Positions 1 to 64,000 of a DNA stretch of 64,000 nucleotides are shown one piece after another. The notes beneath the pieces were generated by a model, which was given only the letters and a program-made list of their open reading frames with translations, made no database searches and was not told the origin of the DNA. This stretch comes from Myxococcota bacterium. GTDB lineage: Bacteria; Myxococcota; XYA12-FULL-58-9; JABJBS01. The stretch is from positions 30,611-94,610 of the forward strand of contig JAYZAY010000059.1 of assembly GCA_036339465.1 (NCBI GenBank). Reading direction: 5' to 3'. How positions within the stretch are numbered: position 1 is the stretch's first letter; each line of letters begins with the position of its first letter. A program made the translations under genes and the position numbers.

Positions 1-691
1 GGGTTGTAATGATTTCTTGATTCAAACCCTTTACAACCATGGCATACGTTGTGCGGATTCTCTGTGCAGTATTGATTTAGATTTTCTATTACAGTTTCCT
101 GGAGTTGATCCTGACAATGTGCGTAACATGCTCGACAGTGCCAAAGCGGTGGCGGCTGCCGAGGAAGCTGAAGCGCACCGTTTGAAGATACAAGCGGAAA
201 TAGCGACCGAAATAGCCGATGTTGCCAAGGAGCTTCAGGCGCATTTACAGCTCGATGATGAAAATCGTTTACGGGCGGTAAGGAGCCTGGGTGATAATGC
301 ATATGGCAAACTTTCGGAGGTGGGTCTGAACACGGTTGAGGCCCTTGCGGAGTGTGATATTGATGCGCTTTCCGACACTACGGGCCTAGGTGATAAGAAA
401 ATCAAACAGCTGAGATATGGTGCGAATCAATTTCTTGAGCAGGAAAAACTGCTTAATGAGCGAGCTGAAGGTTTAGGGTTGTGGATTAAGGAAGGAATTG
501 TTCAGATCCCTGTGGATGAAGAAGAATTGGCGAATGGGGATGGTGCCGTAGCGGTGAAAGCCGAGGATGCCGATCGGCTGGAACCCGGAGCAACTGGGGG
601 CAGTGAAACTGAACTAGACCCAGCAGCTATGGAAAATATCGCTGTTACAGACAATGAGCCGATTGCGACTCCTGATACGGTCGAAGCCTAG
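1..691 (+). CDS. nusA: Transcription termination/antitermination factor NusA, C-terminal part (gene starts upstream of window)
   Basis: Acidic C-terminal HhH/AR-like repeats (LLQFPGVDPDNVRNML..., LAECDIDALSDTTGLGDKKIKQL). It sits immediately upstream of a ylxR-like gene and infB, the classical nusA-infB operon order. Confidence 0.6.
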   Translation, partial: GCNDFLIQTLYNHGIRCADSLCSIDLDFLLQFPGVDPDNVRNMLDSAKAVAAAEEAEAHRLKIQAEIATEIADVAKELQAHLQLDDENRLRAVRSLGDNAYGKLSEVGLNTVEALAECDIDALSDTTGLGDKKIKQLRYGANQFLEQEKLLNERAEGLGLWIKEGIVQIPVDEEELANGDGAVAVKAEDADRLEPGATGGSETELDPAAMENIAVTDNEPIATPDTVEA

Positions 692-714
692 GTTATGGGG
701 GCGGAGGAACTCAA

Positions 715-1419
715 GTGGTTTTACGGAACGTCAAAAGGCATAAGCTGCCTGGAAAGCAGGGGACAGAGCTCAAGCCTCAGGGGCAGGAGCGTCGGTGTGT
801 CGTTTGTCGTGAAAACCGAGGGTTGTCGCAACTCGTAAGATTTCAGGTCTATGACGGAGCTATCGTTTTCGAGCCGAAAACGAAGCTGGCAGGTCGAAGC
901 TGCTATCTCTGTGCTCGAAAACTCTGTGCAGATCATCTGAATAAACGGATGATTGTCCGGCTGTTTTCGGTGCGTGAATCGGATTTAAAATTTGAAGAAA
1001 ATTGGTGGCAATCTTTGGAGGCGCGTGCATACGCGGAGATCTATCAACAATTGGGACTTGCTCGTAGGGCAAATCTTGTTGTGATCGGTCAAGACGGCCT
1101 TAAAGATCTACGCCGTAGAAGTGGTGGTCATCATCTAAATGAATCTATGGTGATGGCTTCGAAATCAGAATTAATTCCACGATATCTGAAAGATACTAAA
1201 ACATTCGTGTTTTCATCTCCGGATATTTTGAGCAAAGCTTTGGGGTTGCACCAAGTTGGTTTGGTGACTTTGCCAAAGTCAAAATTTACCGATCGGATCG
1301 GTTACTGGTCACAGTTTCTAACGGATTCCTCAAACGGTGTGCGAGGTAACATTGGAAATTACAGTGGCAATGGTTTGACAATCGGCGCTAAGAGTAGCAA
1401 TGAAGCCGCCGAGAGTTAA
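715..1419 (+). CDS. YlxR/DUF448-like RNA-binding protein fused to an L7Ae/YlxQ-like C-terminal half
   Basis: N-terminal RRCVVCR...GRSCYLC cysteine motif typical of YlxR (DUF448). It lies between nusA and infB. The C-terminal ~100 aa (ANLVVIGQDG...LIPRYLKDTKTFVFSSPDILSKALG) resembles L7Ae/YlxQ, which is normally a separate gene at this locus. GTG start at 715. Confidence 0.5.
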   Translation: MVLRNVKRHKLPGKQGTELKPQGQERRCVVCRENRGLSQLVRFQVYDGAIVFEPKTKLAGRSCYLCARKLCADHLNKRMIVRLFSVRESDLKFEENWWQSLEARAYAEIYQQLGLARRANLVVIGQDGLKDLRRRSGGHHLNESMVMASKSELIPRYLKDTKTFVFSSPDILSKALGLHQVGLVTLPKSKFTDRIGYWSQFLTDSSNGVRGNIGNYSGNGLTIGAKSSNEAAES

Positions 1420-1431
1420 AGGATTAAAGCA

Positions 1432-4400
1432 ATGAGTAAGATGCGGGTCCACGAGCTGGCGAAAGAATATGGCCTAGAAAATAAAGAGGTCCTTAATAGG
1501 CTTAAAAGGGGCGGTTTGGTAGTGAAAACCCACTCAAGTTCTGTTTATGCCGATGCGGCTCGAAAGATATTGGGCAAGAATAGTGGTGATGAGGAGAGTA
1601 TCTCTGAAGCCGCTTCAAGCAAGCCTAAACGTCCTGGAATGATGATTGTTCGTAAGAAGAAAAAAGCTGTTGCCGCAGCCGATGAGGCTTCCCAAGTTCA
1701 AAGAGCGGAATTGGAAGCTGACATTGAGGCAGTGGAACCGGCTCCCGAATCAGTTGTTTCTGAGCCCGTTGCCGCTGAGCCCGTTGCCGCTGAGCCCGTT
1801 GCCGCTGAGCCCGTTGCCGCTGAGCCCGTTGTAGCTCTGGAAGCTGAAATGGATGTGGCTGTGGCCGAACAAGGGCCCGACGAGATGGGCGAACCACCTT
1901 CGGAGCCTGTTGAGGTTTCTGCTTCTGCGGTGTCGGTAGAAGTATCGTCCACTGGCGTAGAGCAATCCGCTGATGCTTCGGTTAGCGAAGAAGTCGCTGA
2001 GAATGACGTGGTTAAAAAAGCAGAGAATACCGCCGAAACAGATGAGAAGGCCGAGTTAAGTCCCGAATCTGAATCATCGACGCAATCTTCAGCTGCGACT
2101 GCACACAAGAAAAAACGAATTCCGATTAAAGAGCATGTTGTGACAGACTCCCAGCGAAGGGGAGAACGAGGACGTCCTGATTCGCGGGGACCTGACGCGC
2201 GAGAAAGAGGTTCACGCGACGGTGCGCCTGCTAGACCAGGTACTGGAGCACAAGTCGTTCGCATGATCGATAAAGACAAGCTGGCTCAGCGTCTACCGCC
2301 TCGCCGAGGTCCAGCCAATCGTGGCCATCAAGGTGGAGGACGGCCTGGCGCAGGGCCGGCTCAACAAAACCGAGGGCCACGGCCACCGGGGGGTGGACAG
2401 AACACCGGGCCAGGTGCACCACGTTTTGGTCAGGTGACAGAGTTACGTGTTGTCAATGATCCGTTTGGTCGTGGTCGCGAAATGGTGGCGGTTGGACGTG
2501 CGGATAAACGCGCTGGCGCGGGTGGCAAGGGGCCTGCTGGGCAAGGGGCTGGAAGAGGCAAGAAGCCGGGTGCTCCTGGTGGCGCAAGAGGCCCAAATCA
2601 GAAACGATCTCTTTCCAATGTGAGAGAGCGTTCTTTTGCTCCATCTCGCCTTAAACGGAAAAAGCCCAAGAGAGGTAGCGGAGCAGAGTCTGGCGAACGG
2701 GCGGTACGAAACGAGCCAAATGAGGCAAAGCGCGTGATTAAGATGGATGAAACCATCGTTGTGACAGAGCTTGCTCACCAGCTTGGCTTAAAGGCCGTGG
2801 AAGTTATTCGAAAATTGATGGGTTTGGGCATGATGGCAACTCAAAACCAAAGTATTGATCAGGATACGGCCCAACTGATCGCGTCTGAATTTAATTATCG
2901 GATCGAGTCAGTGGCATTCTCGGAAGAGGAGCTCTTAGGGCCTGCTGAAGAGGATTTTGGCGATGAGGAGCTAGTGGCGAGACCTCCAGTCGTCACCATC
3001 ATGGGGCACGTCGATCATGGCAAGACATCGCTCTTGGATACGATTCGAAGTACCAGGATTGCCGACGGTGAAGCGGGTGGCATTACCCAACATATTGGCG
3101 CCTATTCAATAGAGCTTGAGGGACGCGGCTCGATAACCTTCTTAGATACTCCCGGTCACGCCGCTTTTACCTCGATGCGTGCTAGGGGAGCCCAAGTTAC
3201 GGATATTGTAATTCTGGTAGTGGCCGCCGATGACGGCGTGATGCCACAGACCGAGGAAGCAATCCGGCACTCACAGGCAGCTGGTGTACCCATTATAGTG
3301 GCAGTGAATAAAATGGATGTTCCTGCAGCCAACCCCGATAAGGTTACTCAGGAGCTTTCGCAGTTTCAGCTAATTCCGGAAGCTTGGGGAGGTGATACCC
3401 TTTTTGTGCAGACCTCAGCCATCAAGAAAACAGGGATTGAGGCATTGCTTGAGAACGTCATGTTGCAAGCTGAGTTTCTTGAGCTTAAAGCCAATGTTGA
3501 TTGTGAGGCCCGGGGTGTGGTTGTTGAAGCCAAACTGGATAAGGGGCGTGGAGCGGTCGCAACTGTCTTGGTTCAGCATGGTGTCCTGAAGCGAGGGGAC
3601 GCAATCGTTGTGGGTGAAAGCTCTGGTAAAGTTCGTGGTATGACAAACCATTTGGGGCGGTCCCTTAAGCAAGCCGGTCCTTCGGTGGCTGTTGAAATTA
3701 TTGGTCTTGATCGTGTTCCTGATGCAGGGAATCTGATGAATAAGGTCGAGAATTTGGATGCGGCTCGGGATATAGTGAAGTATCGCCAGGAACAGAAACG
3801 TTCCAAGGCTTCTGCTCCTGGGCCGAGGATGTCTCTCGAAGATCTAATGAAGAGAATGAACGCAGGTGAAACCGCTGAGTTGAAGGTTGTCTTAAAGTCG
3901 GATGTTCAAGGTTCGGCTGAGGCGGTTAAGCAGGCCTTAGTGAAGCTTTCAACTGATGAAGTTAAAGTTTCGGTTATTTACGACGGTGTTGGTGGTGTCA
4001 CGGAGTCGGACATTATGTTGGCCTCCGCGAGTGATGGGTTGGTTCTTGGTTTCAATGTAAGACCTGACACAAATGCCAAGCGTATTGCTGATCGCGAAGG
4101 GGTTGAAATCAGAACCTACGGCATTATCTATGAAATGATCGATGATGTTAAGAAAGCTATGGAAGGCCTCTTGTCACCAGAATCGGTGGAGAAAGTCGTT
4201 GGCCGTGCACAAATACGCGAACTCTTTAGAATCAGTAAGATCGGTGTGATTGGTGGATCTAGGGTACTGGATGGTAAGGCACTTCGGGCTGCCCAAGTTC
4301 GAGTCCTCAGAGACAGCGCGCAAATTTACCAAGGTAAGCTTTCATCGCTTAAGCATTACAAAGACGACGTTCGGGAAGTTGATTCTGGACAGGAATGCGG

Positions 4401-4515
4401 AATTGGCGTAGACGGCTACAACGATCTGAAGCTCGGGGATGTCATTGAGTTTTTCATTATCGAGCAAGTAAGCCGAACGCTAGAGGGAGGAGCCAGCGCG
4501 CTCTCTAAGAACTAG
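1432..4515 (+). CDS. infB: Translation initiation factor IF-2
   Basis: N-terminal IF2_N motif ([28 protein letters not shown]), G-domain [22 protein letters not shown] and NKMD motifs. Long low-complexity linker with (EPVAA)x5 repeat. 1027 aa. Confidence 0.95.
1762..1836. repeat. Five tandem copies of 15-bp unit gagcccgttgccgct (last copy diverged) inside infB, encoding (EPVAA)n
   Basis: Direct reading of sequence 1762-1836. The translation is [26 protein letters not shown]. Confidence 0.9.
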
Positions 4516-4525
4516 CTCTCGGTAA

Positions 4526-6643
<2,118 letters not shown>

Positions 6644-6753
6644 GCATTTTTGTTGCCATTGTTTGCCTACCGGCTGGTGCATCGCTAATGGATAGGTGTG
6701 TTTGTGCTGATGATGATTGAGTCATCTAGCTCCTCCATAAGGAGAGAAGAATC

Positions 6754-7752
6754 GTGAAGAATACTGGGTTGTTGATTGGAACCGGTGTAATAATGCTCGC
6801 CACTTCGGGGTGCAGTCTCTATGGTATGGTTGGAGATGCGGTTGGTAGCTATGCCGTTGATGAGATGGTTCCCTACGTTTTATCTACGAGCGACCTAGAT
6901 ATGGCCTGCGAGGATGGGCGGTCCATTGGCAATCTTCTAATGAGCTTTGGTCGGGTGACTGAGGCTCCTCATCAGGCTGCGGTAGTGACTTATCTCGCCG
7001 CGGGTATGTGCGCTGAGTTTGAATCCCAGGCGTCTCAGCTGAACCATATTCGGGCGCTTAAAGCAGGGGCGGCAACGGTTGCCAATGATCATAGGATCGA
7101 ACAGAAACGAGCGCACGTACGTGCAGCGACTCGCTTTTTGAAATCCTACCAGGAGATGCGTGTTGCATACCCGGGTGATTTGTGCGCCCTTGAAAATCGT
7201 GAAGATCAATTACTAAGCTTGCTAGGACTGGCGGCGGGTGTCCAAGCTTTACTTCACGACCGATCCGCTTCTGGAGCGGTCGGGGTTGATATGGGTATCT
7301 TGGTGACCGTGGCTCGTGAATCCGAGTGTTTCAATAGCGCTAAATGGTGGGGAGTGCCCCAAGCACTTCGATCGGTGATTTACCTGAGCGTTCCGGGTAG
7401 CGGTCCGGAGGGCGAAGATGGCTGGGAGCTCTTGGATGCCGCGGTAAAGCAGGGCGATCAAGCGGGGGTACGATTGGCTCGCGCACTTTTAGTGGAGGCC
7501 GCGCATGCGTTGGGTCAAGGCCCAGCATTGAAGGAAGTGATTCGAGGACACGTCAATGTGGCTAAAGGAAAGCAGATACTGAACGAGGGGCGCCTTTTAG
7601 ATGCATATGCCAATAGAAAAGTTGAACATATGTCGGACATTATTTGGATGGAGGAGACGGGGTATCGTACTCCTCTCGGTCAGCTGGGAAATTTTTTGGA
7701 GCAACCTGTGGTGGATGATAGCGATGACCTTTTCGATGGACTAGATGGTTAA
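6754..7752 (+). CDS. Hypothetical lipoprotein (signal peptide + lipobox LATSGC), mostly helical
   Basis: GTG start preceded by AGGAGAG RBS. N-terminal MKNTGLLIGTGVIMLATSGCS lipoprotein signal. No recognisable catalytic motif. Confidence 0.55.
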   Translation: MKNTGLLIGTGVIMLATSGCSLYGMVGDAVGSYAVDEMVPYVLSTSDLDMACEDGRSIGNLLMSFGRVTEAPHQAAVVTYLAAGMCAEFESQASQLNHIRALKAGAATVANDHRIEQKRAHVRAATRFLKSYQEMRVAYPGDLCALENREDQLLSLLGLAAGVQALLHDRSASGAVGVDMGILVTVARESECFNSAKWWGVPQALRSVIYLSVPGSGPEGEDGWELLDAAVKQGDQAGVRLARALLVEAAHALGQGPALKEVIRGHVNVAKGKQILNEGRLLDAYANRKVEHMSDIIWMEETGYRTPLGQLGNFLEQPVVDDSDDLFDGLDG

Positions 7753-7781
7753 TGTATTCCAACCCAGTTAATTATTAGGAG

Positions 7782-8789
7782 ATGACTATGGCTCGAATGC
7801 TCTTGATTCTACTCGCCCTTTTATTTGTTCATACCGAAGCCGTCGCCGGGGCGTCCGCACGTAATCTCTGTGTTTTCGACCCGTCTGGTGCCAATGGTGA
7901 TGCCTTTCAAATGTTACGGGATTATCGGACAGCAGCGGCGGGTTGGGGCGTACAATTTAAGCTTAAACCCTATACCGATGAAAAAACCGCGTCTGAAGAT
8001 TTTAAGGCGGGCAAATGTGATGCGGTCGTTCTGACGGGTCCTCGAGTTCGAAGCTTCCAACCCTTTACGGGTACGATTGAAGCCATGGGTGCGATTCCAA
8101 CCTATAGCCACTTGAAGAGGGTTGTCAGGTCGTTGGCGAATCCTAAGGCGGCAAAATTGATGAAAACGGGGGCTTTCGAAACAGCCGCGATTTTTCCAGG
8201 TGGTTCAATACTTCTTTTTGTCAATGACCGCACCATCAATACGGTTGAGAAGCTGGCAGGTAAACGTTTGGCTGTTTTGGAGTACGATACGGCCTCTAAA
8301 GTGATGGCAAAGCACGTTGGGGCCTCTATGGTGGGCGCTGATTTGGGAACTTTTGCTGGAATGTTCAACAATAAAAACGTGGCTCTATGCTATGCCCCGG
8401 CCACTGCCTATCAGGCTCTGGAGCTCCATAAGGGGATAGGTAAAAATGGGGGCGTTATTCGCTTTCCTCTTGCGCAAGTTACTTTTCAAGTATTGACGAG
8501 GGCAGAGAATTTTTCCGATGTCTTTATGAAAAGTTCTCGGAGTTGGGCCGCGCAAAACTTCGACCGATTTTTGAAATTATCGATGCAAGCAGAGAGCACA
8601 ATTCCTAAGTCCACTTGGATTGAGATTCCCGCAAATGATCAAGCTCGTTATGAGAAAATGTTCCAGGAAACTCGCCTCCGCCTCCGAGACCAAGAAAAGG
8701 TTTACGATAGAAAGATGCTCAGCCTATTGAGGAAGGTGCGGTGCAAGGTGGACCGTGGTCGCTCAGAGTGCGTAAGCAAACTTGAATAG
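7782..8789 (+). CDS. Secreted periplasmic protein, possible solute-binding component associated with the downstream transporter
   Basis: Cleavable signal peptide (MTMARMLLILLALLFVHTEAVAGA). ~310-aa mature alpha/beta-like protein immediately upstream of a TRAP-like fused permease. Family not recognised with certainty. Confidence 0.4.
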   Translation: MTMARMLLILLALLFVHTEAVAGASARNLCVFDPSGANGDAFQMLRDYRTAAAGWGVQFKLKPYTDEKTASEDFKAGKCDAVVLTGPRVRSFQPFTGTIEAMGAIPTYSHLKRVVRSLANPKAAKLMKTGAFETAAIFPGGSILLFVNDRTINTVEKLAGKRLAVLEYDTASKVMAKHVGASMVGADLGTFAGMFNNKNVALCYAPATAYQALELHKGIGKNGGVIRFPLAQVTFQVLTRAENFSDVFMKSSRSWAAQNFDRFLKLSMQAESTIPKSTWIEIPANDQARYEKMFQETRLRLRDQEKVYDRKMLSLLRKVRCKVDRGRSECVSKLE

Positions 8790-8862
8790 GTAAGTTAATC
8801 CTTGTTTATCGACGAGGTTCTCGGATTTCACCCAACCACCATTCTGAGAGACTAAGACACCC

Positions 8863-11007
8863 ATGCAATCCCCCCTCCCGCCTAATATCCTCGACCGAAC
8901 CGCCACTTTCAGTATTTTAGGCTTGCTGCTTTTGGTTGTTTTTTACGGTACAGCTGAGAAAAGTCACTCTCGTTTACAGGCTCTGGGGGAATCCATGTGG
9001 CCTGGGTATTTTCAGCTGCGAGTTGATCCGCAACGACCCTCCTGCGATCTGGATGTTTTGGAAAAACAATTGGGTGCAGCCACGAAGGCTGTTGAAGCAG
9101 AGAAAGCCGCTGCAGCGGCTGCAGCTGTAAATGATGGACAAGAAGGAGCAGCGGCGGCGAATAAGGCAGCAGCGGCCGCCATTGTCCCAGGGGCGGATGA
9201 CGACGACTTTGACGATCTCTTTGATGACGAAGAACAAGAGCTGGCCGGCGAAACTTTGGTGATTGCTCAGAAGTCTCTATTGAATGAATGTAAAGAAAGT
9301 CACCGGCGCTATGAGACCGCGAGTGGAAGGATAACCCAAGGCGTCAGGGTTTATCGAGCCTTTGAGACTTCTGTCGCCAGTCTCGTTGAATGGATTGACC
9401 ATTTCTCACACTATATCCTCGTCATTTTGATCATTTTTTCGGGTCTGGTGACCACTATTCGGCAACACCATATTTCGCTCCGACCCATAGGTTCAGCTTT
9501 GGACCAGCGTGTTTCGAGTCTTAGTCAATTGGTGGCTTCCTTACTGATTGTTGCTTCGTTCTATAGTTTGCGTTCCATTGATACGGAACAAAATATCCAA
9601 GACACCGCGGCCATGCAGTGGTTATGGATATTGGGAATGTCTGTGGTTTCGCTGGTGCATTTTCGTAATCTTAGGGTGGTCGGTTCAGGCCGTAGCGAAG
9701 AGGGAACTCTTGGCCACGCTCTTTTGACCATCCCGCTCTACGCCTATATGGCACTTATCGCTGGTTTCTATTTTCTCATCGGTGAATCGCATCCGGCTGG
9801 TTTGGCCATCTATCTAGGGAAGCTCACCGAGCACCGGATGCTCTACCTGGCGGTGGGCCTCTATGTTTGGGTGGGTATGTTACTTAAGCAGACCAATCTT
9901 GCCTCGATGATTTTCGATATCATTAGACCTTGGAAGCTCGCGCCGGAACTCCTGGCTGTTGTCATTGTGGCGGGCTCTGCAATTCCGACGGCATACAGCG
10001 GTGCATCTGGAATCTTTGTTATTGCTGCAGGGGCAGTCATCTATGATGAATTACGGAAAGCGGGGGCCCGTCGGCAACTCGCTTTGGCCGCTACCGCAAT
10101 GTCTGGTAGTCTCGGTGTTGTTCTAAGACCGTGCCTTTTAGTGGTCATTGTTGCCTCTTTAAACAAACAAGTTACGACTGATGAGTTGTTTGGCTGGGGC
10201 TGGCGTGTTTATTTTTTGACCGCATTTTTATTTATGGTCGCTTGTTGGTTTTCGAAGACCAGCTCTTGGAAGCTGTCTGAGCCCAGTATCGCATTTAGCG
10301 CGTCTCTGGATAAGCTCAAGCCACTCATTCCATATTTTCTTGTTGCTCTTGGCTTTTTGGCTTTCTATGAATTGGTATTAAGCACACCCGTGAATGAGCA
10401 TACGGCGCCCTCTATTCTCCCCGTTATTTTCCTCGTGCTTCTCGCCATTGATAAGAGAAAGGCCAAGAAACTCCCGGCTTCTTCCGGAGAGGCTGTGTTG
10501 GGTTTCCGACGTTCATGTGCAGATGCGACTTCCGAAACGAGTACGCACATTGGGGCCCTCTTAATGTTGATGGCTCTCTCAATTTGTTTAGGGGGCATCG
10601 TTGAAAGAAGCGAAATTATGAATTTCTTTCCTCAGGCGTTGGGGTCGGCTTGGTCTACGATGGGGCTCTTGGTGGCGGTACTGGTGGTCATTGGTATGAC
10701 CATGGATCCCTATGGAGCAGTTATTTTGGTATCGGCATCTATTGCGGATGTGGCGTATCGAAACGGTATTGATGCGGTACACTTTTGGATGGTGGTTTTA
10801 GTGGCCTTTGAGCTGGGCTATTTGACTCCACCGGTGGCGCTGAACCATCTCTTAACGCGTCAGGTCGTGGGAGAGGCGGAATTGGATGACCACAGCGAAT
10901 CGACAAATCAAGGGTTTTGGGCACGACATGAGCGCATTCTACTGCCTATGGCCGTACTCGGTACGGCGCTGATTATCGTGGCGTTCGTTCCCTTGTTCTT
11001 TCTATGA
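8863..11007 (+). CDS. Large polytopic membrane transporter, TRAP-type fused DctQ/DctM-like permease (TAXI-TRAP-like) with acidic low-complexity N-terminal insert
   Basis: >12 predicted TM segments. C-terminal half resembles DctM large permease (GSAIPTAYSGASGIFVIAAGAVIYDELRKAGARRQLALAATAMSGSLGVVLRP). The N-terminal region has Ala-rich and DDDDFDDLFDDEE acidic stretches. Confidence 0.5.
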   Translation: MQSPLPPNILDRTATFSILGLLLLVVFYGTAEKSHSRLQALGESMWPGYFQLRVDPQRPSCDLDVLEKQLGAATKAVEAEKAAAAAAAVNDGQEGAAAANKAAAAAIVPGADDDDFDDLFDDEEQELAGETLVIAQKSLLNECKESHRRYETASGRITQGVRVYRAFETSVASLVEWIDHFSHYILVILIIFSGLVTTIRQHHISLRPIGSALDQRVSSLSQLVASLLIVASFYSLRSIDTEQNIQDTAAMQWLWILGMSVVSLVHFRNLRVVGSGRSEEGTLGHALLTIPLYAYMALIAGFYFLIGESHPAGLAIYLGKLTEHRMLYLAVGLYVWVGMLLKQTNLASMIFDIIRPWKLAPELLAVVIVAGSAIPTAYSGASGIFVIAAGAVIYDELRKAGARRQLALAATAMSGSLGVVLRPCLLVVIVASLNKQVTTDELFGWGWRVYFLTAFLFMVACWFSKTSSWKLSEPSIAFSASLDKLKPLIPYFLVALGFLAFYELVLSTPVNEHTAPSILPVIFLVLLAIDKRKAKKLPASSGEAVLGFRRSCADATSETSTHIGALLMLMALSICLGGIVERSEIMNFFPQALGSAWSTMGLLVAVLVVIGMTMDPYGAVILVSASIADVAYRNGIDAVHFWMVVLVAFELGYLTPPVALNHLLTRQVVGEAELDDHSESTNQGFWARHERILLPMAVLGTALIIVAFVPLFFL

Positions 11008-11048
11008 TGTTGGTCATAAAATTGAATTGACGCTTAGGGGGCACGGAA

Positions 11049-11333
11049 ATGTCGGAGATATCGGTGCGGGCAGAAATGTTAGTGACAGGGGTGGTTCAAG
11101 GCGTCTTTTTCAGGGCATCGACCATGGAAGTTGCTCAGGGCCTAAACTTAGTGGGGTTCGTTGAAAATATTCCTGATGGCAGGGTGGAGATTGTTGCGGA
11201 AGGTCCGCGCTACGCTCTGGAATATTTATTCGAATGGGTTCAGCATGGCCCGCCAGAAGCAGAGGTTCAGCATGTAGAGATTCGATGGAAGGATTCAAAA
11301 AGCGAATTTCAAACTTTCATGATTCGGCGCTAA
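11049..11333 (+). CDS. acyP: Acylphosphatase
   Basis: Signature VQGVFFRASTMEVAQ...GFVENIPDGRVEIVAEG, 94 aa. Confidence 0.85.
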   Translation: MSEISVRAEMLVTGVVQGVFFRASTMEVAQGLNLVGFVENIPDGRVEIVAEGPRYALEYLFEWVQHGPPEAEVQHVEIRWKDSKSEFQTFMIRR

Positions 11334-11946
11334 TAGCTCTTAGAATGAGCTCTTCTAGTTGTTTTGCAACTTCATGCAGATCGGAAGCCTTGCGTTTGGG
11401 ATTGCTGACCCAGATACCCGTGACGTAGTCAAGTGCCCCAAAGAGGATATTTCGAAGGATACCGGTGCTGAAATCTTTCCGGAAAAAGCCAACTTCCTTA
11501 CCGTTTTCGATCACCAGTGTCCATTGCTGAAGGTATTCGAAAAATTGCTCTTTGGCGTATTCTTTCATGAACTTGCCACTGCGCCTAAGTTCAAGGGTTA
11601 CCAATGCCGCCAAATGAGGGTTCTCAAGAGCCAGATTAAGGTGATACTCGATCACTGTTTGCAGCTGCAATTTCGGATTCATCTGTTCGGTTATCTGTTG
11701 GCTCAATCCGGCGTTAATCTCTTCGAGCTTGGCTTCAAAGAGGGAGATGAGGAGGTCATCTTTATTCTTGAAATAAAGGTAGATGGTTCCATCCCCAACG
11801 CCGGCTCGTTCTGCGATTTCACTAACTCTTGATTCGGTAAATCCCTTTTCAGCGAAAACCGCCATCGCTCCATTCAAGATGCGTTGATATTTCTCTTCGT
11901 GACGTTGTCGTCCTTTGGCTGTCTCTTGATCCTTTTGTCGAGGCAT
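11317..11946 (-). CDS. TetR/AcrR family transcriptional regulator
   Basis: N-terminal HTH: ILNGAMAVFAEKGFTESRVSEIAERAGVGDGTIYLYFKNKDDLL. ~200 aa, typical TetR architecture. It is upstream of and co-directional with the gdh gene. Confidence 0.85.
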   Translation of the reverse strand: MPRQKDQETAKGRQRHEEKYQRILNGAMAVFAEKGFTESRVSEIAERAGVGDGTIYLYFKNKDDLLISLFEAKLEEINAGLSQQITEQMNPKLQLQTVIEYHLNLALENPHLAALVTLELRRSGKFMKEYAKEQFFEYLQQWTLVIENGKEVGFFRKDFSTGILRNILFGALDYVTGIWVSNPKRKASDLHEVAKQLEELILRAISAES

Positions 11947-12143
11947 GTCTTTGGGTTTAGACCTCTTGTCTTTGGCATGTCAACGTTTTTGGTGTGATTC
12001 GCCTTTTCTCGAGAGTCTAAAGAGTTCTAGAGTTTGCACAGTTTTCCGAATTCAAGTTTCTCGGTGTGGTGCTTGATTTCCATAACCTTACCCAATCGAG
12101 ATTCATTGTTGGCCAGAGCGTTTTTTGGATCTCCTAGAATTCC

Positions 12144-15100
12144 CTAGAGCTTCTGACTTGATTGGTACAAGACCAAATTATGTTGTGACCTATCGACGGC
12201 CAGAACCAAGGAGCTTAAATCAAAGCGACCGTTGCTGAGGGGAGAAAGGTCTCTGGCAACCTTTTGGAAGGATTCTAGCGTTTGTGAGTTCAAATTCTCA
12301 GGCATCTGCCCGCTTTGAAGTATAAGGGCGGTTGCGTTTACCAGAGCTGATCGCAATTGCCCCCTAAGGGCGGTTCTCGCTGGTTTTTCTAGCCTAGAGG
12401 TATTGTAGCTCTGGGTTGCGCCCCGAATAAACTCCAGTAGACCCGATTGGGCACCGGCAATAAAATAGAGTTTGCTTGCCAGTTCAATATTCGTCTCTAC
12501 TTTGGATAAAACTTCAGCGATGTCCAATATTTCGTCGACGTATTCGAGCTTGCTTAGGGGTGTTGCCAAATCTTCAGGAACACTTGCACCCACGAGATCG
12601 AGGCTTGAAGCGGCTCGGCGTTCTTCGTCTTCTTGAGGCAGAAGCGTACTTAGGTTTTCATGGAGGAACTTTACGTTTTGTTCAAACGAGTCTTTTTGTG
12701 GCATTGTTTCGTTACGCATTAACCACAAGCAGGTGCGGTTCAACGCATGTTCGATTTGCATTCGGATCAGATACTCAATTGTGGGATCTAGATTTGCTTC
12801 AATCTCAAAGAGTTTCTCCTTAACATGATTCATTTCGATGATTTTCGATGCGTAAAGGTGGCTTCGCAAGATGTCGACTGTATTGCCTCCAGTTTGAAGG
12901 AGCATATCGCTAATCCAACTCGCACCCGTATCATTCACGATGGTGTTGGTGAGCATCGTGTCGGCAATATTTCGAGCAAGTGGGTGGGCGAGTATTTCTT
13001 CTGGGAATTTTGATTGGAGCAATTCAGGAAAATAGTCTTGAAGGTAGGGTGTCCAAAGTTCTTTGGGAATCAGAGTTGGGTAGGCAACGAGCTCTTGTCG
13101 AATGAACATTTTTGCGTAAGATGCCAGAGAAGCTAGTTCAGGACGATGGAGTCCGATGCCATTTTGTGCTCTGAGATCTAACTCCGGATCTGTCGGAAGA
13201 TTTGCCAGTTGGCGATCAAATCCTACGTCTGCTGCCAGTTGCTCGATGGCGCGTTGGAAGCGAGGAAGATCTGTTTGAGAGCGTATTTGGTCTAAGCTCA
13301 ACATTCGGCCTTGTTTCCAATTATTTCCGAGAACGGTTTTGTTGACGTCTGCACGCACCTCTTCGAGCAGTATGTTTCGTTGCTCGGAGGTGAGGTCCCC
13401 CCGTTCTTGTGGCTTACTCAATAATATTTTGATATTGACTTCATGATCAGAAAGGTCAACGCCACCACTATTATCGACGGCATCGGTATTTAGCCGGGTC
13501 TCTCTAGCGGCGAGTTGACATCGTCCCTGGGGGGTAATGCCGAGGTTTCCGCCTTCTCCAATCACCTTTGCTCTGACCTGAGGGGCGTCAATGCGTACTT
13601 GGTCGTTGGATGGATCTCCGACTTGAAGATTGGTTTCTTTATCGGATTTAATGTAGGTGCCGATACCCCCATTCCATAGTAGATCGACCGGTGCTTTGAG
13701 GATTTCTTTGATAAGATCCGGTCCACTAAGTTTGTCGTCTTTAATCCCCAAAGCCTTTTTCGCTTCATCGGAAAGGGCAATGGATTTAGAATTTCTGGGA
13801 TAAATGCCTCCACCGGGGCTAAGTTGGTCTTTGGGGTAGTCCTCCCAACTGCTTCTTTTCATGTTGAATAACTTAAGCCGAACTTCATGGCTTGTGGTAG
13901 GATCGGGCTTGGGGTCGATGAAAATATTTCGATGATCGAAAGCGGCCAAAAGCTTCATTGTTTTGGACAGTAAGAGTCCATTGCCAAACACATCTCCGGA
14001 CATATCTCCGATACCAGCAACCGTGATGACGTCCTTTTCCGGATGAAGTCCCATTTCGCGAAAATGTCGTTTAACACTCTCCCATGCCCCTTTGGCGGTG
14101 ACCCCATCGATTTTATGGTCGTATCCATTTGAACCTCCGGACGCAAACGCATCGTCGAGCCAAAATTGATTTTGGCGGGCTACCCCGTTGGCGGTGTCTG
14201 AAAAAGCCGCCGTTCCCTTGTCGGCCGCAACAACAAGATATGAATCATCTTGGTCATAACAAAGGATATTTTCGGGCTTAATGATGTTGCCTTGGGATAG
14301 GTTGTCGGTAACTTCCAAAAGGCCATTAATGAAAATCTTGTATGCTTCAACGCCAGCTTTCCTAAAATCCTGTGGATCGTCGTAAGTTCCCTTAACGATA
14401 AACGCCCCTTTTGCACCTTCCGGAACAATCACAACGTTCTTGAGGTTTTGGGTGTGCATAAGACCCAGTACTTCAGTGCGAAAGTCGCGTCGCCGGTCAG
14501 ACCAGCGAATTCCACCGCGAGCAATCATGCCACCTCGAAGATGCAGTCCCTCCACCAGAGGGTGATGGACGTAGATTTCTCTAAAGGGCCGAGGCTCTGG
14601 TATTCGCACAATTCTTGCGGGTTCCATCTTTAGGACAATGCGTGGTTGTTTGTGTGGATCTCGATTATAAAAATTTGTTCGGAGAGTTGCATCCACAAGG
14701 TTGTAGAGTCGGCGAAAAATCTGATCACTTTGGAGGTCTTGCAATTCGTCGATTTGTTCGAGGAGTGTCCGACTTGCTCTGTCCACGAGTTCTTGGCGTG
14801 TGGGGCAGACTTTGCCCTTTTCGGTTCCCTGTAATTCAGGGTCAAATTTGACGCGGAAGAATTCAGTGATGGAGCGAACCAGGGTCGGGTTTTTCTCCAA
14901 AGTAGACGTAGTAGCGTGTTTGCCATAGGGAGAGCCAAGTTGCCAGGCGTAATGGTGGTAGGCACGTAGTAGACTCACGTAAGTCCAGGGAATATCAGAC
15001 TTCAAGAGAAGTCGATTCATGATGTCGTTTTCACATGCTCCCGCCATGGCGGCTGTGATGGCTGAAGAAAGTCTGTTTCGGCGTGTTGTAAGGTCGACGT

Positions 15101-16937
15101 TAATATTTGCGGCGGGTTTTATTCTAAACGTTGAGACGACGAGGTCGGGCCTTTCCGGAACAAGGACGCTGGTTGGGTATTGGTCAACCACGACGAGGCC
15201 GAGGTTGTCTAGGATCGGTAAAATGTCTGAGAGAAGACTCGAACTTGTCTCCGCCAATCTCAGGCGGGTGATGTCAAGTCGCTGATCTGTTTTTTCCCGG
15301 TAAATCTCGCAGACGTAGGGCATTTCCTCCGTTAGGGACTGTAGGATTTCGATGTCTTTAATGGCCCGTTTTACCGAGGTTTCTTCTCGGTAACGCGCGG
15401 GGAAAGCGTCGCGGTATAGGTAGAATAGTTCACGAGCTTGTGTCTCGCCGAAATGAAGGTAGATTTGATTTTTTAAGCGGATACTCCACGGCTGAGCCTG
15501 CTCTTTGATTTGTTCTTGCAGTTGTTCAACGATGTTTGCAGGGGCGTCGTGGATACCGGTTAAAAAGTAGTGCAGGGAGACAGACTGTCCATTGCCAGAA
15601 TAAACTCCGTCGTCCACAGAGCGTGAACCAAGTTTCAAAGAAAGAAGGCGACGAATGCCGCCTCTTAAATCGTCACTGTAATAAGACCGTGGTAAGATAA
15701 CAAACACAAAAGCCGATTGGTTTTTCTGATCAAGGCTGGTGTGTATCTGAATACCTTCTTCGGCGTCTGAGTTAAGAAGTTCTTCGACAAGCTTAGTAAT
15801 GTTGTTTTCATCGAGGGCAAAGAGATAATCCAAGGGAAGCGAATTAAATGCCTTACGGATTGTGCGGTGCCGGTGGCTCCCTTGCCGTGCATCCGTATTC
15901 TCAAGGATTCGTTGCATCATTTGATTGAGCATCGGGACTGATGCTTTTGGTTCAGCTAGGGCCTCGAAAGTGAAGAGGCCTTCAATGAGTAGAATACCAT
16001 CTGGATTTGCCTCGGCATCAAGTGTGCTGACGGCGACTCGATTAAGGGGCCCGGTTCGATAAAGCCACGACTCGACTTTACTTTTTTGAATCTTAAGAAA
16101 TGGTGCCTTGGCGAGCTCTCGTAAACTGTCTTCCTCGTTGAGGCCCAGTTCAAGACTGGTTTCTACCAAGCTTTCTTGATTACCTATGCCTAGATTCATC
16201 GTATTGTTTTGCGCCTCTTCCTTCAAGGCGATCCATTTTGTGCCTAAGACGACGAAATGCTTTGATTGTAGCCAATCGAGAAATTGCGCGTATGTTTGGT
16301 ATTGGTGATTGTTCTCCTTTTCTGCTTGCGCGTAAAATGTTTTTGCACATTTTGTGAGCGAATCTTGCATGCTGGGATAGTCGAGAACGGAAAGTTGGAT
16401 TTGTTTTAGCCGGGCCGAAATACATTCGACAATGCTCTTTTGTCTTTCGAGTAAGTTCTCACCTTCAATTTCAGCCCAGAGGAAAGATTCGGGCTCTTGA
16501 TCTTCGATTCCTAGCCCAGTGATTCGGCCGGAGGATGTTTCTCGACGAACGGGGATGATCGTGTTGAAACTTCTGAGGATTTTAACGCTTTTCCATTCGA
16601 GGGCCAGGCGAATCACAGAGATAATAAATGGCTGATCTTTGGATGCAGTGATCAAGATAGCGCGTGTATGTGTTCCGTCATCGATGGGCTTCATTTGAAC
16701 GATGATTTCTTCATCACGTCGATCGAGGCAGGTTACAAGTAGTTGCTCGATCGCTGGTAGGAGTTCCTTTGGGGGGTGTTTTTCTAGATAACGGCCATCG
16801 AGCGATCGGGATAGTTGTCTTGCAAAAAGAGGATATAGGTCTTCTAGTTCCTCGGCCTTTGCCGGAACATAGGTGTCGACTGCAGCTAGATAGGCTACGA
16901 CTTTATCGGAAAATCTATGTGATGAGTTCTCTATCAT
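12144..16937 (-). CDS. gdhB: NAD-specific glutamate dehydrogenase, large (~180 kDa) bacterial type
   Basis: 1597-aa ORF. Central catalytic region with Glu/Leu/Phe/Val dehydrogenase-like motifs (GGIRWSDRRRDFRTEVLGL, KGTAAFSDTANG, VAGIGDMSGDVFGNG). The overall length and architecture fit the Bac_GDH family. Confidence 0.85.
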   Translation of the reverse strand: MIENSSHRFSDKVVAYLAAVDTYVPAKAEELEDLYPLFARQLSRSLDGRYLEKHPPKELLPAIEQLLVTCLDRRDEEIIVQMKPIDDGTHTRAILITASKDQPFIISVIRLALEWKSVKILRSFNTIIPVRRETSSGRITGLGIEDQEPESFLWAEIEGENLLERQKSIVECISARLKQIQLSVLDYPSMQDSLTKCAKTFYAQAEKENNHQYQTYAQFLDWLQSKHFVVLGTKWIALKEEAQNNTMNLGIGNQESLVETSLELGLNEEDSLRELAKAPFLKIQKSKVESWLYRTGPLNRVAVSTLDAEANPDGILLIEGLFTFEALAEPKASVPMLNQMMQRILENTDARQGSHRHRTIRKAFNSLPLDYLFALDENNITKLVEELLNSDAEEGIQIHTSLDQKNQSAFVFVILPRSYYSDDLRGGIRRLLSLKLGSRSVDDGVYSGNGQSVSLHYFLTGIHDAPANIVEQLQEQIKEQAQPWSIRLKNQIYLHFGETQARELFYLYRDAFPARYREETSVKRAIKDIEILQSLTEEMPYVCEIYREKTDQRLDITRLRLAETSSSLLSDILPILDNLGLVVVDQYPTSVLVPERPDLVVSTFRIKPAANINVDLTTRRNRLSSAITAAMAGACENDIMNRLLLKSDIPWTYVSLLRAYHHYAWQLGSPYGKHATTSTLEKNPTLVRSITEFFRVKFDPELQGTEKGKVCPTRQELVDRASRTLLEQIDELQDLQSDQIFRRLYNLVDATLRTNFYNRDPHKQPRIVLKMEPARIVRIPEPRPFREIYVHHPLVEGLHLRGGMIARGGIRWSDRRRDFRTEVLGLMHTQNLKNVVIVPEGAKGAFIVKGTYDDPQDFRKAGVEAYKIFINGLLEVTDNLSQGNIIKPENILCYDQDDSYLVVAADKGTAAFSDTANGVARQNQFWLDDAFASGGSNGYDHKIDGVTAKGAWESVKRHFREMGLHPEKDVITVAGIGDMSGDVFGNGLLLSKTMKLLAAFDHRNIFIDPKPDPTTSHEVRLKLFNMKRSSWEDYPKDQLSPGGGIYPRNSKSIALSDEAKKALGIKDDKLSGPDLIKEILKAPVDLLWNGGIGTYIKSDKETNLQVGDPSNDQVRIDAPQVRAKVIGEGGNLGITPQGRCQLAARETRLNTDAVDNSGGVDLSDHEVNIKILLSKPQERGDLTSEQRNILLEEVRADVNKTVLGNNWKQGRMLSLDQIRSQTDLPRFQRAIEQLAADVGFDRQLANLPTDPELDLRAQNGIGLHRPELASLASYAKMFIRQELVAYPTLIPKELWTPYLQDYFPELLQSKFPEEILAHPLARNIADTMLTNTIVNDTGASWISDMLLQTGGNTVDILRSHLYASKIIEMNHVKEKLFEIEANLDPTIEYLIRMQIEHALNRTCLWLMRNETMPQKDSFEQNVKFLHENLSTLLPQEDEERRAASSLDLVGASVPEDLATPLSKLEYVDEILDIAEVLSKVETNIELASKLYFIAGAQSGLLEFIRGATQSYNTSRLEKPARTALRGQLRSALVNATALILQSGQMPENLNSQTLESFQKVARDLSPLSNGRFDLSSLVLAVDRSQHNLVLYQSSQKL

Positions 16938-17106
16938 GGTGTATCATTACCTTGAGGTTGGAATCCTATTCTATTTTACCGCACCTCCACTTCTAAGCCA
17001 GTATTGTAATATTTTTTCATCTGTTTTGAGGCGAGATGGGTGTCTTTATAGGGGATTGGGCATGGTTGTGGTGAGGGGGACAAGGAGAATTTTGTGACTT
17101 GAGAAC

Positions 17107-18573
17107 CTATAAATCTTCAGGAAGCGCATATACCAAGGAGATAGGGGGATTTTCGGTCATTTTACTGATCGCCTCGAACCAAGGGGTGATTTGTAGCCCC
17201 TCTACGACCCAAAGTATCGGACTTTTTGGGGCCAAACTTAGAACCAGATGCGCCAAGACTCTCTCTTGGAAGAGTTTGACGATATGCCCATGGAATCCTC
17301 CAAGAATTGATTCCGGTAGGGTGAGTGTGACTTCGTCCACCTGGATTTCGTTGATATTTTGGGCGCCTTGGAGAATACCTGAAAAGGTTTCTACCAGTTG
17401 ATGGTGGTGAAATTCACTGTCGCTTAATTCATAGCCAAGCTCGTCCGAAATGGTAGGGATGAGGGTTTTTCTGAGTTGAAGAAGTAGTTGTTCAATGGAA
17501 AGCTCAGGGAGCCTGAGGGAGATCCCAGGGGCTTGTGGTGTATCAGCTGAATATTGATAGGCGCTAAATTCCCATAAACCTTGTCGAATATAAGTATAAC
17601 CGTCCTTCTTTTCCCTGTTTCCACCGAATTTCTCAAAAGCATATCGGCTCTCGGGAATGGCTGTGAGCCTAGGGTCACCAAAATCTAGAGTGTTGAAATT
17701 TTCGAGTTCAAAGTCAGGAACAATGCATTTGATTTGTAGATTGGTCTCGGTCGTTGACGATGGGAGTAATTGGGGCAGAGCTTCGTATGAGAATTGTTGT
17801 GTTCGCCCGTTTCCTAGGGCTTCGAAGACAGTGGTTGAAACCAGCTCTGGTTGTTCCCGGGTCAACAAACCGCAGTTTAAGAGTCGCGGCCCAAAAGTGC
17901 AGTCGAATTCAAGGATATTTGGAGTATCGCTTGCCAATGCTTCGGGTTCAGTTGTTCCCAGTGATTCAGCAGGTTCTTCTGCCTGGGAAAGCATTTCTTT
18001 GCTCTCTTGAGTGTGGCACGAGGTCTTTTGTTCGTGAGAGATTTCTGATTCGAGTTTTTCCTTCTGCATCAAGATTTCGAGGTCATTTGATGGGATTTTT
18101 TCTTCGATATTCCTGCGAAGACTCACAGGTTCATCTTGTTCTTCGAACAGTTGTCCGTAGAGGTCGGTCAGACTCTCTGCTTCGAATCGCGCGAGGTCGG
18201 GATTGGCCTCTCTCACCCCCCCTCCTGTGGCTTTGGGGAGATGAGCAATGAGATATCGCTCGATGTGGCGGGAAGCCTTTCCTGCGAATGATGAAAAATG
18301 GAGTCCGATTCCACTTGGTTGTCCGCTTTCATGGGCTTCGGAAAGATTTCGGAGCCAGTGAACGATTCCTATCCCTTGTATTTTCTCCTTGGGACGTTCC
18401 AACTCGAAGTTAAACCGAACGCTATCGCCGATTCGGGGTAATTCTCTGGTTTGAACAAACATTCCCGTGGCGGAGAGATCACGAATTGTGGCGATGACCA
18501 CGACCTGGCGATCCGGATAGCGCATGGTAATTGATATTGCGACAGGCACGCGCGGTGCCCCGGTTTTTTCCAT
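17107..18573 (-). CDS. PilZ-domain protein (c-di-GMP receptor candidate) with ~370-aa uncharacterised C-terminal region
   Basis: N-terminal PilZ motifs: R-rich start (RVPVAISITMRYPDR), DLSATGMFV (DxSxxG), IGLHFSSF. The rest is acidic, S/T/E/Q-rich with no recognised domain. Its start overlaps the alaS stop. Confidence 0.6.
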   Translation of the reverse strand: MEKTGAPRVPVAISITMRYPDRQVVVIATIRDLSATGMFVQTRELPRIGDSVRFNFELERPKEKIQGIGIVHWLRNLSEAHESGQPSGIGLHFSSFAGKASRHIERYLIAHLPKATGGGVREANPDLARFEAESLTDLYGQLFEEQDEPVSLRRNIEEKIPSNDLEILMQKEKLESEISHEQKTSCHTQESKEMLSQAEEPAESLGTTEPEALASDTPNILEFDCTFGPRLLNCGLLTREQPELVSTTVFEALGNGRTQQFSYEALPQLLPSSTTETNLQIKCIVPDFELENFNTLDFGDPRLTAIPESRYAFEKFGGNREKKDGYTYIRQGLWEFSAYQYSADTPQAPGISLRLPELSIEQLLLQLRKTLIPTISDELGYELSDSEFHHHQLVETFSGILQGAQNINEIQVDEVTLTLPESILGGFHGHIVKLFQERVLAHLVLSLAPKSPILWVVEGLQITPWFEAISKMTENPPISLVYALPEDL

Positions 18574-18577
18574 GGTG

Positions 18578-21559
18578 TTAATCCGTTGTGGATGCTTTTT
18601 CCTTTACGAATCCTTCGACTGCTTCAAAGAGGTTTTTGGTCTTTTCTGGGGTTGTCCCACCCCCTTGGGCTAAGTCTGGTTTTCCGCCACCTCGCCCACC
18701 TACGATGGGGGCAAATTCCTTCATCATTTTTCCGGCATTAAACGTTTTCATAGCATCTTTGGTTACTCCAATTAAGAGACCTAGCTTGCCATCATTCTGG
18801 CTCGTTAAGCAAATCACCGACTTTGATAGTTTGGAGCGCAGGCCGTCGGCGAGTTCACGCATGTCTTTGGAAGGGATCTCGCCGAGTTCGACCATAATGA
18901 GCTGATAATTATGTACTTGTTTGGCTTCGCCCAAAAGTTTGTCAGCGAGTGAATTAAGTTCTGAGCTTTGATTTTGCCGTTCTAGTTTTTCGTTTGCTCG
19001 GTTCGTCTTTTGAATGGTTTGGACCGCCCCCAAAAAGTTGCGGCTGGTATCGGTTTTGAGTTGAACGTCACCGAAATCTTGCCCGTTCATGAGGCGCGTT
19101 AGAGCAACCCACGTGTTCCTAATTTCTTTGGCTTCCGGAAATGCAAATTTTTCAGATTGGGGAAATGGGGTTGTTTCATAATTTGCTGATTGGGGAGTAG
19201 TCCCTATCTTTTCGAGTTTCGTTTTTCGTTCTTGGTAGTTTTGCATCAAATTGCGAACCGCGGTGACGATGGTGTCACTATGGAGGGGCTGATCGTGGGT
19301 CGGGTTTTCGAGATACTTTTGAAGCTCTTGAAGTTTCTTGTGTAGGGAAAGGATACGTTTTTGGGCAGCATCGCCCACTTCGGCTTCGATTCGGCGCACG
19401 CCACTCGCGATAGCTTCTTCTTTTTGGATGAGAAGTAACTCTATATCTTTGGTGTTATTGACATGGGTTCCACCACAGAATTCGATTGAATTTCCCATGG
19501 TGATGATGCGAACCAAATCGCCGTATTTTTCTCCAAAGAGCGCCATGGCACCCTTTTCCTTTGCTTTTTCAAAAGGGAGGATATCGGTACTGACAGGAAG
19601 TCTCGCTTGTACCGCCTTGTTGACGATTGCTTCTACATGTTCGAGAGATTCAAACGGTGTTGATTCAAAGTGTGAATAATCAAAGCGTAGTCGTGATGAT
19701 TCAACTAAAGATCCAGCTTGGGCTACATGATTTCCGAGAACGTCTCGAAGTGCTTCATGTAGTAGGTGAGTCGCCGAGTGGTGGGCTCTTAGTTGGCGGC
19801 GTTCATGGACCGCATATCCAGCCCAGACGTGGTCATCCGGGCGGAGGTTCTCGGTATTGGTTTCTCCCCGACCCACAGTAAGTTCAGAGATGGGCTTTCG
19901 GGATTCGCTAATGGTGACAATTGGTTTGCCGTCTAAGTCAAAGATCATGCCCCGGTCGCCGAGCTGTCCGCCGGATTCCCCATAGAATGGAGTCGGATTC
20001 AGAACAACTTCGATGGAGCCCGGTTGGGAATTTTCGGTTTCCTGGTTCCGCTGAATGATGGATTTTATTTGAGTTTTGGTGGTTAGGTATTCAATTCCGT
20101 CAACTTCGAATATCTGCCATTCACCACTACGCTCAGCCAACGGGACTTGTTCATCGGGATAGCCCACAAAAGAAATTTGACCGAGATTTTGGGCGATTTC
20201 CATGTAAACATCGGCCACCGCTTCTTCGCCTATTTTGGAGTTTCGGCTACGTGAGCGCTGTTGTTCCATGGCGGCATCGAAACCTGCATGGTCGATGGAT
20301 AGAGAGTGCTCCGAAGCGATTAGCTCTGTGAGATCTTTGGGAAATCCGTAGGTATCGTAAAGCTTGAAAATAGTTTCGCCGGAAAGTGTTTTTTCTCCAT
20401 CGGGTAAATGACGGATCTCTTCGGATAGGATTCTAAGGCCGGAATCCATCGTTCGACGGAAGTTTTGCTCTTCTAGATCCACTACTTTTTGGATTAAAGA
20501 GGAAGCTTCTTTGAGTTCGGGATAGACAGGACTGAGTTGCTCCACAACGTCTTTACATATTTTACTGAGGAATAGCTTGTCGAAACCCAGGCGATGTCCA
20601 TGGCGAATCGCGCGGCGCATGATTCGCCGCATGACATAGCCCCGACCTTCATTTGAAGGCTGTAGGCCATCAGCAATCAGAAAAGCACTGGTCCGAGCAT
20701 GATCGGCAATGACGCGCATTGAGACATCGTCTTCGGCATTACTCGACTGATATTTCTTGCCGACAAGCTCACTGGTTTTATGTATGAGCTCCTTGAAGGC
20801 ATCGGTATCGTAGTTTGTATTGAATCCAGAGATAACCGCAGCCAATCTTTCTAGTCCCATACCCGTATCCACGGATGGTGCAGGAAGAGGGTTTAGAAGA
20901 CCGTCGGCACTTCGCTCGAATTGCATGAAGACGTTATTCCAAATTTCGATGACTCTACCGTTTTCGAAATCGTCTGGAGTAGGGTCCGAACCTGTTTCGG
21001 TATCAAAGTGTATTTCTGTGCAAGGTCCACAGGGACCCGTGTCTCCCATCATCCAAAAATTGTCTTTCATTCCCATTTCAATGATTCGATGATCTGACAG
21101 TCCAGAAATTTTCTTCCACAGGGACTTAGCTTCGGCGTCTGGGGGGATATCTGAGGTGCCCTCAAAAACAGTCACCCAAAGCTTGTCTTTTGGAACCTGG
21201 AGTTCTTTGGTTAAGAATTCCCAGGCAAAGTGTATCGCTTCTTCTTTGAAATAATCGCCAAAAGAAAAATTTCCAAGCATTTCGAAGAACGTGTGGTGTC
21301 TATTTGTGCGTCCAACTTGTTCGAGGTCGTTGTGTTTACCAGATACTCTAAGACATTTTTGAGAAGTTGTGGCGCGACTGTAGGCGCGTTTTTCGCGGCC
21401 GACAAATAGGTCTTTGAACTGAACCATACCAGCGTTGACAAACATCAAAGTTGGGTCGTTCGCTGGAATCAGGGGCGAGGATTTTACAATGGCGTGGTTT
21501 TGTCGCGCAAAATAATCTAGGAAAGCTTGTCGAAGCTCAATTGTTGTTTTTATTGTCAT
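18578..21559 (-). CDS. alaS: Alanine--tRNA ligase
   Basis: Class II aaRS motifs (FLDYFARQNHAIVKSSPLIPANDPTLMFVNAGM; FEMLGNFSFGDYFK), editing domain HxxxH (HSATHLLHEAL), C-terminal DHHA1 (GGRGGGKPDLAQGGG). The ORF extends to 21658, but the likely start is the Met at MTIKTTIELRQ (21559). ~993 aa, with an insertion in the coiled-coil region. Confidence 0.93.
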   Translation of the reverse strand: MTIKTTIELRQAFLDYFARQNHAIVKSSPLIPANDPTLMFVNAGMVQFKDLFVGREKRAYSRATTSQKCLRVSGKHNDLEQVGRTNRHHTFFEMLGNFSFGDYFKEEAIHFAWEFLTKELQVPKDKLWVTVFEGTSDIPPDAEAKSLWKKISGLSDHRIIEMGMKDNFWMMGDTGPCGPCTEIHFDTETGSDPTPDDFENGRVIEIWNNVFMQFERSADGLLNPLPAPSVDTGMGLERLAAVISGFNTNYDTDAFKELIHKTSELVGKKYQSSNAEDDVSMRVIADHARTSAFLIADGLQPSNEGRGYVMRRIMRRAIRHGHRLGFDKLFLSKICKDVVEQLSPVYPELKEASSLIQKVVDLEEQNFRRTMDSGLRILSEEIRHLPDGEKTLSGETIFKLYDTYGFPKDLTELIASEHSLSIDHAGFDAAMEQQRSRSRNSKIGEEAVADVYMEIAQNLGQISFVGYPDEQVPLAERSGEWQIFEVDGIEYLTTKTQIKSIIQRNQETENSQPGSIEVVLNPTPFYGESGGQLGDRGMIFDLDGKPIVTISESRKPISELTVGRGETNTENLRPDDHVWAGYAVHERRQLRAHHSATHLLHEALRDVLGNHVAQAGSLVESSRLRFDYSHFESTPFESLEHVEAIVNKAVQARLPVSTDILPFEKAKEKGAMALFGEKYGDLVRIITMGNSIEFCGGTHVNNTKDIELLLIQKEEAIASGVRRIEAEVGDAAQKRILSLHKKLQELQKYLENPTHDQPLHSDTIVTAVRNLMQNYQERKTKLEKIGTTPQSANYETTPFPQSEKFAFPEAKEIRNTWVALTRLMNGQDFGDVQLKTDTSRNFLGAVQTIQKTNRANEKLERQNQSSELNSLADKLLGEAKQVHNYQLIMVELGEIPSKDMRELADGLRSKLSKSVICLTSQNDGKLGLLIGVTKDAMKTFNAGKMMKEFAPIVGGRGGGKPDLAQGGGTTPEKTKNLFEAVEGFVKEKASTTD

Positions 21560-21678
21560 GGGCGCTTGGGTAACACAAGGGGGTGGCGGACGGCAATCCG
21601 CACAGTTGAGTTCGGTGGCTCTCGTTGCCCGAAGTGGTACTTCCGTTGCCCAAGACAAAACTGCGAGGGTACGGGTAC

Positions 21679-21861
21679 CTACTCGTCTAAGAGGCCCTTA
21701 TCGACGTTGAAGTAATGGCCATCATCGTCTTTGATTAGATAATGATTTTCCCAGGTTTCTAGGATTTCGATTTCATCGCCGGCCGAAAATTCTGCTTCCT
21801 CTACGTCCCCATCCTTAGTGGTGATAAACTTCAGAGTGGTATCTGTTTTGAAATTTGCCAT
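21679..21861 (-). CDS. Small acidic hypothetical protein (60 aa)
   Basis: ATG at 21861 preceded by GAGGAG RBS. MANFKTDTTLKFITTKDGDVEEAEFSAGDEIEILETWENHYLIKDDDGHYFNVDKGLLDE. Co-oriented immediately upstream of alaS. No family recognised. Confidence 0.4.
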   Translation of the reverse strand: MANFKTDTTLKFITTKDGDVEEAEFSAGDEIEILETWENHYLIKDDDGHYFNVDKGLLDE

Positions 21862-22126
21862 TTCTAGGGTCTCCTCGAAGATCTTCGTGATTGAAACTCG
21901 GTAATCCACTTGGGGAAAAAGCGCAAGAAATCCCAAGGTTCTTTTTTATCGACATGGGACTAAAGTGTTTAATACCAGACACTTAAGGTTTTTTAGACAA
22001 AGGCTAAATTGGCTTCATTTTTTTTCTTGACACCATGACGCGTTGTGTTATAGCGTCTGTTGACGCAGAGCAGCATTTCGGTGTCGGGGGAGGTCTTAAA
22101 GCAGTGGCTTCCCCAAAAATTAGGAG

Positions 22127-22636
22127 ATGACGATGTCAGCAACAAAATCTACAGCTAAAAAGGCGCCCAAGAAGAAATCAGCGTCTGATACACAAAAAAC
22201 TAAGCAAACGCCTACCTTTAAGGCCATTGATTCTAGAGCTAAAGCTACAGAATCGGCCAAAGAGTGGTTGAACATCCTTCAAACGAAAATAAAAAGCTTT
22301 GCCGAAGCCGAAGAGGGATTGGTCGCGGCGGTTAAGGACATGGTCGAAGAAAAAGGTTTGAATGCTTCAGAGGTAAAGAACTCTCTGGATCAATTTATGG
22401 GTCGACTGAAAGCCAATGAGCTTTGGGAGCAAGTGCGAGGTAGCGGCACAGTTGTGACATTGAGCGACTACCGGAACGAGCTGGAGCAGCAAGTTGAGAA
22501 TATTGTAACGCGCGTTTTGTCTGCTTTCCAGATTGCCAAGTTGTCAGACGTAGAAAGTGTTTCTAAGCAATTTAAGTCCTTGAATCGCAAGGTCAATGAG
22601 ATGAACCAGCGACTCAAGACCCTTGAGACCGAATAA
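22127..22636 (+). CDS. Phasin-like (PHA granule-associated family) coiled-coil protein with Lys-rich N-terminal tail
   Basis: Lys/Ala/Thr-rich N-terminus (TAKKAPKKKSASDTQKTKQT) followed by amphipathic helices that resemble phasin family proteins (ELWEQVRGSGTVVTLSDYRNELEQQVENIVTRVL...VSKQFKSLNRKVNEMNQRLKTLE). Confidence 0.5.
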   Translation: MTMSATKSTAKKAPKKKSASDTQKTKQTPTFKAIDSRAKATESAKEWLNILQTKIKSFAEAEEGLVAAVKDMVEEKGLNASEVKNSLDQFMGRLKANELWEQVRGSGTVVTLSDYRNELEQQVENIVTRVLSAFQIAKLSDVESVSKQFKSLNRKVNEMNQRLKTLETE

Positions 22637-22829
22637 TTTGATTTTCCTCGGAAACATCGCTTTTCCCAGCAAGTTTCCTTGGTGATGCGCCGACATGGTA
22701 GTTTTCCCCCTTCCCCAAAGTTGCTTTATGTCGGCGCGTCTTTTCCTCTTGATATCCCTTTCTTGTTCGTGAAAATACAGTCGTATCTGCCCACCCCAAA
22801 AACCGATCGGGTAACGGAGAACTTATTTC

Positions 22830-23216
22830 ATGTTAGCGACCAAGACCACAGAGGGAATCGAAGTTCAGGGAGAGTCTTTTTTTGTTCCTGAGCGATCAGC
22901 ACCGCAGCGAAATGTCTATTTTTTCGCCTATAGGATCCGCATATTGAATCATAGTTTGAAAACGGTTCAGTTATTAACTCGACATTGGGTGATTACCGAC
23001 GGTGCTGGCGTGGTTCAAGAGGTTCGCGGTGCTGGCGTGATTGGAGCTCAGCCAACCCTAGGACCGGGGGACAGTTTTTCCTATACTTCCGCTTGTCCAT
23101 TGGGGACTCCAGTGGGAACCATGGAAGGCTCCTATCGGATGGAGATCGAGTCGGATTCCTTTCTGGATGTTGCGATTCCTGCGTTTACTTTGGCGGCACC
23201 AAATTCGTTGAATTAA
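22830..23216 (+). CDS. apaG: ApaG (DUF525) protein
   Basis: Very characteristic ApaG motifs: YFFAYRIRILN, QLLTRHWVITDGAGVVQEVRGAGVIGAQPTLGPGDSFSYTSACPLGTPVGTMEGSY. Confidence 0.88.
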   Translation: MLATKTTEGIEVQGESFFVPERSAPQRNVYFFAYRIRILNHSLKTVQLLTRHWVITDGAGVVQEVRGAGVIGAQPTLGPGDSFSYTSACPLGTPVGTMEGSYRMEIESDSFLDVAIPAFTLAAPNSLN

Positions 23217-23227
23217 CGGATTTTCTC

Positions 23228-24907
23228 TTATTCTCTGGTCTCGTTAAACAGCGCGCATGAGCCTAGGAGCAAGCCTTCGAATAGGGTGGCGATTTGTTTA
23301 TCTCTGATGCACTCGTTTTGGGTGTGTCCGGTGTATTGATCTTCGGGAAGGGAGGGCCCGAAGTTGATGGCACCCGGAAAGAGTTTTGCATAGGTTCCAC
23401 CCCTGACCGATTTTGCTTTATTGATTTGGTCGTTACTCACTTTTCGGTATGCCTTCAACAGAATTCTGGGGAGCGGAGAGTCTGGGGATGTAAAAGTGGC
23501 TTCTCCGACGTACGGCTCACGAACCATTTTGAGCTGCCAACCGAAATTATCTTGAAGGTTGTGTTTGACGGATACCAGCTTGTCTTTAAAATTTTCAGAG
23601 GATTCTCCTATGGGGCGGCGAATGTTAATGCCTACTAGAATCGTTTTTTCTTGATGCTTTAGAATTGTCGGCGCAATGACGAGTTTTCCCATGAGTGGGT
23701 GTGTCGTTGAGATACCAAGTTTTGCTCCGTAGTGGTCATTGGTCAAAAACTTATCGATGAATGTAAGGGCATCTAGGGTCGGGGATGGGTTGACGCCTAA
23801 AGACGTTACTAAGGAAGCTAGAAACCATATTGGGTTGCTACCTTCTTCTGGGGTTGAGGCATGGGCCGCCCGGCCCTTCACACGGACCATCAGCCATCGT
23901 TCCAAGGAATTTGATTCTAGAGAAACTTCGAACGCATCCGCAGGAAACGTTTTTGATATTTTTTCAATGTGATCTCGAACCATTTCATTGGCTTTTTCTA
24001 GTGATAGAGGGGCGTCAATGCCGATTCGGATGATTCCATCGGGTGGGATTTGATTCAAAGTTTGGCCAGCGCCAGCAAAGTCAAGATTGAATGGTGATGT
24101 CTTTGGAAGGGTTAAGCCGGTTTGTCCGAATTCGAGATACCAAGAGACATATCCAAATTCGCCATTAACGATTGGAAAGCTGGAATCGAGAGAGATCGGA
24201 AACGGGATCCTTGGAGTTTTTTCCGCGAAGGTCTCCATGCCCTTCCAATTGGTCTCTTCACCCGTACCGATGAGAAGTGAAATATTCTTTTTGTAATGGG
24301 CCGCTGTGGTTTTTAGTATTGGGAGTAAGGTCATGGCGACAGCGATTGGCCCTTTGTTATCCTCGCTCCCTCGGGCACACCAGCGGTCCGATTTTCGTAC
24401 CAATTGAAAGGGGGTGGTCATGCTATTGGTGGCGGGAACGACATCAGCGTGGGTTATATAAGCGATATCCCTGGGACCCGAGCTTGTGGATATTTCCCAA
24501 ACTTCATCATCTTGGTAGCTGGTGAATACTAGATTGAAGTGATTTGCCCAATCCATCAGGAATTGCTTCATTTTTAGAAATCCGCCATGTTCATTGGGGC
24601 TTTCATTTATTCGTACGGTACGGAATTGGACGAGTTGTTTGAGATAATGCAAGATTTGGGCTTTCCAGCAGGGGTGCTTGAGTGGGAAGGCATGTAAATC
24701 TGCGGAGGTAACAAGGGGGTGATGGGTATCGACGGAGGTACAGCTAGGGATGGACTGGGGGTTCCATTGGCTTTGAACATTCGCTGCTTGTGGGGAGGAT
24801 GGTGTTTGTGCGTAAAGAGGAGGGGGCTTAAGGCTGTTGTGGGCCAAGGGGACCAATAGCAAGGCCCCTATCCCAAAATTTCGCGCGAGGAGTTTGTTCA
24901 TTGGCAA
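23228..24907 (-). CDS. Secreted M20-family metallopeptidase (dipeptidase PepV/Sapep-like)
   Basis: Signal peptide. M20 motifs: ITHADVVPA, RGSEDNKGPIAVAMTLL, GTGEETNWKGM. 559 aa. Confidence 0.7.
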   Translation of the reverse strand: MPMNKLLARNFGIGALLLVPLAHNSLKPPPLYAQTPSSPQAANVQSQWNPQSIPSCTSVDTHHPLVTSADLHAFPLKHPCWKAQILHYLKQLVQFRTVRINESPNEHGGFLKMKQFLMDWANHFNLVFTSYQDDEVWEISTSSGPRDIAYITHADVVPATNSMTTPFQLVRKSDRWCARGSEDNKGPIAVAMTLLPILKTTAAHYKKNISLLIGTGEETNWKGMETFAEKTPRIPFPISLDSSFPIVNGEFGYVSWYLEFGQTGLTLPKTSPFNLDFAGAGQTLNQIPPDGIIRIGIDAPLSLEKANEMVRDHIEKISKTFPADAFEVSLESNSLERWLMVRVKGRAAHASTPEEGSNPIWFLASLVTSLGVNPSPTLDALTFIDKFLTNDHYGAKLGISTTHPLMGKLVIAPTILKHQEKTILVGINIRRPIGESSENFKDKLVSVKHNLQDNFGWQLKMVREPYVGEATFTSPDSPLPRILLKAYRKVSNDQINKAKSVRGGTYAKLFPGAINFGPSLPEDQYTGHTQNECIRDKQIATLFEGLLLGSCALFNETRE

Positions 24908-25063
24908 GCCATGCCCAGACTTTCTGTGAAAATCAATGATTTCGAAATACTGGTTACGGATGACATTGGCTGAGCTTTTCGTTATGAGTCTTAATTTTCA
25001 GAGGGGTGCCATGTTGGTTCTGGTTGCTATGTATTTCACTGAGACCCATAGGCGAGCAATCGG

Positions 25064-26842
25064 GTGATAAATAGAGATTCAGACTTGCCGGTGAATTCAA
25101 TGCACGGGCTTTTGCATATTGTCTATATCGGTTTGCTGGGACTTGGGGGCTGGTTTCTGCTTTTTATGATTCGAGACTTGCTACCGGGGCGATTTGAGCC
25201 ATGGCAGCAGGGTGGTGAGTTTGTTAGTGTATTGGGCTTGGTTACATGTGCTCGCTTGTTGGCCTTCCGGTATATGGGCTCGGCGCGCATAGCGTTGGAT
25301 TCGGTCTTTTATATCGCAATGGTTTTCATTTGGGGGACGTTGGTGGCCGCTTCTCTTGCCGCTTTAACGCTCACTATTGACGCGATTCTTAGGAACCCTG
25401 TGGAGCGCAGAAGTCGTGCGGTGACATATTATCCGCGCCTTCAGCGAGTCGCGGGGATTTTGTATAAGGGTGGCTTACCGGTTTTGGTGCTTATTTTCAT
25501 GGGGGCCTTATTCAGTGATGGGTGGATGCTGGGCTCCGACAACGTTTCACTTATCTGGATGCTCTTTATTTTCGCGAGCGGTTTTGTTTTTGTTCATTAT
25601 GTTTTGGTTGGATGGGGGCACTGGTTGGAAGGCGTAGAAACCGAAGCACTTGGTGATTCGATACCAAAGCTCATTGGGCAAGAAGTTTTTTTGATGCCTT
25701 TAGCTTTGGCCATGGTGTTGGCCTACCGGTACCAAGGACTTGGCTTTTTTCTCTTGTTGGGGGGCGTCGCTTTGATGATCAATGGGGTGATTCGTCGCCT
25801 GGTTATCGTGAGCGAAAAATCAATTCGAAGGGCTTCTGATTTACAAGCGCTCTATGAGGTTGGGCGATCGATGTCTTCGAGTCTTGAGGAAGATAAAATC
25901 GTTCGAAATTTGGCTGCTTCGGTACAAAAGTTGGTGGGTTCTAAATCATACTTTATGCTGGGGCGACTCTCTCAGGGGCGAGATACGGTTCATTGCGTGG
26001 TTTTTGATGGCCGTGGTGATGTGGAAGGAGAGCACTGTTTGCCTGTGGGCCTCAACTTGCCGACGAGAGTGCTCGAGTCTGGTTCACCGATCTTGATCGA
26101 CGATCTCAGATACGAATATGTGCGTTTTGTGGGAGGTGGTTCCTATGGAGACGGACGGTTTTTGTCGTGGCTGGGGGTTCCCATGAAGCTTTACGATGAA
26201 GCCATTGGGCTGATGGCTGTGAAGGGTAAGGTGATGGGGGCTTTTACGAAGGCTGATACAACGGTGTTGTCGGCGATTGCGGATCAGGCAGCCGTGGCAC
26301 TCGAAAATGCCCGACTATATGAAATGGCAACCGTAGACGGGCTCACAAAATTGTTTGTAAGGCGTTATTTTGACCAAAGGCTTCTAGAGGAGTGGCAAAG
26401 ATCACTTCGGTATGAGGCTTGTTTTTCAGTGCTACTATTTGATCTAGATAATTTTAAGAGAATGAACGATCAATATGGCCACCAAGTTGGCGATCAGGTT
26501 TTACGGATGGCGGCTGGGGTAGTTCGGCAAAATATGAGGAGGATGGATACGGCGGCTCGGTATGGGGGGGAAGAATTTGCTTGTATTTTGCCGGGAACTC
26601 AGGCTGGAGACGCCTTTCAGGTTGGAGAACGTATTTGTGCCGAACTTGCTGCAACTGAGATTACCACAAGCGTAGGTACCTTGAACGTTACGGCTTCGAT
26701 TGGTATCGCGTCTTCGGATTTAGAGGAAATGAGTGAGCCGGATAAGCTGCTGACACTTGCAGATGTGGCTTTATACGAGGCAAAAAACCGTGGAAAGAAC
26801 CAAGCTAGGTTGTATTCTAAGAAACTTAACAAGTTTGCTTAA
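25064..26842 (+). CDS. Membrane-anchored GAF-GGDEF diguanylate cyclase
   Basis: ~7 N-terminal TM helices, a central GAF-like region, and a C-terminal GGDEF domain with intact motifs (DGLTKLFVRRYF, RYGGEEFACILPG, ALYEAKNRGKN). Confidence 0.88.
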   Translation: MINRDSDLPVNSMHGLLHIVYIGLLGLGGWFLLFMIRDLLPGRFEPWQQGGEFVSVLGLVTCARLLAFRYMGSARIALDSVFYIAMVFIWGTLVAASLAALTLTIDAILRNPVERRSRAVTYYPRLQRVAGILYKGGLPVLVLIFMGALFSDGWMLGSDNVSLIWMLFIFASGFVFVHYVLVGWGHWLEGVETEALGDSIPKLIGQEVFLMPLALAMVLAYRYQGLGFFLLLGGVALMINGVIRRLVIVSEKSIRRASDLQALYEVGRSMSSSLEEDKIVRNLAASVQKLVGSKSYFMLGRLSQGRDTVHCVVFDGRGDVEGEHCLPVGLNLPTRVLESGSPILIDDLRYEYVRFVGGGSYGDGRFLSWLGVPMKLYDEAIGLMAVKGKVMGAFTKADTTVLSAIADQAAVALENARLYEMATVDGLTKLFVRRYFDQRLLEEWQRSLRYEACFSVLLFDLDNFKRMNDQYGHQVGDQVLRMAAGVVRQNMRRMDTAARYGGEEFACILPGTQAGDAFQVGERICAELAATEITTSVGTLNVTASIGIASSDLEEMSEPDKLLTLADVALYEAKNRGKNQARLYSKKLNKFA

Positions 26843-26887
26843 TCCCTTATTTTGATGTTGATGGATATTCGGAAAGTTAGGTGAAAA

Positions 26888-29650
26888 ATGGTAAAGAAAT
26901 CTGAGGCAACGCCAGAAATTTTGGAGGTGGTTGATACAAAGGCCAATGCATTGGTGAGGTTGGCTGATCAGCCTCCAGTGGTGATTCCTGCCATTGTCCA
27001 GACCGAATTGGTCCCTTTTCCCGGTCCGATGGTACCGATTCTCCTGGACACGAAAATGCGTCAGCAAGCAGTTCTTCATGCCAAAAGTAATGCGGGCTTT
27101 TTCTTGTTGATCAATCGAATTCGAAAAGGTGATGAGTCGGAACACCCTCGGGAATTACTCGATATTGAAGGAATCGGGCACGGTTCAGAATTGGCGCGTG
27201 TAGCGGCAGATTTTGTGGCAGAGGAGGCAGTGCATCCTTCTGATGCGATGGAATTAAAGATTGTTGGTGGTGGGGAGGAAGACGACGATGCTTTCGAAGA
27301 AGTTGGGGACGAAGAAAAAGAACTAGAAGATGATGATGAATATCCGATCGAAGAACTTTCAGAGTTGAGTCGAGTGGGAATTCTAGCCAGAGTCCTGAAG
27401 GTTTTCAGGCTCCCCGATGGTCGTATGTCGGCGCTTGTGCACCTTCTACGGCGTGCACAGCCACTTGAGTTGGTCAGAATCCAACCGTTTCCAGTTTTTC
27501 GTGTGACTTACCCGACAGAGATAGTCTCCGATGAGGCGTCTTATGAAGCGACCTATCGGCAGGTTAAATTGACACTGCAATCTTTCTTTGATGCACATAG
27601 TGGAATTCCTGAGGAAGTAAAAATTACGGCTTTGTCTATCGAGTCTCCAGGCATTCTCGCTGATTTTGTAGCCCAGCATTTGTCTCGAGATTTTAGGGAA
27701 CGGCGAGGATTTTTGGAGGAGCTGGATTTAGCCAATCGTATGCGATTGGCGCTGGAAGTATCAATTCGTGAATTAGATATGCTGACGGTTGGCAATCGAA
27801 TTAGCCAGGAGATTCGTGAGAAGGTCGAAAAGCATCAGCGAGAATTTTTGCTCCGAGAACAGCTTAAAGCGATACGAGTCGAGTTGGGAGAAGAAAAGGA
27901 CCCCACTGCTTTAGCAGTAGAAGAACTTAGAGAAAAACTTGAAGCTGCTGGCTTACCCGAACATGCAAGTCATCGAGCAGCAGAAGAGATGAAGCGACTC
28001 CAGCTGATTCCTGCTGAGTCTCCCGAGCATAATCTTATTCGCTCTTATTTAGAATGGATTGCGAGTTTACCCTGGTCAAAGGTCAGTGAGGAGTTGATCG
28101 ATATCTCTAGAGCAAGAGAGGTCTTGGATGAAGACCATTATGGTTTGAAAGACATTAAAGAGAGAATTCTTGAATACTTGGCCGTACGAAAATTGAACCC
28201 ACAAAATAGGGGGACGTTACTGTGTTTTGCCGGACCGCCTGGGGTGGGCAAAACTTCTTTGGGACAATCCATTGCCCGAGCGCTTGGAAGAGAGTTCTAT
28301 CGCTTTTCCGTGGGGGGCATGAGGGATGAAGCTGAGATCAAGGGGCATCGGCGGACCTATATTGGAGCAATGCCTGGTCGTTTGATACAGGCTCTTAAAC
28401 ATGTGGGAACGTCTAATCCGGTGGTGATGCTAGATGAGTTAGATAAAATGGGGAGCGATTGGAGGGGGGATCCATCCAGTGCAATGTTGGAAGTGCTAGA
28501 CCCTTCGCAAAATGAGAATTTCCTTGATCATTATATCGATCTTACCTTTGATCTAAGTCAGGTCATGTTTATTGCGACTGCCAACGTGAAGTCCCAAATA
28601 CCAGGTCCACTTTTAGACCGTCTGGAAGTTATCGATTTGCCTGGATATATTCCAGAAGAGAAGGTCGAGATTGCCCACCGATATTTACTCAAGCGGCAGC
28701 GCAAAGAACACGGCCTCACGAATCGACAAGTTTCGGTTGGAAAGCGTAGTATGAGGCAGTTGATTGAGCAATATACCCATGAGGCAGGGGTTCGTGAGCT
28801 CGATCGTCAAATTGGAAAGCTTTGCCGAAAACGAGCGGTTGAGGTTGTTGGTGGGACCGAGTTTAAGGCTGGTATTGTACCAGATAGCCTTTCTCAATAT
28901 CTGGGCCGGCCCAGAGCTTACGATGATCGCTTAAAGCGCAAGGGGAGTCCCGGATTGGTGACGGGACTGGCCTGGACTCCAGCTGGTGGTGCGGTTCTTT
29001 TCATTGAGGCGGCGCGCATGCCGGGTAAAGGAGTCCTAAAAACGACAGGTAAGCTTGGGGAAGTGATGACCGAATCGACTAAGATTGCCTTGTCTTATGT
29101 TAAGAACCAAGCTGAGGAATTGGGCTTGCCATTGGAGTTTTTCCAGAAAAGCGATATTCATGTTCACTTTCCTGCCGGAGCGGTTCCCAAGGATGGGCCA
29201 TCAGCGGGTATCACAATTACGACAGCGTTGCTTTCATTGCTTACCGAAACACCAGTGGCGCCGCGGCTTGCGATGACTGGGGAAATCTCGCTGGGAGGTG
29301 AGGTTCTGCCTGTGGGGGGGATCCGAGAGAAAGTTGTGGCAGCACGTGCGGAAGGTATCAATACGGTGATTCTGCCTTTGGCAAACGAAGTCGATGTTGA
29401 GGAAATTCCCATTGAAGTTTCTCGAAAGCTCACGTTTGTTTTTGTTTCTAACTATCAAGATGTCATGGAAGTTGCTTTTCCACAGGGATTACACTTACCT
29501 GTCCGGGCGTCAGAGGGTAGTTGTGAAACCAAAACAGCACAGAAGAAACCAAGCACTAGACGAGTCTCGAAAAAAGTACCCACGAAAAAGAAAGTACAGA
29601 CTAAACGCAAAGCTGGTTCTCGGCGGCGTGCAGCATCTTCCAAAACTTAA
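26888..29650 (+). CDS. lon: ATP-dependent Lon protease (LonA) with acidic insert in N-domain and Lys/Arg-rich C-terminal tail
   Basis: LON N-domain, Walker A GPPGVGKTS, sensor/arginine finger, proteolytic Ser in PKDGPSAGIT. C-terminal KKPSTRRVSKKVPTKKKVQTKRKAGSRRRAASSKT. Confidence 0.95.
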   Translation: MVKKSEATPEILEVVDTKANALVRLADQPPVVIPAIVQTELVPFPGPMVPILLDTKMRQQAVLHAKSNAGFFLLINRIRKGDESEHPRELLDIEGIGHGSELARVAADFVAEEAVHPSDAMELKIVGGGEEDDDAFEEVGDEEKELEDDDEYPIEELSELSRVGILARVLKVFRLPDGRMSALVHLLRRAQPLELVRIQPFPVFRVTYPTEIVSDEASYEATYRQVKLTLQSFFDAHSGIPEEVKITALSIESPGILADFVAQHLSRDFRERRGFLEELDLANRMRLALEVSIRELDMLTVGNRISQEIREKVEKHQREFLLREQLKAIRVELGEEKDPTALAVEELREKLEAAGLPEHASHRAAEEMKRLQLIPAESPEHNLIRSYLEWIASLPWSKVSEELIDISRAREVLDEDHYGLKDIKERILEYLAVRKLNPQNRGTLLCFAGPPGVGKTSLGQSIARALGREFYRFSVGGMRDEAEIKGHRRTYIGAMPGRLIQALKHVGTSNPVVMLDELDKMGSDWRGDPSSAMLEVLDPSQNENFLDHYIDLTFDLSQVMFIATANVKSQIPGPLLDRLEVIDLPGYIPEEKVEIAHRYLLKRQRKEHGLTNRQVSVGKRSMRQLIEQYTHEAGVRELDRQIGKLCRKRAVEVVGGTEFKAGIVPDSLSQYLGRPRAYDDRLKRKGSPGLVTGLAWTPAGGAVLFIEAARMPGKGVLKTTGKLGEVMTESTKIALSYVKNQAEELGLPLEFFQKSDIHVHFPAGAVPKDGPSAGITITTALLSLLTETPVAPRLAMTGEISLGGEVLPVGGIREKVVAARAEGINTVILPLANEVDVEEIPIEVSRKLTFVFVSNYQDVMEVAFPQGLHLPVRASEGSCETKTAQKKPSTRRVSKKVPTKKKVQTKRKAGSRRRAASSKT

Positions 29651-30316
29651 GTGATGTTAAGATATTGCTCTTCGGTCAATGCAGGTACGTTTGTAATTTT
29701 CTGCCTCATATTATTTTTTCCGGGTGCCGTGTTGGCTAAGGCCGTGGAGCAGCTAAAGATTGCGCCGTCATTTACATTGAAACTCATCTCACCGGATTCT
29801 CGTTCTACCTTGGTCTCTTTGGAGAAAGATATTTCATTGGGGACTGAACCTAGTCTTGGTTACGAAGGTGATACAATTCTCATCTTATTGGGAAAAATGG
29901 ATGTTACTTGGGATAGGGAGTTTGCGTTTTGGAGCGCCCTAAAACGGTCTTTTGCGGGAGCTTCTATTCGAATTATTTGTGTTTTGTTGGGGCCAAACCC
30001 ACAGGGTTTGAGATGGCTTCAACAACATCGGAAAACCTTAGAAGATTACCCGCTTCAATTGCTGTATGACCGTTATGGACTGGTTCGTTCTCGATACCAT
30101 CTGGATGGCCGAAACTTTGCGCTTTTTATTGTAAACAATGCCAGGAGAATTCTCTGGTCTAAGTTTGAATTTTCTGATCAGACCCGAATGGAATTTATCG
30201 AGCATTTGGGTTATCGATTGGGGCGTCCCATTGTAGGAAGAACTCCCGCTCCTTTGGTTGCTTGGTTCAAGAATGAAATGGAGGACCAAGGCATCAAGGT
30301 TCTTCCATCACAGTGA
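29651..30316 (+). CDS. Secreted thioredoxin-fold (TlpA/redoxin-like) protein lacking the CxxC active site
   Basis: Signal peptide (FVIFCLILFFPGAVLA). Redoxin-like order of elements (APSFTL...VSL...ILILLGKMDVTWDREF...IRIICVLLG...LLYDRYGLVRSRYHLDGRNFALFIVNN), but the WCxxC position reads TWDRE. The start directly abuts the lon stop. Confidence 0.45.
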   Translation: MMLRYCSSVNAGTFVIFCLILFFPGAVLAKAVEQLKIAPSFTLKLISPDSRSTLVSLEKDISLGTEPSLGYEGDTILILLGKMDVTWDREFAFWSALKRSFAGASIRIICVLLGPNPQGLRWLQQHRKTLEDYPLQLLYDRYGLVRSRYHLDGRNFALFIVNNARRILWSKFEFSDQTRMEFIEHLGYRLGRPIVGRTPAPLVAWFKNEMEDQGIKVLPSQ

Positions 30317-31754
30317 TCCTTCTTTTTTTGAAATCAATTGTTACTTTGTGAGGGTTGGCTGTTAATATCTCAACCTCGCTGGATAGGGTGCGCAATTTCG
30401 GATGCGATGCCTCGATATGGTGTTTTCCTTTTTCTAGATGAAGGGGAAGGAATGTTGGAGCTGTTCCTATGGCTCTTCCGTCGACGAACACATTGGTATG
30501 AGCTGGAGCATTTAAAGTTGTGGCGGTTTTCGTGGGGACCAGGGTGGGTATGGCAAGGCTCGAAGACGGGGATTGGTTGAGCCATATTCCCGACGCCAAA
30601 GCCACGAGTGCAATGAAAGCAATTAGAAATAGGCTTTTAAACGCAAAATTTCTTTCCAATGGGGCTTCGATATCATGGATGTTTTCCAACCGAGTTTGGA
30701 AGCCTTGGCTAAATGCCACCGCATCGGGGTCATCGGGAGCCAGTGCTCTTAATTGATTTCTGATTGCATCCACCCCAATGAGTTCTCCTTGAGCCAATTT
30801 ATTGCGAAGTAGGATTTTTGTGGATGCGATTCTTTTGTAACGGTCGTTGTCTTTAAAGCGGTGGGGATTTTCAACAAATTGTTCCAGGAGTGGTCCCCAA
30901 TCTGGGTAGTCTAATTTGGAAAGCTGTATTCGGAGTGTCTCGTGAATTGTGCTCATTGAGGATGGTCGCATACTTTCGTTGTATGAGAGACAATCCTGAA
31001 TCAATTTCGAAAATTCATGGGAGAATTCGGGACGGTATTCAGTGATTGGTACGGGACGGGTTTCCCTCATTGCTTGCATAAGGGCGTAGGGACTGGTGCC
31101 GGGGTATGCCAGTTTACCGGTTGAGATGAAATAGAGGAGGGCCCCCAGCGCAAAGATGTCTGTTTGTGCAGAGAGTTGAGCCTGGCGGAGTTGCTCTGGG
31201 GCCATGAAGCCGGGTGTACCTACTATTTCTGTGGGGGTAGCCGCGTCTTGTCCCATGAAGCCGTTGGCCTTGAAGCCTTTGGCAATTCCAAAATCGGCGA
31301 GAACGACGCGTTGACCGCTGATAAAAACATTTTCGGGCTTTAGATCTCGATGGACGATCCCAGCCACGTGTGCATGGGTGAGGGCTGAACTCAAACTTAA
31401 TCCGATGATGGCAATGGTTGTTTCCGGAAAAATTGGGATATCCCGGTGCAGGTCCCCAATATTTTTCCCTTCTAAGTATTCCATGACCAAGTAGTGGTGG
31501 TTTTCATTGGTGGTTCCGTGGTCAATACATTGAACGATATTGGGGTGTTCGAGGAGGGAAATGGCTTGGATTTCTCGTTGAAACCTGAAGTTGGCCCGTG
31601 TATCTTGCAGATGGCTTGGTTGAAAAACTTTGATGGCCACTTTGCGCTGAAGCTTTTCGTGGCGCCCCAGATAGACAAGCCCCGAGGAACCTCTGCCTAG
31701 ACCGGATTCAACGATGTATTCTCCAAATTTCTTGATGGTAGGTAGTTTCGACAC
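30294..31754 (-). CDS. Hanks-type Ser/Thr protein kinase with single TM helix and ~100-aa extracytoplasmic C-terminal domain
   Basis: GLGRGSSGLVYLG glycine loop, VAIK, HRDLKPENVF, DFGIAK, GTPGFMAPE. A hydrophobic segment (LFLIAFIALVALASGIWL) follows the juxtamembrane region. Confidence 0.9.
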   Translation of the reverse strand: MSKLPTIKKFGEYIVESGLGRGSSGLVYLGRHEKLQRKVAIKVFQPSHLQDTRANFRFQREIQAISLLEHPNIVQCIDHGTTNENHHYLVMEYLEGKNIGDLHRDIPIFPETTIAIIGLSLSSALTHAHVAGIVHRDLKPENVFISGQRVVLADFGIAKGFKANGFMGQDAATPTEIVGTPGFMAPEQLRQAQLSAQTDIFALGALLYFISTGKLAYPGTSPYALMQAMRETRPVPITEYRPEFSHEFSKLIQDCLSYNESMRPSSMSTIHETLRIQLSKLDYPDWGPLLEQFVENPHRFKDNDRYKRIASTKILLRNKLAQGELIGVDAIRNQLRALAPDDPDAVAFSQGFQTRLENIHDIEAPLERNFAFKSLFLIAFIALVALASGIWLNQSPSSSLAIPTLVPTKTATTLNAPAHTNVFVDGRAIGTAPTFLPLHLEKGKHHIEASHPKLRTLSSEVEILTANPHKVTIDFKKRRITVMEEP

Positions 31755-31768
31755 TGAGCTACTTTGAG

Positions 31769-32110
31769 TTATTTCGTTGTTTGAGGCAATGACGCTGATT
31801 TTAGGTCGAGGACGATTTCGCCCCGGTTTACGAGCTGAAGATGGTCTCGGATAATCCGTTTCTGGACATTGGGTCTCGATTTAAAGGCCTTAATATCTTT
31901 TTCTAGCGCGTCTACTTCGAGTACCAAGTTTGATAAATATTCTTCCTTTTCGTGAACAACTTTCCTGAGGGTTCTGTGTTTTTCTAGGCCATCTGGTCGC
32001 ACAAGGGAGTTGCCGATCCAATAAGAGCCCAATGCGATGCACGCCATGATGTAGATGGAGCGAAGAAAAGACATGATTGGTAGGATAGAATTTTCAATTT
32101 GCAAGAGCAA
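31769..32110 (-). CDS. FtsB/DivIC-like septum formation initiator family protein (TM + coiled coil); the true start is probably an internal Met (e.g. 32074)
   Basis: N-terminal TM helix, a coiled coil, then the conserved C-terminal motif (KRIIRDHLQLVNRGEIVLDL, compare FtsB ...ARNELSMTRPGETFYRL). ~100 aa. Confidence 0.5.
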   Translation of the reverse strand: MLLQIENSILPIMSFLRSIYIMACIALGSYWIGNSLVRPDGLEKHRTLRKVVHEKEEYLSNLVLEVDALEKDIKAFKSRPNVQKRIIRDHLQLVNRGEIVLDLKSASLPQTTK

Positions 32111-32204
32111 GAAAGTGTCGCCTTGCTTGTATGATTTCCTGAGAATTAATTGAAGTAAGAGAGCGAGCTAAATGGTGGGCCGATCGGACTTGGCTTAGAA
32201 TTGT

Positions 32205-32618
32205 TTAGTCTGTGGCAATGGCAAGGCTTTGAAACCCTATTTCCTTTGCCAAATCCATAATTGAAACCACGATACCATGTTGGGCTGTAGAGTCGGCTTC
32301 GATAATAAACACTTGTTCAATTTTTTCCTTATAGAGCCCACTTAATTTCTTTTGGAGCTCATTTTTTGACAAAGCCTCGCCTTCATAAACCATTCTACCC
32401 TCGGCTGTTACTGTCACCACAATTTGATGGTTGGTTCCAGTGGGGTTTGACTGATTCGCTCGCGGCAACTCCACTTTGATTCCAGAGTCTTGCACAAAAG
32501 TAGAGGTAATAAGGAAGAAAATCAGCAGGATGAAAACAATATCGATTAAGGGGGTAAGGTTGATTTCCGCATCTCTTTTACGGATTGCGCGTATCGAGAA
32601 GTTCATGGGTGGGCGCAT
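32205..32618 (-). CDS. exbD: Biopolymer transport protein ExbD/TolR
   Basis: INLTPLIDIVFILLIFFLITSTF TM motif with conserved Asp. 137 aa. Confidence 0.88.
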   Translation of the reverse strand: MRPPMNFSIRAIRKRDAEINLTPLIDIVFILLIFFLITSTFVQDSGIKVELPRANQSNPTGTNHQIVVTVTAEGRMVYEGEALSKNELQKKLSGLYKEKIEQVFIIEADSTAQHGIVVSIMDLAKEIGFQSLAIATD

Positions 32619-33250
32619 ACCTTGTCGATCAGTTTAAGGGCTCGCTCCTCCATCTCCAACAGAAGAAGATCTACGCGACCTTGGAGATATTTGTAGAAGA
32701 TGTAAGCGGGTATTGCGACACTGATTCCTACGGCAGTTGTAATGAGCGCCTGCCAAATACCGCTGGCGAAGAGAGATGGGTCACCGAGCCCATTGACCTC
32801 GACTTGCTGAAAAACACTCATCATTCCAATAACTGTTCCAAGAAGGCCAAGCAGTGGCGTGATGGCAGCACAGGTCCCCAGTATTTCGATATATTTTTCC
32901 AGTTGAGCTGCTTCGTATTTGCCTGTTTCTTCTACCAGCTCTTTGATTTCAGCCCGTTGTAGGGATTTTTGGCTCAGGGCAGCGGAGAAGACGTTGGCCA
33001 TGGGGTTTGAGCTTTCCTGGCAGAGTAGGAGAGCATCCGATACCCGACCATCTACAATGAGGCTCTCAATACGTTTGGTAAAAGTTTCCGGGATAATCCG
33101 GGACTTCTGCAAGTGCCAGAGGCGTTCGATGAATACAGCGACAGTGACAAGGGAGCACAGGCCGATCGGATAGATCAGAACGCCCCCCCTCGTTAATAGA
33201 TCCCACAACATAGTACGTACCTCGTGTGATACTGTGTACCCAATAATCAT
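32603..33250 (-). CDS. exbB: MotA/TolQ/ExbB proton-channel family protein
   Basis: Three TM helices. Conserved GLLGTVIGMMSVF and PAYIFYKYL motifs. Overlaps exbD by 16 nt. Confidence 0.88.
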   Translation of the reverse strand: MIIGYTVSHEVRTMLWDLLTRGGVLIYPIGLCSLVTVAVFIERLWHLQKSRIIPETFTKRIESLIVDGRVSDALLLCQESSNPMANVFSAALSQKSLQRAEIKELVEETGKYEAAQLEKYIEILGTCAAITPLLGLLGTVIGMMSVFQQVEVNGLGDPSLFASGIWQALITTAVGISVAIPAYIFYKYLQGRVDLLLLEMEERALKLIDKVCAHP

Positions 33251-33330
33251 ACCTGCTCACAACTCTTTCTGCTTATTTTCTCCCGAAGACTGAGTCTTCT
33301 GGCTTTTCGACTCCGATTACCGGTTCTTTT

Positions 33331-33356
33331 GGGGCTCAAGGCTGCCCCTTTTTTTG
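33331..33356 (+). terminator. Intrinsic-terminator-like hairpin (GGGGC-8nt-GCCCC followed by T7) in the exbB/33536 divergent intergenic region
   Basis: Sequence ggggctcaaggctgcccc followed by ttttttt read directly. Only the + strand has the T-run in the right place. Confidence 0.35.
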
Positions 33357-33461
33357 TTGGTGTGTGGGTAATTGTCTGCATGTATTTGTCCATGCAAAAC
33401 CTCATCTCTTGATGCATTGCGTCTTATAAGTGCTTGAAACGGGAGATTTTTATTTTTTAAG

Positions 33462-33491
33462 TTGACAGTTTTGAGTTGGGAGACGTAACAT
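33462..33491 (+). promoter_or_regulatory. Sigma70-like promoter (TTGACA - 18 nt - TAACAT) ~45 nt upstream of the 33536 ORF
   Basis: Consensus-like -35 TTGACA at 33462-33467 and -10 TAACAT at 33486-33491. Confidence 0.4.
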
Positions 33492-33535
33492 TCTAGGTGG
33501 GGAACGTTTGCAATAAATAGGGTGCTGAGGTCAGA

Positions 33536-33940
33536 ATGAGTCATGAGTCATTCGATAGGTATTTGGCTTCCAGATTTCACTTTGGTGAAGGTGTCATGGA
33601 GCAGGCCGCGGAGCGGCAAAACGAATACTCTCGAATTTTGATTGGCGCCATATTGTTGGAAATTGGCATGGTAACCCAAAGGGATCTCGATAGGGCCCTT
33701 GAGATCCAAATCAGGGAGGTTTGTCAGGCGGTGGTTGCTCGCCCCCGTCGTTTAGGAGAATTACTCATTGAGCAGGAGGTTGTTTTAGAAGAACAGTTGC
33801 AACGAGCGTTAGCAATCCAACGCCGTCGACGGCACATGGGATTGAGTGACATATTGGTTGAAATGGGAGCTCTCTCGCAGGAGAACTTGGATGAAGCAAA
33901 AGCCCAGTGGAACCAAGGTGGAGTCAGTTCAGTCGCATAG
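33536..33940 (+). CDS. Small standalone protein made of three MshEN/T2SSE_N-like repeats (putative c-di-GMP-binding module)
   Basis: Three copies of the ~24-aa motif RLGxxLLxxGxIxxxxLxxALxxQ: RILIGAILLEIGMVTQRDLDRALEIQ, RRLGELLIEQEVVLEEQLQRALAIQ, and GLSDILVEMGALSQENLDEAKAQ separated from it by 6 residues. 134 aa. Confidence 0.5.
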   Translation: MSHESFDRYLASRFHFGEGVMEQAAERQNEYSRILIGAILLEIGMVTQRDLDRALEIQIREVCQAVVARPRRLGELLIEQEVVLEEQLQRALAIQRRRRHMGLSDILVEMGALSQENLDEAKAQWNQGGVSSVA

Positions 33941-34408
33941 ATCGTGAGGCGAAATAGTTGTTTGACGAAGTGCTTCGTACGTTGCAACGCCGACGCTTGT
34001 AGAGAGGTTTAGAGAACGTAGTTGTTTATTGTATCGTGGGATGGTGACGCATTTTGCGTCACCAATCCTTACGTGCAACCATTCGGGAGTTCCTGTTGTT
34101 TCTTTCCCAAAAAGAAGCCCATCGCCGCTTTTATAGGATACGTCCCAGTAGGATTTTTCTGTCTTTGTTGTGAAAAGCCATAGCCTGTCTGGCTTGTGCT
34201 CACTCTTTTCGAAGTTCTCCCAGGATTCGTGTTCGTGCACGTCTAGGGAATACCAGTAGTCCATACCGCTTCGACGGATCTGTTTGTCGTTGATTTGAAA
34301 TCCCAGAGGATGGATCAAATGCAGGCGGCATTGGGTGACTGCGCACAGTCTACCAATATTGCCTGTATTTTGTGGAATGTCGGGTTGAAAGAGGACGATA
34401 TGGATCAA
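33929..34408 (-). CDS. trmL: tRNA (cytidine/uridine-2'-O)-methyltransferase TrmL (SpoU family)
   Basis: IVLFQPDIPQNTGNIGRLCAVT N-terminal SPOUT motif. ~155 aa. C-terminal SVGVATYEALRQ. Confidence 0.85.
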   Translation of the reverse strand: MIHIVLFQPDIPQNTGNIGRLCAVTQCRLHLIHPLGFQINDKQIRRSGMDYWYSLDVHEHESWENFEKSEHKPDRLWLFTTKTEKSYWDVSYKSGDGLLFGKETTGTPEWLHVRIGDAKCVTIPRYNKQLRSLNLSTSVGVATYEALRQTTISPHDLCD

Positions 34409-34447
34409 GTGGGCTCCTTTATCTCAAGCCGCCATAGTTGAGTGATA

Positions 34448-34495
34448 CAAGGATCGTCAAGCATCTCATTTGAAGGATCGTCAAGCATCTCATTT
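34448..34495. repeat. Perfect 24-bp tandem duplication (aaggatcgtcaagcatctcatttg x2) ~70 nt upstream of the ALDH7 gene
   Basis: Read directly: copy 1 at 34448-34471, copy 2 at 34472-34495, identical. Confidence 0.9.
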
Positions 34496-34562
34496 GGACA
34501 GGGGCTGAGGGGTTGACCTCCCCTAAACTCCCCGGCATTGGGCTCCCAACATTTACTCTGAG

Positions 34563-36095
34563 GTGAGAATTATGCGTGAAGAGGTTTTGGGAGCACTGGG
34601 TCTGGGGCTCGAGAATTCTGGCGTTTTGTGCGGAGATTATAGTGAAGCGAATGGCGAGTGGCTTGAGAGTATTTCGCCCATTGACGGCAAGTTGATTGCC
34701 AAGGTTCGCATGGCGTCGGCAGAGGATTATGAAACCGTCGTCCAGAGGGTCCAAGGCAGTTTTACCGAGTGGAGAATGTTACCAGCGCCTCAGCGTGGTG
34801 AGATCATTCGTCAGATTGGGATGAAATTGAGGGAGAAGAAGGAAGCTTTGGGCCGTTTGGTTGCCTTAGAGGTTGGGAAAATTACGGCTGAAGGCGAAGG
34901 CGAAGTCCAAGAGATGATCGATATTGCCGATTACGCTGTAGGACTTTCACGCCAGCTTTATGGATTGGATATCAAATCAGAACGGCCTCTACACCGATTG
35001 GTGGAACAATGGCATCCGGTAGGACCTATTGGCATTATTTCGGCCTTCAATTTTCCCGTTGCCGTGTGGGCGTGGAATGCGTTTGTCGCTGGGGTTTGTG
35101 GGGATACGATGATTTGGAAGCCTTCGGAGAAAGCATCACTCTGTGCTCTGGCTGTTCAACGAATCGCGCAAGAAGTTCTGAGCGAGAATGGTTACGGCGA
35201 CGTGATGGGGCTGACGGTTGGGACAGCAAACCCCATTGGTGAAACCATGATTCACGATAAGCGACTGCCGCTGATTTCAGCCACTGGCTCGGTGCGCATG
35301 GGGCGCCGTGTGGGTTCGGTTGTAGCTGAGCGATTTGGTAAGTCCTTGTTGGAGCTAGGTGGCAACAATGCTTTGACGGTGATGGACGATGCGAATCTTG
35401 AACTCGCCCTAGGCGGGGTCCTCTTCGGTGCGGTTGGAACAGCCGGCCAAAGGTGCACGACGACTCGGCGGTTACTCTTGCAAGAGGGTATTGCCGATGA
35501 CTTTGTGGCGCGTTTGGTCAAAGCCTACGGTCAAGTACGGATTGGTAACCCTCTGGAATCCTCAACGCTTATGGGGCCGCTGATCGACACAGATGCAGCA
35601 CAAGCCTATGAAAAGGCCCTCGTTCAGGCAGTTGAGCAGGGCGGGGAACTTCTCTATGGTGGTAAGCGACTCACCGGTGAGCAATATCCCGGTGGCGGCT
35701 ATGTGGAGCCAGCAATCGTTAAGGCCAACCCCGAGATGTTGGTTACTCAAGAAGAGACATTTGCTCCAATCCTTTATGTGATGACTTTCAAAAAATTGGA
35801 AGAAGCTATCGCGATTCAAAACGGGGTGGAGCAGGGGTTATCGAGTGCTATTTTCACCGATTCCCTACGCAATGCGGAAACGTTTGTTTCGGCCATGGGT
35901 TCTGACTGTGGTATTGCAAATGTGAATGTAGGTACCAGTGGCGCTGAAATTGGCGGGGCCTTTGGTGGGGAAAAAGAAACCGGTGGTGGTCGTGAATCTG
36001 GTTCAGATTCCTGGAAAGCTTATATGCGCCGACAGACACAGACAGTTAACTACTCAAAAGAGCTTCCATTAGCTCAAGGGATTCAGTTTGGATGA
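34563..36095 (+). CDS. ALDH7/antiquitin-family aldehyde dehydrogenase (alpha-aminoadipic semialdehyde / piperideine-6-carboxylate dehydrogenase)
   Basis: Near-diagnostic ALDH7 blocks: GEVQEMIDIADYAVGLSRQLYG, FNFPVAVWAWNA, ELGGNNA, GTAGQRCTTTRRL, EETFAPILYV, GSDCGIANVNVGTSGAEIGGAFGGEKETGGGRESGSDSWKAYMRR, ELPLAQGIQF. Confidence 0.9.
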   Translation: MRIMREEVLGALGLGLENSGVLCGDYSEANGEWLESISPIDGKLIAKVRMASAEDYETVVQRVQGSFTEWRMLPAPQRGEIIRQIGMKLREKKEALGRLVALEVGKITAEGEGEVQEMIDIADYAVGLSRQLYGLDIKSERPLHRLVEQWHPVGPIGIISAFNFPVAVWAWNAFVAGVCGDTMIWKPSEKASLCALAVQRIAQEVLSENGYGDVMGLTVGTANPIGETMIHDKRLPLISATGSVRMGRRVGSVVAERFGKSLLELGGNNALTVMDDANLELALGGVLFGAVGTAGQRCTTTRRLLLQEGIADDFVARLVKAYGQVRIGNPLESSTLMGPLIDTDAAQAYEKALVQAVEQGGELLYGGKRLTGEQYPGGGYVEPAIVKANPEMLVTQEETFAPILYVMTFKKLEEAIAIQNGVEQGLSSAIFTDSLRNAETFVSAMGSDCGIANVNVGTSGAEIGGAFGGEKETGGGRESGSDSWKAYMRRQTQTVNYSKELPLAQGIQFG

Positions 36096-37276
36096 ACGAT
36101 ATTCCCAACATCGAACAACTCGCTCTGAGTGGACGTAATGTGTTTTTACGCCTTGATTTGAATGCCCCGATTCGAGACGGCATCGTCACCAGTGATGCTC
36201 GTTTGAAAGCGGCCATTCCCTCTATCAAGTATGCAATGGAACAAGGAGCTCAAGTCGCTTTAGGGTCTCATTTGGGCCGACCCAAAGGAAAGCGGAACCC
36301 GGATTTCTCTTTAGAGCCGATTGGGCAAAGGTTGTCGGAGTTGCTCGAGACCGATGTTGCTTTAGCGGATTCATGTATTGGCGACGGTGTTGCCGGTTTG
36401 TTGAAGCAGGTGACTCATGGTGTCGTTCTTCTGGAGAATCTTAGATTTCATGCCGGTGAAACCGGCAATGATTCCAATTTTGCTAGGGAGCTGGCACGTC
36501 CTTTTGACGTGTATGTGAATGATGCTTTTGGGGCGTCGCATCGCTCCCATGCTTCCATTGTTGGCATGCCGCGGCACCTAACCGAAACTGGAGCCGGATT
36601 CCTGGTTTCACGCGAGGTGAAAGCTTTGAATAAGCTTCTCCACGAGCCAGCCCGACCTTTTGTCGCAGTTGTGGGAGGTGCAAAAGTTTTCGACAAACTG
36701 GGTGTACTGAATGCTCTGCTTCAAAGAGTTGACACGCTTTGCATAGGTGGGGCAATGGCCTATACGTTTATGAGAGCCAGTGGTGTGTCTGTGGGGTCTT
36801 CCATGGTTGAAGAGGATTGTCTCCGCTTGGCCACGGATGTACTTGGGAGGGCCCGAATGAGAGGCGTGAAGATCCTCTTGCCCGTGGACCATGTGGTGGC
36901 CGACCATTTTGGTGAAGATGCTTCTGCCAAGGTCTTGCCTGAAGCGGCTATCGCAGCGGGGTGGATGGGGCTAGACATTGGGCCGGATACCTGTGCGCTT
37001 TATGGAGAGCAAATTGCGGGAGCTGGTTCTGTCTTTTGGAATGGTCCTATGGGTGTTTTTGAGTGGCGCCAATTTTCGAAGGGGACCATGTCCTTGGCGG
37101 CTGCGTTGTCCAATTGCAGTGGTTACACCGTGGTTGGTGGTGGTGATTCTGTCGCAGCGGTTGAAAAGGCGGATATTGTTTCAAAGATAGATCACGTATC
37201 CACTGGTGGTGGTGCGAGTCTTGAATTTTTGGAGCACGGTAATTTACCCGGTATTGACGTCCTAAGCCGTGGTTAG
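36092..37276 (+). CDS. pgk: Phosphoglycerate kinase
   Basis: RLDLNAP, GSHLGRPKG, FWNGPMGVFE, STGGGASLEFLEG motifs. The start ATG overlaps the ALDH7 stop (ATGA). Confidence 0.95.
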   Translation: MNDIPNIEQLALSGRNVFLRLDLNAPIRDGIVTSDARLKAAIPSIKYAMEQGAQVALGSHLGRPKGKRNPDFSLEPIGQRLSELLETDVALADSCIGDGVAGLLKQVTHGVVLLENLRFHAGETGNDSNFARELARPFDVYVNDAFGASHRSHASIVGMPRHLTETGAGFLVSREVKALNKLLHEPARPFVAVVGGAKVFDKLGVLNALLQRVDTLCIGGAMAYTFMRASGVSVGSSMVEEDCLRLATDVLGRARMRGVKILLPVDHVVADHFGEDASAKVLPEAAIAAGWMGLDIGPDTCALYGEQIAGAGSVFWNGPMGVFEWRQFSKGTMSLAAALSNCSGYTVVGGGDSVAAVEKADIVSKIDHVSTGGGASLEFLEHGNLPGIDVLSRG

Positions 37277-37473
37277 CACGACCCTGAGCTTGAATGCTGC
37301 CATTTATCGTTTCTATTAAAATCCATGCCTTAATTATCTGTTCTATGGGTGTGCCCTTCTTTCGGCGAAATCTAGTGGGTTGGACTTGAAGTGGTTCCAG
37401 GGATCGGTTTAGGAGCCTTCTGGTGGGGCGTTGATGGATTGTTCAATCCTTTTTGAATGTGGAGGTGCTCATC

Positions 37474-38229
37474 ATGGGACAGAAGCGTTATTTGTTTGCC
37501 GGTAATTGGAAGATGCATAAAACTTCGGCTGAGGCAGCCGAAACGGGCCGAGAGTTAATGAATGTTGTCTCCAGATTCCGAGACCGGGACATTGCAATTT
37601 TTCCACCTTATCTGGCTTTAGAGGCCCTGATCAAAGTTTTCGACGGTTCTCACTTGGAAGTGGGGGCGCAGAATATGCACCAGGAGCTTAAGGGAGCCTA
37701 TACAGGAGAAATAGCCGCTCCCATGCTGTCGGCTCTCGGATGCCATCGGGTGTTGATTGGCCATTCCGAGAGACGAGAATATTTCAATGAGACCGATGCG
37801 TCGGTGGCCCAGAAGCTTAAATTGGCCCTTGACCACGGATTGAGACCGATTCTATGTATTGGTGAAAAACTTGAGGATCGAGAAGCCGGTCGTACAAACG
37901 AGCTGGTGGGTGGCCAATTAGAGGCGGCCATAGCTCAATTATCCCTTGAAGAGTTGGCGAAGGTCGATGTGGCTTATGAACCGGTTTGGGCCATTGGGAC
38001 GGGGAAAGTTGCGAGCCCCCAACAGGCGCAAGAGGTTCATGCCATATTACGAGAACGGCTCAGATACCGAGATCGTACCCTCGCGGAATCCATGAGAATC
38101 GTTTACGGCGGTAGTGTTAAGCCAGACAATGCGGCGGAGTTGATGAACAAAGACGACGTTGATGGTGCCTTGGTCGGGGGAGCCAGTCTCAAGGCAGAGT
38201 CATTTAAGGCCATTATCGAATCAATTTGA
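37474..38229 (+). CDS. tpiA: Triosephosphate isomerase
   Basis: LFAGNWKMH, catalytic IGHSERR, AYEPVWAIGTG, YGGSV motifs. ATG at 37474 with GGAGGTG RBS 6 nt upstream. The ORF track extends to 37453. Confidence 0.93.
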   Translation: MGQKRYLFAGNWKMHKTSAEAAETGRELMNVVSRFRDRDIAIFPPYLALEALIKVFDGSHLEVGAQNMHQELKGAYTGEIAAPMLSALGCHRVLIGHSERREYFNETDASVAQKLKLALDHGLRPILCIGEKLEDREAGRTNELVGGQLEAAIAQLSLEELAKVDVAYEPVWAIGTGKVASPQQAQEVHAILRERLRYRDRTLAESMRIVYGGSVKPDNAAELMNKDDVDGALVGGASLKAESFKAIIESI

Positions 38230-38328
38230 TACTTAACTGGGCGTGACTCGAAACCTCAGGCGGCAGCCAACGAGTTTGGTGGTAGAACACCTCGTTTTGC
38301 GCGCCCGATGGTCATTTGCGAAGGCGTG

Positions 38329-38784
38329 TTATTCTGTTTTGGGCGCTTGTTCCGCGTTTGGCGCTTCAGTATTTGGTGCTCCTGTTGCAGCGTCCTCGGC
38401 TTTGGCGGGGGCCTCCACCTCCGCTTTTGGAGTTTCGGCTGAAGTGTCTTCACCGTCTGCTTTTGGTGTCTCTGTGTCAGCGGCAGGTTCATCCTTTATT
38501 GCACTGGCAGTCTCTTTGGCTTTTGCTGACTTAACCAAAGAATCCTGGGTTGAAGAACTCATGATTGACAAGCCCAGGGACGTGAGAAAAAATATGATCG
38601 CTGAGCCTGTGGTTACCTTGCTGAGAAAGTCGCCGGCCCCTCGGCCACCAAAGACTTGAGCGCCCGCGCCACCAAAGGCGGCGCCCATTCCACCACCCTT
38701 TCCGGATTGCAGTAAGATAGCGAGTATCAGCAAGATACAGACAAAAATATGAGCAATATAAAGGAGGGTCTCTAGGACTTCCAT
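38329..38784 (-). CDS. secG: Preprotein translocase subunit SecG with long Ala/Glu/Pro/Thr-rich C-terminal extension
   Basis: N-terminal MEVLETLLYIAHIFVCILLILAILLQSGKGGGMGAAFGG and a second TM (AIIFFLTSLGLSIM). It lies next to tRNA-Leu as in many proteobacteria. The ~75 extra C-terminal residues are low complexity. Confidence 0.85.
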   Translation of the reverse strand: MEVLETLLYIAHIFVCILLILAILLQSGKGGGMGAAFGGAGAQVFGGRGAGDFLSKVTTGSAIIFFLTSLGLSIMSSSTQDSLVKSAKAKETASAIKDEPAADTETPKADGEDTSAETPKAEVEAPAKAEDAATGAPNTEAPNAEQAPKTE

Positions 38785-38838
38785 TCGGCCACCCTATTGT
38801 GTTGAGGAATAATCGAGCAGGTTTCTTAAGTTACCGCT

Positions 38839-38925
38839 TGGTGCGGCGGGGGAGACTCGAACTCCCACAGTATTGCTACCGCCAGCCCCTCAAGCTGGTG
38901 CGTCTACCAATTCCGCCACCGCCGC
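38839..38925 (-). tRNA. tRNA-Leu (anticodon GAG), type II with long variable arm, CCA encoded
   Basis: Reverse complement reads GCGGCGG-TG-GCGGAATTGGTAGACGC-A-CCAGC-TTGAGGG-GCTGG-CGGTAGCAATACTGT-GGGAGTTCGAGTCTCCC-CCGCCGC-ACCA. The cloverleaf was folded by eye and the anticodon loop gives GAG. Confidence 0.85.
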
Positions 38926-39059
38926 AAAAGCGGACTGGGTCTACCAAGTGAGCATAATCCTGTCAATTATTCCTGCAAAAAACCTCGTGATTCTCTCGTT
39001 GTTGAGATCTGCTCTCTGCGTAGAGATTTGTCGACACACTCCCTAGAAATCAGTAGGAT

Positions 39060-40403
39060 GTGTTTACAAGGAGTTTCGTGGGACTAAGGCTCAAAATTGG
39101 CTTGGTGATTGTTGGCTGTGTGGCGGTGCTCCAGTTTTTGGTGACCCACTTTCGTGTGGAGACCGAGCGCGAGATTATCCGCCAGGAGTTGGTTGAGCGG
39201 GGGACTGCACTTCTACAAGTCCTTGCTCTTCCCTACGGCATTGCTTTGGCCAATGAGGATAATCCGACCCTCGATACCTACATCGCCAATTTAGTGGATT
39301 CACAGGATGCTTTAGAGTTGGAGTTTCTTTCGGTGCTCGACAACAATGATCGGGTGGTGGCGCATACCGGCGCCTCCCAAAGAGGGACGCAGCTCAATAC
39401 ACAGTGGCTAGGCCAGCACGCACAAGGGCAAGGTCCAAAATGGCGTCTCCATTTTGCGGGGAATCAAGAAATTATAGAGATCGCCGTACCGGTGGTGCGT
39501 GGTCTTCGTTTCGGTACTTTGGTCGCGGGTTTTTCCTTGGTGCAGTCAGAAGCTAAGCTTGAAGGCAGAAAGACCCTGGCCCTTCTCAGTGGACTTTTGG
39601 TGGCGGTTTTTACGGGCACTGTTGTGTTTAAGGTGCTTTCGTTCATGGTCGTAAACCCCGTTTTACAAATGCAGCAAATGGCGCGACGATTTGCTGATGG
39701 TATTCATGACGTTCGGGCTATTGAGTGTCCGGGGGGTGGAGAATTGGGGGCGTTGGCCAAGGAGCTCAATTCCATGGCCGATGAAATCCAGACGTATTCG
39801 ACAAATATGGAGAACTTGCTGATGACGCGGACCACCGAATTGGTGGACTCGAACCTGAAAATTCGGGATGCCAATGTTCAATTGGAGCAATTGGCGCGAA
39901 CAGATCCCTTGACGGGTTTATCCAACCGCCGACACTTTATGGAGCAATTTCAATTTGAGATTGCCAGGGGTTCGCGGACACCTCATAATTTCACCCTCAT
40001 TCTACTCGATGTGGATTGTTTCAAGCACTACAACGACACCCACGGACACCCCGCAGGCGATGCTCTTCTGGTTCGTTTGGGGAAGGTATTTCAGGGGTGT
40101 TTTAGGAACACCGACGTTATCGGTCGTTATGGAGGCGAAGAGTTTGGGGTGATGTTGCTGGATACGCCACCCAAAGACGGGTCTTTGCTGGCGGAACAAC
40201 TCCGCAAGACCGTAGAAGAAGTACAATTTGACAATGAAGACAGCCAGCCAAATGGTAAATTGACGATCAGCGCCGGCGTTGCGTTCTACCCCAGTGATGG
40301 AAGTGAGGTTCGTGATTTGCTTGCTCGCGCAGACCAAGCTCTTTATGCCTCAAAAAACTCAGGCCGAAATCTGGTAACGCTTTGGACAGAAATAGTGACG
40401 TAG
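39060..40403 (+). CDS. Membrane sensor diguanylate cyclase (TM - periplasmic domain - TM/HAMP - GGDEF)
   Basis: Two TM segments flanking a ~150-aa periplasmic region, a HAMP-like linker, and a GGDEF domain with RYGGEEFGVMLL and DPLTGLSNRRHF motifs. ORF start as in the track; the true start may be slightly downstream. Confidence 0.88.
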   Translation: MFTRSFVGLRLKIGLVIVGCVAVLQFLVTHFRVETEREIIRQELVERGTALLQVLALPYGIALANEDNPTLDTYIANLVDSQDALELEFLSVLDNNDRVVAHTGASQRGTQLNTQWLGQHAQGQGPKWRLHFAGNQEIIEIAVPVVRGLRFGTLVAGFSLVQSEAKLEGRKTLALLSGLLVAVFTGTVVFKVLSFMVVNPVLQMQQMARRFADGIHDVRAIECPGGGELGALAKELNSMADEIQTYSTNMENLLMTRTTELVDSNLKIRDANVQLEQLARTDPLTGLSNRRHFMEQFQFEIARGSRTPHNFTLILLDVDCFKHYNDTHGHPAGDALLVRLGKVFQGCFRNTDVIGRYGGEEFGVMLLDTPPKDGSLLAEQLRKTVEEVQFDNEDSQPNGKLTISAGVAFYPSDGSEVRDLLARADQALYASKNSGRNLVTLWTEIVT

Positions 40404-41016
40404 AAACAGGGCCAAGCTCCTAGGCATTCATAACCAGGACAGATTCAAAGGAATGCATCCTGAGGAGCGGAAGGTAGATGGAGTCAAAAGCCAGATTTAT
40501 CGTCTTGATAACTGCTATTTTCTTTGGCGCTCTTTCGATGGGGCGAGAGTGAGGGGCGTTTGTGCTGGTCCCGTAGAAATAGGTGCGACAAGAAGTCTCT
40601 CCTGCCAACCAGACCCATGGGTCGGTTGCGTTTGTTAAGAAACCGTCGATGCTTTGATTTGCTTCATCTTCCTTGGTTGCGGGGGAACCCGGGCTTGAAG
40701 AATTTCTGGGTGTTTGTCAGAAAATAGCGGAGCCACCCGGACCGCCTGCCAAAGTTAAGGGATACGGGAAATATGAGAATATTGCCGGGTGGGCTGTTTT
40801 CGGGATCGAAATCTCCACGGTTGAGAGGAGATGTCGATTGCACAATACCCACAATGTGAATGGTTTCTCCATGGGCGGCGATTCAGAACATGATGATGTA
40901 CGGCGCGTGTTGAATAATGACAAATATTGAGTTAATAGTGTAGCAGAGAGCGGCGCGCATGAGAAAGCGATGCCTTCATTTGATGGCTGTATTTTGATCG
41001 GAAGGATGAGATTACC

Positions 41017-41307
41017 ATGGCAACAATGATTACCGAAGAGTGTATTAATTGTGGGGCATGTGAGCCTGAATGTCCCAACGAGGCGATTCGAGAAGGCGAC
41101 GAAGTTTATGTCATTGATCCCATGAAATGCACAGAGTGCGTAGGGCATTTTGAGGAAGAACAATGCGCTGCGGTTTGTCCTGTGGATTGTTGTGTGACAG
41201 ATCCGAATAATGAAGAAGCTGAAGCGCCTCTTTTGGGAAGAGCGAAGGCCCTTCACCCTGATCGGGAGTTTGCGGAAGATTTTCCATCTCGCTTTAAGGC
41301 TTCTTAG
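41017..41307 (+). CDS. 4Fe-4S ferredoxin (YfhL-like, two Cys clusters)
   Basis: CINCGACEPECP and CTECVGHFEEEQCAAVCPVDCC motifs. 96 aa. Confidence 0.85.
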   Translation: MATMITEECINCGACEPECPNEAIREGDEVYVIDPMKCTECVGHFEEEQCAAVCPVDCCVTDPNNEEAEAPLLGRAKALHPDREFAEDFPSRFKAS

Positions 41308-41346
41308 GGAGTTTGCGGAAGATTTCTTGATGGTCGTTAGGCTGTG

Positions 41347-41976
41347 CTAGAGAGGTCTGGCAAACTGCATCACGAGTTTTCCAGCCGGGAATGAATTAAT
41401 TTTGCCAAGAATGTCATCCTGAGACACATTTTTCGTGACGGGCCATTTAAACGTGATTCGTTTGGGGCCCCCTAGAAAATATCCGACCACCCCAACCAAT
41501 CCATTTTTTTCGACTGTTTCGACCAGGCCTACTTGGTGCATCTTTTGAGAAGCAGATACTTTTTCTGCAAAAAAGACGAGATCTGCGGGTTGGGGCGTGT
41601 TCCTATGAAAACTTCGTCTCACTTTGGTTGAACGGTAGAGGATTTCCATACCCTTCAGAGATTTTTGTTCGTATAGATTTTCGTCGAAGAGGTCGATGCC
41701 TGCTTGCCAGTATGCGGCGCGAACAAAGCCGATGGGATTAGCCTCAAAAATATAACCATTGGCTTTGGGGTTTTTTCCGTCCATGAATTCTTGGGCCGCG
41801 CCTAGGATATTTTTTCTCAATTGGGCGGGACTGTTTTTACCTAGGTGCTCCTTGAGCATAACCAGGGGGCCGTCAGCTCGGCTTAGAGCTCGTGTGCTGC
41901 TGGGGCCGGCACAGCTTATCGCCAAGAGGATAAGACTAAGAATATAGTAAGGGAATCGAGGGTTTAGCATGGGCAT
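41347..41976 (-). CDS. Lipoprotein with degenerate NlpC/P60-like domain (catalytic Cys absent)
   Basis: Lipobox LLAISCAG. NlpC/P60-like arrangement (IGFVRAAYWQAGIDL...PADLVFFAEK...HQVGLVE), but the Cys of the usual DCSGFV motif is replaced (NPIGFV). Confidence 0.45.
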   Translation of the reverse strand: MPMLNPRFPYYILSLILLAISCAGPSSTRALSRADGPLVMLKEHLGKNSPAQLRKNILGAAQEFMDGKNPKANGYIFEANPIGFVRAAYWQAGIDLFDENLYEQKSLKGMEILYRSTKVRRSFHRNTPQPADLVFFAEKVSASQKMHQVGLVETVEKNGLVGVVGYFLGGPKRITFKWPVTKNVSQDDILGKINSFPAGKLVMQFARPL

Positions 41977-41989
41977 TTTCTATCTTGTT

Positions 41990-42637
41990 TTATGGTTTAG
42001 GCAAATCTTTGGCCGTGCGGAGGTTTTCGGGGCATATTTCCACGGGTTGATACTGACCTTCGAGACTGTTCTTCTCTGTGGTTATGGGCGTGGGGTGATG
42101 CATGGCGACTGTGGGATTTAGAATGTGAAGAGATGTTCGAGATTGCATTTTGGCCACCACCTTAGGGGTATAAAAGTAACTGCAGTTGGGCAGTACTTTG
42201 GGTTGGCCCCTATCCGGGGGTAGGGGATAGCGTCGGCAGAGTAGTGGACGGCGCCAGTAGATGCTGCAAGAGCCATCATTTCGCAGGTGGCCACACTTAA
42301 AAACAATTTCGCGATTGGGTCCCCGATAGTTGACAGAAAAATTGTGCGCCAATTTATGGAAGCCGACGTAGATGCGTAATCCCAGGCCTTGGGTGAGTAT
42401 TTTTGGGGGAGTGCTTACGATGTGTTCGCAACAATCTCCACAACGTTGGCACAGACCTTCTTGGATAAAGTCTCCCCCTGTCGGATGATAGAGTATTTTT
42501 TCGGTGGTTACTTGGAAGTGGGCCAAGAGGGTTTGTACCACTGCCCAAGCCAATCTCATTGTGGGGAAGCGAAAGAGTATCTCCAGGCAGAAGGCTAGGC
42601 TCAGAGCTTGGAAAAGGCTGATGTGGGTCATGTCCAT
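41990..42637 (-). CDS. YkgJ/UPF0153 family Cys-rich (putative Fe-S/Zn) protein
   Basis: CxxCxxCC motif (CQRCGDCC) plus downstream CGHLRNDGSCSIY, typical of YkgJ-family proteins. Has an N-terminal hydrophobic segment. Confidence 0.5.
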   Translation of the reverse strand: MDMTHISLFQALSLAFCLEILFRFPTMRLAWAVVQTLLAHFQVTTEKILYHPTGGDFIQEGLCQRCGDCCEHIVSTPPKILTQGLGLRIYVGFHKLAHNFSVNYRGPNREIVFKCGHLRNDGSCSIYWRRPLLCRRYPLPPDRGQPKVLPNCSYFYTPKVVAKMQSRTSLHILNPTVAMHHPTPITTEKNSLEGQYQPVEICPENLRTAKDLPKP

Positions 42638-42644
42638 TGGTGGT

Positions 42645-43421
42645 TTATCTCGATTGCGGTGCTTTGCGTAGTAGAACCAGTAGCGCGCCTGTGCCGCCTA
42701 ATTGAGTGGGGGCACTGGTGAAGGCCAATGATTGAGCACCTAATTTTTCTTTACTTAGCCACTCTGGGACGTGGTCACGAAGTCTTCCATGGGAAAATTC
42801 TGAGTGTTGTCCTTTGCCGGTGATAATCAGAACGCAGCGCTCGCCGTCGCGTCTGGCGTCGAAGAGAAACCGTTGAAGCAGGCGAAATGCTTCGCTTAGG
42901 GTGAAGCCATGGAGGTCAAGTTTCCGGTTGACGGGCCACCGGCCCTTTTCCAGGTCGTCTAAGAGTTGTTGATTCACGCCATTTGCTCTCCCCGAAATTT
43001 TGTCGTCTTCAGATTCAATTTCCCATGTTCTCTCTTTTTCAACCAAAGCTTGCAGTTGAGCGACCACCATCGCGTTTTCATTTTCGACATACTGACCCGC
43101 TTTGGATTTATTTATTTTTTCCAGGCGGCCTTCGATGGGGCTCGTGCCTATGATCGCAGATAAAAAGAGAGAGGTTTCATTGGGGGCCACTGGGAGTTCT
43201 TCTGGTTGGTTTTTGGGAGTAGAAACCTGTTGACTTGATTTTGTCGCAGATTTTGTCGCAGATGTTATCGTTTTCTTTGGGCCTTCTACTTTAGCGTCTC
43301 TAGAGGTATTCTCTTTTTGAGATGGCAATTTGAGGTTTGCAAAGGGCCGATTGAATGGGGCCAACCCCGTTTTGTCTGAGGGTGGAGATGAGGATGATGA
43401 ACGCTTTTTCTTCTTTGCCAT
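42645..43421 (-). CDS. Smr-domain protein with basic, Ser/Thr/Lys-rich disordered N-terminal region
   Basis: C-terminal Smr domain (LDLHGFTLSEAFRLLQRFL...CVLIITGKGQHSE...LRDHVPEWL). N-terminus MAKKKKRSSSSSPP... with ATKSATKS repeats. Confidence 0.7.
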   Translation of the reverse strand: MAKKKKRSSSSSPPSDKTGLAPFNRPFANLKLPSQKENTSRDAKVEGPKKTITSATKSATKSSQQVSTPKNQPEELPVAPNETSLFLSAIIGTSPIEGRLEKINKSKAGQYVENENAMVVAQLQALVEKERTWEIESEDDKISGRANGVNQQLLDDLEKGRWPVNRKLDLHGFTLSEAFRLLQRFLFDARRDGERCVLIITGKGQHSEFSHGRLRDHVPEWLSKEKLGAQSLAFTSAPTQLGGTGALLVLLRKAPQSR

Positions 43422-43454
43422 GCTCTTGTTGCTCTCATTTGATCCGACGACCCG

Positions 43455-46232
43455 TTAGTGGGCCTCTGCCCAATTGATACCTGTGCCGATAGCGACATCC
43501 AATGGTACATGAAGTTGTACCACTTGGCTCATTTCTCTCTCAACCAGTTGTGATACCACTTCCAATTCTTCGTTGGGAACCTCAAAGACCAGTTCATCGT
43601 GGACTTGAAGCAGTATACGGGTTTTGAGGGATTTTAGCCTAAGCCCCTCGTCGACGCGGAGCATGGCCATTTTTATGATATCGGCGGCACTTCCTTGAAT
43701 GGGGGTATTCATGGCGATCCGCTCTGCGGCACGTCGTACGTTTTGATTATTACTGTTGATATCGGGTAAGGCCCGTTGGCGACCTTGGAGTGTGGTGACG
43801 TAACCAGTTTCTCGTGCGTCTTCGATGCAGTTGTTTAGGAAGTCCTGAATCTTTGGGTATCGAGAGAAATAGAGCTTGATGAAGTCCCTGGCTGTTTCGC
43901 GCCCTATTCCTAGCTGTTTTGCCAGTCCGAATTCACTCAAACCATAGAGGATCCCAAAGTTGATAGCCTTGGCCTGACGACGGTCGTCACTGGTGGGGCT
44001 TTCTCCATTGGTGAGGATTTCCATGGCGGTTCGTGTATGAATATCCTCACCGCGTTTGTAGGCATCGATGAAATTGGGATCTTCGCAAAGATGGGCCATG
44101 ACACGAAGTTCGATTTGGGAATAGTCGGCGGCCAATATTTGATACCCCGGTGCGGCGATGAACGTTTTTCGAATCCTTTTTCCGTCTTCGGTTCGAATCG
44201 GGATATTTTGCAAGTTGGGATCTGTGCTCGAAAGTCTACCGGTGGCGGTGCCGGTCTGATTGAAATTGGTGTGGATACGCTTGGTTTTGGGGTGAATCAT
44301 CTGGGCAAGGGAGTCTACATATGTGGACTTCAACTTACTGAGCATACGATGTTCTAGGATCACTTTTGGAAGTTCGTAGTCTTTTGAAAGCGTTTCGAGG
44401 ACTTCTTGATCTGTGGAATAACCGGTCTTTGTCTTTTTGATAACGGGGTAATTCAATTTTTCGAAGAAGAGATGTGAGAGTTGTTTGGGAGAGGCTAGGT
44501 TAATGGTGTCGCCTATTAAATCGTATGCGCGATCTTGGATTTCGCGAAGCCGTTGCCCAAACTCTGTGGTGAGGCTTTGGAGTTGCTTAGTATCGACCAG
44601 GATACCGGCCTGCTCCATTTTGGCAAGTACACCCATAAGGGGAAGTTCAAGCTCACGATAAAGGGCTTCCTGACCTTTCGATTTTAACTCTGAATTCAAA
44701 GTTCTTGCGAGTTTTCTACTAACTTCAGAGTCCTCTGCGGCATATTCGCCAGCTTGCTCTACTGCGACATCCGCGAACGCAATTTTGTTTTTCCCCGTAC
44801 CGGTGAGTTCTTTATAGGTGATGGTTTGATGGCCTAAGTATTCCCTGGCCAAATTATCCATCGAATAGGAAGCTTTTGTGGTTTCTAGGGCGTACGCAGC
44901 CAGCATGCTGTCGTCGTGAATGCCGTTAACTTCAATATTATAGCGGGCCAGAACATTGAGGTCGTATTTTAGATTTTGTCCTATTTTGCCTATGGAAGCA
45001 TCTTTGAGGAGTGGTGATACCTTCTCGAGGACTCGGTCTAGAGGGATTTGTTTGGGGACGCCTAGGTACAAATGAGAGATGGGAATGTATGCGGGGATGA
45101 TACCATCGGCGGCAAATGACATGCCTACAATATCGGCTTGATGTGCATTGAGTGAGGTTGTTTCTAGGTCAAAGGCGAATTGGGTCGTCGTTCTTAATTC
45201 GTCAAGGAGTGTATTGAGGCTCTCCATATCGAGAATGAGTCGATAATTCTTTGTTTCGATGGCCTCTGGCGTAGGGCTTGGTGCGGGTGTGGGGTTTGTG
45301 GAAATGGCTGAGCCAGCCGTTGCTGTTTCGGAAGTGTTCGCTTCTGTCGTGATACTTTCTGTCGTGATACTTGTACTGGTGAGATCTCGGAGGAGTCGGG
45401 GTGCTTCAATTTTTGTGAGGAAGCCTTCAAGTTTTGGGGTATCTATGGGGCGCCGTTTAAGCTCGTTGGCAGAAAATTCCACAGGAGTGTCCAAATTGAG
45501 GACCGTGAGTCGTTTGGATAGAAGTGCGAGGTGGGTATTTTCGAGGATCGATTTTTCGGCGGCTTTGAGCTTTGTGCGGTTGGGTAATTTCGCCAAAAGT
45601 GTATCAAAGTCTCCGAATTCGGTGAGGAGTTTCGCTGCGGTCTTGGGGCCTATTTTTGGTACGCCGGGAATATTGTCACTGGTGTCGCCGGCGAGAGCGA
45701 GTACGTCGGCTACGAGATGGGGTGGGACACCAAATTTTTCCTGGACTTGCTCTGGCCCATATTCTTCTTCCTTCATGGGATCGTAGAGTGTGATGTTGTC
45801 GGTTACCAATTGCATCAGGTCCTTATCCCCACTGACCACGACAACTTTAAAGCCTGCTTGGCTAGCTCCGGTGGCGAGGGTCGCTATGACATCGTCGGCT
45901 TCGAAGCCGGGTCGGGCAATATTGGGCATGTTCATGGCATCGACAAATTCATGAATTAATGGAAATTGGGGGATGAGATCTTCAGGGGGGCTGTCTCGAT
46001 TGGCTTTATATTGGTCGTAGATGTCGTGCCTAAAGGTTTTTTCTTTGGCATCGAAAATCATCGCCAAATAACTAGGCTTTCTTTCCTTGAGCAATCGGCC
46101 CACCATTCTAGCAAAGCCTATCACGGCATTTTTGGGGATGCCGTCGCGGGTGGAGAGTGGGCGAATCCCGTAATATGCTCTGAAAATATAGGCGCTTCCA
46201 TCGATTAGGTAGATGGTTTTATCTTCCGTCAT
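43455..46232 (-). CDS. polA: DNA polymerase I
   Basis: 5'-nuclease N-domain (IYLIDGSAYIFRAYYG), 3'-5' exo region, polymerase motifs A (ILAADYSQIELRVMAHL), B (RRQAKAINFGILYGLS) and C (LQVHDELVFEV). 925 aa. Confidence 0.95.
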   Translation of the reverse strand: MTEDKTIYLIDGSAYIFRAYYGIRPLSTRDGIPKNAVIGFARMVGRLLKERKPSYLAMIFDAKEKTFRHDIYDQYKANRDSPPEDLIPQFPLIHEFVDAMNMPNIARPGFEADDVIATLATGASQAGFKVVVVSGDKDLMQLVTDNITLYDPMKEEEYGPEQVQEKFGVPPHLVADVLALAGDTSDNIPGVPKIGPKTAAKLLTEFGDFDTLLAKLPNRTKLKAAEKSILENTHLALLSKRLTVLNLDTPVEFSANELKRRPIDTPKLEGFLTKIEAPRLLRDLTSTSITTESITTEANTSETATAGSAISTNPTPAPSPTPEAIETKNYRLILDMESLNTLLDELRTTTQFAFDLETTSLNAHQADIVGMSFAADGIIPAYIPISHLYLGVPKQIPLDRVLEKVSPLLKDASIGKIGQNLKYDLNVLARYNIEVNGIHDDSMLAAYALETTKASYSMDNLAREYLGHQTITYKELTGTGKNKIAFADVAVEQAGEYAAEDSEVSRKLARTLNSELKSKGQEALYRELELPLMGVLAKMEQAGILVDTKQLQSLTTEFGQRLREIQDRAYDLIGDTINLASPKQLSHLFFEKLNYPVIKKTKTGYSTDQEVLETLSKDYELPKVILEHRMLSKLKSTYVDSLAQMIHPKTKRIHTNFNQTGTATGRLSSTDPNLQNIPIRTEDGKRIRKTFIAAPGYQILAADYSQIELRVMAHLCEDPNFIDAYKRGEDIHTRTAMEILTNGESPTSDDRRQAKAINFGILYGLSEFGLAKQLGIGRETARDFIKLYFSRYPKIQDFLNNCIEDARETGYVTTLQGRQRALPDINSNNQNVRRAAERIAMNTPIQGSAADIIKMAMLRVDEGLRLKSLKTRILLQVHDELVFEVPNEELEVVSQLVEREMSQVVQLHVPLDVAIGTGINWAEAH

Positions 46233-46279
46233 GTTCTACACTTACCCTTAGCTGAAGTTATGTTGAACCCACTTGGGAT

Positions 46280-47269
46280 TTGGTGCATCTCATGTCGAAC
46301 ACTATTGGGAAAAAATCAAGGGTTGAGGCCACTCCTAATCACTATCGTACAGCCCTCGGGCAGGCGATTGAAGCGGTTAAGAAAGCTGTTTGGGGGAAGG
46401 ATACTTCGATTCATCAGGCATTTGCGACCATTTTAGCGGGTGGCCACCTTCTAATCGAGGATGTTCCAGGGGTTGGAAAGACCACACTGGCTACGGCGCT
46501 GGCCAAGGTGATTGGGGCCGGATTTGGGCGGATCCAGCTAACTTCGGATTTATTACCTTCGGATATTACGGGGATGGTAAGACCGGATTGCACCGGGCAG
46601 CTGAGTTTTGTGCCCGGCCCGATTATGAATCAGGTTGTTTTATTGGATGAGCTCAACCGCGCGTCCCCCAAGACTCAATCTGCGCTCCTCGAAGTCATGG
46701 CGGAGGGAGTGGTGACCGTTGATGGTTTTCGCCATAAAGTGCCTCAGCCATTTGTGGTGATTGCGACCCAAAATCCCTTGGAGCATCACGGAGTTTATCC
46801 GTTGCCGGAGAGCCAGCTCGACCGATTTATGCTTTCGCTGGAGCTGGGTTATCCATCGGTTGATGTTGAAGCGCGCTTGCTGTCTGAGGGCTCTGCGATT
46901 GAAGGTTTTTTATCAGAAATGGCCTCGGTATTAACGCCGGGGATGATGGTCGCGATGCGCTGTGAGGTCGATAGGATTTTCATGGATAAGGATCTGGCGC
47001 AATACGTGGTTCAGATTATGGAGGTAACACGTAATGCGTCTGAGATCGCTTTAGGTTGTTCAACCAGAGCTGCGATGGCCTTGGCCGCCTTGGCCCGCTC
47101 CTCCGCTTGGATGGATGGCCGGGATTACGTCGCTCCCGATGATGTCTATGGTATGTTGATTCCCTCTTTGGCACATCGAATTCGCCTCAATGGTTTGGGG
47201 GCCCAAAGTCTTGAAGACAAACAAAATATTCTCTTCCGTTTGATTAAGACCGTCAGGATACCAAGATAA
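46280..47269 (+). CDS. MoxR-family AAA+ ATPase
   Basis: Walker A GVGKTTLA, Walker B VVLLDELNRASPKTQSALLEVM, typical MoxR C-terminal region. Confidence 0.9.
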   Translation: MVHLMSNTIGKKSRVEATPNHYRTALGQAIEAVKKAVWGKDTSIHQAFATILAGGHLLIEDVPGVGKTTLATALAKVIGAGFGRIQLTSDLLPSDITGMVRPDCTGQLSFVPGPIMNQVVLLDELNRASPKTQSALLEVMAEGVVTVDGFRHKVPQPFVVIATQNPLEHHGVYPLPESQLDRFMLSLELGYPSVDVEARLLSEGSAIEGFLSEMASVLTPGMMVAMRCEVDRIFMDKDLAQYVVQIMEVTRNASEIALGCSTRAAMALAALARSSAWMDGRDYVAPDDVYGMLIPSLAHRIRLNGLGAQSLEDKQNILFRLIKTVRIPR

Positions 47270-47275
47270 ATAGAT

Positions 47276-48355
47276 ATGAGTTTCCTAACAAGATTCTTGT
47301 CTGCTCCTGGTCGCCGCTTGATAGTGCGGAAAGAGGGGAAAACAGCTATGGGGATCTCCCTCTTTGTCGGTCTGGCTGCTGTGAATTCAGGAAACAATCT
47401 CCTCTATCTCGTTTGGGGAATATCCTTGGGGTTAATCTTGGTCTCCGGTGTTATGAGTGAAATGACACTGCGGAAAATTATCATGGAAATAGATAATGCT
47501 CCCATCGCTAGGGTGGGGCGTGAAGTTTCTTTACGGTTTAGTCTTTTTAACCCCTCGAAATATTGGACTTGTTTTTCGGTTGGGGTGGAGATCCTTCTGC
47601 GTGAAAAAAACCAGGAGGAGCACCGGATCGCAACTTGGGAATCAAGTATCAGTCCAGAAGCGAAAATGACTTGTTATTTGGATACTTCGTTCAACGAGCG
47701 AGGGTGTTTTACGTTGGAAAGGGTTGCGTTTTCGACGGCTTTCCCTTTTGGCTTCTTTATCAAGGAACGGTTTTTTGGTTTCTCAACTGGTTATGAGGTC
47801 TTGGTGGCCCCGCAGTCTTATCGATATTGCGGAGAGAGGCGGTCTTTATCTGGATTAGAGGAGGTTTCAGATATCCCCCAACGAGGGATAGGGGCCGATT
47901 TTTGGGGGCTTAGGTTGTATCGAGATGGCGATGACATTCGTTGGGTCCACTGGAAAAAAACGATGCAATTGGGGCGCTTTGTGATTCGTGAATTTGCGCG
48001 TGATGTTGGTGGTGCGGTTTGGCTGAGTTGGGACCCCTTGGATACCCACGCCTCGAATTTTAAAATGGAAAAGGTTGTCGCTTTGGTTTGTGGCTTCACT
48101 GAATACTTGTATCTAAATGATATTTTGTCGGGTTTTTCTCTTCCTGGCATATCTTGTCGTTTTGAGTCACATGGGAAAGATGTTTATCAGCTACTTCGCG
48201 TTTTCGCTCAATTGGACCCCTCTGCCCCGACGAGGAGAGAGTCATTTTCCAGCAATATTTCGATTTTGCATATTGGCACTGAGATTAAGGACAATACCAC
48301 CGGGCATTTCATCGATATAGGCCTGCTCGACGAAATGATGGAACCAAATATATGA
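47276..48355 (+). CDS. DUF58-domain protein (MoxR-associated, vWA-like)
   Basis: Two N-terminal TM helices. DUF58 motif (YRDGDDIRWVHWKKTMQLGRFVIREF). It sits between the MoxR and transglutaminase genes. Confidence 0.75.
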   Translation: MSFLTRFLSAPGRRLIVRKEGKTAMGISLFVGLAAVNSGNNLLYLVWGISLGLILVSGVMSEMTLRKIIMEIDNAPIARVGREVSLRFSLFNPSKYWTCFSVGVEILLREKNQEEHRIATWESSISPEAKMTCYLDTSFNERGCFTLERVAFSTAFPFGFFIKERFFGFSTGYEVLVAPQSYRYCGERRSLSGLEEVSDIPQRGIGADFWGLRLYRDGDDIRWVHWKKTMQLGRFVIREFARDVGGAVWLSWDPLDTHASNFKMEKVVALVCGFTEYLYLNDILSGFSLPGISCRFESHGKDVYQLLRVFAQLDPSAPTRRESFSSNISILHIGTEIKDNTTGHFIDIGLLDEMMEPNI

Positions 48356-50427
48356 GCACGAACTTATGGCTCTATGGTTCTCTTTACCTGAATGCTTTTC
48401 TCGGGATTTGTGCGGTTGTTTTGTCTGCTGGTGTTCCGGACGCCTACGAACTTTTGATGATCGGTCCGTTGATGGGATTTTGGATGCGGAGAAAAGGGGT
48501 TCACGCACATTCATGGATTGGTGTGGTTTTAGGCGTTGTGGGTTTTTTCGGGGGCAGTATGACACTTGTGCAATTCGGCGTTCAGGACATTGGTAGGGCT
48601 TTTGCTGAATCTGTCCTATGGCTTTTACTGGGACGAATGGTTACGGCAGATAGCGTGAGGCACGATTATCAGGTGCTTCTCTTAAGTTGCGGGCTAATCT
48701 TGCTTGGAGGGGTGCTTAATTTTGATTTAAGTTACGGTGTCTTTTTGGCCCTCTATACGGTGTTGCTCATTTGGACCCTGGTTGCCCTGCATTTTGAGAC
48801 GTCGAATTCAGGAATTGAAGGTTCTGGTGCCAATGGAGGCGCGTCTGCTGAGTATTCCGAAAATATGTCTTGGACCTTGGCTGGCTATTTAACGCTTATA
48901 TCGGTGGTGGTGTTTATGGTTGCGGGGAGTGTCTTTGTGGGTTTCCCTCGTTTTGGAAGTCCTGCATGGGGATTTCTACGGGGCAAGTCCGTCAATATGA
49001 AAGAGGATGTTTCTCTCAAGCAATCATTCCTAGATCCAAGTGAGGACAATTATGTGTTGGGCCGGGTCTACGGTTTGGATGAAATGATATTTTCTAAGGG
49101 ACTTTACTTGAGAGGGAGTATTTATGACCGGATATCACCCATTGGGTTTAGCAGGAGCCCCGCCTCGATTTTTCGCTCTTTTGGATCTGCTGGTCGGATG
49201 AAACGTAAGTTGGCAAGAGACGAGTACGAATATGAGGTGTACGCTCAGCCGACATTGTCGCGGGCGTTATTTGTGTTGGGGGAACCTTCAATGGTTCAAT
49301 TTCTAAAATACGGTGTTAAAGGGGGTGTGAGTCGTCTCGGGTGGAAAGAGGGTGTGTTTGGAGAGATTGAGAGTACCGAAGCTTTAATTGCGCCGGTCAA
49401 GTATGGTGTTAGAGGAGAGATTTTTGCCAATGGTGACGTACTTGGCTCATTAGGGGATCAGGTGTGTCTGTCGAATCCTTCTTGTCCTTTCTTAAACCAT
49501 CACCGTGTCATTTCGGAAGCGTCAAAGAATCTTGTTCAACCGATTATCGAAGAGCAAGATCTCGAAGCGCAGAGTCCCGAAGTGATAGTCAAAAAGGTGA
49601 TCGCGTTTTTGAATCGATATTTTGTGTATTCACTGGAATCAGAGAATCGAAAATCTTCGGAGCCGCGGAGGTCTTTCCTTTTTGAGAATCGGACTGGGCA
49701 TTGTGAGTATTTCGCTCTTTCTCTGGTCACCATTTTACGGGCCCTTGAAATACCGAGTCGTATCGTGGGTGGATATTATGGCGGCAGTTGGGATGGGGAA
49801 GACAACATTGTTGTTTTTATGGGCAGAGATGCTCATGTCTGGGTAGAATGGTTGGATGAAGAGGGGCATTGGCACTTGGCTGATCCAACGGTTGCGGGCG
49901 ACCAAGGCTTGATTACTTTGAGCGGAAGCGAGTATCTCATTGAAAAGATGAGGCGTTATTGGGACGAGTATATCCTTGATTTTGGGATTGGGAATCAGGT
50001 CTCTATGTTGGAGATGGGCAGTGATTGGTTAGGAGATTCTAAGACCTACTTGGACGGAGCGAAAGAAAAAATACCCGCTCTTCTTATGTGGAGTGTTGTT
50101 GTAGGATTGATGGCAATTGCTTTTTGGGTCGTGGTCAATAATGTTGGTTTGTCACAGGAAAAAAGATTACGACGTCATTTAGAATCCTTTATCGGACGCA
50201 GGTTGGGACGGCCATTGTTACCCCATGAGAGTTTTCTAAATTTGGCACAATCTGAAGAAATGCAACGAAACCTGGGCGCCACAGCCCAAAAACGACTCAT
50301 TGCTTTACTCAAGGATTTTGAGGAAATATCTTATGGCGATGATGTGGCCGATAAGGAAAGCCTTGTTGGGTGGCGCCGAAAATTTATGGATTGGTCGAGG
50401 CAGAATCGGGGCCGGCACTCCGTTTAA
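48352..50427 (+). CDS. Transglutaminase-like membrane protein (DUF3488 + TGc core, TgpA-like)
   Basis: Multiple N-terminal TM helices. Transglutaminase core Cys-His-Asp with NRTGHCEYFALSLVTILRALEIPSRIVGGYYGG and HVWVEWLDEEGHWHLADPT. Start overlaps DUF58 stop (ATGA). Confidence 0.85.
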   Translation: MSTNLWLYGSLYLNAFLGICAVVLSAGVPDAYELLMIGPLMGFWMRRKGVHAHSWIGVVLGVVGFFGGSMTLVQFGVQDIGRAFAESVLWLLLGRMVTADSVRHDYQVLLLSCGLILLGGVLNFDLSYGVFLALYTVLLIWTLVALHFETSNSGIEGSGANGGASAEYSENMSWTLAGYLTLISVVVFMVAGSVFVGFPRFGSPAWGFLRGKSVNMKEDVSLKQSFLDPSEDNYVLGRVYGLDEMIFSKGLYLRGSIYDRISPIGFSRSPASIFRSFGSAGRMKRKLARDEYEYEVYAQPTLSRALFVLGEPSMVQFLKYGVKGGVSRLGWKEGVFGEIESTEALIAPVKYGVRGEIFANGDVLGSLGDQVCLSNPSCPFLNHHRVISEASKNLVQPIIEEQDLEAQSPEVIVKKVIAFLNRYFVYSLESENRKSSEPRRSFLFENRTGHCEYFALSLVTILRALEIPSRIVGGYYGGSWDGEDNIVVFMGRDAHVWVEWLDEEGHWHLADPTVAGDQGLITLSGSEYLIEKMRRYWDEYILDFGIGNQVSMLEMGSDWLGDSKTYLDGAKEKIPALLMWSVVVGLMAIAFWVVVNNVGLSQEKRLRRHLESFIGRRLGRPLLPHESFLNLAQSEEMQRNLGATAQKRLIALLKDFEEISYGDDVADKESLVGWRRKFMDWSRQNRGRHSV

Positions 50428-51548
50428 TCTTCTTCGTAAACTTTCAGACCAAGATTTTGGATGCTGTGATAGGCCACCACCAATTTTCCTTTAGGGCTAA
50501 TGGCGATGGCAATGTGGTCGCCCTCGGGGCCATACTGGTCGATGGTGGTTAGTTTGACGGTCTTTCCTTTTTTACGCAGCAAACGCAGAGGGCTTGGCTC
50601 GTTGTAGGCGGTGCTAAGATCCTCGTATGCTACAACAAGTTCTCCATCGGGGCTGACTGCGGCATCGAAGCTTAGGGCAAAGGGAATCAATGGGTTTTCG
50701 GTCACCCAACCTTCGGGTCCGAAGTGGGAGAGATGTATCTGTTTTTTTCGATTCACTGAATAGAGGAGCTTGATGCCGTCTGGAAGCATAAGGAGCTTGC
50801 TGGTCCAGCCGGGGCCGTTTTTTTCCGTTACGATACCTATTTTGAATTCCGACTTTGCATTGTCGCGAAGGCCCATGTGGAGGATTGTGTCCTTGAAGTT
50901 CCAATCGATAAAGCTGACCCAAAGTTTTTCGTGGTCAAAGAGGGCGCTGGTTTTGACGTAGTAACTGCCGGTGGATTCCATAAGGACGCTTTTAGACCAG
51001 GTGCCATCGACTTGTCGGGTGGCGTATACAAATTTTCCGCTTGGGAGATAATAGAAGGCTACGGGCTCTTTTTTGGGGTTAAAGAGAAGTGTGTTTCCCA
51101 TACCTGCTTCGATACCCCAGGCGACGTTCTCATGTTTCCAGACTTCATCTTCGATTTGATAGGAGTATTTTAGGTACTTCATGGTTTGGTCGTAGTAGAG
51201 GAGGGCGGCGCGATTGTTGGGATCGATGCTCAGGGATATATATTTTCCGACCGCACCAGCGGTGACGAGTGGTTTGGTAATCCAAGTCCCATTACTTTTG
51301 CGCTTTGCGTACATTAAGTTGCCATGGTAGACGTCACAATAGGCGAGATGAGGTTGCTCATCCTTGTCAAATTGAACTCGGGGCCACCATCCGGTTTTGC
51401 GGTCTTGCCCCAAGGCGTCAAGAATCGTGAGCTTTCCCGTGGCCTGTGTTGATTTGGGAAGCTCCGGATATTTTTCACAGGCGCTAAATAGACAGGTGCT
51501 AAAAATGAGGGTGAGCACCAAGGTGAGTCTTATTTTGATTGCAGGCAC
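50424..51548 (-). CDS. Lipoprotein with ~45-aa Trp-initiated repeats (beta-propeller-like)
   Basis: Lipobox LFSAC. At least five repeats beginning W(I/K/S/T/V)... (e.g. WITKPLVTAG, WKHENVAWGIE, WSKSVLMEST, WTSKLLMLPDG, WVTENPLIPFA). Confidence 0.45.
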   Translation of the reverse strand: MPAIKIRLTLVLTLIFSTCLFSACEKYPELPKSTQATGKLTILDALGQDRKTGWWPRVQFDKDEQPHLAYCDVYHGNLMYAKRKSNGTWITKPLVTAGAVGKYISLSIDPNNRAALLYYDQTMKYLKYSYQIEDEVWKHENVAWGIEAGMGNTLLFNPKKEPVAFYYLPSGKFVYATRQVDGTWSKSVLMESTGSYYVKTSALFDHEKLWVSFIDWNFKDTILHMGLRDNAKSEFKIGIVTEKNGPGWTSKLLMLPDGIKLLYSVNRKKQIHLSHFGPEGWVTENPLIPFALSFDAAVSPDGELVVAYEDLSTAYNEPSPLRLLRKKGKTVKLTTIDQYGPEGDHIAIAISPKGKLVVAYHSIQNLGLKVYEED

Positions 51549-51549
51549 G

Positions 51550-52548
51550 TTACGATTCCTCGCCGATTAATTTGAGAAGACCTTGTTCCATAACGAGGCT
51601 GGGGCTGAGTCGTGTAGACTTTAGGGTATAATCCATATCTCCGAGAACGGTCAGGGCTTTGAGGAGTTGGGTTTGTGAGTAGAATTTAACTTGCTGTAGT
51701 AGTGATTTGACGACGAAGGGTTGAACCCCCAATTCCCGAGGAAGTTCTCTTTGGGGGCAGGAATTCTCCAAAAGTGTGTGGGTGCTGAGGAGCAGTCGGA
51801 TTTGCCGCGCCATCATGACCACCAACATTAGGGCGTTGTCGCCAGCATCGAGCAGTTGAATCACCAGCTGGCTGGCTCGAGGAAGGTCTTTTTTACCAAG
51901 GGCATCTGTGAGTTCGAAGACATTATGAATTTTTGTGAGACGGAGGGCATCGGCGACGTCGGTCTCGGTAATTTCATGGCCCACCCCAACATATGTTTGG
52001 AGTTGGTCAAGGGTTTGATGCAGGGTGCCCACATTTGTGCCGATGCATTCCCCCAGAATTTGTGCGGCAGGCCCTCGAATTTGAACGTTATTCGCTTTGG
52101 CGTGAAGTAGGATCCAGCCGGTGACCTCTCGGCGGGTGGGAGGATTGGCTGAAAAAATGGCATTTTGCTTCTTAAGCCATTTTCCCAATTGACTTCGAAG
52201 GTCGAGTTTCTCACCCGATAAACAGAGATAGGTTGAGGGCGATGGAGAGGCGGCGTATTTCATCAAAACTTCTTGGTCGGCCTTGGGGAGGAGATGAATA
52301 TTTTCGAGTTGGATCCAGCGAAACCTCGCCATCATGGGGAGGGTTTGTGCGGCCTGAATCACGTCGGTGATTGCAGATTTTTTGGCCTGAAAAATAGTGG
52401 TATTAAAATCTTGCGCTGCGGGAACGGCCAAGTCGAGGCCTTGCTTGAGGTTGGATTGTAATAACCAGCTATCTGTACCTATCAACGCGAATAGAGACGG
52501 AGCTTGCTGGTTTTGGATGAGTTTGAGGAGTTCGTGACAGGGTTTCAT
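51550..52548 (-). CDS. holA: DNA polymerase III delta subunit
   Basis: ~330 aa. N-terminal LFALIGTDSWLLQ, clamp-loader delta-like helical C-domain. Position immediately downstream of lptE, the conserved lptE-holA pair. Confidence 0.7.
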   Translation of the reverse strand: MKPCHELLKLIQNQQAPSLFALIGTDSWLLQSNLKQGLDLAVPAAQDFNTTIFQAKKSAITDVIQAAQTLPMMARFRWIQLENIHLLPKADQEVLMKYAASPSPSTYLCLSGEKLDLRSQLGKWLKKQNAIFSANPPTRREVTGWILLHAKANNVQIRGPAAQILGECIGTNVGTLHQTLDQLQTYVGVGHEITETDVADALRLTKIHNVFELTDALGKKDLPRASQLVIQLLDAGDNALMLVVMMARQIRLLLSTHTLLENSCPQRELPRELGVQPFVVKSLLQQVKFYSQTQLLKALTVLGDMDYTLKSTRLSPSLVMEQGLLKLIGEES

Positions 52549-53102
52549 GGGTTTCCAGGCTTTCGTCCTTCGCGGTTTAGGGTGTCGATAACTCTCCGTG
52601 CTAGCACATGGTTCATACGGATCAAAGACCGTTGTCGTCCGGTTTCTGTATCGATAATGGGATCAACCTTAGAGCCTACGGCGCGCAAGAAGTCCTCGTT
52701 GGTGGTAAACGTTTTTTTCCAGAGGATTTTTCCGTCTTTTGTTTCTAGGGTGACTCGAACTTTCATATTGATGGTGTAGCTCTTAAATGAGCGATCGGCA
52801 TTGGCGAGAGAGGTGGCTCGGGTGTTGGAGTTAAGTATTTCACAGTGCAAAGTGCCGACCTGATCTGATGGACTGGATTTTGGGATTCCGATTCGGTTCA
52901 ACTCCCGTTGGAGTTCGAGGGTTAGGTGGGCGCTTGTCCCGACGATGGCTTTTTCTTTGACGGGGAGGACCTCGATGGCTTCCAAGCCGTGGGGTTTATG
53001 CTGGTATCCCCATTGATAGCTACAGGCAGACACACATAGAACCAAGGTGAGCACCAGTGTTCGTGCCGGAATCATTTTCAGCCGCAATTGTTTGTGAATC
53101 AT
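52545..53102 (-). CDS. lptE: LPS-assembly lipoprotein LptE
   Basis: Lipobox LCVSAC. ~170-aa protein directly upstream of holA, the conserved leuS-lptE-holA synteny. The fit to LptE is moderate. Confidence 0.6.
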   Translation of the reverse strand: MIHKQLRLKMIPARTLVLTLVLCVSACSYQWGYQHKPHGLEAIEVLPVKEKAIVGTSAHLTLELQRELNRIGIPKSSPSDQVGTLHCEILNSNTRATSLANADRSFKSYTINMKVRVTLETKDGKILWKKTFTTNEDFLRAVGSKVDPIIDTETGRQRSLIRMNHVLARRVIDTLNREGRKPGNP

Positions 53103-53662
53103 GAGCGATTTGTTTCGGTGAGAGGGCTGGTTTGGTTTGGGGTGACCTCTTCATTGACGAGTTTTGAGAGTGAGCGAAAGACTTCATTTTCTAGCAAATG
53201 TCTTTGGCGGGGGGTGGTATTGATGAATTTGAATCCGATCCGATTCATTTCAGGGGCATGCCAGATAAGTTTGGCTTGAAGCTCTAGGGTTTGTGGCACA
53301 AAGAGTTGATGCCACCGTAGGTGTTGGAGTTTGAATTCTAGATTTGAGATTGCCTTGGGCTGGAGATCCGTATCGTATAGAATACACGCGCCGGCCATAC
53401 AAATATCCCGAATGGCGATGGGATGGCATTTGTCTTCGTCTCTTAATTGACCGGATCTCTTGACTGGTATCCGGATATATTGCCGGTTTTCAAACGCAGG
53501 CTGCTTCACATCATATAAATAGGTGATAAACTCGAGATAAAGTTCATGCCAGCGTGCATTTTCCGGCGGGACTAATCTTGTTTGCGCGTTTTTACGCTCA
53601 AGACAGCGCAATTCTTGGAGGGACTTTCTTCGGTCGGCACTGGTGATTTCAGGTGTATCCAT
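53099..53662 (-). CDS. PilZ-like domain protein
   Basis: RQYIRIPVKR (RxxxR-like) and IRDICMAGACIL (DxSxxG-like) motifs, with a C-terminal IGFKFI. 187 aa. Its stop overlaps the lptE start. Confidence 0.45.
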   Translation of the reverse strand: MDTPEITSADRRKSLQELRCLERKNAQTRLVPPENARWHELYLEFITYLYDVKQPAFENRQYIRIPVKRSGQLRDEDKCHPIAIRDICMAGACILYDTDLQPKAISNLEFKLQHLRWHQLFVPQTLELQAKLIWHAPEMNRIGFKFINTTPRQRHLLENEVFRSLSKLVNEEVTPNQTSPLTETNRS

Positions 53663-53702
53663 CTAGCCCTTGGATCGGCTTCGAGCCTCACAGACTTTTG
53701 CC

Positions 53703-54938
53703 TTATTTCGTTTTACTTTGGTTGAGAATCACACCATGGGCTTTTAGTCTCATGGCGTTGATTCGAATAAATCCTCGGGAGTCAGTTTGGTCGAATCCAC
53801 CGGCGATGTCCATACTGGAAAGGTCCTGATTGTAAAGACTGCTTGGAGATTGTCGCGCTACCGCCATGGCTGAGCCCTTGTAGAGGTTGAGGGTTACCAC
53901 GCCGTCGATGAGCTCGCTACTTTTGGCAATCGCGGCTTGGAGGAAGTCCATTTCGGGGCTGAACCAGAATCCATTGTAAATGATTTCAGCCAGTTTCGGA
54001 GCGAACATATCTCTTAGCCGCAGAACTTCTGCATCCATGGCGATGCCTTCGATATCTCGACGGGCGATATGGAGAATGGTGCCTCCGGGGGTTTCGTAGA
54101 TGCCTCGGCTTTTGATACCGATGAAGCGGTTTTCGACAATGTCAATTCGGCCGATGCCATGCTTTCGGCCCAGTTCGTTTAGAAAGAGAAAGAGGGGGAG
54201 TGGGTCTGTTTCTACGCGGCCGCTTTCCTGGCTTTTGACCCGAATTGGGATACCATCCTTGAACTCAATTTCGATGGTTTCTACTTTATCCGGTGCCTTG
54301 GTTGGGTTGGTGCACACGGTGAAGATAGCATCATCGGCGATGTGATTTGGATCTTCGAGGAGTCCCGATTCATAGCTTTTATGCATCAGGTTTTCGTCGG
54401 TGCTGTAGGGTTTTTTCAGGGTGACGGGGATATGGATGCCGTGTTCTTCGGCGAAATTAATGAGGTCGGTCCGACCCTGGAATTTATCGAGGAATTCTTG
54501 GTCTTTCCAGGGGGCATAGACTTCGAGATCGGGGGCGAGGGCCGCGTAGCCCAACTCAAATCGAATTTGGTCGTTTCCTTTGCCTGTAGCGCCGTGGGAA
54601 ACATGTGTCGCGTTGTATTCCCGGGCGACTTCTACCTGAGCCTTGGTGATAATCGGACGGGCGAGGGCAGTTCCCAAGAGATAACGGTTTTCATAAATCG
54701 CATTGCCGGCGATGGAAGGGTAGATATAGTCTTCCACAAACTCGCGCTGGACGTTACGAAGCACCACAGCATCGGCGCCGGTGATTTCGGCGTTGCGTTT
54801 GACTTGCTCGAAATCCTCCTCTTGTCCCACGTCGGCAATGAAGGCGATGACGCGGAAATCCTTGAGCTTTAGCCACTTAAGGATACAGCTTGTATCAAGG
54901 CCACCCGAATAGGCTAAGACAATGGTTTTTTCAGTCAT
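53703..54938 (-). CDS. argG: Argininosuccinate synthase
   Basis: [11 protein letters not shown]-loop, conserved [14 protein letters not shown] and [19 protein letters not shown] blocks. Confidence 0.95.
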
Positions 54939-55146
54939 GGGTAGAGACCTCCGGTGCTAAGTCATCATTACATTTCGAAAGGGCTTCATCTCTGACCTGG
55001 TCCGTCTCCGTCAAGTAAAAGTTTCTAAATCATTGATTTACCTCGATGAGTTGACGGGCAAACATGGGGGAATTCAAGTGTTCGATGGACTCTCTTTTCG
55101 TGGCTTGCCCCTTGATGATGTTGCGCTGGGTGATTACTAGAGACTT

Positions 55147-55842
55147 ATGAAAAAGAGCGACAAAGCAGCCAAGATTGTTGATATCCTGCAGGAAAAGTTT
55201 CCCGAGCCCCCCATTCCCCTGAATCACGAGGATGCCTTCACCCTTTTGGTGGCGGTTTTATTGTCTGCCCAATGCACCGACGAGCGCGTGAATAGGGTGA
55301 CACCGGGGCTTTTTCGGTTGGCCAATCATCCCAAGGCCATGGCTGAGATATCCGAGGGGGAAATCCTCTCCGCTATTCAGTCCTGTGGTTTGGCGCCCAC
55401 CAAAGCAAAGAATATCAAGAAGCTCTCCATCACGTTGGCGAAGGAGTACGGTGGGGTGGTGCCAAAAAACATGGCCATCTTGGAAAGCCTTCCGGGGGTT
55501 GGTCATAAGACGGCGTCGGTGGTTATGAGTCAGGCTTTTGGGGTGCCTTCTTTTCCGGTGGATACTCACATTTTTCGATTGGCCCGGCGTTGGGGGCTGT
55601 CTCGGGGTAGGAATGTGGACCAGGTGGAAGTGGACTTGAAAAAGACATTCGTTGAGGATTTGTGGAATGACCTGCACCTACAAATTATCTATTTCGGTCG
55701 AAAGTATTGTCCGGCCCGTGGTCATGTCCCTGAGGACTGCCCGATTTGCTCTTGGGCGGGGGTGAAAACGATTTTGGCCGAAGAGGCGAAAAAATCGAAG
55801 CGTCCGAAAAAGGCTAAGAGCCGAGAAGTTCACGCGTCTTAG
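55147..55842 (+). CDS. nth: Endonuclease III (HhH-GPD, 4Fe-4S) with Lys-rich C-terminal tail
   Basis: HhH LPGVGHKTASVV, catalytic Lys/Asp region, FeS Cys cluster C-x6-C-x2-C-x5-C (CPARGHVPEDCPICSW). Tail KKSKRPKKAKSREVHAS. Confidence 0.92.
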   Translation: MKKSDKAAKIVDILQEKFPEPPIPLNHEDAFTLLVAVLLSAQCTDERVNRVTPGLFRLANHPKAMAEISEGEILSAIQSCGLAPTKAKNIKKLSITLAKEYGGVVPKNMAILESLPGVGHKTASVVMSQAFGVPSFPVDTHIFRLARRWGLSRGRNVDQVEVDLKKTFVEDLWNDLHLQIIYFGRKYCPARGHVPEDCPICSWAGVKTILAEEAKKSKRPKKAKSREVHAS

Positions 55843-55862
55843 GGCGTGATGGTGCATTTGGT

Positions 55863-56855
55863 ATGCCTTCCCCACTGATTCGAAGAGCGATTTCAATTTT
55901 CACTGTGGTCACCGCTTTTGGGGTGATCCTCATGACGGGGCCCCTGTTGCTTTTGATAGCGGTGGGTGTGGATTTTCTCATGAATCGGGAAAAATTTCCC
56001 CGAAGCCGGTTTGTGGTGTTCATCGCTTGGTTTCTTTTTTGCGAGTTGGGGGGAGTGGTGTGTGCTTTGGTGATTGGCGGACTTTGCTTTTTTCCAGGGA
56101 CCTCAGAAAAGACGTACGTCGCGTGGAATTTAGCTTTGCAGCGATGGTGGTCTGGTTCAATATTCTCTGGGTTGAAACGTATTTTTTCGCTCAAGATGGA
56201 GGTTGAAGGGGTGGAGGCGACAGCCGAGGGGCCCCTGGTTGTGCTGACCCGCCATGTGAGCAGCGCCGACAGTCTTTTGCCTTCGGCACTGGTCGCCAAT
56301 CGCTATCACCATAATCTCAGATTCGTCATGAAGGAAAGCCTACAATGGGACCCATGTTTGGATATTGTGGGAAACCGATTGCCCAATGCCTTCATTCCCA
56401 GGAATACGAGAGGCTCCCCTCAAGCCCTGCGCGCCATTGAAAAGGTGGGAATGGATCTCGACTCCTCATCGGGCGTGGTGATTTTTCCCGAAGGCACGAG
56501 ATTCACGCGGAGTAAGCTTGAGGTCTTGCGGACAACTTACACCAAGGGTTCCGGGCGGGCCGATCCCCATCTCTATGAACACGTGTTGCCGCCAAAGTTT
56601 GGAGGTACGGTGGCTCTATTGAAGACCGCCATTGACGCGGATATTGTTTTTTGCGCCCACACTGGTTTGGAGGCGGTGGGCAATATTTGGGATTTGGTCT
56701 GTGGTGATTTGATTCATCGTACCATTCGTATCCGTTTCTGGCGCGTCTCCCGGGCTGAGGTACCTGTGGATGAAGAGGCGCTCCTAAATTGGTTGGTGCA
56801 ATCTTGGAAAACGCTCGATAGGGCTGTGGGGCACTTGCTGAGCCTGGGGGAATAA
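55863..56855 (+). CDS. Membrane-bound PlsC-family (lysophospholipid) acyltransferase
   Basis: Three N-terminal TM helices, then the HX4D acyltransferase motif (TRHVSSADSLL) and a downstream FPEGTRF motif. Confidence 0.7.
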   Translation: MPSPLIRRAISIFTVVTAFGVILMTGPLLLLIAVGVDFLMNREKFPRSRFVVFIAWFLFCELGGVVCALVIGGLCFFPGTSEKTYVAWNLALQRWWSGSIFSGLKRIFSLKMEVEGVEATAEGPLVVLTRHVSSADSLLPSALVANRYHHNLRFVMKESLQWDPCLDIVGNRLPNAFIPRNTRGSPQALRAIEKVGMDLDSSSGVVIFPEGTRFTRSKLEVLRTTYTKGSGRADPHLYEHVLPPKFGGTVALLKTAIDADIVFCAHTGLEAVGNIWDLVCGDLIHRTIRIRFWRVSRAEVPVDEEALLNWLVQSWKTLDRAVGHLLSLGE

Positions 56856-56872
56856 AGTTAAGTGAAGAAGAC

Positions 56873-57691
56873 ATGGATATAACTGCGATGATTGAAAATA
56901 TGAACGCTGTGTGGGAGCAGGCCGCGGGGCCGGCAGGCATGTGGGTGCTCGGTAGTATGACGCTTCTCTGGCTGGTTAGTTTGCCCCTGCGGGACGCGAG
57001 CATTGCCGATCTTTATTGGGGATTTGGGTATTGCATGGTGGCGGCTTTGGGGCTCCATGCTTTGGAGCAACCTCTTTTTCGGCATTGGGTTCTTGTGGCT
57101 TTGGTGGTGATTTGGGGTATGCGACTTAGCCTCTATTTAGCGATTCGCAATATCGGCCACGGTGAGGATTTTAGGTATCGGGCTTTTCGGCGTCATTGGG
57201 GGGATAAATATCCTTTCGTGAGTTTTCTCCAGACCTTCATGCTTCAGGGTTGTTTGGTCCTTATTATTTCGTTACCGGTACAAGCTGGCCTTGTTTCCAC
57301 CGCTCCGGGATTTGGACTGGTTTCCATATTGGGCTGTGTGGTGTGGGGCATTGGTTTTTTCTTTGAAGCTGTGGGCGACGCTCAACTTCGGGCTTTTAAG
57401 AAAGACCCCACCAACAAAGGCAAAATCATGCGTACGGGGTTGTGGCGCTACACCCGCCACCCCAACTATTTTGGCGATACCTGCATTTGGTATGGGGTTT
57501 ATTTGGTGGCCTGTGGTGGCGGCGGAGCGTGGTGGACTTTGCCAGGACCTTTTCTGATGATGTTCTTTCTTTTGCGGGTCTCAGGGGTGCCCATGCTTGA
57601 GCATACCATGTCGAAACGGCCTGGCTACGATGATTATGTAGCGACCACCAGCGTATTTTTCCCCTTACCGCCCAAGAAGGTCACCCAATAG
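56873..57691 (+). CDS. DUF1295 / ICMT-PEMT-like membrane methyltransferase-reductase family protein
   Basis: Polytopic membrane protein. C-terminal signature GLWRYTRHPNYFGD...LLRVSGVPMLE typical of the isoprenylcysteine carboxyl methyltransferase / steroid 5-alpha-reductase-like (DUF1295) superfamily. Confidence 0.65.
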   Translation: MDITAMIENMNAVWEQAAGPAGMWVLGSMTLLWLVSLPLRDASIADLYWGFGYCMVAALGLHALEQPLFRHWVLVALVVIWGMRLSLYLAIRNIGHGEDFRYRAFRRHWGDKYPFVSFLQTFMLQGCLVLIISLPVQAGLVSTAPGFGLVSILGCVVWGIGFFFEAVGDAQLRAFKKDPTNKGKIMRTGLWRYTRHPNYFGDTCIWYGVYLVACGGGGAWWTLPGPFLMMFFLLRVSGVPMLEHTMSKRPGYDDYVATTSVFFPLPPKKVTQ

Positions 57692-57805
57692 GAAGTGATC
57701 GATTCCCTGCTTGCTTATATTGGGATGCCCAAATAAACCAAGGCTGCGTAAAACCACAATCCATTCTAGGATTGAGCTGATATAGCTTAGGAAGGTATAA
57801 AAACG

Positions 57806-58768
57806 TTGACCATCCGATTTGCACAGATTGAGCCCACCACACGGTGCAATTTCACCTGTGGATTTTGTACTGGCCGAAAGATGTCCCAAGGAGATCTCTC
57901 CCTTGATAGTTTCCGAAGGATTCTCGAGTTGCACCCTCAATTAGAGCATATCGAACTTCAGGGGGAGGGGGAGCCTCTTCTCAACAAGAACTTTGTTCAG
58001 ATGCTTGAACTGGCCCGAGAAAGAAATATCCGTGTTTCTCTGATCACCAACGGAAGTTTACTAACCACCGAAATGATTGATGCGATCCTACGCCTCGAAG
58101 TGATGAGCATTCATTGTTCAATGGAGTCGGCGGAGCCTCGAATGTTTCGAGAGATCAGAGGAGGTAAACTGGAAAAAGTAAGAAAGGGTCTCATGTTGCT
58201 CGTCAAGGAGCGAAATAAGAGAGGTCTTAAGTTTCCAACCATTGGGCTTGCCGTTACGGTTCTACGAAAAACAGTTGATGCTATGCCGGGTATGATTGAG
58301 CTTTATGGTGAGATGGGCCTCGATGCGGGGATCTTTGTCCAGCCCTTACAAAAGATGGCTGTCTACACACGTGCCTATGATGAGGATATGAAACGCCAGC
58401 TTCTCAGCCACGAGGATTTACACGCCTACAACAATACCTTGCGCGGAATGGATGGGTTGCAATCAATCCTCAGAAACAAGAAAAATATTTCGTCGTTTTA
58501 TCGTGCCTTGGGCAAAAGTATCCAGCCCGGTGAGTCGGGGTGCCCATGGCTTTTGCACGGTACCTATATCAATTACGCTGGCGACGTGATGCCTTGCTGC
58601 ACCATCAAGGATACGACGCTGTCTGGTTTGGGCCATATTCGTAACACGCCGCTTTCAAAACTCGACGAAGGCCGCAGAAAAATGAATCAACAGATTGTTG
58701 AAGGGGCTATCCCGATGGCTTGTGAAGGATGCGGAATTGCAAATAAATTCCAGCGAAAAAAAACATAA
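57806..58768 (+). CDS. Radical SAM protein with C-terminal SPASM/twitch-like Cys cluster
   Basis: TTG start. CxxxCxxC (TTRCNFTCGFCTGR), GGEPLL, and C-terminal CPW...MPCCT...CEGCGI. 320 aa. Confidence 0.8.
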   Translation: MTIRFAQIEPTTRCNFTCGFCTGRKMSQGDLSLDSFRRILELHPQLEHIELQGEGEPLLNKNFVQMLELARERNIRVSLITNGSLLTTEMIDAILRLEVMSIHCSMESAEPRMFREIRGGKLEKVRKGLMLLVKERNKRGLKFPTIGLAVTVLRKTVDAMPGMIELYGEMGLDAGIFVQPLQKMAVYTRAYDEDMKRQLLSHEDLHAYNNTLRGMDGLQSILRNKKNISSFYRALGKSIQPGESGCPWLLHGTYINYAGDVMPCCTIKDTTLSGLGHIRNTPLSKLDEGRRKMNQQIVEGAIPMACEGCGIANKFQRKKT

Positions 58769-58801
58769 AGAAGTAACCGACCATGGCAATAGCAATCTTT
58801 G

Positions 58802-59749
58802 TCAGTGTATCCCCATGGGCACCCACCCTGGGGCGGGCAGCCTAAAGGTCGCAATTTTCCCTCTTGGATATTCCAAACTCAAACACCAGGCGTGAAGGCA
58901 GAGTTTGTGTTTGCCCGTGACCATTTCAGGAGCATCGTTGGCCTCCAACCCATAACCTGTGTCCCCCACGATTGGATGGCCCACGTGATTGGCGTGGATT
59001 CGGATTTGATTGGTACGGCCTGTGACTGGTTGCGCCATCAAGATGGACTCGTTTTTGGGTAGGGATGCTACCCAGGTGAAGTGGGTTAGGGCTTCCACCC
59101 CAAACCTCTCCGACACCTCTCGCCGTCCGTGTTTGCCTGGTTTGTTCTCGATGCGGGCGTCCACCGAAAAGCGCAGTGCTTGGGGATACCCTCGTACTTT
59201 TAGTAAATAGGCTTTTTTCACCGCTCGGCGTTGAAATTGTCCCTGGATGAAGCGGGCCGTTTCTTTGTCTTTGGTCAATACCTGAATGCCGCTGGTATCG
59301 GCATCCAAGCGGTGGGCCGGCAGGAATTTCTCTCCAGGGCAGACAGCTTCCAAGAGTCGCACCAGGGTGTGTTTCTCGAATCTGCCACTGGGGTGGACTG
59401 GCAAGGGCGCTGGTTTGGCGACCACGACCACCCTTTCGTCTTCGAAGAGCACCCGAATGTCTGGCGAGATGAGTGGCTCGGTTATTTGGCGTTTGGTGTA
59501 GTAGACGATGGCTCCGGCGCCGATGGGGGTATCCAAGGCGCATTTCCGGTGATCGACCTCCAGGTCTCCGGCGGCATAGGCTTCTACCCAGCGTTCGTTT
59601 GGTATGTGGGGGCAGAGGGCCTGCAAGCAGGTGAGCACCGTTTTCCCGTGGAGTCGACCTGGCACTCGAATCATACGGGTGCCATCGTGGGCTGTGGCTC
59701 CGGGTTGGGTCTGGGCTAAGGCCCGAACTTTGGCTTCCAGTTCGCTCAT
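58802..59749 (-). CDS. RluA-family pseudouridine synthase
   Basis: Catalytic motif HRLDADTSGIQVLTKD. S4-like N-terminus. ~315 aa. Confidence 0.8.
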   Translation of the reverse strand: MSELEAKVRALAQTQPGATAHDGTRMIRVPGRLHGKTVLTCLQALCPHIPNERWVEAYAAGDLEVDHRKCALDTPIGAGAIVYYTKRQITEPLISPDIRVLFEDERVVVVAKPAPLPVHPSGRFEKHTLVRLLEAVCPGEKFLPAHRLDADTSGIQVLTKDKETARFIQGQFQRRAVKKAYLLKVRGYPQALRFSVDARIENKPGKHGRREVSERFGVEALTHFTWVASLPKNESILMAQPVTGRTNQIRIHANHVGHPIVGDTGYGLEANDAPEMVTGKHKLCLHAWCLSLEYPRGKIATFRLPAPGWVPMGIH

Positions 59750-59773
59750 CCCTCTCGCCTAGCTGAGTGATAG

Positions 59774-60988
<1,215 letters not shown>

Positions 60989-61028
60989 GCGTAGACAGTC
61001 ATTCATACGTCGGCACCGAGACGTCATT

Positions 61029-61877
61029 TTGGTGGGTGCTATCCTGGTGGCGATTGGCGTCTTCGTTTCGGCGAAGTGGGATAGCCGTGCAGGGGAGAGT
61101 TGGCTCGGTCAAGTTGTCGAAACGGTTACCTACCCTTTTCATCTTATTGTTGATCGCACCTTGAATGGCATGAATTTTGTTTGGGATCGTTATGTCTATT
61201 TAGTTGGTGTCGTGGAAAAAAACGAGCAACTCGGTTCCGAAAATACAGCCTTGATACGAGAGCTGTCGGTGTTGAGTGAAGTTCGTGAGGAAAATAATCG
61301 TCTTCGGGAATTGTTGGCTCTTACCAAGCGATTGCAAAATTCACGGGCATATGTGGCCAGGGTTGTCGGCTTGTCGGTGAATCCTCTTTTTCGTTCCATC
61401 CGGATCGACATTGGTGAGTCCCATGGCGTTTTGGTGGGAGACGCGGTGGTGGTAGCCGAGGGCATTGTGGGGCGGGTCGCCGAAATTAATGGGGATGTTT
61501 CGGAGGTCATTTTGCTCCTCGATGCGAACCATTCAGTTGATGTTTTGGTGCAGCGGACGCGAGCTCGCGGTAGAGTGAAGGGACGGGGCGGCAATACTCT
61601 TGGCATCGAGGTGTCTCGTCTTTCGAGAACCGCAGCAGTTCAACCTGGTGATTTGATCGTGACCAGTGGCATCGGTAAAGTTTTCCCCCAAGGACTTCCA
61701 GTGGCGGTGGTGACCGAGGTCAAAACCAAAGGCTATGGGGTGCATAAAACCGTCGATGCTCGACCCCAGGTTGATTTTAGCAAATTGGAAATGGTGCTGG
61801 TGATTCTTGGGAGTGGTGACTTCACGGAAACGAGTGAGTCGCCCTCACCTTTGGCCGAGGGGAGTAAGGTCCGGTGA
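61029..61877 (+). CDS. mreC: Rod-shape determining protein MreC
   Basis: N-terminal TM, a coiled coil (ENNRLRELLAL), and a C-terminal beta domain with GDxVVTSGIGKVFPQGLPVAVV. Confidence 0.85.
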   Translation: MVGAILVAIGVFVSAKWDSRAGESWLGQVVETVTYPFHLIVDRTLNGMNFVWDRYVYLVGVVEKNEQLGSENTALIRELSVLSEVREENNRLRELLALTKRLQNSRAYVARVVGLSVNPLFRSIRIDIGESHGVLVGDAVVVAEGIVGRVAEINGDVSEVILLLDANHSVDVLVQRTRARGRVKGRGGNTLGIEVSRLSRTAAVQPGDLIVTSGIGKVFPQGLPVAVVTEVKTKGYGVHKTVDARPQVDFSKLEMVLVILGSGDFTETSESPSPLAEGSKVR

Positions 61878-62386
61878 AGCATGGTCTTGTCATTTGGTTG
61901 GCTTGGACATGTGTGGCTCTTCAATCCACCTTGGGTATTCGCTGGAACATCGCTGGCGTCATGCCCGATGTTGCGGTTGTCTTCGTTTGTTTTTGGGCGC
62001 TTCAACGTTCCTTTCTCTCTCTGAGCTTTGCCGCCCTTGGCCTGGGCGTAGCATGTGATGTCTTTAGTGGGGCCCCCTTGGGATTTCACGGCCTGAGTCT
62101 TTGTCTATGTGCTTTTGGAGTCAGGCAGACCACGGGTGCGTTTTCTAGGGGGGGGATTGTCTTTTTTGGAAGCGTGGTGGCATTGGTGACGGTGGCCCAT
62201 CATGGGCTGATGTATGGGATGTTATGGGGTGGTCGGGGTGATGCGTTTTTTTCGAGTTGGGCCACTGCAAGTTTGTTGCCGACTGGCTTTATCACGGGCT
62301 TGGTGGCAGTTTTATCTTACCCTGTGCTTTGTCGATTGGAAGCTTGGGTTCAACCTCCGCGTTCCGGAGCGTTGTTGTGGAACTAA
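61874..62386 (+). CDS. mreD: Rod-shape determining protein MreD
   Basis: ~170-aa polytopic membrane protein, positioned between mreC and mrdA. The start overlaps the mreC stop. Confidence 0.7.
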   Translation: MKHGLVIWLAWTCVALQSTLGIRWNIAGVMPDVAVVFVCFWALQRSFLSLSFAALGLGVACDVFSGAPLGFHGLSLCLCAFGVRQTTGAFSRGGIVFFGSVVALVTVAHHGLMYGMLWGGRGDAFFSSWATASLLPTGFITGLVAVLSYPVLCRLEAWVQPPRSGALLWN

Positions 62387-64000
62387 GTCACGATTTGCCA
62401 GCTAGAGCCGGGCTCAAGTTCTTTCGTACCCGCCTTTTTGTCGCAGTGGCTATCGTGGTTTTGGCGACGCTCGTACTGGGTGGGAGGCTTTATTGGTTAC
62501 AACTCCTTCGCGGAGAAGAGTTGGCCAATAGAGGGCGGTCCAATTTTGTGCAGGGTGTCGTGGTGTCTCACGATCGTGGAATTATTTACGATCGAGACGG
62601 TCAGATTTTGGTCGACAACCGAGCCTCTTTCGATTTGGCCGTGACCCCCTACTTTTTGGGTGATGCTGAGCAAGTGCTATCGACTCTAACCACCCTTGGT
62701 GAACGGTTGAAGGTGGATTCGGAGGAGGTCAAGTGGTTTAGTGAGCAGGTGAAAAAACAGCGAGGTCTAAACCGATTTCGTCAGCTGGTGTGGCTCAAAG
62801 ATTTGAATCCCGCCCAAATGGATTTTGTGGAAACCGAGCGTAGTTTATTGCGTTTGGACGGGGTTGAAATCGTGGATGGGCGTCGTCGTGCTTATCCCAA
62901 TGGCTCTTTAGGAGCCCATATCCTCGGGTACGTGAACGAGATTGACCGAGGGTGGTTGGAGCGAGAAAGAGCGCGGGGTAATCCAGGGGGATACCGTAAG
63001 GGTGCTATCCTGGGGCGGGCTGGTTTGGAACGCGAATTGGAAATGGAATTGCGTGGTCGGGATGGTTCCCGAAATATTATGGTGGATGCTAAGGGACGGT
63101 TGCTTTCCCAAAGTGCCTTTGGTGATGAATATCTAAAGCTTGGGGAAGAGGAACCAGAGCCTGGAAACAATCTTTACCTCACCATTGATAGAGAGCTTCA
63201 GGCGATGACCGAAGCAGCTTTTGATGGGGCCGCAGGCAGTGTGGTGGTGATGGATATCAAAACCGGTGCCATTTTGACCATGGTCGCTGTGCCTTCTTTT
63301 GAGCCGAACCTTGTGAGTGGGGCTTTGGAGGCCGATGAAAAAAGGGTCCTGGATGAAAATCTACTCAAGCCTTGGCTGAATCGCAGTATCCAAGGTCTCT
63401 ATGCGCCAGGGTCGACGTTTAAGATTGTGACGAGTTTGGCTGGGCTCGCTTTGGGAGCCATTACACCGGAAGAAAAAATCTATTGTCCGGGTCACTACAA
63501 ATTGGGTCGGCGTAGATGGCGGTGCCATAAGGATGCGGGGCATGGCTATGTAAATCTAAAGGACGCCCTGAAGGTTTCCTGTGATGTCTATTACTACGAT
63601 GTATCCATGCGTGTGGGAATCGACAAGATTGCCGAGTGGGGTCGAGCCCTCGGACTCGGACAGAAAACGAAGTTGGGGTTGCCCAATGAAAAGTCGGGTG
63701 TCATGCCTGACCGTCGATACCACAATCGCGCCCATCGACGCAGTGGAGGCTATCAAAAGGGGATGGCGTTGAACACATCCATTGGTCAGGGCGATGTTTT
63801 GGTGACCCCACTTCAGTTGGCGGTGGCTTATGGCGCCATTGTGAATGGGGGGAGAGTCGTTGAACCTCATCTTGTGAATCGAATTGAAACTGCGGATAAA
63901 CGCGTCACGCGAACGACTCTCCAGACAAATGAAATCACAGGCTTGACGTCTCTCTTGGCGAAAGTTGAAGGTGAAGCCCCAAAGATTAAAGATATTCGTG
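62377..64000 (+). CDS. mrdA: Penicillin-binding protein 2 (peptidoglycan D,D-transpeptidase MrdA), 3' end cut by window
   Basis: Open frame not listed in the ORF track because it has no stop before the window end. Likely GTG start at 62377 overlapping the mreD end. N-terminal TM (FFRTRLFVAVAIVVLATLVLG), dimerisation domain (RGIIYDRDGQILVDNR), transpeptidase SxxK (GSTFKIVT) and SxN-region motifs. Confidence 0.85.
   Translation, partial: MELSHDLPARAGLKFFRTRLFVAVAIVVLATLVLGGRLYWLQLLRGEELANRGRSNFVQGVVVSHDRGIIYDRDGQILVDNRASFDLAVTPYFLGDAEQVLSTLTTLGERLKVDSEEVKWFSEQVKKQRGLNRFRQLVWLKDLNPAQMDFVETERSLLRLDGVEIVDGRRRAYPNGSLGAHILGYVNEIDRGWLERERARGNPGGYRKGAILGRAGLERELEMELRGRDGSRNIMVDAKGRLLSQSAFGDEYLKLGEEEPEPGNNLYLTIDRELQAMTEAAFDGAAGSVVVMDIKTGAILTMVAVPSFEPNLVSGALEADEKRVLDENLLKPWLNRSIQGLYAPGSTFKIVTSLAGLALGAITPEEKIYCPGHYKLGRRRWRCHKDAGHGYVNLKDALKVSCDVYYYDVSMRVGIDKIAEWGRALGLGQKTKLGLPNEKSGVMPDRRYHNRAHRRSGGYQKGMALNTSIGQGDVLVTPLQLAVAYGAIVNGGRVVEPHLVNRIETADKRVTRTTLQTNEITGLTSLLAKVEGEAPKIKDIR

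Follow-up and report, generated by a model that had tools for sequence, protein, structure and literature searches.

Described PilZ Proteins and alaS Regions

Among Myxococcota, fusion of an N-terminal PilZ domain to an Hsp70-type nucleotide-binding domain is known from CsdK1 (Mxan_3778) and CsdK2 (Mxan_6605) of M. xanthus, in which a well-conserved nucleotide-binding domain is followed by a linker and a substrate-binding domain; CsdK1 lacks the first arginine of the RxxxR motif (PMC10313047). Four of the 24 PilZ proteins of M. xanthus bear DnaK or DnaJ domains, and the PilZ domain of M. xanthus Pkn1 is predicted not to bind c-di-GMP (PMC8316039). The PilZ-Hsp70 fusions characterized so far are all full-length PilZ-DnaK chaperones from M. 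xanthus. The PilZ protein of P. aeruginosa is taken here to be a PilZ-domain protein with an incomplete binding motif. The alaS region of E. coli has the gene order recX-alaS-csrA, and E. coli alanyl-tRNA synthetase (AlaRS) reportedly represses its own gene at a palindrome around the transcription start, as Putney and Schimmel are said to have found in 1981.

Organization and Distribution of the Gene String

The 64,000-nucleotide window (the whole stretch of DNA analysed, from a Myxococcota bacterium) contains three ORFs on the minus strand: a small ORF (21679..21861), alaS (18578..21559) and an ORF for a 488-aa PilZ protein (17107..18573). The first-pass annotation had described them as three co-oriented genes at these coordinates, and they proved to be real. 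The PilZ-domain protein encoded downstream of alaS, in the window and in its relatives, is hereafter called PilZ-X. Another gene on the same strand, gdh (12144..16937), starts 169 nt downstream of the PilZ-X gene and codes for a large NAD-specific glutamate dehydrogenase (1597 aa), with a Bac_GDH_CD domain (Pfam, 726 bits) as well as GDH_C, ACT and HM domains. Together these genes make up a clade-specific co-directional string of uncultured marine Myxococcota, running from the gene for the 60-aa SH3-like protein through alaS and PilZ-X to gdh as its final gene.

The alaS and PilZ-X genes are directly adjacent in the window and in L092/L093, L094, L095, L096, L097 and L100, that is, in 7 of the 11 lineages of the AlaS clade, across which AlaS identity is 52–67%, and in each of these relatives gdh follows PilZ-X. 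In one further lineage, L098, a PDZ-like gene is located between alaS and PilZ-X; this locus has no gdh, yet PilZ-X is kept near alaS. The adjacency is absent in L081, L099 and L101/L102. In L081 and L101 gdh lies directly 3′ of alaS without PilZ-X, and PilZ-X is therefore dispensable. Neither a PilZ gene nor the small ORF was found near alaS in the 80 more distant loci of a genome scan with AlaS (identity of 51% or less); the informative relatives came from protein searches with the small ORF and AlaS, combined with contig look-ups. A metagenome scan with the small ORF added five loci, none of which extends past alaS. The genes upstream of the string vary by locus (phasin-like/ApaG/GGDEF, AdoHcyase/citrate synthase, or OPT/M10), which suggests that selection retains the core string. 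Scans of positions 16800–22300 for Rfam families, terminators and promoter consensus sequences gave no useful match.

The Small ORF

The small ORF encodes an acidic protein of 60 aa from an ATG preceded, at a distance of 9 nt, by the Shine-Dalgarno (SD) sequence GAGGAG (21876–21871), a site that the earlier reading of the sequence had named; an alternative start, TTG 21936, would give 85 aa. The gene is present in at least 13 lineages, invariably with 60 aa and with an SD in each, and is under strong purifying selection, its product being conserved as strongly as, or more strongly than, AlaRS. It is a real protein-coding gene with its own SD.

The product has no Pfam or NCBIfam match; its predicted fold is that of a free-standing SH3-like beta-barrel, in agreement with the SH3 type of five to six strands. 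Its structural matches are bacterial SH3b and eukaryotic SH3 domains, such as the C-terminal domain of TagH (5bnd) and the NlpC/P60 protein 3h41, at only 8–20% identity. Unlike these domains, the small protein stands alone, is cytoplasmic and very acidic, has just 60 aa and matches no Pfam SH3 family.

An alanine-sensing leader peptide or attenuator was considered for this ORF and rejected: 60 aa include three alanines and no alanine run, and the product is a conserved folded protein. The spacer to alaS ranges from 23 to 261 nt, is conserved only in the promoter-like motif described below and has no Rfam match. Moreover, alaS does not directly follow the small ORF in two lineages: in L090 it was not found within the ~400 nt scanned, where a different ORF starts, and in L100 another gene lies between the two.

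alaS and Its Putative Promoter

The alaS gene (18578..21559, minus strand) encodes an alanine--tRNA ligase of 993 aa (TIGR00344, 891 bits) with the Pfam domains tRNA-synt_2c, tRNA_SAD and DHHA1. Its closest relatives, from Myxococcota MAGs, are 52–55% identical, and the window lineage is the outgroup of the AlaS clade. Two starts had been proposed, ATG 21559 and TTG 21658, of which the latter would extend the protein to 1026 aa. On the evidence of alignment ATG 21559 is the true start, because the relatives align from there (MTIKTTIELRQAFLDYF) and because a conserved promoter-like motif sits within the would-be TTG extension.

This element (21567..21596, minus strand) consists of the boxes TTGCCG (21596–21591) and TACCCA (21572–21567), separated by an 18-nt spacer containing TGTG, and stops 7 nt short of the alaS start codon; across the clade the distance is 6–9 nt, and alaS has no SD. 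The pattern TTGCCG-N12/13-YGTGYTA, for which 0.02 occurrences would be expected in the window, is present there once, and once per locus in 15 of 15 clade loci, always immediately 5′ of alaS. It is present also in L098 and L101/L102, without a small ORF in the upstream sequence examined (66–83 nt for L101/L102). We infer a promoter function for this motif, and its closeness to the ATG, together with the missing SD, suggests that the alaS mRNA is leaderless. The gap of 119 nt between the small ORF and alaS indicates that the two are not translationally coupled, so that the linkage of all three genes proposed in the first-pass annotation fails at this junction, where alaS has its own motif and no SD.

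The arrangement resembles the alaS region of E. coli in that alaS has its own, here putative, promoter and adjoins a gene for a small (~60-aa) beta-rich protein, and in that the relatives carry a conserved, partly palindromic GCTAGC / CTAGCTAG at the presumed start site. The window copy, however, lacks this palindrome. In contrast to E. coli, the small gene lies upstream and encodes an acidic, SH3-like protein unrelated to CsrA, the downstream genes differ and the mRNA is presumed to be leaderless.

The alaS–PilZ-X Junction

Between the alaS stop codon TAA and the ATG of PilZ-X stand the four nucleotides CACC. The ORF thus starts 4 nt past the stop, as had been noted, and the overlap of stop and start that had also been announced does not exist. 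No terminator-like site was found between the genes in a scan of the coding (minus) strand. The PilZ-X gene of the window has no SD. Same strand, minimal distance, no intervening terminator and adjacency in other genomes all agree with an operon. The tight spacing is not conserved, since the relatives have anything between 2 and 200 nt here, with all three junctions of L097 at 2 nt; the proposed translational linkage of alaS and PilZ therefore stands only locally.

The PilZ Domain

Residues 6–109 of PilZ-X (18247..18558, minus strand) match the Pfam profile PF07238 at 46.6 bits, against a cutoff of 22.5, and the profile TIGR02266 at 48.3 bits, under its cutoff of 68.7. All seven positional orthologues match the Pfam PilZ profile, and the window domain is homologous to theirs (Smith-Waterman z-scores of 10–30; tblastn E-values of 1e-8 to 1e-16). 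The assignment to PilZ has thus withstood scoring by HMM.

As regards ligand binding, the window protein carries D32-L-S34-A-T-G37, and [D/N]xSxxG is kept in six of seven members. The RxxxR motif is incomplete: in a register checked against PDB 8u0i (RQYPR), R8 corresponds to the second arginine and T4 replaces the first. The first arginine is missing in all seven PilZ-X members, three of which have an RxxR with the wrong spacing. The role of c-di-GMP receptor, assigned to the protein in the first-pass annotation, is accordingly doubtful on sequence grounds. PilZ-X resembles Pkn1 and P. aeruginosa PilZ in that the PilZ fold is recognizable by HMM while the RxxxR half-site is incomplete; it differs from both in its well-conserved DxSxxG and its large fused C-terminal region.

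The C-Terminal Region of the Relatives

PilZ-X of the relatives has its PilZ domain at the N-terminus, joined by a disordered linker to an Hsp70-type nucleotide-binding domain of very divergent sequence; a substrate-binding domain is absent. The profile of their C-terminal domains matches the DnaK nucleotide-binding domain over DnaK residues 79–353, weakly, with E = 4.7e-6, and nearly all of its other 41 PDB matches are Hsp70, MreB or Arp8. One relative matches Pfam MreB_Mbl, while Pfam HSP70 does not detect the degenerate domain of the relatives. As a positive control, L100, an independent member of the family, is recovered with the profile at 6e-38. In place of the Hsp70 loops DLGGGT and GG..P the relatives have variable sequences (HLGT, DLGL, ELGE or TMTL; E..WPG), suggesting a divergent and probably inactive domain. 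The C-terminal regions comprise 272–360 aa (313–360 aa in the relatives, 272 aa in the window), and the DnaK match stops at about residue 353–361, leaving nothing for a substrate-binding domain. The linkers of the relatives are Pro/Glu/Ala-rich, similarly placed and variable in length, and cannot be aligned with that of the window.

By architecture, the level at which they were compared, PilZ-X and CsdK1/2 share the fusion of an N-terminal PilZ domain to an Hsp70-type domain. Instead of a well-conserved nucleotide-binding domain with linker and substrate-binding domain, however, the relatives have only a highly degenerate nucleotide-binding-like domain of ~310–360 aa, and the window tail is not recognizably Hsp70-like. 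A PilZ protein of this type beside alaS is thus less unexpected than was at first supposed, the PilZ plus Hsp70-like architecture of the relatives having already been described in Myxococcota.

The Orphan Tail of the Window Protein

The ~370-aa C-terminal region had been described as lacking a recognizable domain. No domain was recognized in it here either, with no Pfam or NCBIfam match for residues 110–488. About 100 residues of it, 116–216 (17926..18228, minus strand), are an acidic, low-complexity linker rich in Glu, Ser, Pro and Thr; the remainder, residues 217–488 (17110..17925, minus strand), is a tail of 272 aa that occupies the place of the Hsp70-like domain of the relatives and is 40–90 residues shorter.

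This tail is an orphan. A word-based search and an exhaustive HMMER search (phmmer, against 1.84 billion representative proteins), run with window PilZ-X or its tail, each found only the protein itself; a look-up of contigs by exact sequence gave no match, and a PDB search with the tail found nothing. In comparison with the profile of the relatives, hhalign gave a probability of 0.16 and the tail was not among the hmmsearch --max results; local and global alignments with their domain gave z-scores of –0.3 to 1.7 under shuffling controls. The single-sequence AF2 model of the 488-aa protein has a pLDDT of 36.6. The tail is nevertheless coding, with a positive in-frame codon LLR in every 50-codon block (codons 1–450), an overall LLR of 0.256 per codon for PilZ-X against 0.295 for alaS, and GC1/2/3 values like those of alaS. 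The protein was found in three independent assemblies (NCBI, JGI and ENA) with one substitution.

Several Hsp70 motifs discerned in the tail by eye (ILEFDCTFG, IKCIVPDFE, YTYIRQGLWEF and ILWVVEG..PW) were rejected on these alignment and profile scores, and also because the reversed tail sequence scored better in the shuffling controls. A hidden frameshift was likewise rejected, since the other frames of 16938–18300 do not resemble the Hsp70-like profile. As no test gave sequence similarity, the case for a diverged homologue is drawn entirely from position, the shared PilZ domain and the shared architecture. That the tail has diverged completely in the window lineage is plausible, because some bona fide members of the family are themselves unrecognizable pairwise (L100 against L094, z-score 0.5; L100 against L093, z-score 1.8).

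Interpretation

The reading that we favour, with a probability of roughly 55%, combines an inherited clade-specific string, a leaderless alaS promoter, and PilZ-X as an Hsp70-like adaptor or holdase whose tail has diverged in the window. Under it, a promoter belonging to alaS itself would give rise to an mRNA with no leader or almost none, and PilZ-X, perhaps also gdh, would be carried on this transcript. In the window, where PilZ-X has no SD, ribosomes terminating at the alaS stop could reinitiate at the PilZ-X start (TAA-CACC-ATG). The protein may be a nucleotide-independent or non-canonically regulated adaptor or holdase, analogous to CsdK1/2 rather than to a classical c-di-GMP switch. The C-terminal domain of the family would have lost the catalytic Hsp70 signatures and would evolve very fast, and in the outlying window lineage the tail has most likely diverged, with deletions, past sequence recognition.

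It is possible, though in our judgement unlikely, that the 272-residue tail does not descend from the Hsp70-like domain, and that unrelated or newly arisen coding sequence took the place of the ancestral domain by way of a rearrangement, a change of frame or a capture, which would limit orthology to the PilZ domain. Such a replacement would explain why a profile able to detect the independent member L100 fails on the tail, why the tail has no homologue among 1.84 billion proteins and why it is shorter than its counterparts; its codon usage and position-specific GC content, both native, the lack of an Hsp70-like alternative frame, the loss of pairwise similarity among true members of so fast-diverging a family, and the retained architecture of PilZ, acidic linker and ~300-aa domain speak against it. 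An orphan tail with a low-confidence structure model could also result from gene decay or faulty assembly, but this is hardly credible for an intact ORF of 488 codons with a codon bias comparable to that of alaS in each block, recovered as the same protein from three assemblies. The adjacency, in turn, might reflect nothing more than gene order inherited within a sparsely sampled clade, after a single insertion of PilZ-X between alaS and gdh with no functional or transcriptional tie to either. We regard this as a rather unlikely explanation, although the restriction to a single clade (80 genomes at a greater distance all lack the adjacency), spacings of 2–200 nt and the loss of PilZ-X in two lineages with alaS-gdh undisturbed fit it: the core string stays while the flanking genes change, orientation is constant, and junctions as short as those of L097, or that of 4 nt without an SD in the window, would be hard to use uncoupled.

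Two readings give PilZ-X a direct part in the function of its neighbours. As a c-di-GMP effector it would couple the second messenger to the activity or expression of AlaRS and/or GDH, with a GAF-GGDEF protein as a possible source of the signal. A gene for such a diguanylate cyclase (25100–26839) is located 3.2 kb from the string in the window, and one lies nearby in L092, L094 and L096; the retention of [D/N]xSxxG, and of a place by alaS across such distant AlaS sequences, even in L098 without gdh, points the same way. This reading is nonetheless improbable, given the universal absence of the first RxxxR arginine and the misspaced RxxR, the alaS-gdh pairs of L081 and L101 without PilZ-X, the absence of the GGDEF gene from the PilZ-X loci L095, L097 and L098, and an architecture that matches no known AlaRS or GDH partner. 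More improbable still is that the SH3-like protein and PilZ-X serve the AlaRS of this clade, which is unusually long, as dedicated accessory factors. If they did, PilZ-X, as a pseudo-ATPase adaptor of the Hsp70-like type, and the small protein, as an acidic SH3 module, might for example tune the activity, editing or localization of AlaRS in response to c-di-GMP or stress, with a tie to glutamate catabolism via the co-transcribed NAD-GDH, and the two would represent a synthetase-associated regulatory module of a new kind. No mechanistic link of PilZ-X to aminoacylation or tRNA charging was found, and the analysis lends no support to control of tRNA charging by c-di-GMP.

PilZ-X is a clade-specific variant of the known PilZ-Hsp70 architecture, to which it adds a fast-evolving, probably catalytically dead branch without the substrate-binding domain, fixed beside alaS in marine Myxococcota, its domain apparently being able to turn orphan inside a conserved gene string. 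The locus also yields two testable by-products, namely the 60-aa SH3-like family and the conserved putative promoter, from which a leaderless mRNA of alaS is predicted.

Gene String and Its Conservation

Four consecutive genes lie on the minus strand of the window: a small ORF (21679-21861; 60 aa), alaS (18578-21559; 993 aa), a PilZ-domain gene (17107-18573; 488 aa) and gdh, coding for a large NAD-glutamate dehydrogenase (12144-16937; 1597 aa). The ATG of the small ORF is preceded by GAGGAG, 9 nt away. Pfam and NCBIfam searches identify the alaS product as alanyl-tRNA synthetase (AlaRS; TIGR00344, 891 bits). The PilZ domain occupies residues 6-109 of the 488-aa protein (46.6 bits, Pfam cutoff 22.5), and neither the rest of this protein nor the small ORF has a match in Pfam or NCBIfam. 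ORF coordinates, junctions and domain searches thus bear out the positions and features reported in the first-pass annotation, which holds largely as an observation and partly as an interpretation. The overlap of the alaS stop with the PilZ start announced in its title was an error: the junction reads TAA, CACC, ATG, leaving a gap of 4 nt. The PilZ protein is identical to MEE2960991.1 of NCBI, from a ‘Myxococcota bacterium’ MAG; assemblies from JGI and ENA contain it too, with one substitution, which rules out an assembly artefact.

No close relative of the window AlaS was found. Its best matches, only 52-55% identical, form a clade of AlaRS proteins of about 990-1000 aa with 55-67% mutual identity; they come from uncultured Myxococcota, in part sampled by Tara Oceans. 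The order 60-aa gene, alaS, PilZ protein (533-589 aa), gdh is present in the relatives' loci L092/L093 (one lineage), L094, L095, L096, and L097; L100 has it too, except that a gene for a 353-aa repeat protein separates the 60-aa gene from alaS. The adjacency of alaS and PilZ, which had been noted from this genome, is therefore conserved within the clade. In L098 a PDZ-like gene separates alaS from the PilZ gene (644 aa); in L081 and the L101/L102 lineage alaS is followed directly by gdh, without a PilZ gene, and L099 has a different context. In 80 genomes at greater distance, with AlaS identity of no more than 51%, neither a PilZ protein nor the small ORF is encoded near alaS. Because the core string persists though the upstream flanking genes differ between lineages, the comparison suggests that the arrangement is under some selection.

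The translational linkage of alaS and PilZ proposed earlier is retained in part. The window PilZ gene starts 4 nt after alaS without a Shine-Dalgarno (SD) site, and in L097 both the alaS-PilZ and PilZ-gdh junctions measure 2 nt. Across loci, alaS and PilZ lie 2-200 nt apart and PilZ and gdh 2-169 nt; tight coupling is thus confined to the window and L097.

In the two lineages lacking the PilZ gene, a non-coding gap of 229-250 nt lies between alaS and gdh (L081, 3501-3750; L101, 3075-3303); tblastn of L081 with the window protein revealed no PilZ remnant there. Upstream of the L100 cluster (3385-4943, minus strand), a stand-alone 124-aa PilZ protein is encoded beside a TacA1-type antitoxin and GNAT acetyltransferase pair.

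The Small ORF and the Start of alaS

Homologues of the small ORF, whose product is predicted to be SH3-like, occur in at least 13 lineages. Every one is exactly 60 aa long and shares 52-78% identity with the window protein; in nearly all, an AGGAG-type SD stands 8-11 nt before the start. Synonymous divergence has reached saturation (pS 0.65-1.0), against a pN of just 0.15-0.32, and the small protein of several lineages is better conserved than AlaRS of the same contig (69% versus 54% in L094). The small ORF is thus a conserved gene and passes the conservation check set in the first reading.

A leader peptide was considered and ruled out: the product is a conserved, apparently folded protein with three Ala and no Ala run, its spacer to alaS varies from 23 to 261 nt, and the contexts in L090 and L100 differ. 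In L090 (small gene at 256-438) another ORF starts downstream, with no alaS start within about 400 nt; its N-terminus, MAHSLDAILKPRSVAVIGASRNPGAIG, resembles by eye that of a CoA-binding or NDP-forming acyl-CoA synthetase rather than AlaRS, so linkage to alaS is not obligatory for the small gene. The 353-aa protein that separates the two genes in L100 (6657-7718), seen in that lineage only, consists of about five near-identical tandem repeats, KEALDNISAGIGTPEQLHMKERLEWGVANAVFTKEDVEKATTEGKRVKA, with a longest exact repeated block of 59 aa and no Pfam match on record.

Within the spacer only TTGCCG-N12/13-YGTGYTA is conserved; its TA opens a TAnCnn hexamer ending 6-9 nt before the alaS ATG. It occurs once in the window (21571-21596, minus strand; 0.02 expected; 21567-21596 through the hexamer) and once per locus in 15 clade loci, invariably just before alaS (L081, 468-493; L094, 6281-6306; L098, 6964-6989, among others). 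L098 and L101/L102 carry it without a small ORF in the upstream stretch examined, which is only 66-83 nt in L101/L102. No SD precedes alaS at any clade locus examined. The motif resembles a promoter of the sigma-70 type whose -10 element is extended; the alaS mRNA would then be leaderless or nearly so. With a conserved promoter-like start signal and no SD, the suggested translational link between the small ORF and alaS is not borne out.

The -10 region of relatives includes a palindrome (GCTAGC or CTAGCTAG) that might double as an operator; the window copy has none. The window spacer contains an 8-nt direct repeat, GGGCAACG, in two copies 21 nt apart (21651-21644 and 21630-21623, minus strand) with the hairpin GAAGT-ACC-ACTTC between them; this repeat is missing from the corresponding spacers of relatives.

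PilZ Protein Architecture

At the N-terminus, the positional orthologues carry PilZ domains clearly homologous to that of the window protein (Smith-Waterman z 10-30; tblastn 1e-8 to 1e-16); we refer to this set as PilZ-X. The profile built from the last 313-360 residues of the relatives matches the nucleotide-binding domain of DnaK in PDB (residues 79-353; E = 4.7e-6), followed by Sse1, Ssb1, BiP, MreB, and Arp8, and one member has a Pfam MreB_Mbl match. These matches thus indicate that in the relatives a linker joins the PilZ domain to an Hsp70-like nucleotide-binding domain, which leaves no space for a substrate-binding domain. In place of the canonical phosphate-2 loop DLGGGT the relatives have HLGT, DLGL, ELGE or TMTL, and in place of the adenosine motif GG..P they have E..WPG; the domain is probably not a working ATPase. 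PilZ-DnaK fusions, CsdK1 and CsdK2, have been described in Myxococcus xanthus (PMC10313047), where DnaK or DnaJ domains occur in 4 of the 24 PilZ proteins (PMC8316039). PilZ-X is a variant of an architecture already known in Myxococcota, the window copy having an orphan tail.

This tail (residues 217-488) follows an acidic low-complexity linker (116-216). It is coding: codon-usage log-odds favor the annotated frame in each 50-codon block scored (codons 1-450), averaging 0.256 per codon over the gene versus 0.295 for alaS, and GC1/2/3 equal those of alaS and gdh. Among 1.84 billion representative proteins phmmer found only the window protein itself, and PDB gave no match. Against the relatives' C-terminal profile, which detects the independent member L100 at 6e-38, hhalign returned a probability of 0.16, and hmmsearch --max did not report the tail, while about half of its shuffled copies were reported. 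Alignments to relatives were equally negative, both local (z -0.3 to 1.7; 5-55 among the relatives) and global (z 0.3; controls 15-20), and no Hsp70-like similarity is hidden in other reading frames. By-eye motif resemblances to Hsp70 failed controls and so are not counted as evidence.

Such results could reflect replacement of the ancestral domain by unrelated sequence, or its divergence beyond recognition. True members can also lose pairwise similarity (L100 versus L094, z 0.5). Divergence is favored over replacement because the family is fast-evolving, the window lineage is the outgroup and the window protein keeps the overall PilZ-X architecture.

Cyclic Di-GMP and Possible Function

The motif register was set by alignment to the solved PilZ domain 8u0i (RQYPR...RDLSDTG). 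The window protein has T4...R8 at the RxxxR site and D32-L-S-A-T-G37 as the second motif. Whether PilZ motifs were degenerate had been left to check, with a divided outcome: [D/N]xSxxG is retained in six of the seven PilZ-X members, and the first Arg of RxxxR is absent in all seven (three have RxxR), which makes canonical c-di-GMP binding doubtful. A GAF-GGDEF diguanylate cyclase (25100-26839) and Lon protease (26888-29647) are encoded on the plus strand, with divergent phasin-like and ApaG genes (22127-22636, 22830-23216) between them and the gene string. Cyclase and Lon are also neighbors in L092, L094, and L096, so the c-di-GMP synthase belongs to a wider conserved neighborhood.

We propose that the promoter-like element drives alaS transcription on its own, with PilZ-X, and perhaps gdh, co-transcribed; no terminator-like site separates alaS from PilZ-X. 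The window PilZ-X, lacking an SD, may be translated via reinitiation past the alaS stop. Its product would be no classical c-di-GMP switch but an adaptor or holdase of degenerate PilZ plus Hsp70-like type; the analysis gives no sign of an action on AlaRS.

AlaRS of the clade is about 985-1000 aa long. E. coli AlaRS has 876 aa, about 115 fewer than the window protein. A stretch of about 160 residues without a Pfam domain match (approximately 726-885 of the product of 18578-21559, minus strand) lies between the tRNA_SAD editing-domain motif (683-725) and the C-terminal DHHA1 domain (886-987); the TIGR00344 model extends to residue 784.

Follow-up and report, generated by a model that had tools for sequence, protein, structure and literature searches.

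An ftsB-kinase gene pair beside exbB-exbD in the Myxococcota: a putative divisome-associated signalling locus

Gene content and organisation of the locus

The DNA analysed here, referred to as the window, is a 64-kb stretch of a Myxococcota genome and constitutes a housekeeping region with infB, ligA, alaS, lon, pgk, tpiA, secG, polA, holA and mreBCD; ftsL and ftsQ are absent from it. Four co-oriented minus-strand open reading frames and a convergent plus-strand frame, all of which had been pointed out in a sequence-only reading of the window, were found where that reading had placed them. With the most likely start codons, the features of the locus are the following.

32603..33211, minus strand: exbB/tolQ-like gene, 202 aa, three TM helices, MotA_ExbB domain
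32205..32606, minus strand: exbD/tolR-like gene, 133 aa from ATG, ExbD domain
32075..32204, minus strand: exbD-ftsB spacer, 130 nt
31769..32074, minus strand: ftsB, 101 aa, with TM helix, coiled coil and C-terminal FtsB motif
30294..31754, minus strand: Hanks-type Ser/Thr kinase gene, 486 aa, GTG start, with Pkinase domain, TM helix and PEGA domain
29651..30316, plus strand: gene for a TlpA/Redoxin-like secreted protein, 221 aa, convergent, CxxC lost

The spacings of 16, 94, 14 and 23 nt given in the sequence-only reading are arithmetically right for the longest frames, however, the likely starts change the first two of them. For exbB the likely start is ATG 33211, in agreement with the NCBI annotation of 202 aa (P0123), while the longest frame reaches 33250; for exbD it is the fifth codon, ATG 32606, of a frame which from 32618 gives 137 aa. 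With these ATG starts the exbB-exbD overlap is 4 nt (ATGA) and not 16 nt, the same 4-nt overlap is also present in four relatives (L001, L004, L014 and L023), and the two genes are predicted to be translationally coupled. The ftsB gene is annotated with 101 aa from ATG 32074 (P0001), leaving a spacer of 130 nt, or of 94 nt if it starts at TTG 32110; in relatives this spacer measures 35-55 nt. A search of the minus strand of the spacer for a terminator and a promoter consensus found neither, its RNA structure is not stable (z = -0.30) and an Rfam match is absent. Between ftsB and the kinase gene lie 14 nt. Because of the 4-nt ATGA overlap, the 14-nt gap and a spacer devoid of terminator, promoter consensus and RNA structure, the packing is operon-like; the four genes probably form an operon, and we infer their co-transcription from this arrangement.

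The convergent 221-aa frame overlaps the 3' end of the kinase gene by 23 nt and probably stands outside the exbBD-ftsB-kinase module. Near its N-terminus is a hydrophobic segment resembling a signal peptide; the protein has no Pfam match, and it aligns with an AhpC-TSA/Redoxin protein of L004 (24 % identity, E 2e-11), showing V-T-W-D where the latter has C-E-P-C, which bears out its description as a secreted thioredoxin-fold protein without CxxC.

The ExbB-ExbD motor pair

The ExbB-like protein matches Pfam MotA_ExbB (8.3e-32, 110 bits) and the ExbD-like protein Pfam ExbD (3e-33, 115 bits), both above threshold, so that the TolQ/ExbB-like and TolR/ExbD identities first proposed were right. Three hydrophobic segments were detected in the former, and the latter has one TM helix with a conserved Asp in the motif TPLIDIV; the pair therefore shows the two domains, the 3 + 1 TM helices and the TM Asp that are features of the ExbB/TolQ-ExbD/TolR 5:2 proton motors. 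It misses every NCBIfam equivalog cut-off of TolQ, TolR, ExbB and ExbD: the ExbB-like protein has TolQ as its best match with 84 bits against a cut-off of 221 (ExbB, 57 against 206), and the ExbD-like protein reaches 82.5 bits against 127 for TolR and 62 against 123 for ExbD. The closest solved structures are TolQ (8odt, 8e-12) and ExbB (9e-8) for the first protein, and TolR (1.6e-9) and ExbD (7.6e-9) for the second. The two proteins thus appear to lean slightly towards TolQ/TolR, and their genes are predicted to encode a proton-driven stator pair of the TolQ/TolR type, the ExbB-like protein being the putative proton-channel subunit of the 5:2 motor.

That no TonB, TolA or Pal partner is adjacent had been noticed from the outset, and in fact none is encoded in the whole 64 kb. 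Similarly, no cognate tolA-tolB-pal or tonB was found beside the orthologues in L004, L011, L019, L020, L021, L022 and L023. ExbB-ExbD would most likely energise a TonB/TolA-type partner encoded at an unlinked site.

Identity of the gene following exbD

Within the divisome, FtsB is the bitopic coiled-coil subunit of the FtsQLB complex. Against the Pfam family DivIC (PF04977), the window protein reaches 20.9-21.2 bits (E ~3e-4), below the 28.9-bit gathering threshold, whereas its syntenic orthologues score above it (41.6 bits in L004, 35.6 in L008 and 39.8 in L006), and all seven members of alignment A3 have DivIC as top family (best 9.5e-12). The top PDB matches of profile A2 were FtsB chains, namely 8bh1_E (E 1.1e-3), 25hr_E and 8hhf_B; although of modest significance, these matches extend over the TM segment, the coil and the C-terminal motif (residues 9-92 of 8bh1_E). 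In both alignments the N-terminal segment is hydrophobic and gives way to a stretch rich in heptads, the layout of a bitopic protein of ~100 aa. The window copy is unusually divergent, with 23-29 % identity to the orthologues of its clade, and its TM segment is of moderate hydrophobicity only, under the Kyte-Doolittle cut-off of 1.6 that was used. At the C-terminus it carries the FtsB motif RPNVQKRIIRDHLQLVNRGE, having in common with solved FtsB proteins the pattern E-x-R-x-R-x-E-L-G-x-V-x-x-G-E. In solved complexes this motif binds FtsQ.

A TonB or TolA protein was considered as the other candidate for this frame and rejected, as Pfam and NCBIfam gave no TonB_C or TolA match for the window protein or for any orthologue. 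The TM helix of TonB and TolA carries an S-x3-H (SHLS) signature, neither residue of which is present in register in the window protein in alignment A3; within the clade the signature position is occupied by H, Q, S or N, and S-x5-H occurs in some orthologues. The orthologue scores and the first rank of the FtsB chains thus uphold the earlier view of the 113-aa frame as FtsB/DivIC-like and not TonB/TolA, and the gene after exbD is identified, by its sequence, as ftsB.

These findings bear on a reading in which the four genes specify one machine, with FtsB serving an ExbB5-ExbD2 motor as a TonB/TolA-like periplasmic force transducer, or the motor acting on FtsQLB through the FtsB TM helix at the place usual for TolA or TonB, and the kinase sensing or gating it; this would be a division or envelope module powered by the PMF. 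The order exbB-exbD followed by a gene for a bitopic long-helix protein does mimic exbB-exbD-tonB and tolQ-tolR-tolA, the 64 kb contain no TonB or TolA gene, and the slight inclination of the pair is towards TolQ/TolR, a division-associated system. The small protein, however, is a clear FtsB orthologue in motif and domain content, with a TM helix devoid of S-x3-H.

Architecture of the kinase

The kinase matches Pfam Pkinase (1.1e-51, 176 bits), and its catalytic residues Lys42, H135-R136-D137, Asn142 and D154-F155-G156 are invariant across 21 orthologues; it looks catalytically intact and active. The catalytic domain (aa 14-280) is followed by a folded helical juxtamembrane region (aa 287-360), the only TM segment detected (~aa 367-392) and a PEGA beta-sandwich (aa 409-484, ~30303-30530). 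A PEGA match was obtained for 7 of 20 C-terminal domains (best 4.6e-7), that of the window protein itself being weak (19.0 bits), and fold matches in a structure comparison of the PEGA domain were insignificant. AF2 models have a pLDDT of 83 for the C-terminal domain and of 85 for the full-length protein, and the domain layout is predicted with confidence. The kinase and juxtamembrane domains are predicted to be cytoplasmic and the small PEGA beta-sandwich periplasmic, so that the description of a Hanks kinase with an extracytoplasmic C-terminal domain stands, with this ectodomain now assigned to PEGA. We know of no ligand of the PEGA domain. Relatives of the kinase-specific region are very scarce, with about five full-length matches among 1.84 billion representatives. 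Pfam detected no PASTA domain in the kinase, and the match to the PASTA kinase model NF033483 (211 bits against a 450-bit cut-off) is limited to the kinase domain.

Strong PADLOC matches to PD-T4-6 (3e-66) and mad6 (4e-63), together with NCBIfam MAD6 (7e-42), might suggest that the kinase serves anti-phage defence, as one of the PD-T4-6 or MADS Mad6 type, and lies beside ftsB by chance. The PADLOC matches, however, span the generic kinase domain only (aa 10-280), MAD6 scores 144 bits against a cut-off of 460, and the other genes of the locus have no PADLOC match. The kinase gene is moreover a stable part of the chromosome with syntenic orthologues, its product has a TM helix and a PEGA domain, and the gene is situated in a housekeeping region and not in a variable defence island; a defence role is hardly credible.

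Conservation of the gene order

The linkage of ftsB to the kinase gene, whose conservation in relatives had been named beforehand as a point on which the proposed module could fail, was found in 11 of 13 lineages, with gaps of -4 to 49 nt or one inserted gene. In the window, L004, L014, L023, L008, L009, L013 and the P0024 locus, ftsB is directly upstream of the kinase gene; in L011, L016 and L017 a single 162-aa gene intervenes. In L006 unrelated genes separate the two by 4 kb, and in L010, which has a more distant kinase relative, ftsB is not nearby. As the arrangement recurs on independent contigs with kinases 36-44 % identical to that of the window, it reflects more than chance; the FtsB proteins of the lineages with this linkage are 23-36 % identical to the window FtsB.

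The upstream genes are conserved differently. Only in one subclade (type A, six lineages) is exbBD directly upstream of ftsB; sister lineages keep ftsB-kinase with two lipoprotein genes in place of exbBD, and type B and type C lineages have the FtsB orthologue without exbBD. A stand-alone exbBD pair was seen in L019 and L021, and in Paraliomyxa (L020) and Nannocystis (L022) exbBD lies 2-3 kb from ftsB, with the two units on opposite strands in Nannocystis. These comparisons point to ftsB-kinase as the evolutionarily conserved unit and to exbBD as a lineage-specific upstream neighbour. For the one-machine reading, the order conserved in six type A lineages and the proximity in Paraliomyxa and Nannocystis are favourable; the same FtsB without exbBD, the opposite strands and the solitary exbBD pairs are not, and we consider this reading very unlikely. 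If true, it would mean that, in lineages lacking a linked TolA, the synthesis of septal peptidoglycan or the constriction of the outer membrane receives a PMF-powered input. A PMF motor coupled to both a divisome protein and a kinase, as first proposed, is not supported in that form, since ExbB-ExbD is linked only in the type A subclade, sister lineages have lipoprotein genes instead and exbBD also stands alone; functional coupling to the motor is unproven. The position of exbBD beside ftsB would probably reflect an old myxobacterial neighbourhood and is not proof of a shared machine.

All relatives compared for ftsB-kinase come from a narrow clade of Myxococcota MAGs with broad synteny, which makes conserved adjacency among them less telling than adjacency conserved between phyla would be. 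The larger syntenic block includes TrmL, Aldh and others on one side and Trx/TlpA, HisRS, Lon and GGDEF on the other. It is thus possible, if rather doubtful, that the order is simply inherited without a common function, a housekeeping ftsB having remained between an unrelated ExbBD pair and one of the numerous Ser/Thr kinases of myxobacteria. Type A loci share the entire neighbourhood and type B loci the downstream block, as this would predict for relatives close enough to keep broad synteny in a housekeeping region, and the loosened linkage in L006, its absence in L010 and the isolated exbBD of L019 and L021 agree with it. The ftsB-kinase junction, however, stays tight (-4 to 49 nt) although FtsB and kinase have diverged to ~30-40 % identity, it survives full replacement of the upstream genes (exbBD against two lipoproteins), and in the mapped operon of M. 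xanthus another membrane signalling enzyme occupies the same position after ftsB.

Proposed role of the kinase

The explanation that we prefer, and in which as a whole our confidence is evenly balanced, is that of an ftsB locus, from an uncultured lineage of marine Myxococcota, in which the kinase encoded with ftsB is a putative divisome-associated signalling enzyme and exbBD a neighbour. The kinase would be recruited to the septum, or activated there, via its TM helix and/or PEGA domain, which would contact FtsQLB or septal envelope material, and its phosphorylation of targets in the cytoplasm would then serve as a signal coupled to division. With a cytoplasmic tail of ~5 poorly conserved residues, FtsB is itself unlikely to be a substrate. 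The loci of L006 and L010, the narrow clade of the relatives and the scarcity of matches to the kinase-specific region weigh against this explanation.

Comparison with known systems

The window FtsB resembles E. coli and P. aeruginosa FtsB (8hhf, 8bh1) in length class, topology, coiled coil and C-terminal motif; it differs from them in being divergent, under the Pfam threshold and in another genomic context. The PASTA kinases PknB, StkP and PrkC, which are septum-associated proteins of Gram-positive bacteria with an established role in division, share the bitopic layout of the window kinase, in which a juxtamembrane region and a single TM helix connect a cytoplasmic Hanks domain to an extracytoplasmic sensor, and like it they are linked to cell division genetically or functionally. 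Unlike in these kinases, the ectodomain here is a single PEGA beta-sandwich of ~75 aa, the host is a diderm and the neighbouring gene is ftsB, not pbpA, rodA or pstP.

As in the TolQ-TolR-TolA and ExbB-ExbD-TonB operons, the gene after the coupled exbB-exbD homologues specifies a bitopic protein that extends a long helix into the periplasm; this third gene, however, encodes a predicted FtsB, and genes for TolB, Pal and TonB-dependent receptors are not nearby. TolQRA, for its part, is brought to the site of division. In M. xanthus a complete tolQRAB-pal cluster is encoded separately (PMC3169522).

The nearest precedent comes from the same phylum. The ftsB gene of M. xanthus shares a transcript with dmxA, which encodes a membrane diguanylate cyclase recruited by the divisome; this operon, in the MXAN_3705 region, was mapped experimentally and its arrangement is conserved in related species (PMC11255338). 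The module is therefore less uncharacterised than had been suggested. In both cases the gene immediately after ftsB runs in the same direction and encodes a signalling enzyme of the inner membrane, at a distance of 14 nt here and of -4 to 49 nt in seven other lineages, and ftsB followed by a GAF-GGDEF gene is also found in Paraliomyxa and Nannocystis. A DmxA-like multi-TM GAF-GGDEF protein is encoded separately in the conserved block of the window, at 25064-26842, ~5 kb away. Whereas DmxA is a 6-TM GAFx2-GGDEF diguanylate cyclase, the window enzyme is a bitopic Hanks kinase with a periplasmic PEGA domain; another difference is that exbB-exbD precedes ftsB in the window. By analogy with ftsB-dmxA, the ftsB-kinase locus appears to be a modest variation on a known arrangement and not a new kind of system.

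Gene layout of the locus

The sequence-only reading had described four co-oriented minus-strand ORFs and a convergent plus-strand ORF, all of which are present where it had placed them:

32603-33250, minus strand, exbB-like ORF (longest ORF) with a MotA_ExbB match
32205-32618, minus strand, exbD-like ORF (longest ORF) with an ExbD match
31769-32110, minus strand, ftsB ORF (longest ORF) with a sub-threshold DivIC match
30294-31754, minus strand, Ser/Thr kinase ORF with Pkinase and a weak C-terminal PEGA match
29651-30316, plus strand, convergent ORF (longest ORF)

The overlaps and gaps it had claimed are correct as longest-ORF arithmetic, however the true starts are likely to differ. Public annotation of identical sequences uses shorter starts for ExbB (202 aa from ATG 33211) and FtsB (101 aa from ATG 32074), and for ExbD the fifth codon is the most probable start, giving an ATGA stop/start overlap of exbB and exbD that is also found in the related loci L001, L004, L014 and L023. 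Considering these shorter annotated starts and the overlap common to relatives, the corrected figures are probably 4 nt for the exbB-exbD overlap, 130 nt for the exbD-ftsB spacer and 14 nt for the ftsB-kinase gap. Neither a terminator nor a promoter consensus was found on the minus strand of the exbD-ftsB spacer in a promoter/terminator scan, RNA folding detected no stable structure in it (z = -0.30), and Rfam gave no match on the spacer or the locus. On sequence grounds, co-transcription of the four genes is plausible.

Upstream of exbB, the plus strand carries an intrinsic-terminator-like element at 33331-33358 (GGGGC, an 8-nt loop, GCCCC and then eight T), where no plus-strand gene ends; it could be the terminator of an antisense or small RNA, or else a chance occurrence. 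Close to the right-hand end of the window, a mreB-mreC-mreD rod-shape operon was observed at 59792-62386 (plus strand), its MreB ORF having an N-terminal extension of ~65 aa before the Pfam match, possibly a start called too long. Whichever way the genes point, GC skew is positive in all 2-kb bins of the window (1-64000; 0.05-0.24), and AT skew is negative for the most part. With this strong strand asymmetry, the entire window appears to belong to a single replichore.

Identity of the small protein

The small ORF of the window reaches only 20.9 bits against the Pfam DivIC cut-off of 28.9, and as a single query its 113-aa longest-ORF version matched itself and one fragment only. Since the single-sequence search found almost nothing, orthologues were reached through the neighbouring kinase and ExbB genes. 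Scans of genomes and metagenomes with the FtsB alignment used one peptide pattern each and provided 3 and 5 loci, therefore the number of lineages is small.

The small proteins at the syntenic loci align end to end. Syntenic orthologues score above the DivIC gathering threshold (41.6, 39.8 and 35.6 bits), and DivIC is the top family for all 7 members of A3, an alignment of these proteins (best 9.5e-12). The best PDB matches of the family profile are FtsB of P. aeruginosa (8bh1_E, 25hr_E) and of E. coli (8hhf_B), the alignment to the FtsB chains spanning the TM helix, the coiled coil and the C-terminal R-x-E-L-G-x-V-x-x-G-E motif. No TonB_C or TolA match was obtained from Pfam or NCBIfam for the small ORF or its orthologues, and in the FtsB family alignment the window copy lacks the S-x3-H TM signature. 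The earlier FtsB-like call is thus borne out, and we assign the small ORF to FtsB by profile comparison. A TonB/TolA identity was rejected for want of a domain match and because the orthologues score as DivIC/FtsB; a further ground was the occurrence of the same orthologue without exbBD. The window protein is the most divergent member of the family (23-29 % identity to the others) and did not align with Paraliomyxa FtsB in BLASTP, being, as judged from these comparisons, too divergent for pairwise detection.

Gene order among relatives

Comparison of thirteen lineages revealed four groups; the contigs turn up repeatedly in marine samples (JGI 3300009103 and ENA SUTE22). In type A (the window, L004/5, L014, L023, L011/15 and L016), the order is TrmL, ExbB, ExbD, FtsB and kinase, and beyond the kinase lie convergent thiol-redox genes and Lon; an additional gene of 162 aa separates ftsB from the kinase gene in L011/15 and L016. 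L017, truncated upstream, shows ftsB, the 162-aa gene and the kinase gene. In type B (L008/12, L009, L013/18 and the P0024 locus), exbBD is missing and a ~500-aa lipoprotein and a 152-aa lipoprotein precede FtsB and the kinase. In type C (L006/7), ftsB lies 4 kb upstream of the kinase gene, and the unlinked group (L010) has a more distant kinase with no ftsB nearby.

The ftsB-kinase pairing is found in 11 of the 13 lineages, in agreement with the kinase linkage proposed earlier, with gaps of -4, 3, 4, 6, 14, 34 and 49 nt. It persists even where the genes upstream are entirely different, and ftsB-kinase is the conserved core. This conservation is in part plain phylogenetic inertia within a narrow clade, because a much larger block is syntenic across all type A loci and the downstream block is common to type B loci (identities of 65-68 % for Lon and 74 % for Aldh). 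That the gene order is simply inherited without any shared function is accordingly an alternative, which we consider rather unlikely.

The 162-aa cysteine-containing ORF (L011 8295-8783, L016 2339-2824, L017 348-815; mutual identity 51-72 %) has no Pfam match in these three loci. The type B lipoprotein-like pair occupies the exbBD position (L008 3610-5586, L009 3643-5571, L013 190-2100), the larger gene (about 490-500 aa) showing weak BNR/propeller-like matches and its partner encoding 152 aa. These two genes were considered as divergent ExbB/ExbD and rejected, being lipoprotein-like and without a Pfam ExbB/ExbD match; tblastn detected no similarity between them and the window.

Directly after the kinase gene, most relatives carry a convergent gene for a ~280-aa protein (L004 7494-8339, L008 7572-8438, L011 10359-11192, L006 7840-8718; also L009, L013 and L014), which is missing from the window and L023. 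It has one TM segment, a conserved Cys-containing C-terminal domain and a sub-threshold N-terminal GYF_2 match (E 0.0016 in L004, 0.12 in L008). Between the kinase gene and HisRS/Lon, the relatives have an intact TlpA/Redoxin-like gene and a DsbD or thioredoxin gene (L004 8425-9629, L006 9267-11523, L008 8576-10760). At this site the window retains only a TlpA-like remnant lacking CxxC (29651-30316, plus strand), and the DsbD/Trx and HisRS genes are missing, which suggests local gene loss downstream of the kinase gene.

ExbB and ExbD

The window products match MotA_ExbB (8e-32) and ExbD (3e-33) in Pfam. In NCBIfam both are nearer to TolQ/TolR than to ExbB/ExbD, yet far under every equivalog cut-off; among solved structures, the exbB product prefers TolQ (8e-12) to ExbB (9e-8) and the exbD product TolR (1.6e-9) to ExbD (7.6e-9).

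A position of exbBD directly before ftsB is restricted to the six type A lineages. In L006/7 the ExbB orthologue (62 % identity) belongs to a stand-alone exbBD pair away from ftsB. More distant orthologues (~50 % identity) occur alone (L021), 2 kb upstream of ftsB-(GAF-GGDEF) with an opposite-strand gene inserted between (Paraliomyxa miuraensis, L020), or 2.6 kb from ftsB-(GAF-GGDEF) on the opposite strand (Nannocystis, L022). These arrangements suggest that exbBD-ftsB is an ancient and loosely maintained neighbourhood and not an obligate operon. A complete tolQ-tolR-tolA-tolB-pal cluster is present separately in M. xanthus (PMC3169522), so a myxobacterial exbBD near ftsB need not be the Tol-Pal motor.

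The contiguity in type A could be read as a single machine of ExbBD, FtsB and kinase, with FtsB in the TolA/TonB position. This is improbable, since the small protein shows clear FtsB orthology, exbBD is lost in sister lineages and exbBD pairs also stand alone. The sequence-only reading had joined the proton-motive-force motor, the FtsB-like protein and the kinase into one envelope or division signalling module; FtsB identity and kinase linkage are retained from it, however motor coupling is conjectural and restricted to one group of lineages (type A). The loose recurrence of this neighbourhood in cultured Nannocystineae offers a tractable test of a division role for an orphan ExbBD pair.

The PEGA kinase

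The window kinase (Pkinase 1e-51, weak C-terminal PEGA match in Pfam) shares its architecture with twenty full-length relatives of 31-44 % identity, and alignment with these shows invariant catalytic residues (Lys42, HRD Asp137, Asn142 and DFG Asp154). An AlphaFold2 model of the full-length protein from a 21-sequence alignment (pLDDT 85) predicts the following layout:

aa 1-280, kinase domain
aa 287-360, four-helix juxtamembrane region, confidently folded
~aa 367-392, single TM helix, followed by a low-confidence linker
aa 409-484, eight-strand beta-sandwich (PEGA)

PF08308 (PEGA) is matched by the C-termini of 7 of the 20 orthologues (best 4.6e-7) and by the window domain with 19.0 bits, on which basis we assign the C-terminal domain to PEGA. 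Its stand-alone model (pLDDT 83) had no Foldseek match in the PDB at E <= 1e-3; sub-threshold matches were generic small beta-sandwiches (transthyretin-like carboxypeptidase domains) and chains of the RtkS-PpkA complex 9k1u (E 0.015), and these support no functional claim. When 1.84 billion representatives were searched exhaustively with residues 282-486, about five matched over the full length and the other matches covered the PEGA part only, so the kinase family is narrow. A defence kinase of the PD-T4-6/Mad6 type is highly improbable, as PADLOC gave only generic kinase-domain matches.

Possible role and comparison with known systems

Gene identities, topology, an intact catalytic site, tight packing and ftsB-kinase conservation are established features of the locus. 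Building on them, we propose that the genes would be co-transcribed and that the kinase would be a divisome-associated signalling enzyme, with its TM helix and/or PEGA ectodomain placing it at the septum or activating it there. It would phosphorylate cytoplasmic targets and not FtsB itself, because the cytoplasmic tail of FtsB consists of about five unconserved residues. Taken jointly, we regard this proposal as about evenly balanced between right and wrong.

Division-coupled Hanks-kinase signalling is well known from the PASTA kinases of Gram-positive bacteria. Should the divisome recruit the kinase, such signalling would extend to diderm bacteria with a different sensor domain, PEGA, and this poorly understood domain would gain a concrete cellular context. 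A recurring Myxococcota design would also emerge, a membrane enzyme encoded together with ftsB that signals to the cytoplasm when cytokinesis has been completed; Myxococcus would have a diguanylate cyclase in this role, the marine clade of the window a Ser/Thr kinase. The hypothesis is concrete and testable, though the organisms are uncultured and the precedent is published.

That precedent is DmxA of M. xanthus, a diguanylate cyclase (6 TM, two GAF domains, GGDEF) whose gene has been mapped by experiment to one operon with ftsB; this gene order is conserved among Myxococcales, and proximity labelling with DmxA enriched the Ser/Thr kinases Pkn1, Pkn9, MXAN_4700 and MXAN_2077 (PMC11255338, Table S1). 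The order ftsB-(GAF-GGDEF) is also found in L020 and L022. Our literature search found no paper linking exbD with ftsB and none that connects ftsB to a Ser/Thr kinase in myxobacteria.

Genes related to c-di-GMP are abundant in the window, with two GGDEF and two PilZ proteins (17107-18573, 53099-53662) and a 134-aa ORF (33536-33940, plus strand). The latter is divergent from exbB, overlaps the 3' end of trmL by 12 nt and matches an MshE-N-like c-di-GMP-binding domain in two stretches (NF053729, 6e-17); tblastn found no counterpart of it in any related locus. One gene resembles dmxA:

25064-26842, plus strand, DmxA-like protein of 592 aa with ~six hydrophobic segments at the N-terminus, followed by GAF and GGDEF

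Over GAF-GGDEF this protein shares 37 % identity with the cyclases encoded next to ftsB in L020 and L022, and a GAF-GGDEF gene closes the conserved block also in L004, L008, L009 and the P0024 locus; the gene may be a displaced dmxA orthologue. In contrast to ftsB-dmxA of M. xanthus, the place after ftsB is held in the window's clade by a bitopic Hanks kinase, whereas the window's DmxA-like multi-TM GAF-GGDEF gene lies ~5 kb away in the same conserved block. The products of exbB, exbD, ftsB and the kinase gene are all members of known families, and their arrangement varies a known myxobacterial theme, ftsB with a membrane signalling enzyme.

Follow-up and report, generated by a model that had tools for sequence, protein, structure and literature searches.

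Organization of the locus

Three genes follow one another on the plus strand between positions 55863 and 58768 of the window (the whole 64,000-nt stretch of DNA analysed here), encoding an acyltransferase (AT), a DUF1295 protein and a radical SAM (rSAM) protein (Table 1). All three ORFs were found where the preliminary description had placed them, and its domain assignments (acyltransferase, DUF1295-like, radical SAM) are borne out by the Pfam matches. The AT stop codon and the DUF1295 start codon are separated by 17 nt. In the longer gap that precedes the rSAM gene no promoter-like or terminator-like site was predicted on the plus strand, so co-transcription of the genes is possible in the source organism; the same leader exhibits no riboswitch (Rfam E-value scan) and no stable RNA structure (fold z-score -0.18). 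The locus is bounded by a convergent gene of the RluA family (PF00849, 90 bits; TIGR00005, 185 bits, slightly below the cutoff of 192.7), which we do not regard as a member. Annotation of the region at 39–51 kb in the window revealed only housekeeping or unrelated genes.

Table 1. Features of the locus (positions refer to the window)
Feature	Position	Strand	Size	Basis or remark
AT gene, PlsC/LPLAT-type membrane acyltransferase	55863..56855	+	330 aa	PF01553 and motifs
DUF1295 gene, polytopic membrane protein of the steroid-reductase/PEMT/ICMT-like superfamily	56873..57691	+	272 aa	PF06966, RHPNYFGD
Leader between the DUF1295 and rSAM genes	57692..57805	+	114 nt	
Shine-Dalgarno-like AGGAAGG	57789..57795	+		10 nt 5' of the TTG start; read from the sequence
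rSAM gene, stand-alone radical SAM enzyme, putatively of Twitch type	57806..58768	+	320 aa	TTG start
CX3CX2C (C14, C18, C21), radical SAM [4Fe-4S] motif	57845..57868	+		sequence and family alignment
Predicted Twitch-like auxiliary-cluster domain, C246-x12-G259-x4-C264-C265-x40-C306-x2-C309	58541..58732	+		family alignment
RluA-family pseudouridine synthase gene, convergent; locus boundary, not a member	58802..59749	-		PF00849, TIGR00005

Start codon of the rSAM gene

The TTG codon at the beginning of the rSAM gene is the sole start that retains the CX3CX2C motif, because an in-frame TAG occurs at 57788, six codons 5' of it; the ORF does open only with TTG, as had been noticed from the sequence, and the spacing of the putative ribosome-binding site agrees with this start (Table 1). 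The TTG is kept in relatives that exhibit 62% and 69% identity (L083 and L048, respectively), where purine-rich Shine-Dalgarno-like elements are found 8–10 nt 5' of it and where the CX3CX2C motif likewise lies 5' of the ATG used by the gene callers. Truncation by automated callers, which the preliminary description had anticipated, has indeed occurred: in identical public metagenome contigs the gene is called from M26, yielding a protein of 295 aa that has lost the CX3CX2C motif, and the gene calls of the closest relatives (P0002–P0006) begin in the same way. Public callers truncate the gene because it starts with TTG, and for an entire clade of the family the public database entries are N-terminally truncated and lack the catalytic motif. 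Such entries would escape or mislead motif-based surveys of radical SAM proteins; the practical value of this observation lies mainly in the correction of annotation for an otherwise ordinary orphan enzyme.

Domain architecture of the rSAM protein

The rSAM protein is confidently placed in the radical SAM superfamily (PF04055, 64.1 bits, gathering threshold 29.5), and the C14-x3-C18-x2-C21 motif is nearly invariant in the alignment of its family (A1). As judged from the motif, these three residues would ligate the [4Fe-4S] cluster by which SAM is cleaved to give the 5'-deoxyadenosyl radical. The C-terminal part exhibits the motifs CPW (246–248), PCC (263–265) and CEGCG (306–310), whose five Cys residues (C246, C264, C265, C306 and C309, spaced C-x12-G-x4-CC-x40-CxxC) are invariant in the same alignment. 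Secondary structure prediction suggests a β-hairpin at 252–262 (strands 252–255 and 260–262) and an α-helix at 283–298, followed by C306-x2-C309, i.e. the α2' topology; the chain ends 11 residues past C309 and the CX5CX3C element is absent. According to the definitions of SPASM and Twitch domains that we adopted (PMC6231123, PMC9012708), the former possesses seven Cys residues arranged as CX9-15GX4C-gap-CX2CX5CX3C-gap-C (PMC6231123). The SPASM-like Cys cluster of the preliminary description is real as far as the Cys motifs and the Pfam model are concerned (PF13186, 24.5 bits, gathering threshold 21.5), but it does not amount to a full SPASM domain sensu stricto, with two auxiliary clusters, since only five of the seven necessary Cys residues are conserved and the NCBIfam SPASM model is not reached (TIGR04085, 14 bits, cutoff 27). 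The best model for the C-terminal region is that of a Twitch domain (NF033640), albeit with a weak score of 16 bits, and the Pfam scan revealed nothing beyond Radical_SAM and SPASM. The pattern and the predicted fold fit a Twitch-type domain, i.e. a truncated SPASM with CX9-15GX4C at the β-hairpin and further ligands after α2', which probably binds a single auxiliary cluster. The ligands of this cluster would be C246, C264 or C265, C306 and C309, and it would serve as an electron acceptor or as an anchor for the substrate, as in BtrN and MoaA.

None of the NCBIfam radical SAM equivalogs (the W-cofactor maturase, PqqE, MoaA, AhbD/NirJ, MftC, PapB, HxsB/C and others) was reached, all 25 families listed scoring far below their cutoffs. 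The best match, TIGR04317, covers only the N-terminal 200 residues (114.5 bits, cutoff 380), and the classification that the preliminary description had proposed did not lead to any named housekeeping enzyme.

Comparison with characterized radical SAM enzymes

BtrN, the 2-deoxy-scyllo-inosamine dehydrogenase of butirosin biosynthesis, is the archetypal Twitch radical SAM enzyme, and together with MoaA it provides the documented examples of this type. BlsE is a cytosylglucuronate decarboxylase and, like DesII, AbmM and MoaA, acts on sugars or nucleotides. In BtrN, one Cys precedes the β-hairpin, another follows it (GX4C) and a CxxC motif is found after α2', together giving a fully ligated auxiliary [4Fe-4S] cluster (PMC6231123). 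The rSAM protein resembles BtrN in this layout of C-terminal Cys residues, hairpin and α2', in the position of the CX3CX2C motif near the N-terminus and in the lack of an N-terminal RRE, but the two proteins share only about 20% identity. The rSAM protein is also longer by ~50 residues, with a helical region inserted at 185–240, and it possesses an additional invariant Cys (C265) and an invariant Lys (K268); unlike in BtrN, no aminoglycoside cluster surrounds its gene.

BlsE, DesII, AbmM and MoaA are similar in size to the rSAM protein (about 320–360 aa), but the sequence match is confined to the first ~120 residues, the MoaA equivalog is not reached (49 bits, cutoff 284), and neither nucleoside-antibiotic nor Moco genes are present nearby. 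The peptide- and protein-modifying SPASM/Twitch enzymes SuiB, SkfB, CteB and anSME exhibit 15–19% identity to the rSAM protein. SuiB, SkfB and CteB possess an RRE domain and SuiB, CteB and anSME the second auxiliary-cluster motif, CX2CX5CX3C...C, both of which are missing from the rSAM protein, and its locus contains neither a precursor nor a sulfatase partner.

The rSAM family and its genomic neighborhood

Searches revealed 761 representative clusters of homologs (E ≤ 1e-30) that bear no family name and are spread over Alpha-, Beta- and Gammaproteobacteria, Myxococcota, Bdellovibrionota-like bacteria, Bacteroidota, Cyanobacteria and Firmicutes; many of the carriers appear to be aerobic. Cultured species with the gene include Sphingomonas tabacisoli, Pelagibius litoralis, Nannocystis pusilla, Chitinophaga qingshengii and Paenibacillus macerans. 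The genes often sit amid housekeeping genes, and BLAST clustering of the neighbors identified no conserved neighbor family above 14 of 55 loci, while a Pfam scan matched 105 immediate neighbors to 101 different families. Conserved synteny was found only within lineages (an ABC transporter and GNAT in Kiloniellaceae, ruvA and ruvC in sphingomonads). Relatives at 62%, 54% and 43–50% identity exhibit unrelated neighbors, and the relative at 69% (L048) has no further gene in common with the window. Glycosyltransferases flank the gene in a minority of loci (GT2-rSAM-GT2 in L049, GT1 in L038, GT25 in L087 and UDPGT in L090), an association that is a raw tally and partly involves distant members (34–39% identity), and one protein (P0280) is an rSAM-GT2 fusion. 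The fusion partners form a mixed set (tandem rSAM, C39-like peptidase, AMP-binding, GT2, methyltransferase) that is no more than suggestive, and a further partner, an IS91 Zn domain, may be an artefact of gene calling.

The AT-DUF1295 pair

The AT protein is a confident member of the PlsC/LPLAT group (PF01553, 50.4 bits, gathering threshold 23) and resembles YihG-like LPLAT/PlsC acyltransferases in its catalytic motifs, HVSSAD (HX4D, residue 131) and FPEGTR (residue 208); none of the NCBIfam equivalogs (PlsC, YihG, OlsA) was reached (TIGR00530, 38 bits, cutoff 103; YihG NF058536, 34.6 bits, cutoff 260; NF052553, 22.6 bits, cutoff 300). The second protein matches the entire PF06966 profile (241.3 bits, cutoff 20.4, positions 1–235 of 235), as do DUF1295/steroid-5-alpha-reductase-like membrane enzymes, and exhibits a partial match to Steroid_dh (36 bits over 67 residues) and a match to PEMT below the cutoff (22.8 bits); no NCBIfam equivalog was reached. 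Its assignment as an ICMT was rejected (PF04140, 22.2 bits, cutoff 24, over 24 residues only), the kinship being at the level of the superfamily.

Homologs of AT were found immediately 5' of DUF1295 genes in several other loci (L175, L179–181, L093, L100 and L108), with a gap of 12 nt in L175 (Acidobacteriota) and 3 nt in L179–181 (Myxococcaceae). The AT identities are 29–41% and the GC content ranges from 48% to 70%. Such recurrence of the adjacency in at least 5 diverged lineages suggests that the pair is probably a lipid-remodelling module. By analogy with the respective superfamilies, AT would most likely acylate a lyso-lipid via its HX4D/EGTR motifs, and the DUF1295 enzyme would most likely reduce or methylate a lipid-like membrane substrate. 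A Chalcone_3 gene often accompanies the pair. Linkage with Chalcone_3 together with light-regulator genes was also observed, and our literature search found no description of it; in Myxococcaceae, such a locus comprises genes for a CarH-like regulator, Chalcone_3, AT and DUF1295.

Relationship between the rSAM gene and the AT-DUF1295 pair

The preliminary description had presented the three genes as one cluster. Searches with the AT and DUF1295 proteins against 80 rSAM-related loci (tblastn) returned no match, neither gene was found near rSAM relatives in about 60 rSAM-anchored loci, and conversely the rSAM gene was absent from all 80 DUF1295-anchored loci (49 of them with >1 kb of downstream sequence) and from all 5 AT-anchored contexts. 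The three-gene region is repeated only in identical contigs of the same organism, which stop short of the AT gene. Comparative synteny therefore does not support a functional cluster in which the rSAM gene would be linked to the two membrane-enzyme genes 5' of it. We consider it likely that the locus consists of two unrelated units adjacent by happenstance, a recurrent AT-DUF1295 module and an independently placed, stand-alone rSAM gene of the Twitch type. Adjacency in a single genome is a poor ground for assigning the enzyme a role in lipid or RiPP metabolism.

Alternative functions for the rSAM protein

It could be proposed that the three genes form a lineage-specific operon, in which the rSAM protein would modify a membrane lipid produced or remodelled by AT and DUF1295, possibly by C-C coupling, methylation-independent cross-linking or acyl dehydrogenation, in the manner of the archaeal Tes. 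The shared strand, the intergenic distances (17 and 114 nt) and the lack of predicted plus-strand promoter or terminator sites in the longer gap agree with such an arrangement, as does a homolog from Chitinophaga flanked by an Acyl_transf_1 protein and a 3-hydroxyacyl-CoA dehydrogenase, and the top single-sequence match in the PDB (phmmer, 27 bits) is indeed a lipid-modifying enzyme, the GDGT/MAS synthase 7tol. However, this match is restricted to the N-terminal core and in the profile search falls to 22.9 bits, under BlsE, MoaA and BtrN, so the identification as a Tes-like enzyme was rejected; the GC content of the rSAM gene (0.475) is slightly lower than that of its neighbors (0.51–0.57), other phyla possess the AT-DUF1295 pair without any rSAM gene, and the complete lack of co-occurrence reported above makes the operon quite improbable. 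The lipid substrate contemplated in the preliminary description had its basis in adjacency in one genome only.

The rSAM protein might also be a maturase of RiPPs or proteins that acts in trans on a precursor from another genomic locus, or on a peptide that needs no leader; anSME, which acts on sulfatases, likewise lacks an RRE. Consistent with this possibility, a homolog from Nannocystis resides in a RiPP-like YcaO/PhyH/JmjC/GT cluster with a 44-aa ORF, and two relatives are a fusion with a BtrH_N/C39-like peptidase domain (P0269) and a tandem rSAM-SPASM protein (P0241). On the other hand, the CX3CX2C motif begins already at residue 14, leaving no place for an N-terminal (PqqD-like) RRE, a single auxiliary cluster is predicted, no RiPP-maturase or anSME model of NCBIfam comes near its cutoff, and the family has no conserved neighbor and occurs in housekeeping contexts such as the interval between ruvA and ruvC in Sphingomonas. 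The search for a precursor was negative as well: the sole ORF in the gap upstream of the rSAM gene encodes 24 aa from a TTG start (57711–57785) and is not a credible precursor, the 33-nt gap downstream contains no ORF, and clustering of ORFs of 15–90 aa within 700 nt of family members in 68 loci identified no conserved one, yielding only Arg/Pro-rich shadow ORFs of high-GC genomes. The preliminary description was correct in seeing no precursor peptide here, and its suggestion that the substrate is encoded elsewhere holds; a role as a maturase we consider unlikely. Still less credible is a prokaryotic viperin-like (pVip) antiviral enzyme producing chain-terminating nucleotides: the PADLOC pVip models score 61 and 51 bits and the NCBIfam model viperin_w_prok (NF038283) 48.7 bits, but the former matches span only residues 11–124, i.e. 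the generic SAM-binding core, of a 257-position profile, the latter is far below its cutoff of 180, the family possesses the invariant five-Cys Twitch domain, and the window offers no defence-island context, so this reading is effectively refuted.

Possible substrate of the rSAM family

For an rSAM protein that stands apart from the AT-DUF1295 module, there are weak hints of a sugar or nucleotide-type small molecule as the substrate rather than a peptide or lipid, namely the ranking of BlsE, MoaA, BtrN and AbmM above SkfB and PqqE in the PDB profile search (BlsE 42.7, MoaA 40.4, AbmM 35.8 and DesII 28.6 bits), the lack of an RRE, and the glycosyltransferases among neighbors and fusion partners. 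The PDB matches are limited to the N-terminal SAM-binding core of ~120 residues and therefore say little about the substrate. Our tentative guess would be that the enzyme performs a two-electron oxidation, or a radical rearrangement related to it, on a small molecule such as a sugar or nucleotide-sugar whose synthesis is encoded elsewhere in the genome. A bolder scenario, which appears doubtful, would be that the family modifies a glycoconjugate, nucleotide-sugar or trans-encoded macromolecule by an undescribed but broadly conserved radical reaction and that, separately, Chalcone_3, AT and DUF1295 constitute a lipid-remodelling pathway responding to light or photooxidative stress. If true, the former would add a new functional class to the Twitch enzymes. 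Finding the substrate of the family would add a chemistry to the Twitch subclass, while the AT-DUF1295(-Chalcone_3) pairing offers a testable handle on DUF1295, for which our literature search found no report of a bacterial function. The fungal ene-reductase UsgR possesses a conserved domain whose similarity to DUF1295 has been described (PMC8597850).

Genomic context of the radical SAM gene

The PlsC-type acyltransferase (AT), the DUF1295 membrane enzyme and the radical SAM protein (rSAM) are encoded by three ORFs, found exactly where the preliminary description had placed them. The linkage between these genes was examined from three anchors, rSAM, DUF1295 and AT. The rSAM-anchored GTDB scan returned 80 loci (approximately 55 true family members, 38–50% identity) from Kiloniellaceae/Pelagibius, Myxococcota, Sphingomonas, Chitinophaga, Cellvibrionaceae, a cyanobacterium and Paenibacillus, and tblastn detected no match to AT or DUF1295 in any of the 80. 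The rSAM gene was found near DUF1295 in none of 80 metagenome loci (37–54% identity; 49 with >1 kb downstream) and near AT in none of 5 sampled contexts. Thus, no anchor reveals a conserved linkage, and the proposal that the three genes form one cluster is not supported.

The 62% rSAM relative is accompanied by a carboxylesterase and hypothetical proteins, the 54% relative by a GT25 glycosyltransferase, and the 69% Bdellovibrionales relative shares no gene with the window besides rSAM. The more distant members from Nannocystis, Pelagibius and Sphingomonas are surrounded by a YcaO/PhyH/JmjC/UDPGT cluster, by an amino-acid ABC transporter and GNAT, and by ruvA/ruvC, respectively. Clustering of neighbours within 5 kb revealed no family in more than 14 of the 55 rSAM loci, the most frequent one (14/55) being a generic ABC ATPase, while the immediate neighbours (n=105) matched 101 different Pfam families. 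At the level of sequence context these comparisons demonstrate that what looks like a cluster of three genes is a juxtaposition, and rSAM is probably a stand-alone enzyme of the Twitch type (the shortened, one-auxiliary-cluster form of SPASM), unlinked to its neighbours. The GC content of the rSAM gene (0.475, GC3 0.514) is lower than that of the flanking genes (0.51–0.57, GC3 0.53–0.64), a slight indication that its evolutionary history was separate.

Coordinates of the features discussed (window positions, or positions within the named homologous locus)
Feature	Location	Strand	Remarks
AT, 330 aa	55863-56855	+	PF01553 50.4 bits (GA 23); HVSSAD at residue 131, FPEGTR at residue 208
DUF1295, 272 aa	56873-57691	+	whole-profile match 241 bits; partial Steroid_dh; PEMT and ICMT sub-threshold
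rSAM, 320 aa	57806-58768	+	Radical_SAM 64 bits; Pfam SPASM 24.5 bits (threshold 21.5, barely exceeded)
AT-family locus, window (AT and DUF1295)	55863-57691		
AT/Chalcone_3/DUF1295 loci, L179-L181	2843-5417		
AT-family locus, L176	2947-4496		
AT-family locus, L174	20-6018		
AT-family locus, L175	4001-5842		
RiPP-like string, L090	2696-8984		Nannocystis pusilla CP185339.1
MoxR/DUF58-like/TgpA-like trio	46280-50427	+	
MreB, N-terminal stretch	59792-59866		GTG 59792
MreB, public call, L081	2298-3419		373 aa

Translation start of rSAM

The suspicion that the rSAM ORF opens only with TTG, and that gene callers would truncate it, proved justified. An in-frame TAG lies upstream at 57788, TTG 57806 is the sole start that retains C14-x3-C18-x2-C21, and AGGAAGG is located 10 nt 5' of it. 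Metagenome contigs of identical sequence (from JGI 3300009103 and from an ENA assembly) have the protein called as 295 aa starting at M26, and its closest relatives (P0002-P0006) are 294–306 aa long, with query coverage of 90–92%. The 62% and 69% relatives (L083 and L048) both carry TTG in frame at the corresponding site, ahead of an intact CX3CX2C and 8–10 nt 3' of an SD-like element. As these three features coincide in all three sequences, TTG is their true, conserved start, and this clade is miscalled in public data. Many matches to the family profile begin at position 27 or 32 (e.g. P0294, P0295, P0297, P0302-P0304, P0310); such entries and P0001-P0006 are stored from a conserved Met 3' of CX3CX2C, hence without the catalytic motif, as is, judging from these matches, a sizeable fraction of the family in public protein sets.

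Classification of rSAM

No named NCBIfam equivalog was approached by rSAM; the best, TIGR04317, scored 114 bits against 380, over the N-terminal 200 residues only. A pVip identity was rejected because the matches were partial and core-only. The exhaustive profile search delineated 761 representative clusters at E<=1e-30, with a generic radical SAM background of 67,236 matches at E<=1e-3, which by profile criteria makes this a sizeable, distinct and unnamed family. An alignment of 22 sequences revealed invariant Q28, D30, H48, QGEGE (52–56), NGS (82–84) and SxES (105–108), followed in the C-terminal part by C246-P-W, G259, C264, C265, K268, P303, C306 and C309, i.e. C-x12-G-x4-CC-x40-CxxC, with the protein end 11 residues further on.

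SPASM domains bind two clusters and have the signature CX9-15GX4C-gap-CX2CX5CX3C-gap-C, whereas Twitch is a truncated version for a single cluster; BtrN ligates its cluster through one Cys on each side of the β-hairpin and two Cys beyond α2' (PMC6231123; PMC9012708). The AF2 model of rSAM (pLDDT 90.7, pTM 0.89), with a hairpin at 252–262 and a long helix at 283–298, reproduces this BtrN layout. The C-terminal domain had been described as SPASM-like, and the Pfam match is marginal; the curated SPASM model TIGR04085 stays below its cutoff (14 bits vs 27), and among the models matching this domain a Twitch one scores best. Based on the Cys pattern, the modeled hairpin and helix and these two profile results, rSAM is classified as Twitch-type, not SPASM, with one predicted auxiliary cluster and an extra invariant Cys, C265. 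Orphan families abound among radical SAM enzymes, and rSAM represents a new, uncharacterised one within the well-known SPASM/Twitch group; the useful results are a correction of the start to TTG for a clade whose public database entries are truncated, the Twitch assignment, and the resolution of the three-gene "cluster" as a juxtaposition.

Members of one subgroup (P0359, P0361, P0364, P0365, P0373, P0375, P0377; ~470–540 aa) carry an N-terminal extension of ~165–200 aa with no Pfam match and, in several, CPxC-type Cys pairs. This extension, absent from the window rSAM, could be a substrate-recognition domain.

Possible substrates of rSAM

Judging from motifs and fold, SAM would be cleaved at the C14/C18/C21 cluster, the 5'-deoxyadenosyl radical would abstract a substrate H atom, and the predicted auxiliary cluster would take up an electron or anchor the substrate. 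As described previously, no precursor peptide is visible: neither gap flanking rSAM contains a credible ORF, and no small ORF is conserved beside the family in 68 loci. Together with the lack of an RRE (RiPP recognition element) in rSAM, whose CX3CX2C begins already at residue 14, this argues against a cis-encoded peptide substrate. No riboswitch was found in the rSAM leader, which is structured no more than shuffled sequence (fold z = -0.18).

The PDB profile search placed BlsE (42.7 bits), MoaA, BtrN and AbmM above SkfB and PqqE, on the SAM-binding core only. Across phyla no functional theme recurs among rSAM neighbours as much as glycosyltransferases (GT2-rSAM-GT2 in Paenibacillus, GT1 in the cyanobacterium, GT25 and UDPGT in others), and in one family member rSAM is fused to GT2. 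The ranking and the glycosyltransferases are weak hints of a sugar or nucleotide-type small-molecule substrate, and we tentatively suggest that rSAM oxidises or rearranges, in the manner of BtrN/BlsE, a small molecule produced elsewhere. A peptide or natural-product role is possible in view of the remaining fusions (AMP-binding, methyltransferase, C39-like peptidase, tandem rSAM) and of the RiPP-like context in Nannocystis. The strongest rival, a trans-acting RiPP or protein maturase, draws on that context and on the peptidase and tandem fusions, and we regard it as unlikely. Or perhaps AT, DUF1295 and rSAM could constitute a lineage-specific lipid operon? The gap before rSAM yielded neither a promoter nor a terminator on the + strand, so this is conceivable at the transcript level; however, comparative support is nil and the similarity to Tes is confined to the core, which leaves such an operon very improbable.

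In L090 an rSAM family member ends a YcaO-PhyH-JmjC-(44-aa ORF)-UDPGT string, downstream of which lie a Frankia_peptide-like ORF and nitroreductase, JmjC and sulfotransferase genes; its gene content suggests a biosynthetic cluster of RiPP-like type, as yet uncharacterised.

The AT-DUF1295 pair and other features of the window

AT and DUF1295, which in the window begin 20 nt after nth, recur as a pair across lineages: AT is directly followed by DUF1295 in an Acidobacteriota MAG (12-nt gap), in Myxococcaceae (3-nt gap) and in three metagenome loci, including L093 (4-nt overlap). AT identities of 29–41% and GC contents from 48% to 70% indicate that these loci are independent lineages. The AT family is also accompanied by a Chalcone_3 gene (PF16036; fatty-acid-binding-like) and, in one genome (L174), by CMAS, SDR, Polyketide_cyc2 and lipocalin genes. 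The recurrent pairing and these lipid-type neighbours make a lipid-remodelling module plausible, its inferred chemistry being LPLAT acyl transfer plus the reductase or methyltransferase chemistry of the DUF1295 superfamily. In Myxococcaceae a gene for a MerR/B12-binding (CarH/LitR-like) regulator points away from a sigma70-Chalcone_3-AT-DUF1295 operon, in divergent orientation. A DUF1295-like domain has been described in the fungal ene-reductase UsgR (PMC8597850), and DUF1295 is listed among singlet-oxygen-induced genes of Chlamydomonas (PMC4067076). Chalcone_3-AT-DUF1295 may be a light- or photooxidative-stress lipid module, a side lead in which the pair is recurrent but also uncharacterised.

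The top neighbour of DUF1295 relatives (cluster 4, loci L093-L172) is a protein of ~280 aa, encoded in 24 of 78 loci and in 20 of these 24 on the upstream side, with a median gap of ~50 nt. Its sequence looks like a DegV-type fatty-acid-binding protein, which, if correct, would add further lipid context for DUF1295.

The mechanical MreB ORF comprises 398 aa, its public counterpart on an identical contig being shorter, and the first ~25 residues of the 398-aa form are probably untranslated. Elsewhere in the window, a MoxR AAA+ ATPase (AAA_3), a weak DUF58-like protein and a TgpA-like transglutaminase membrane protein are encoded by a tight trio, whose starts and stops abut or overlap.
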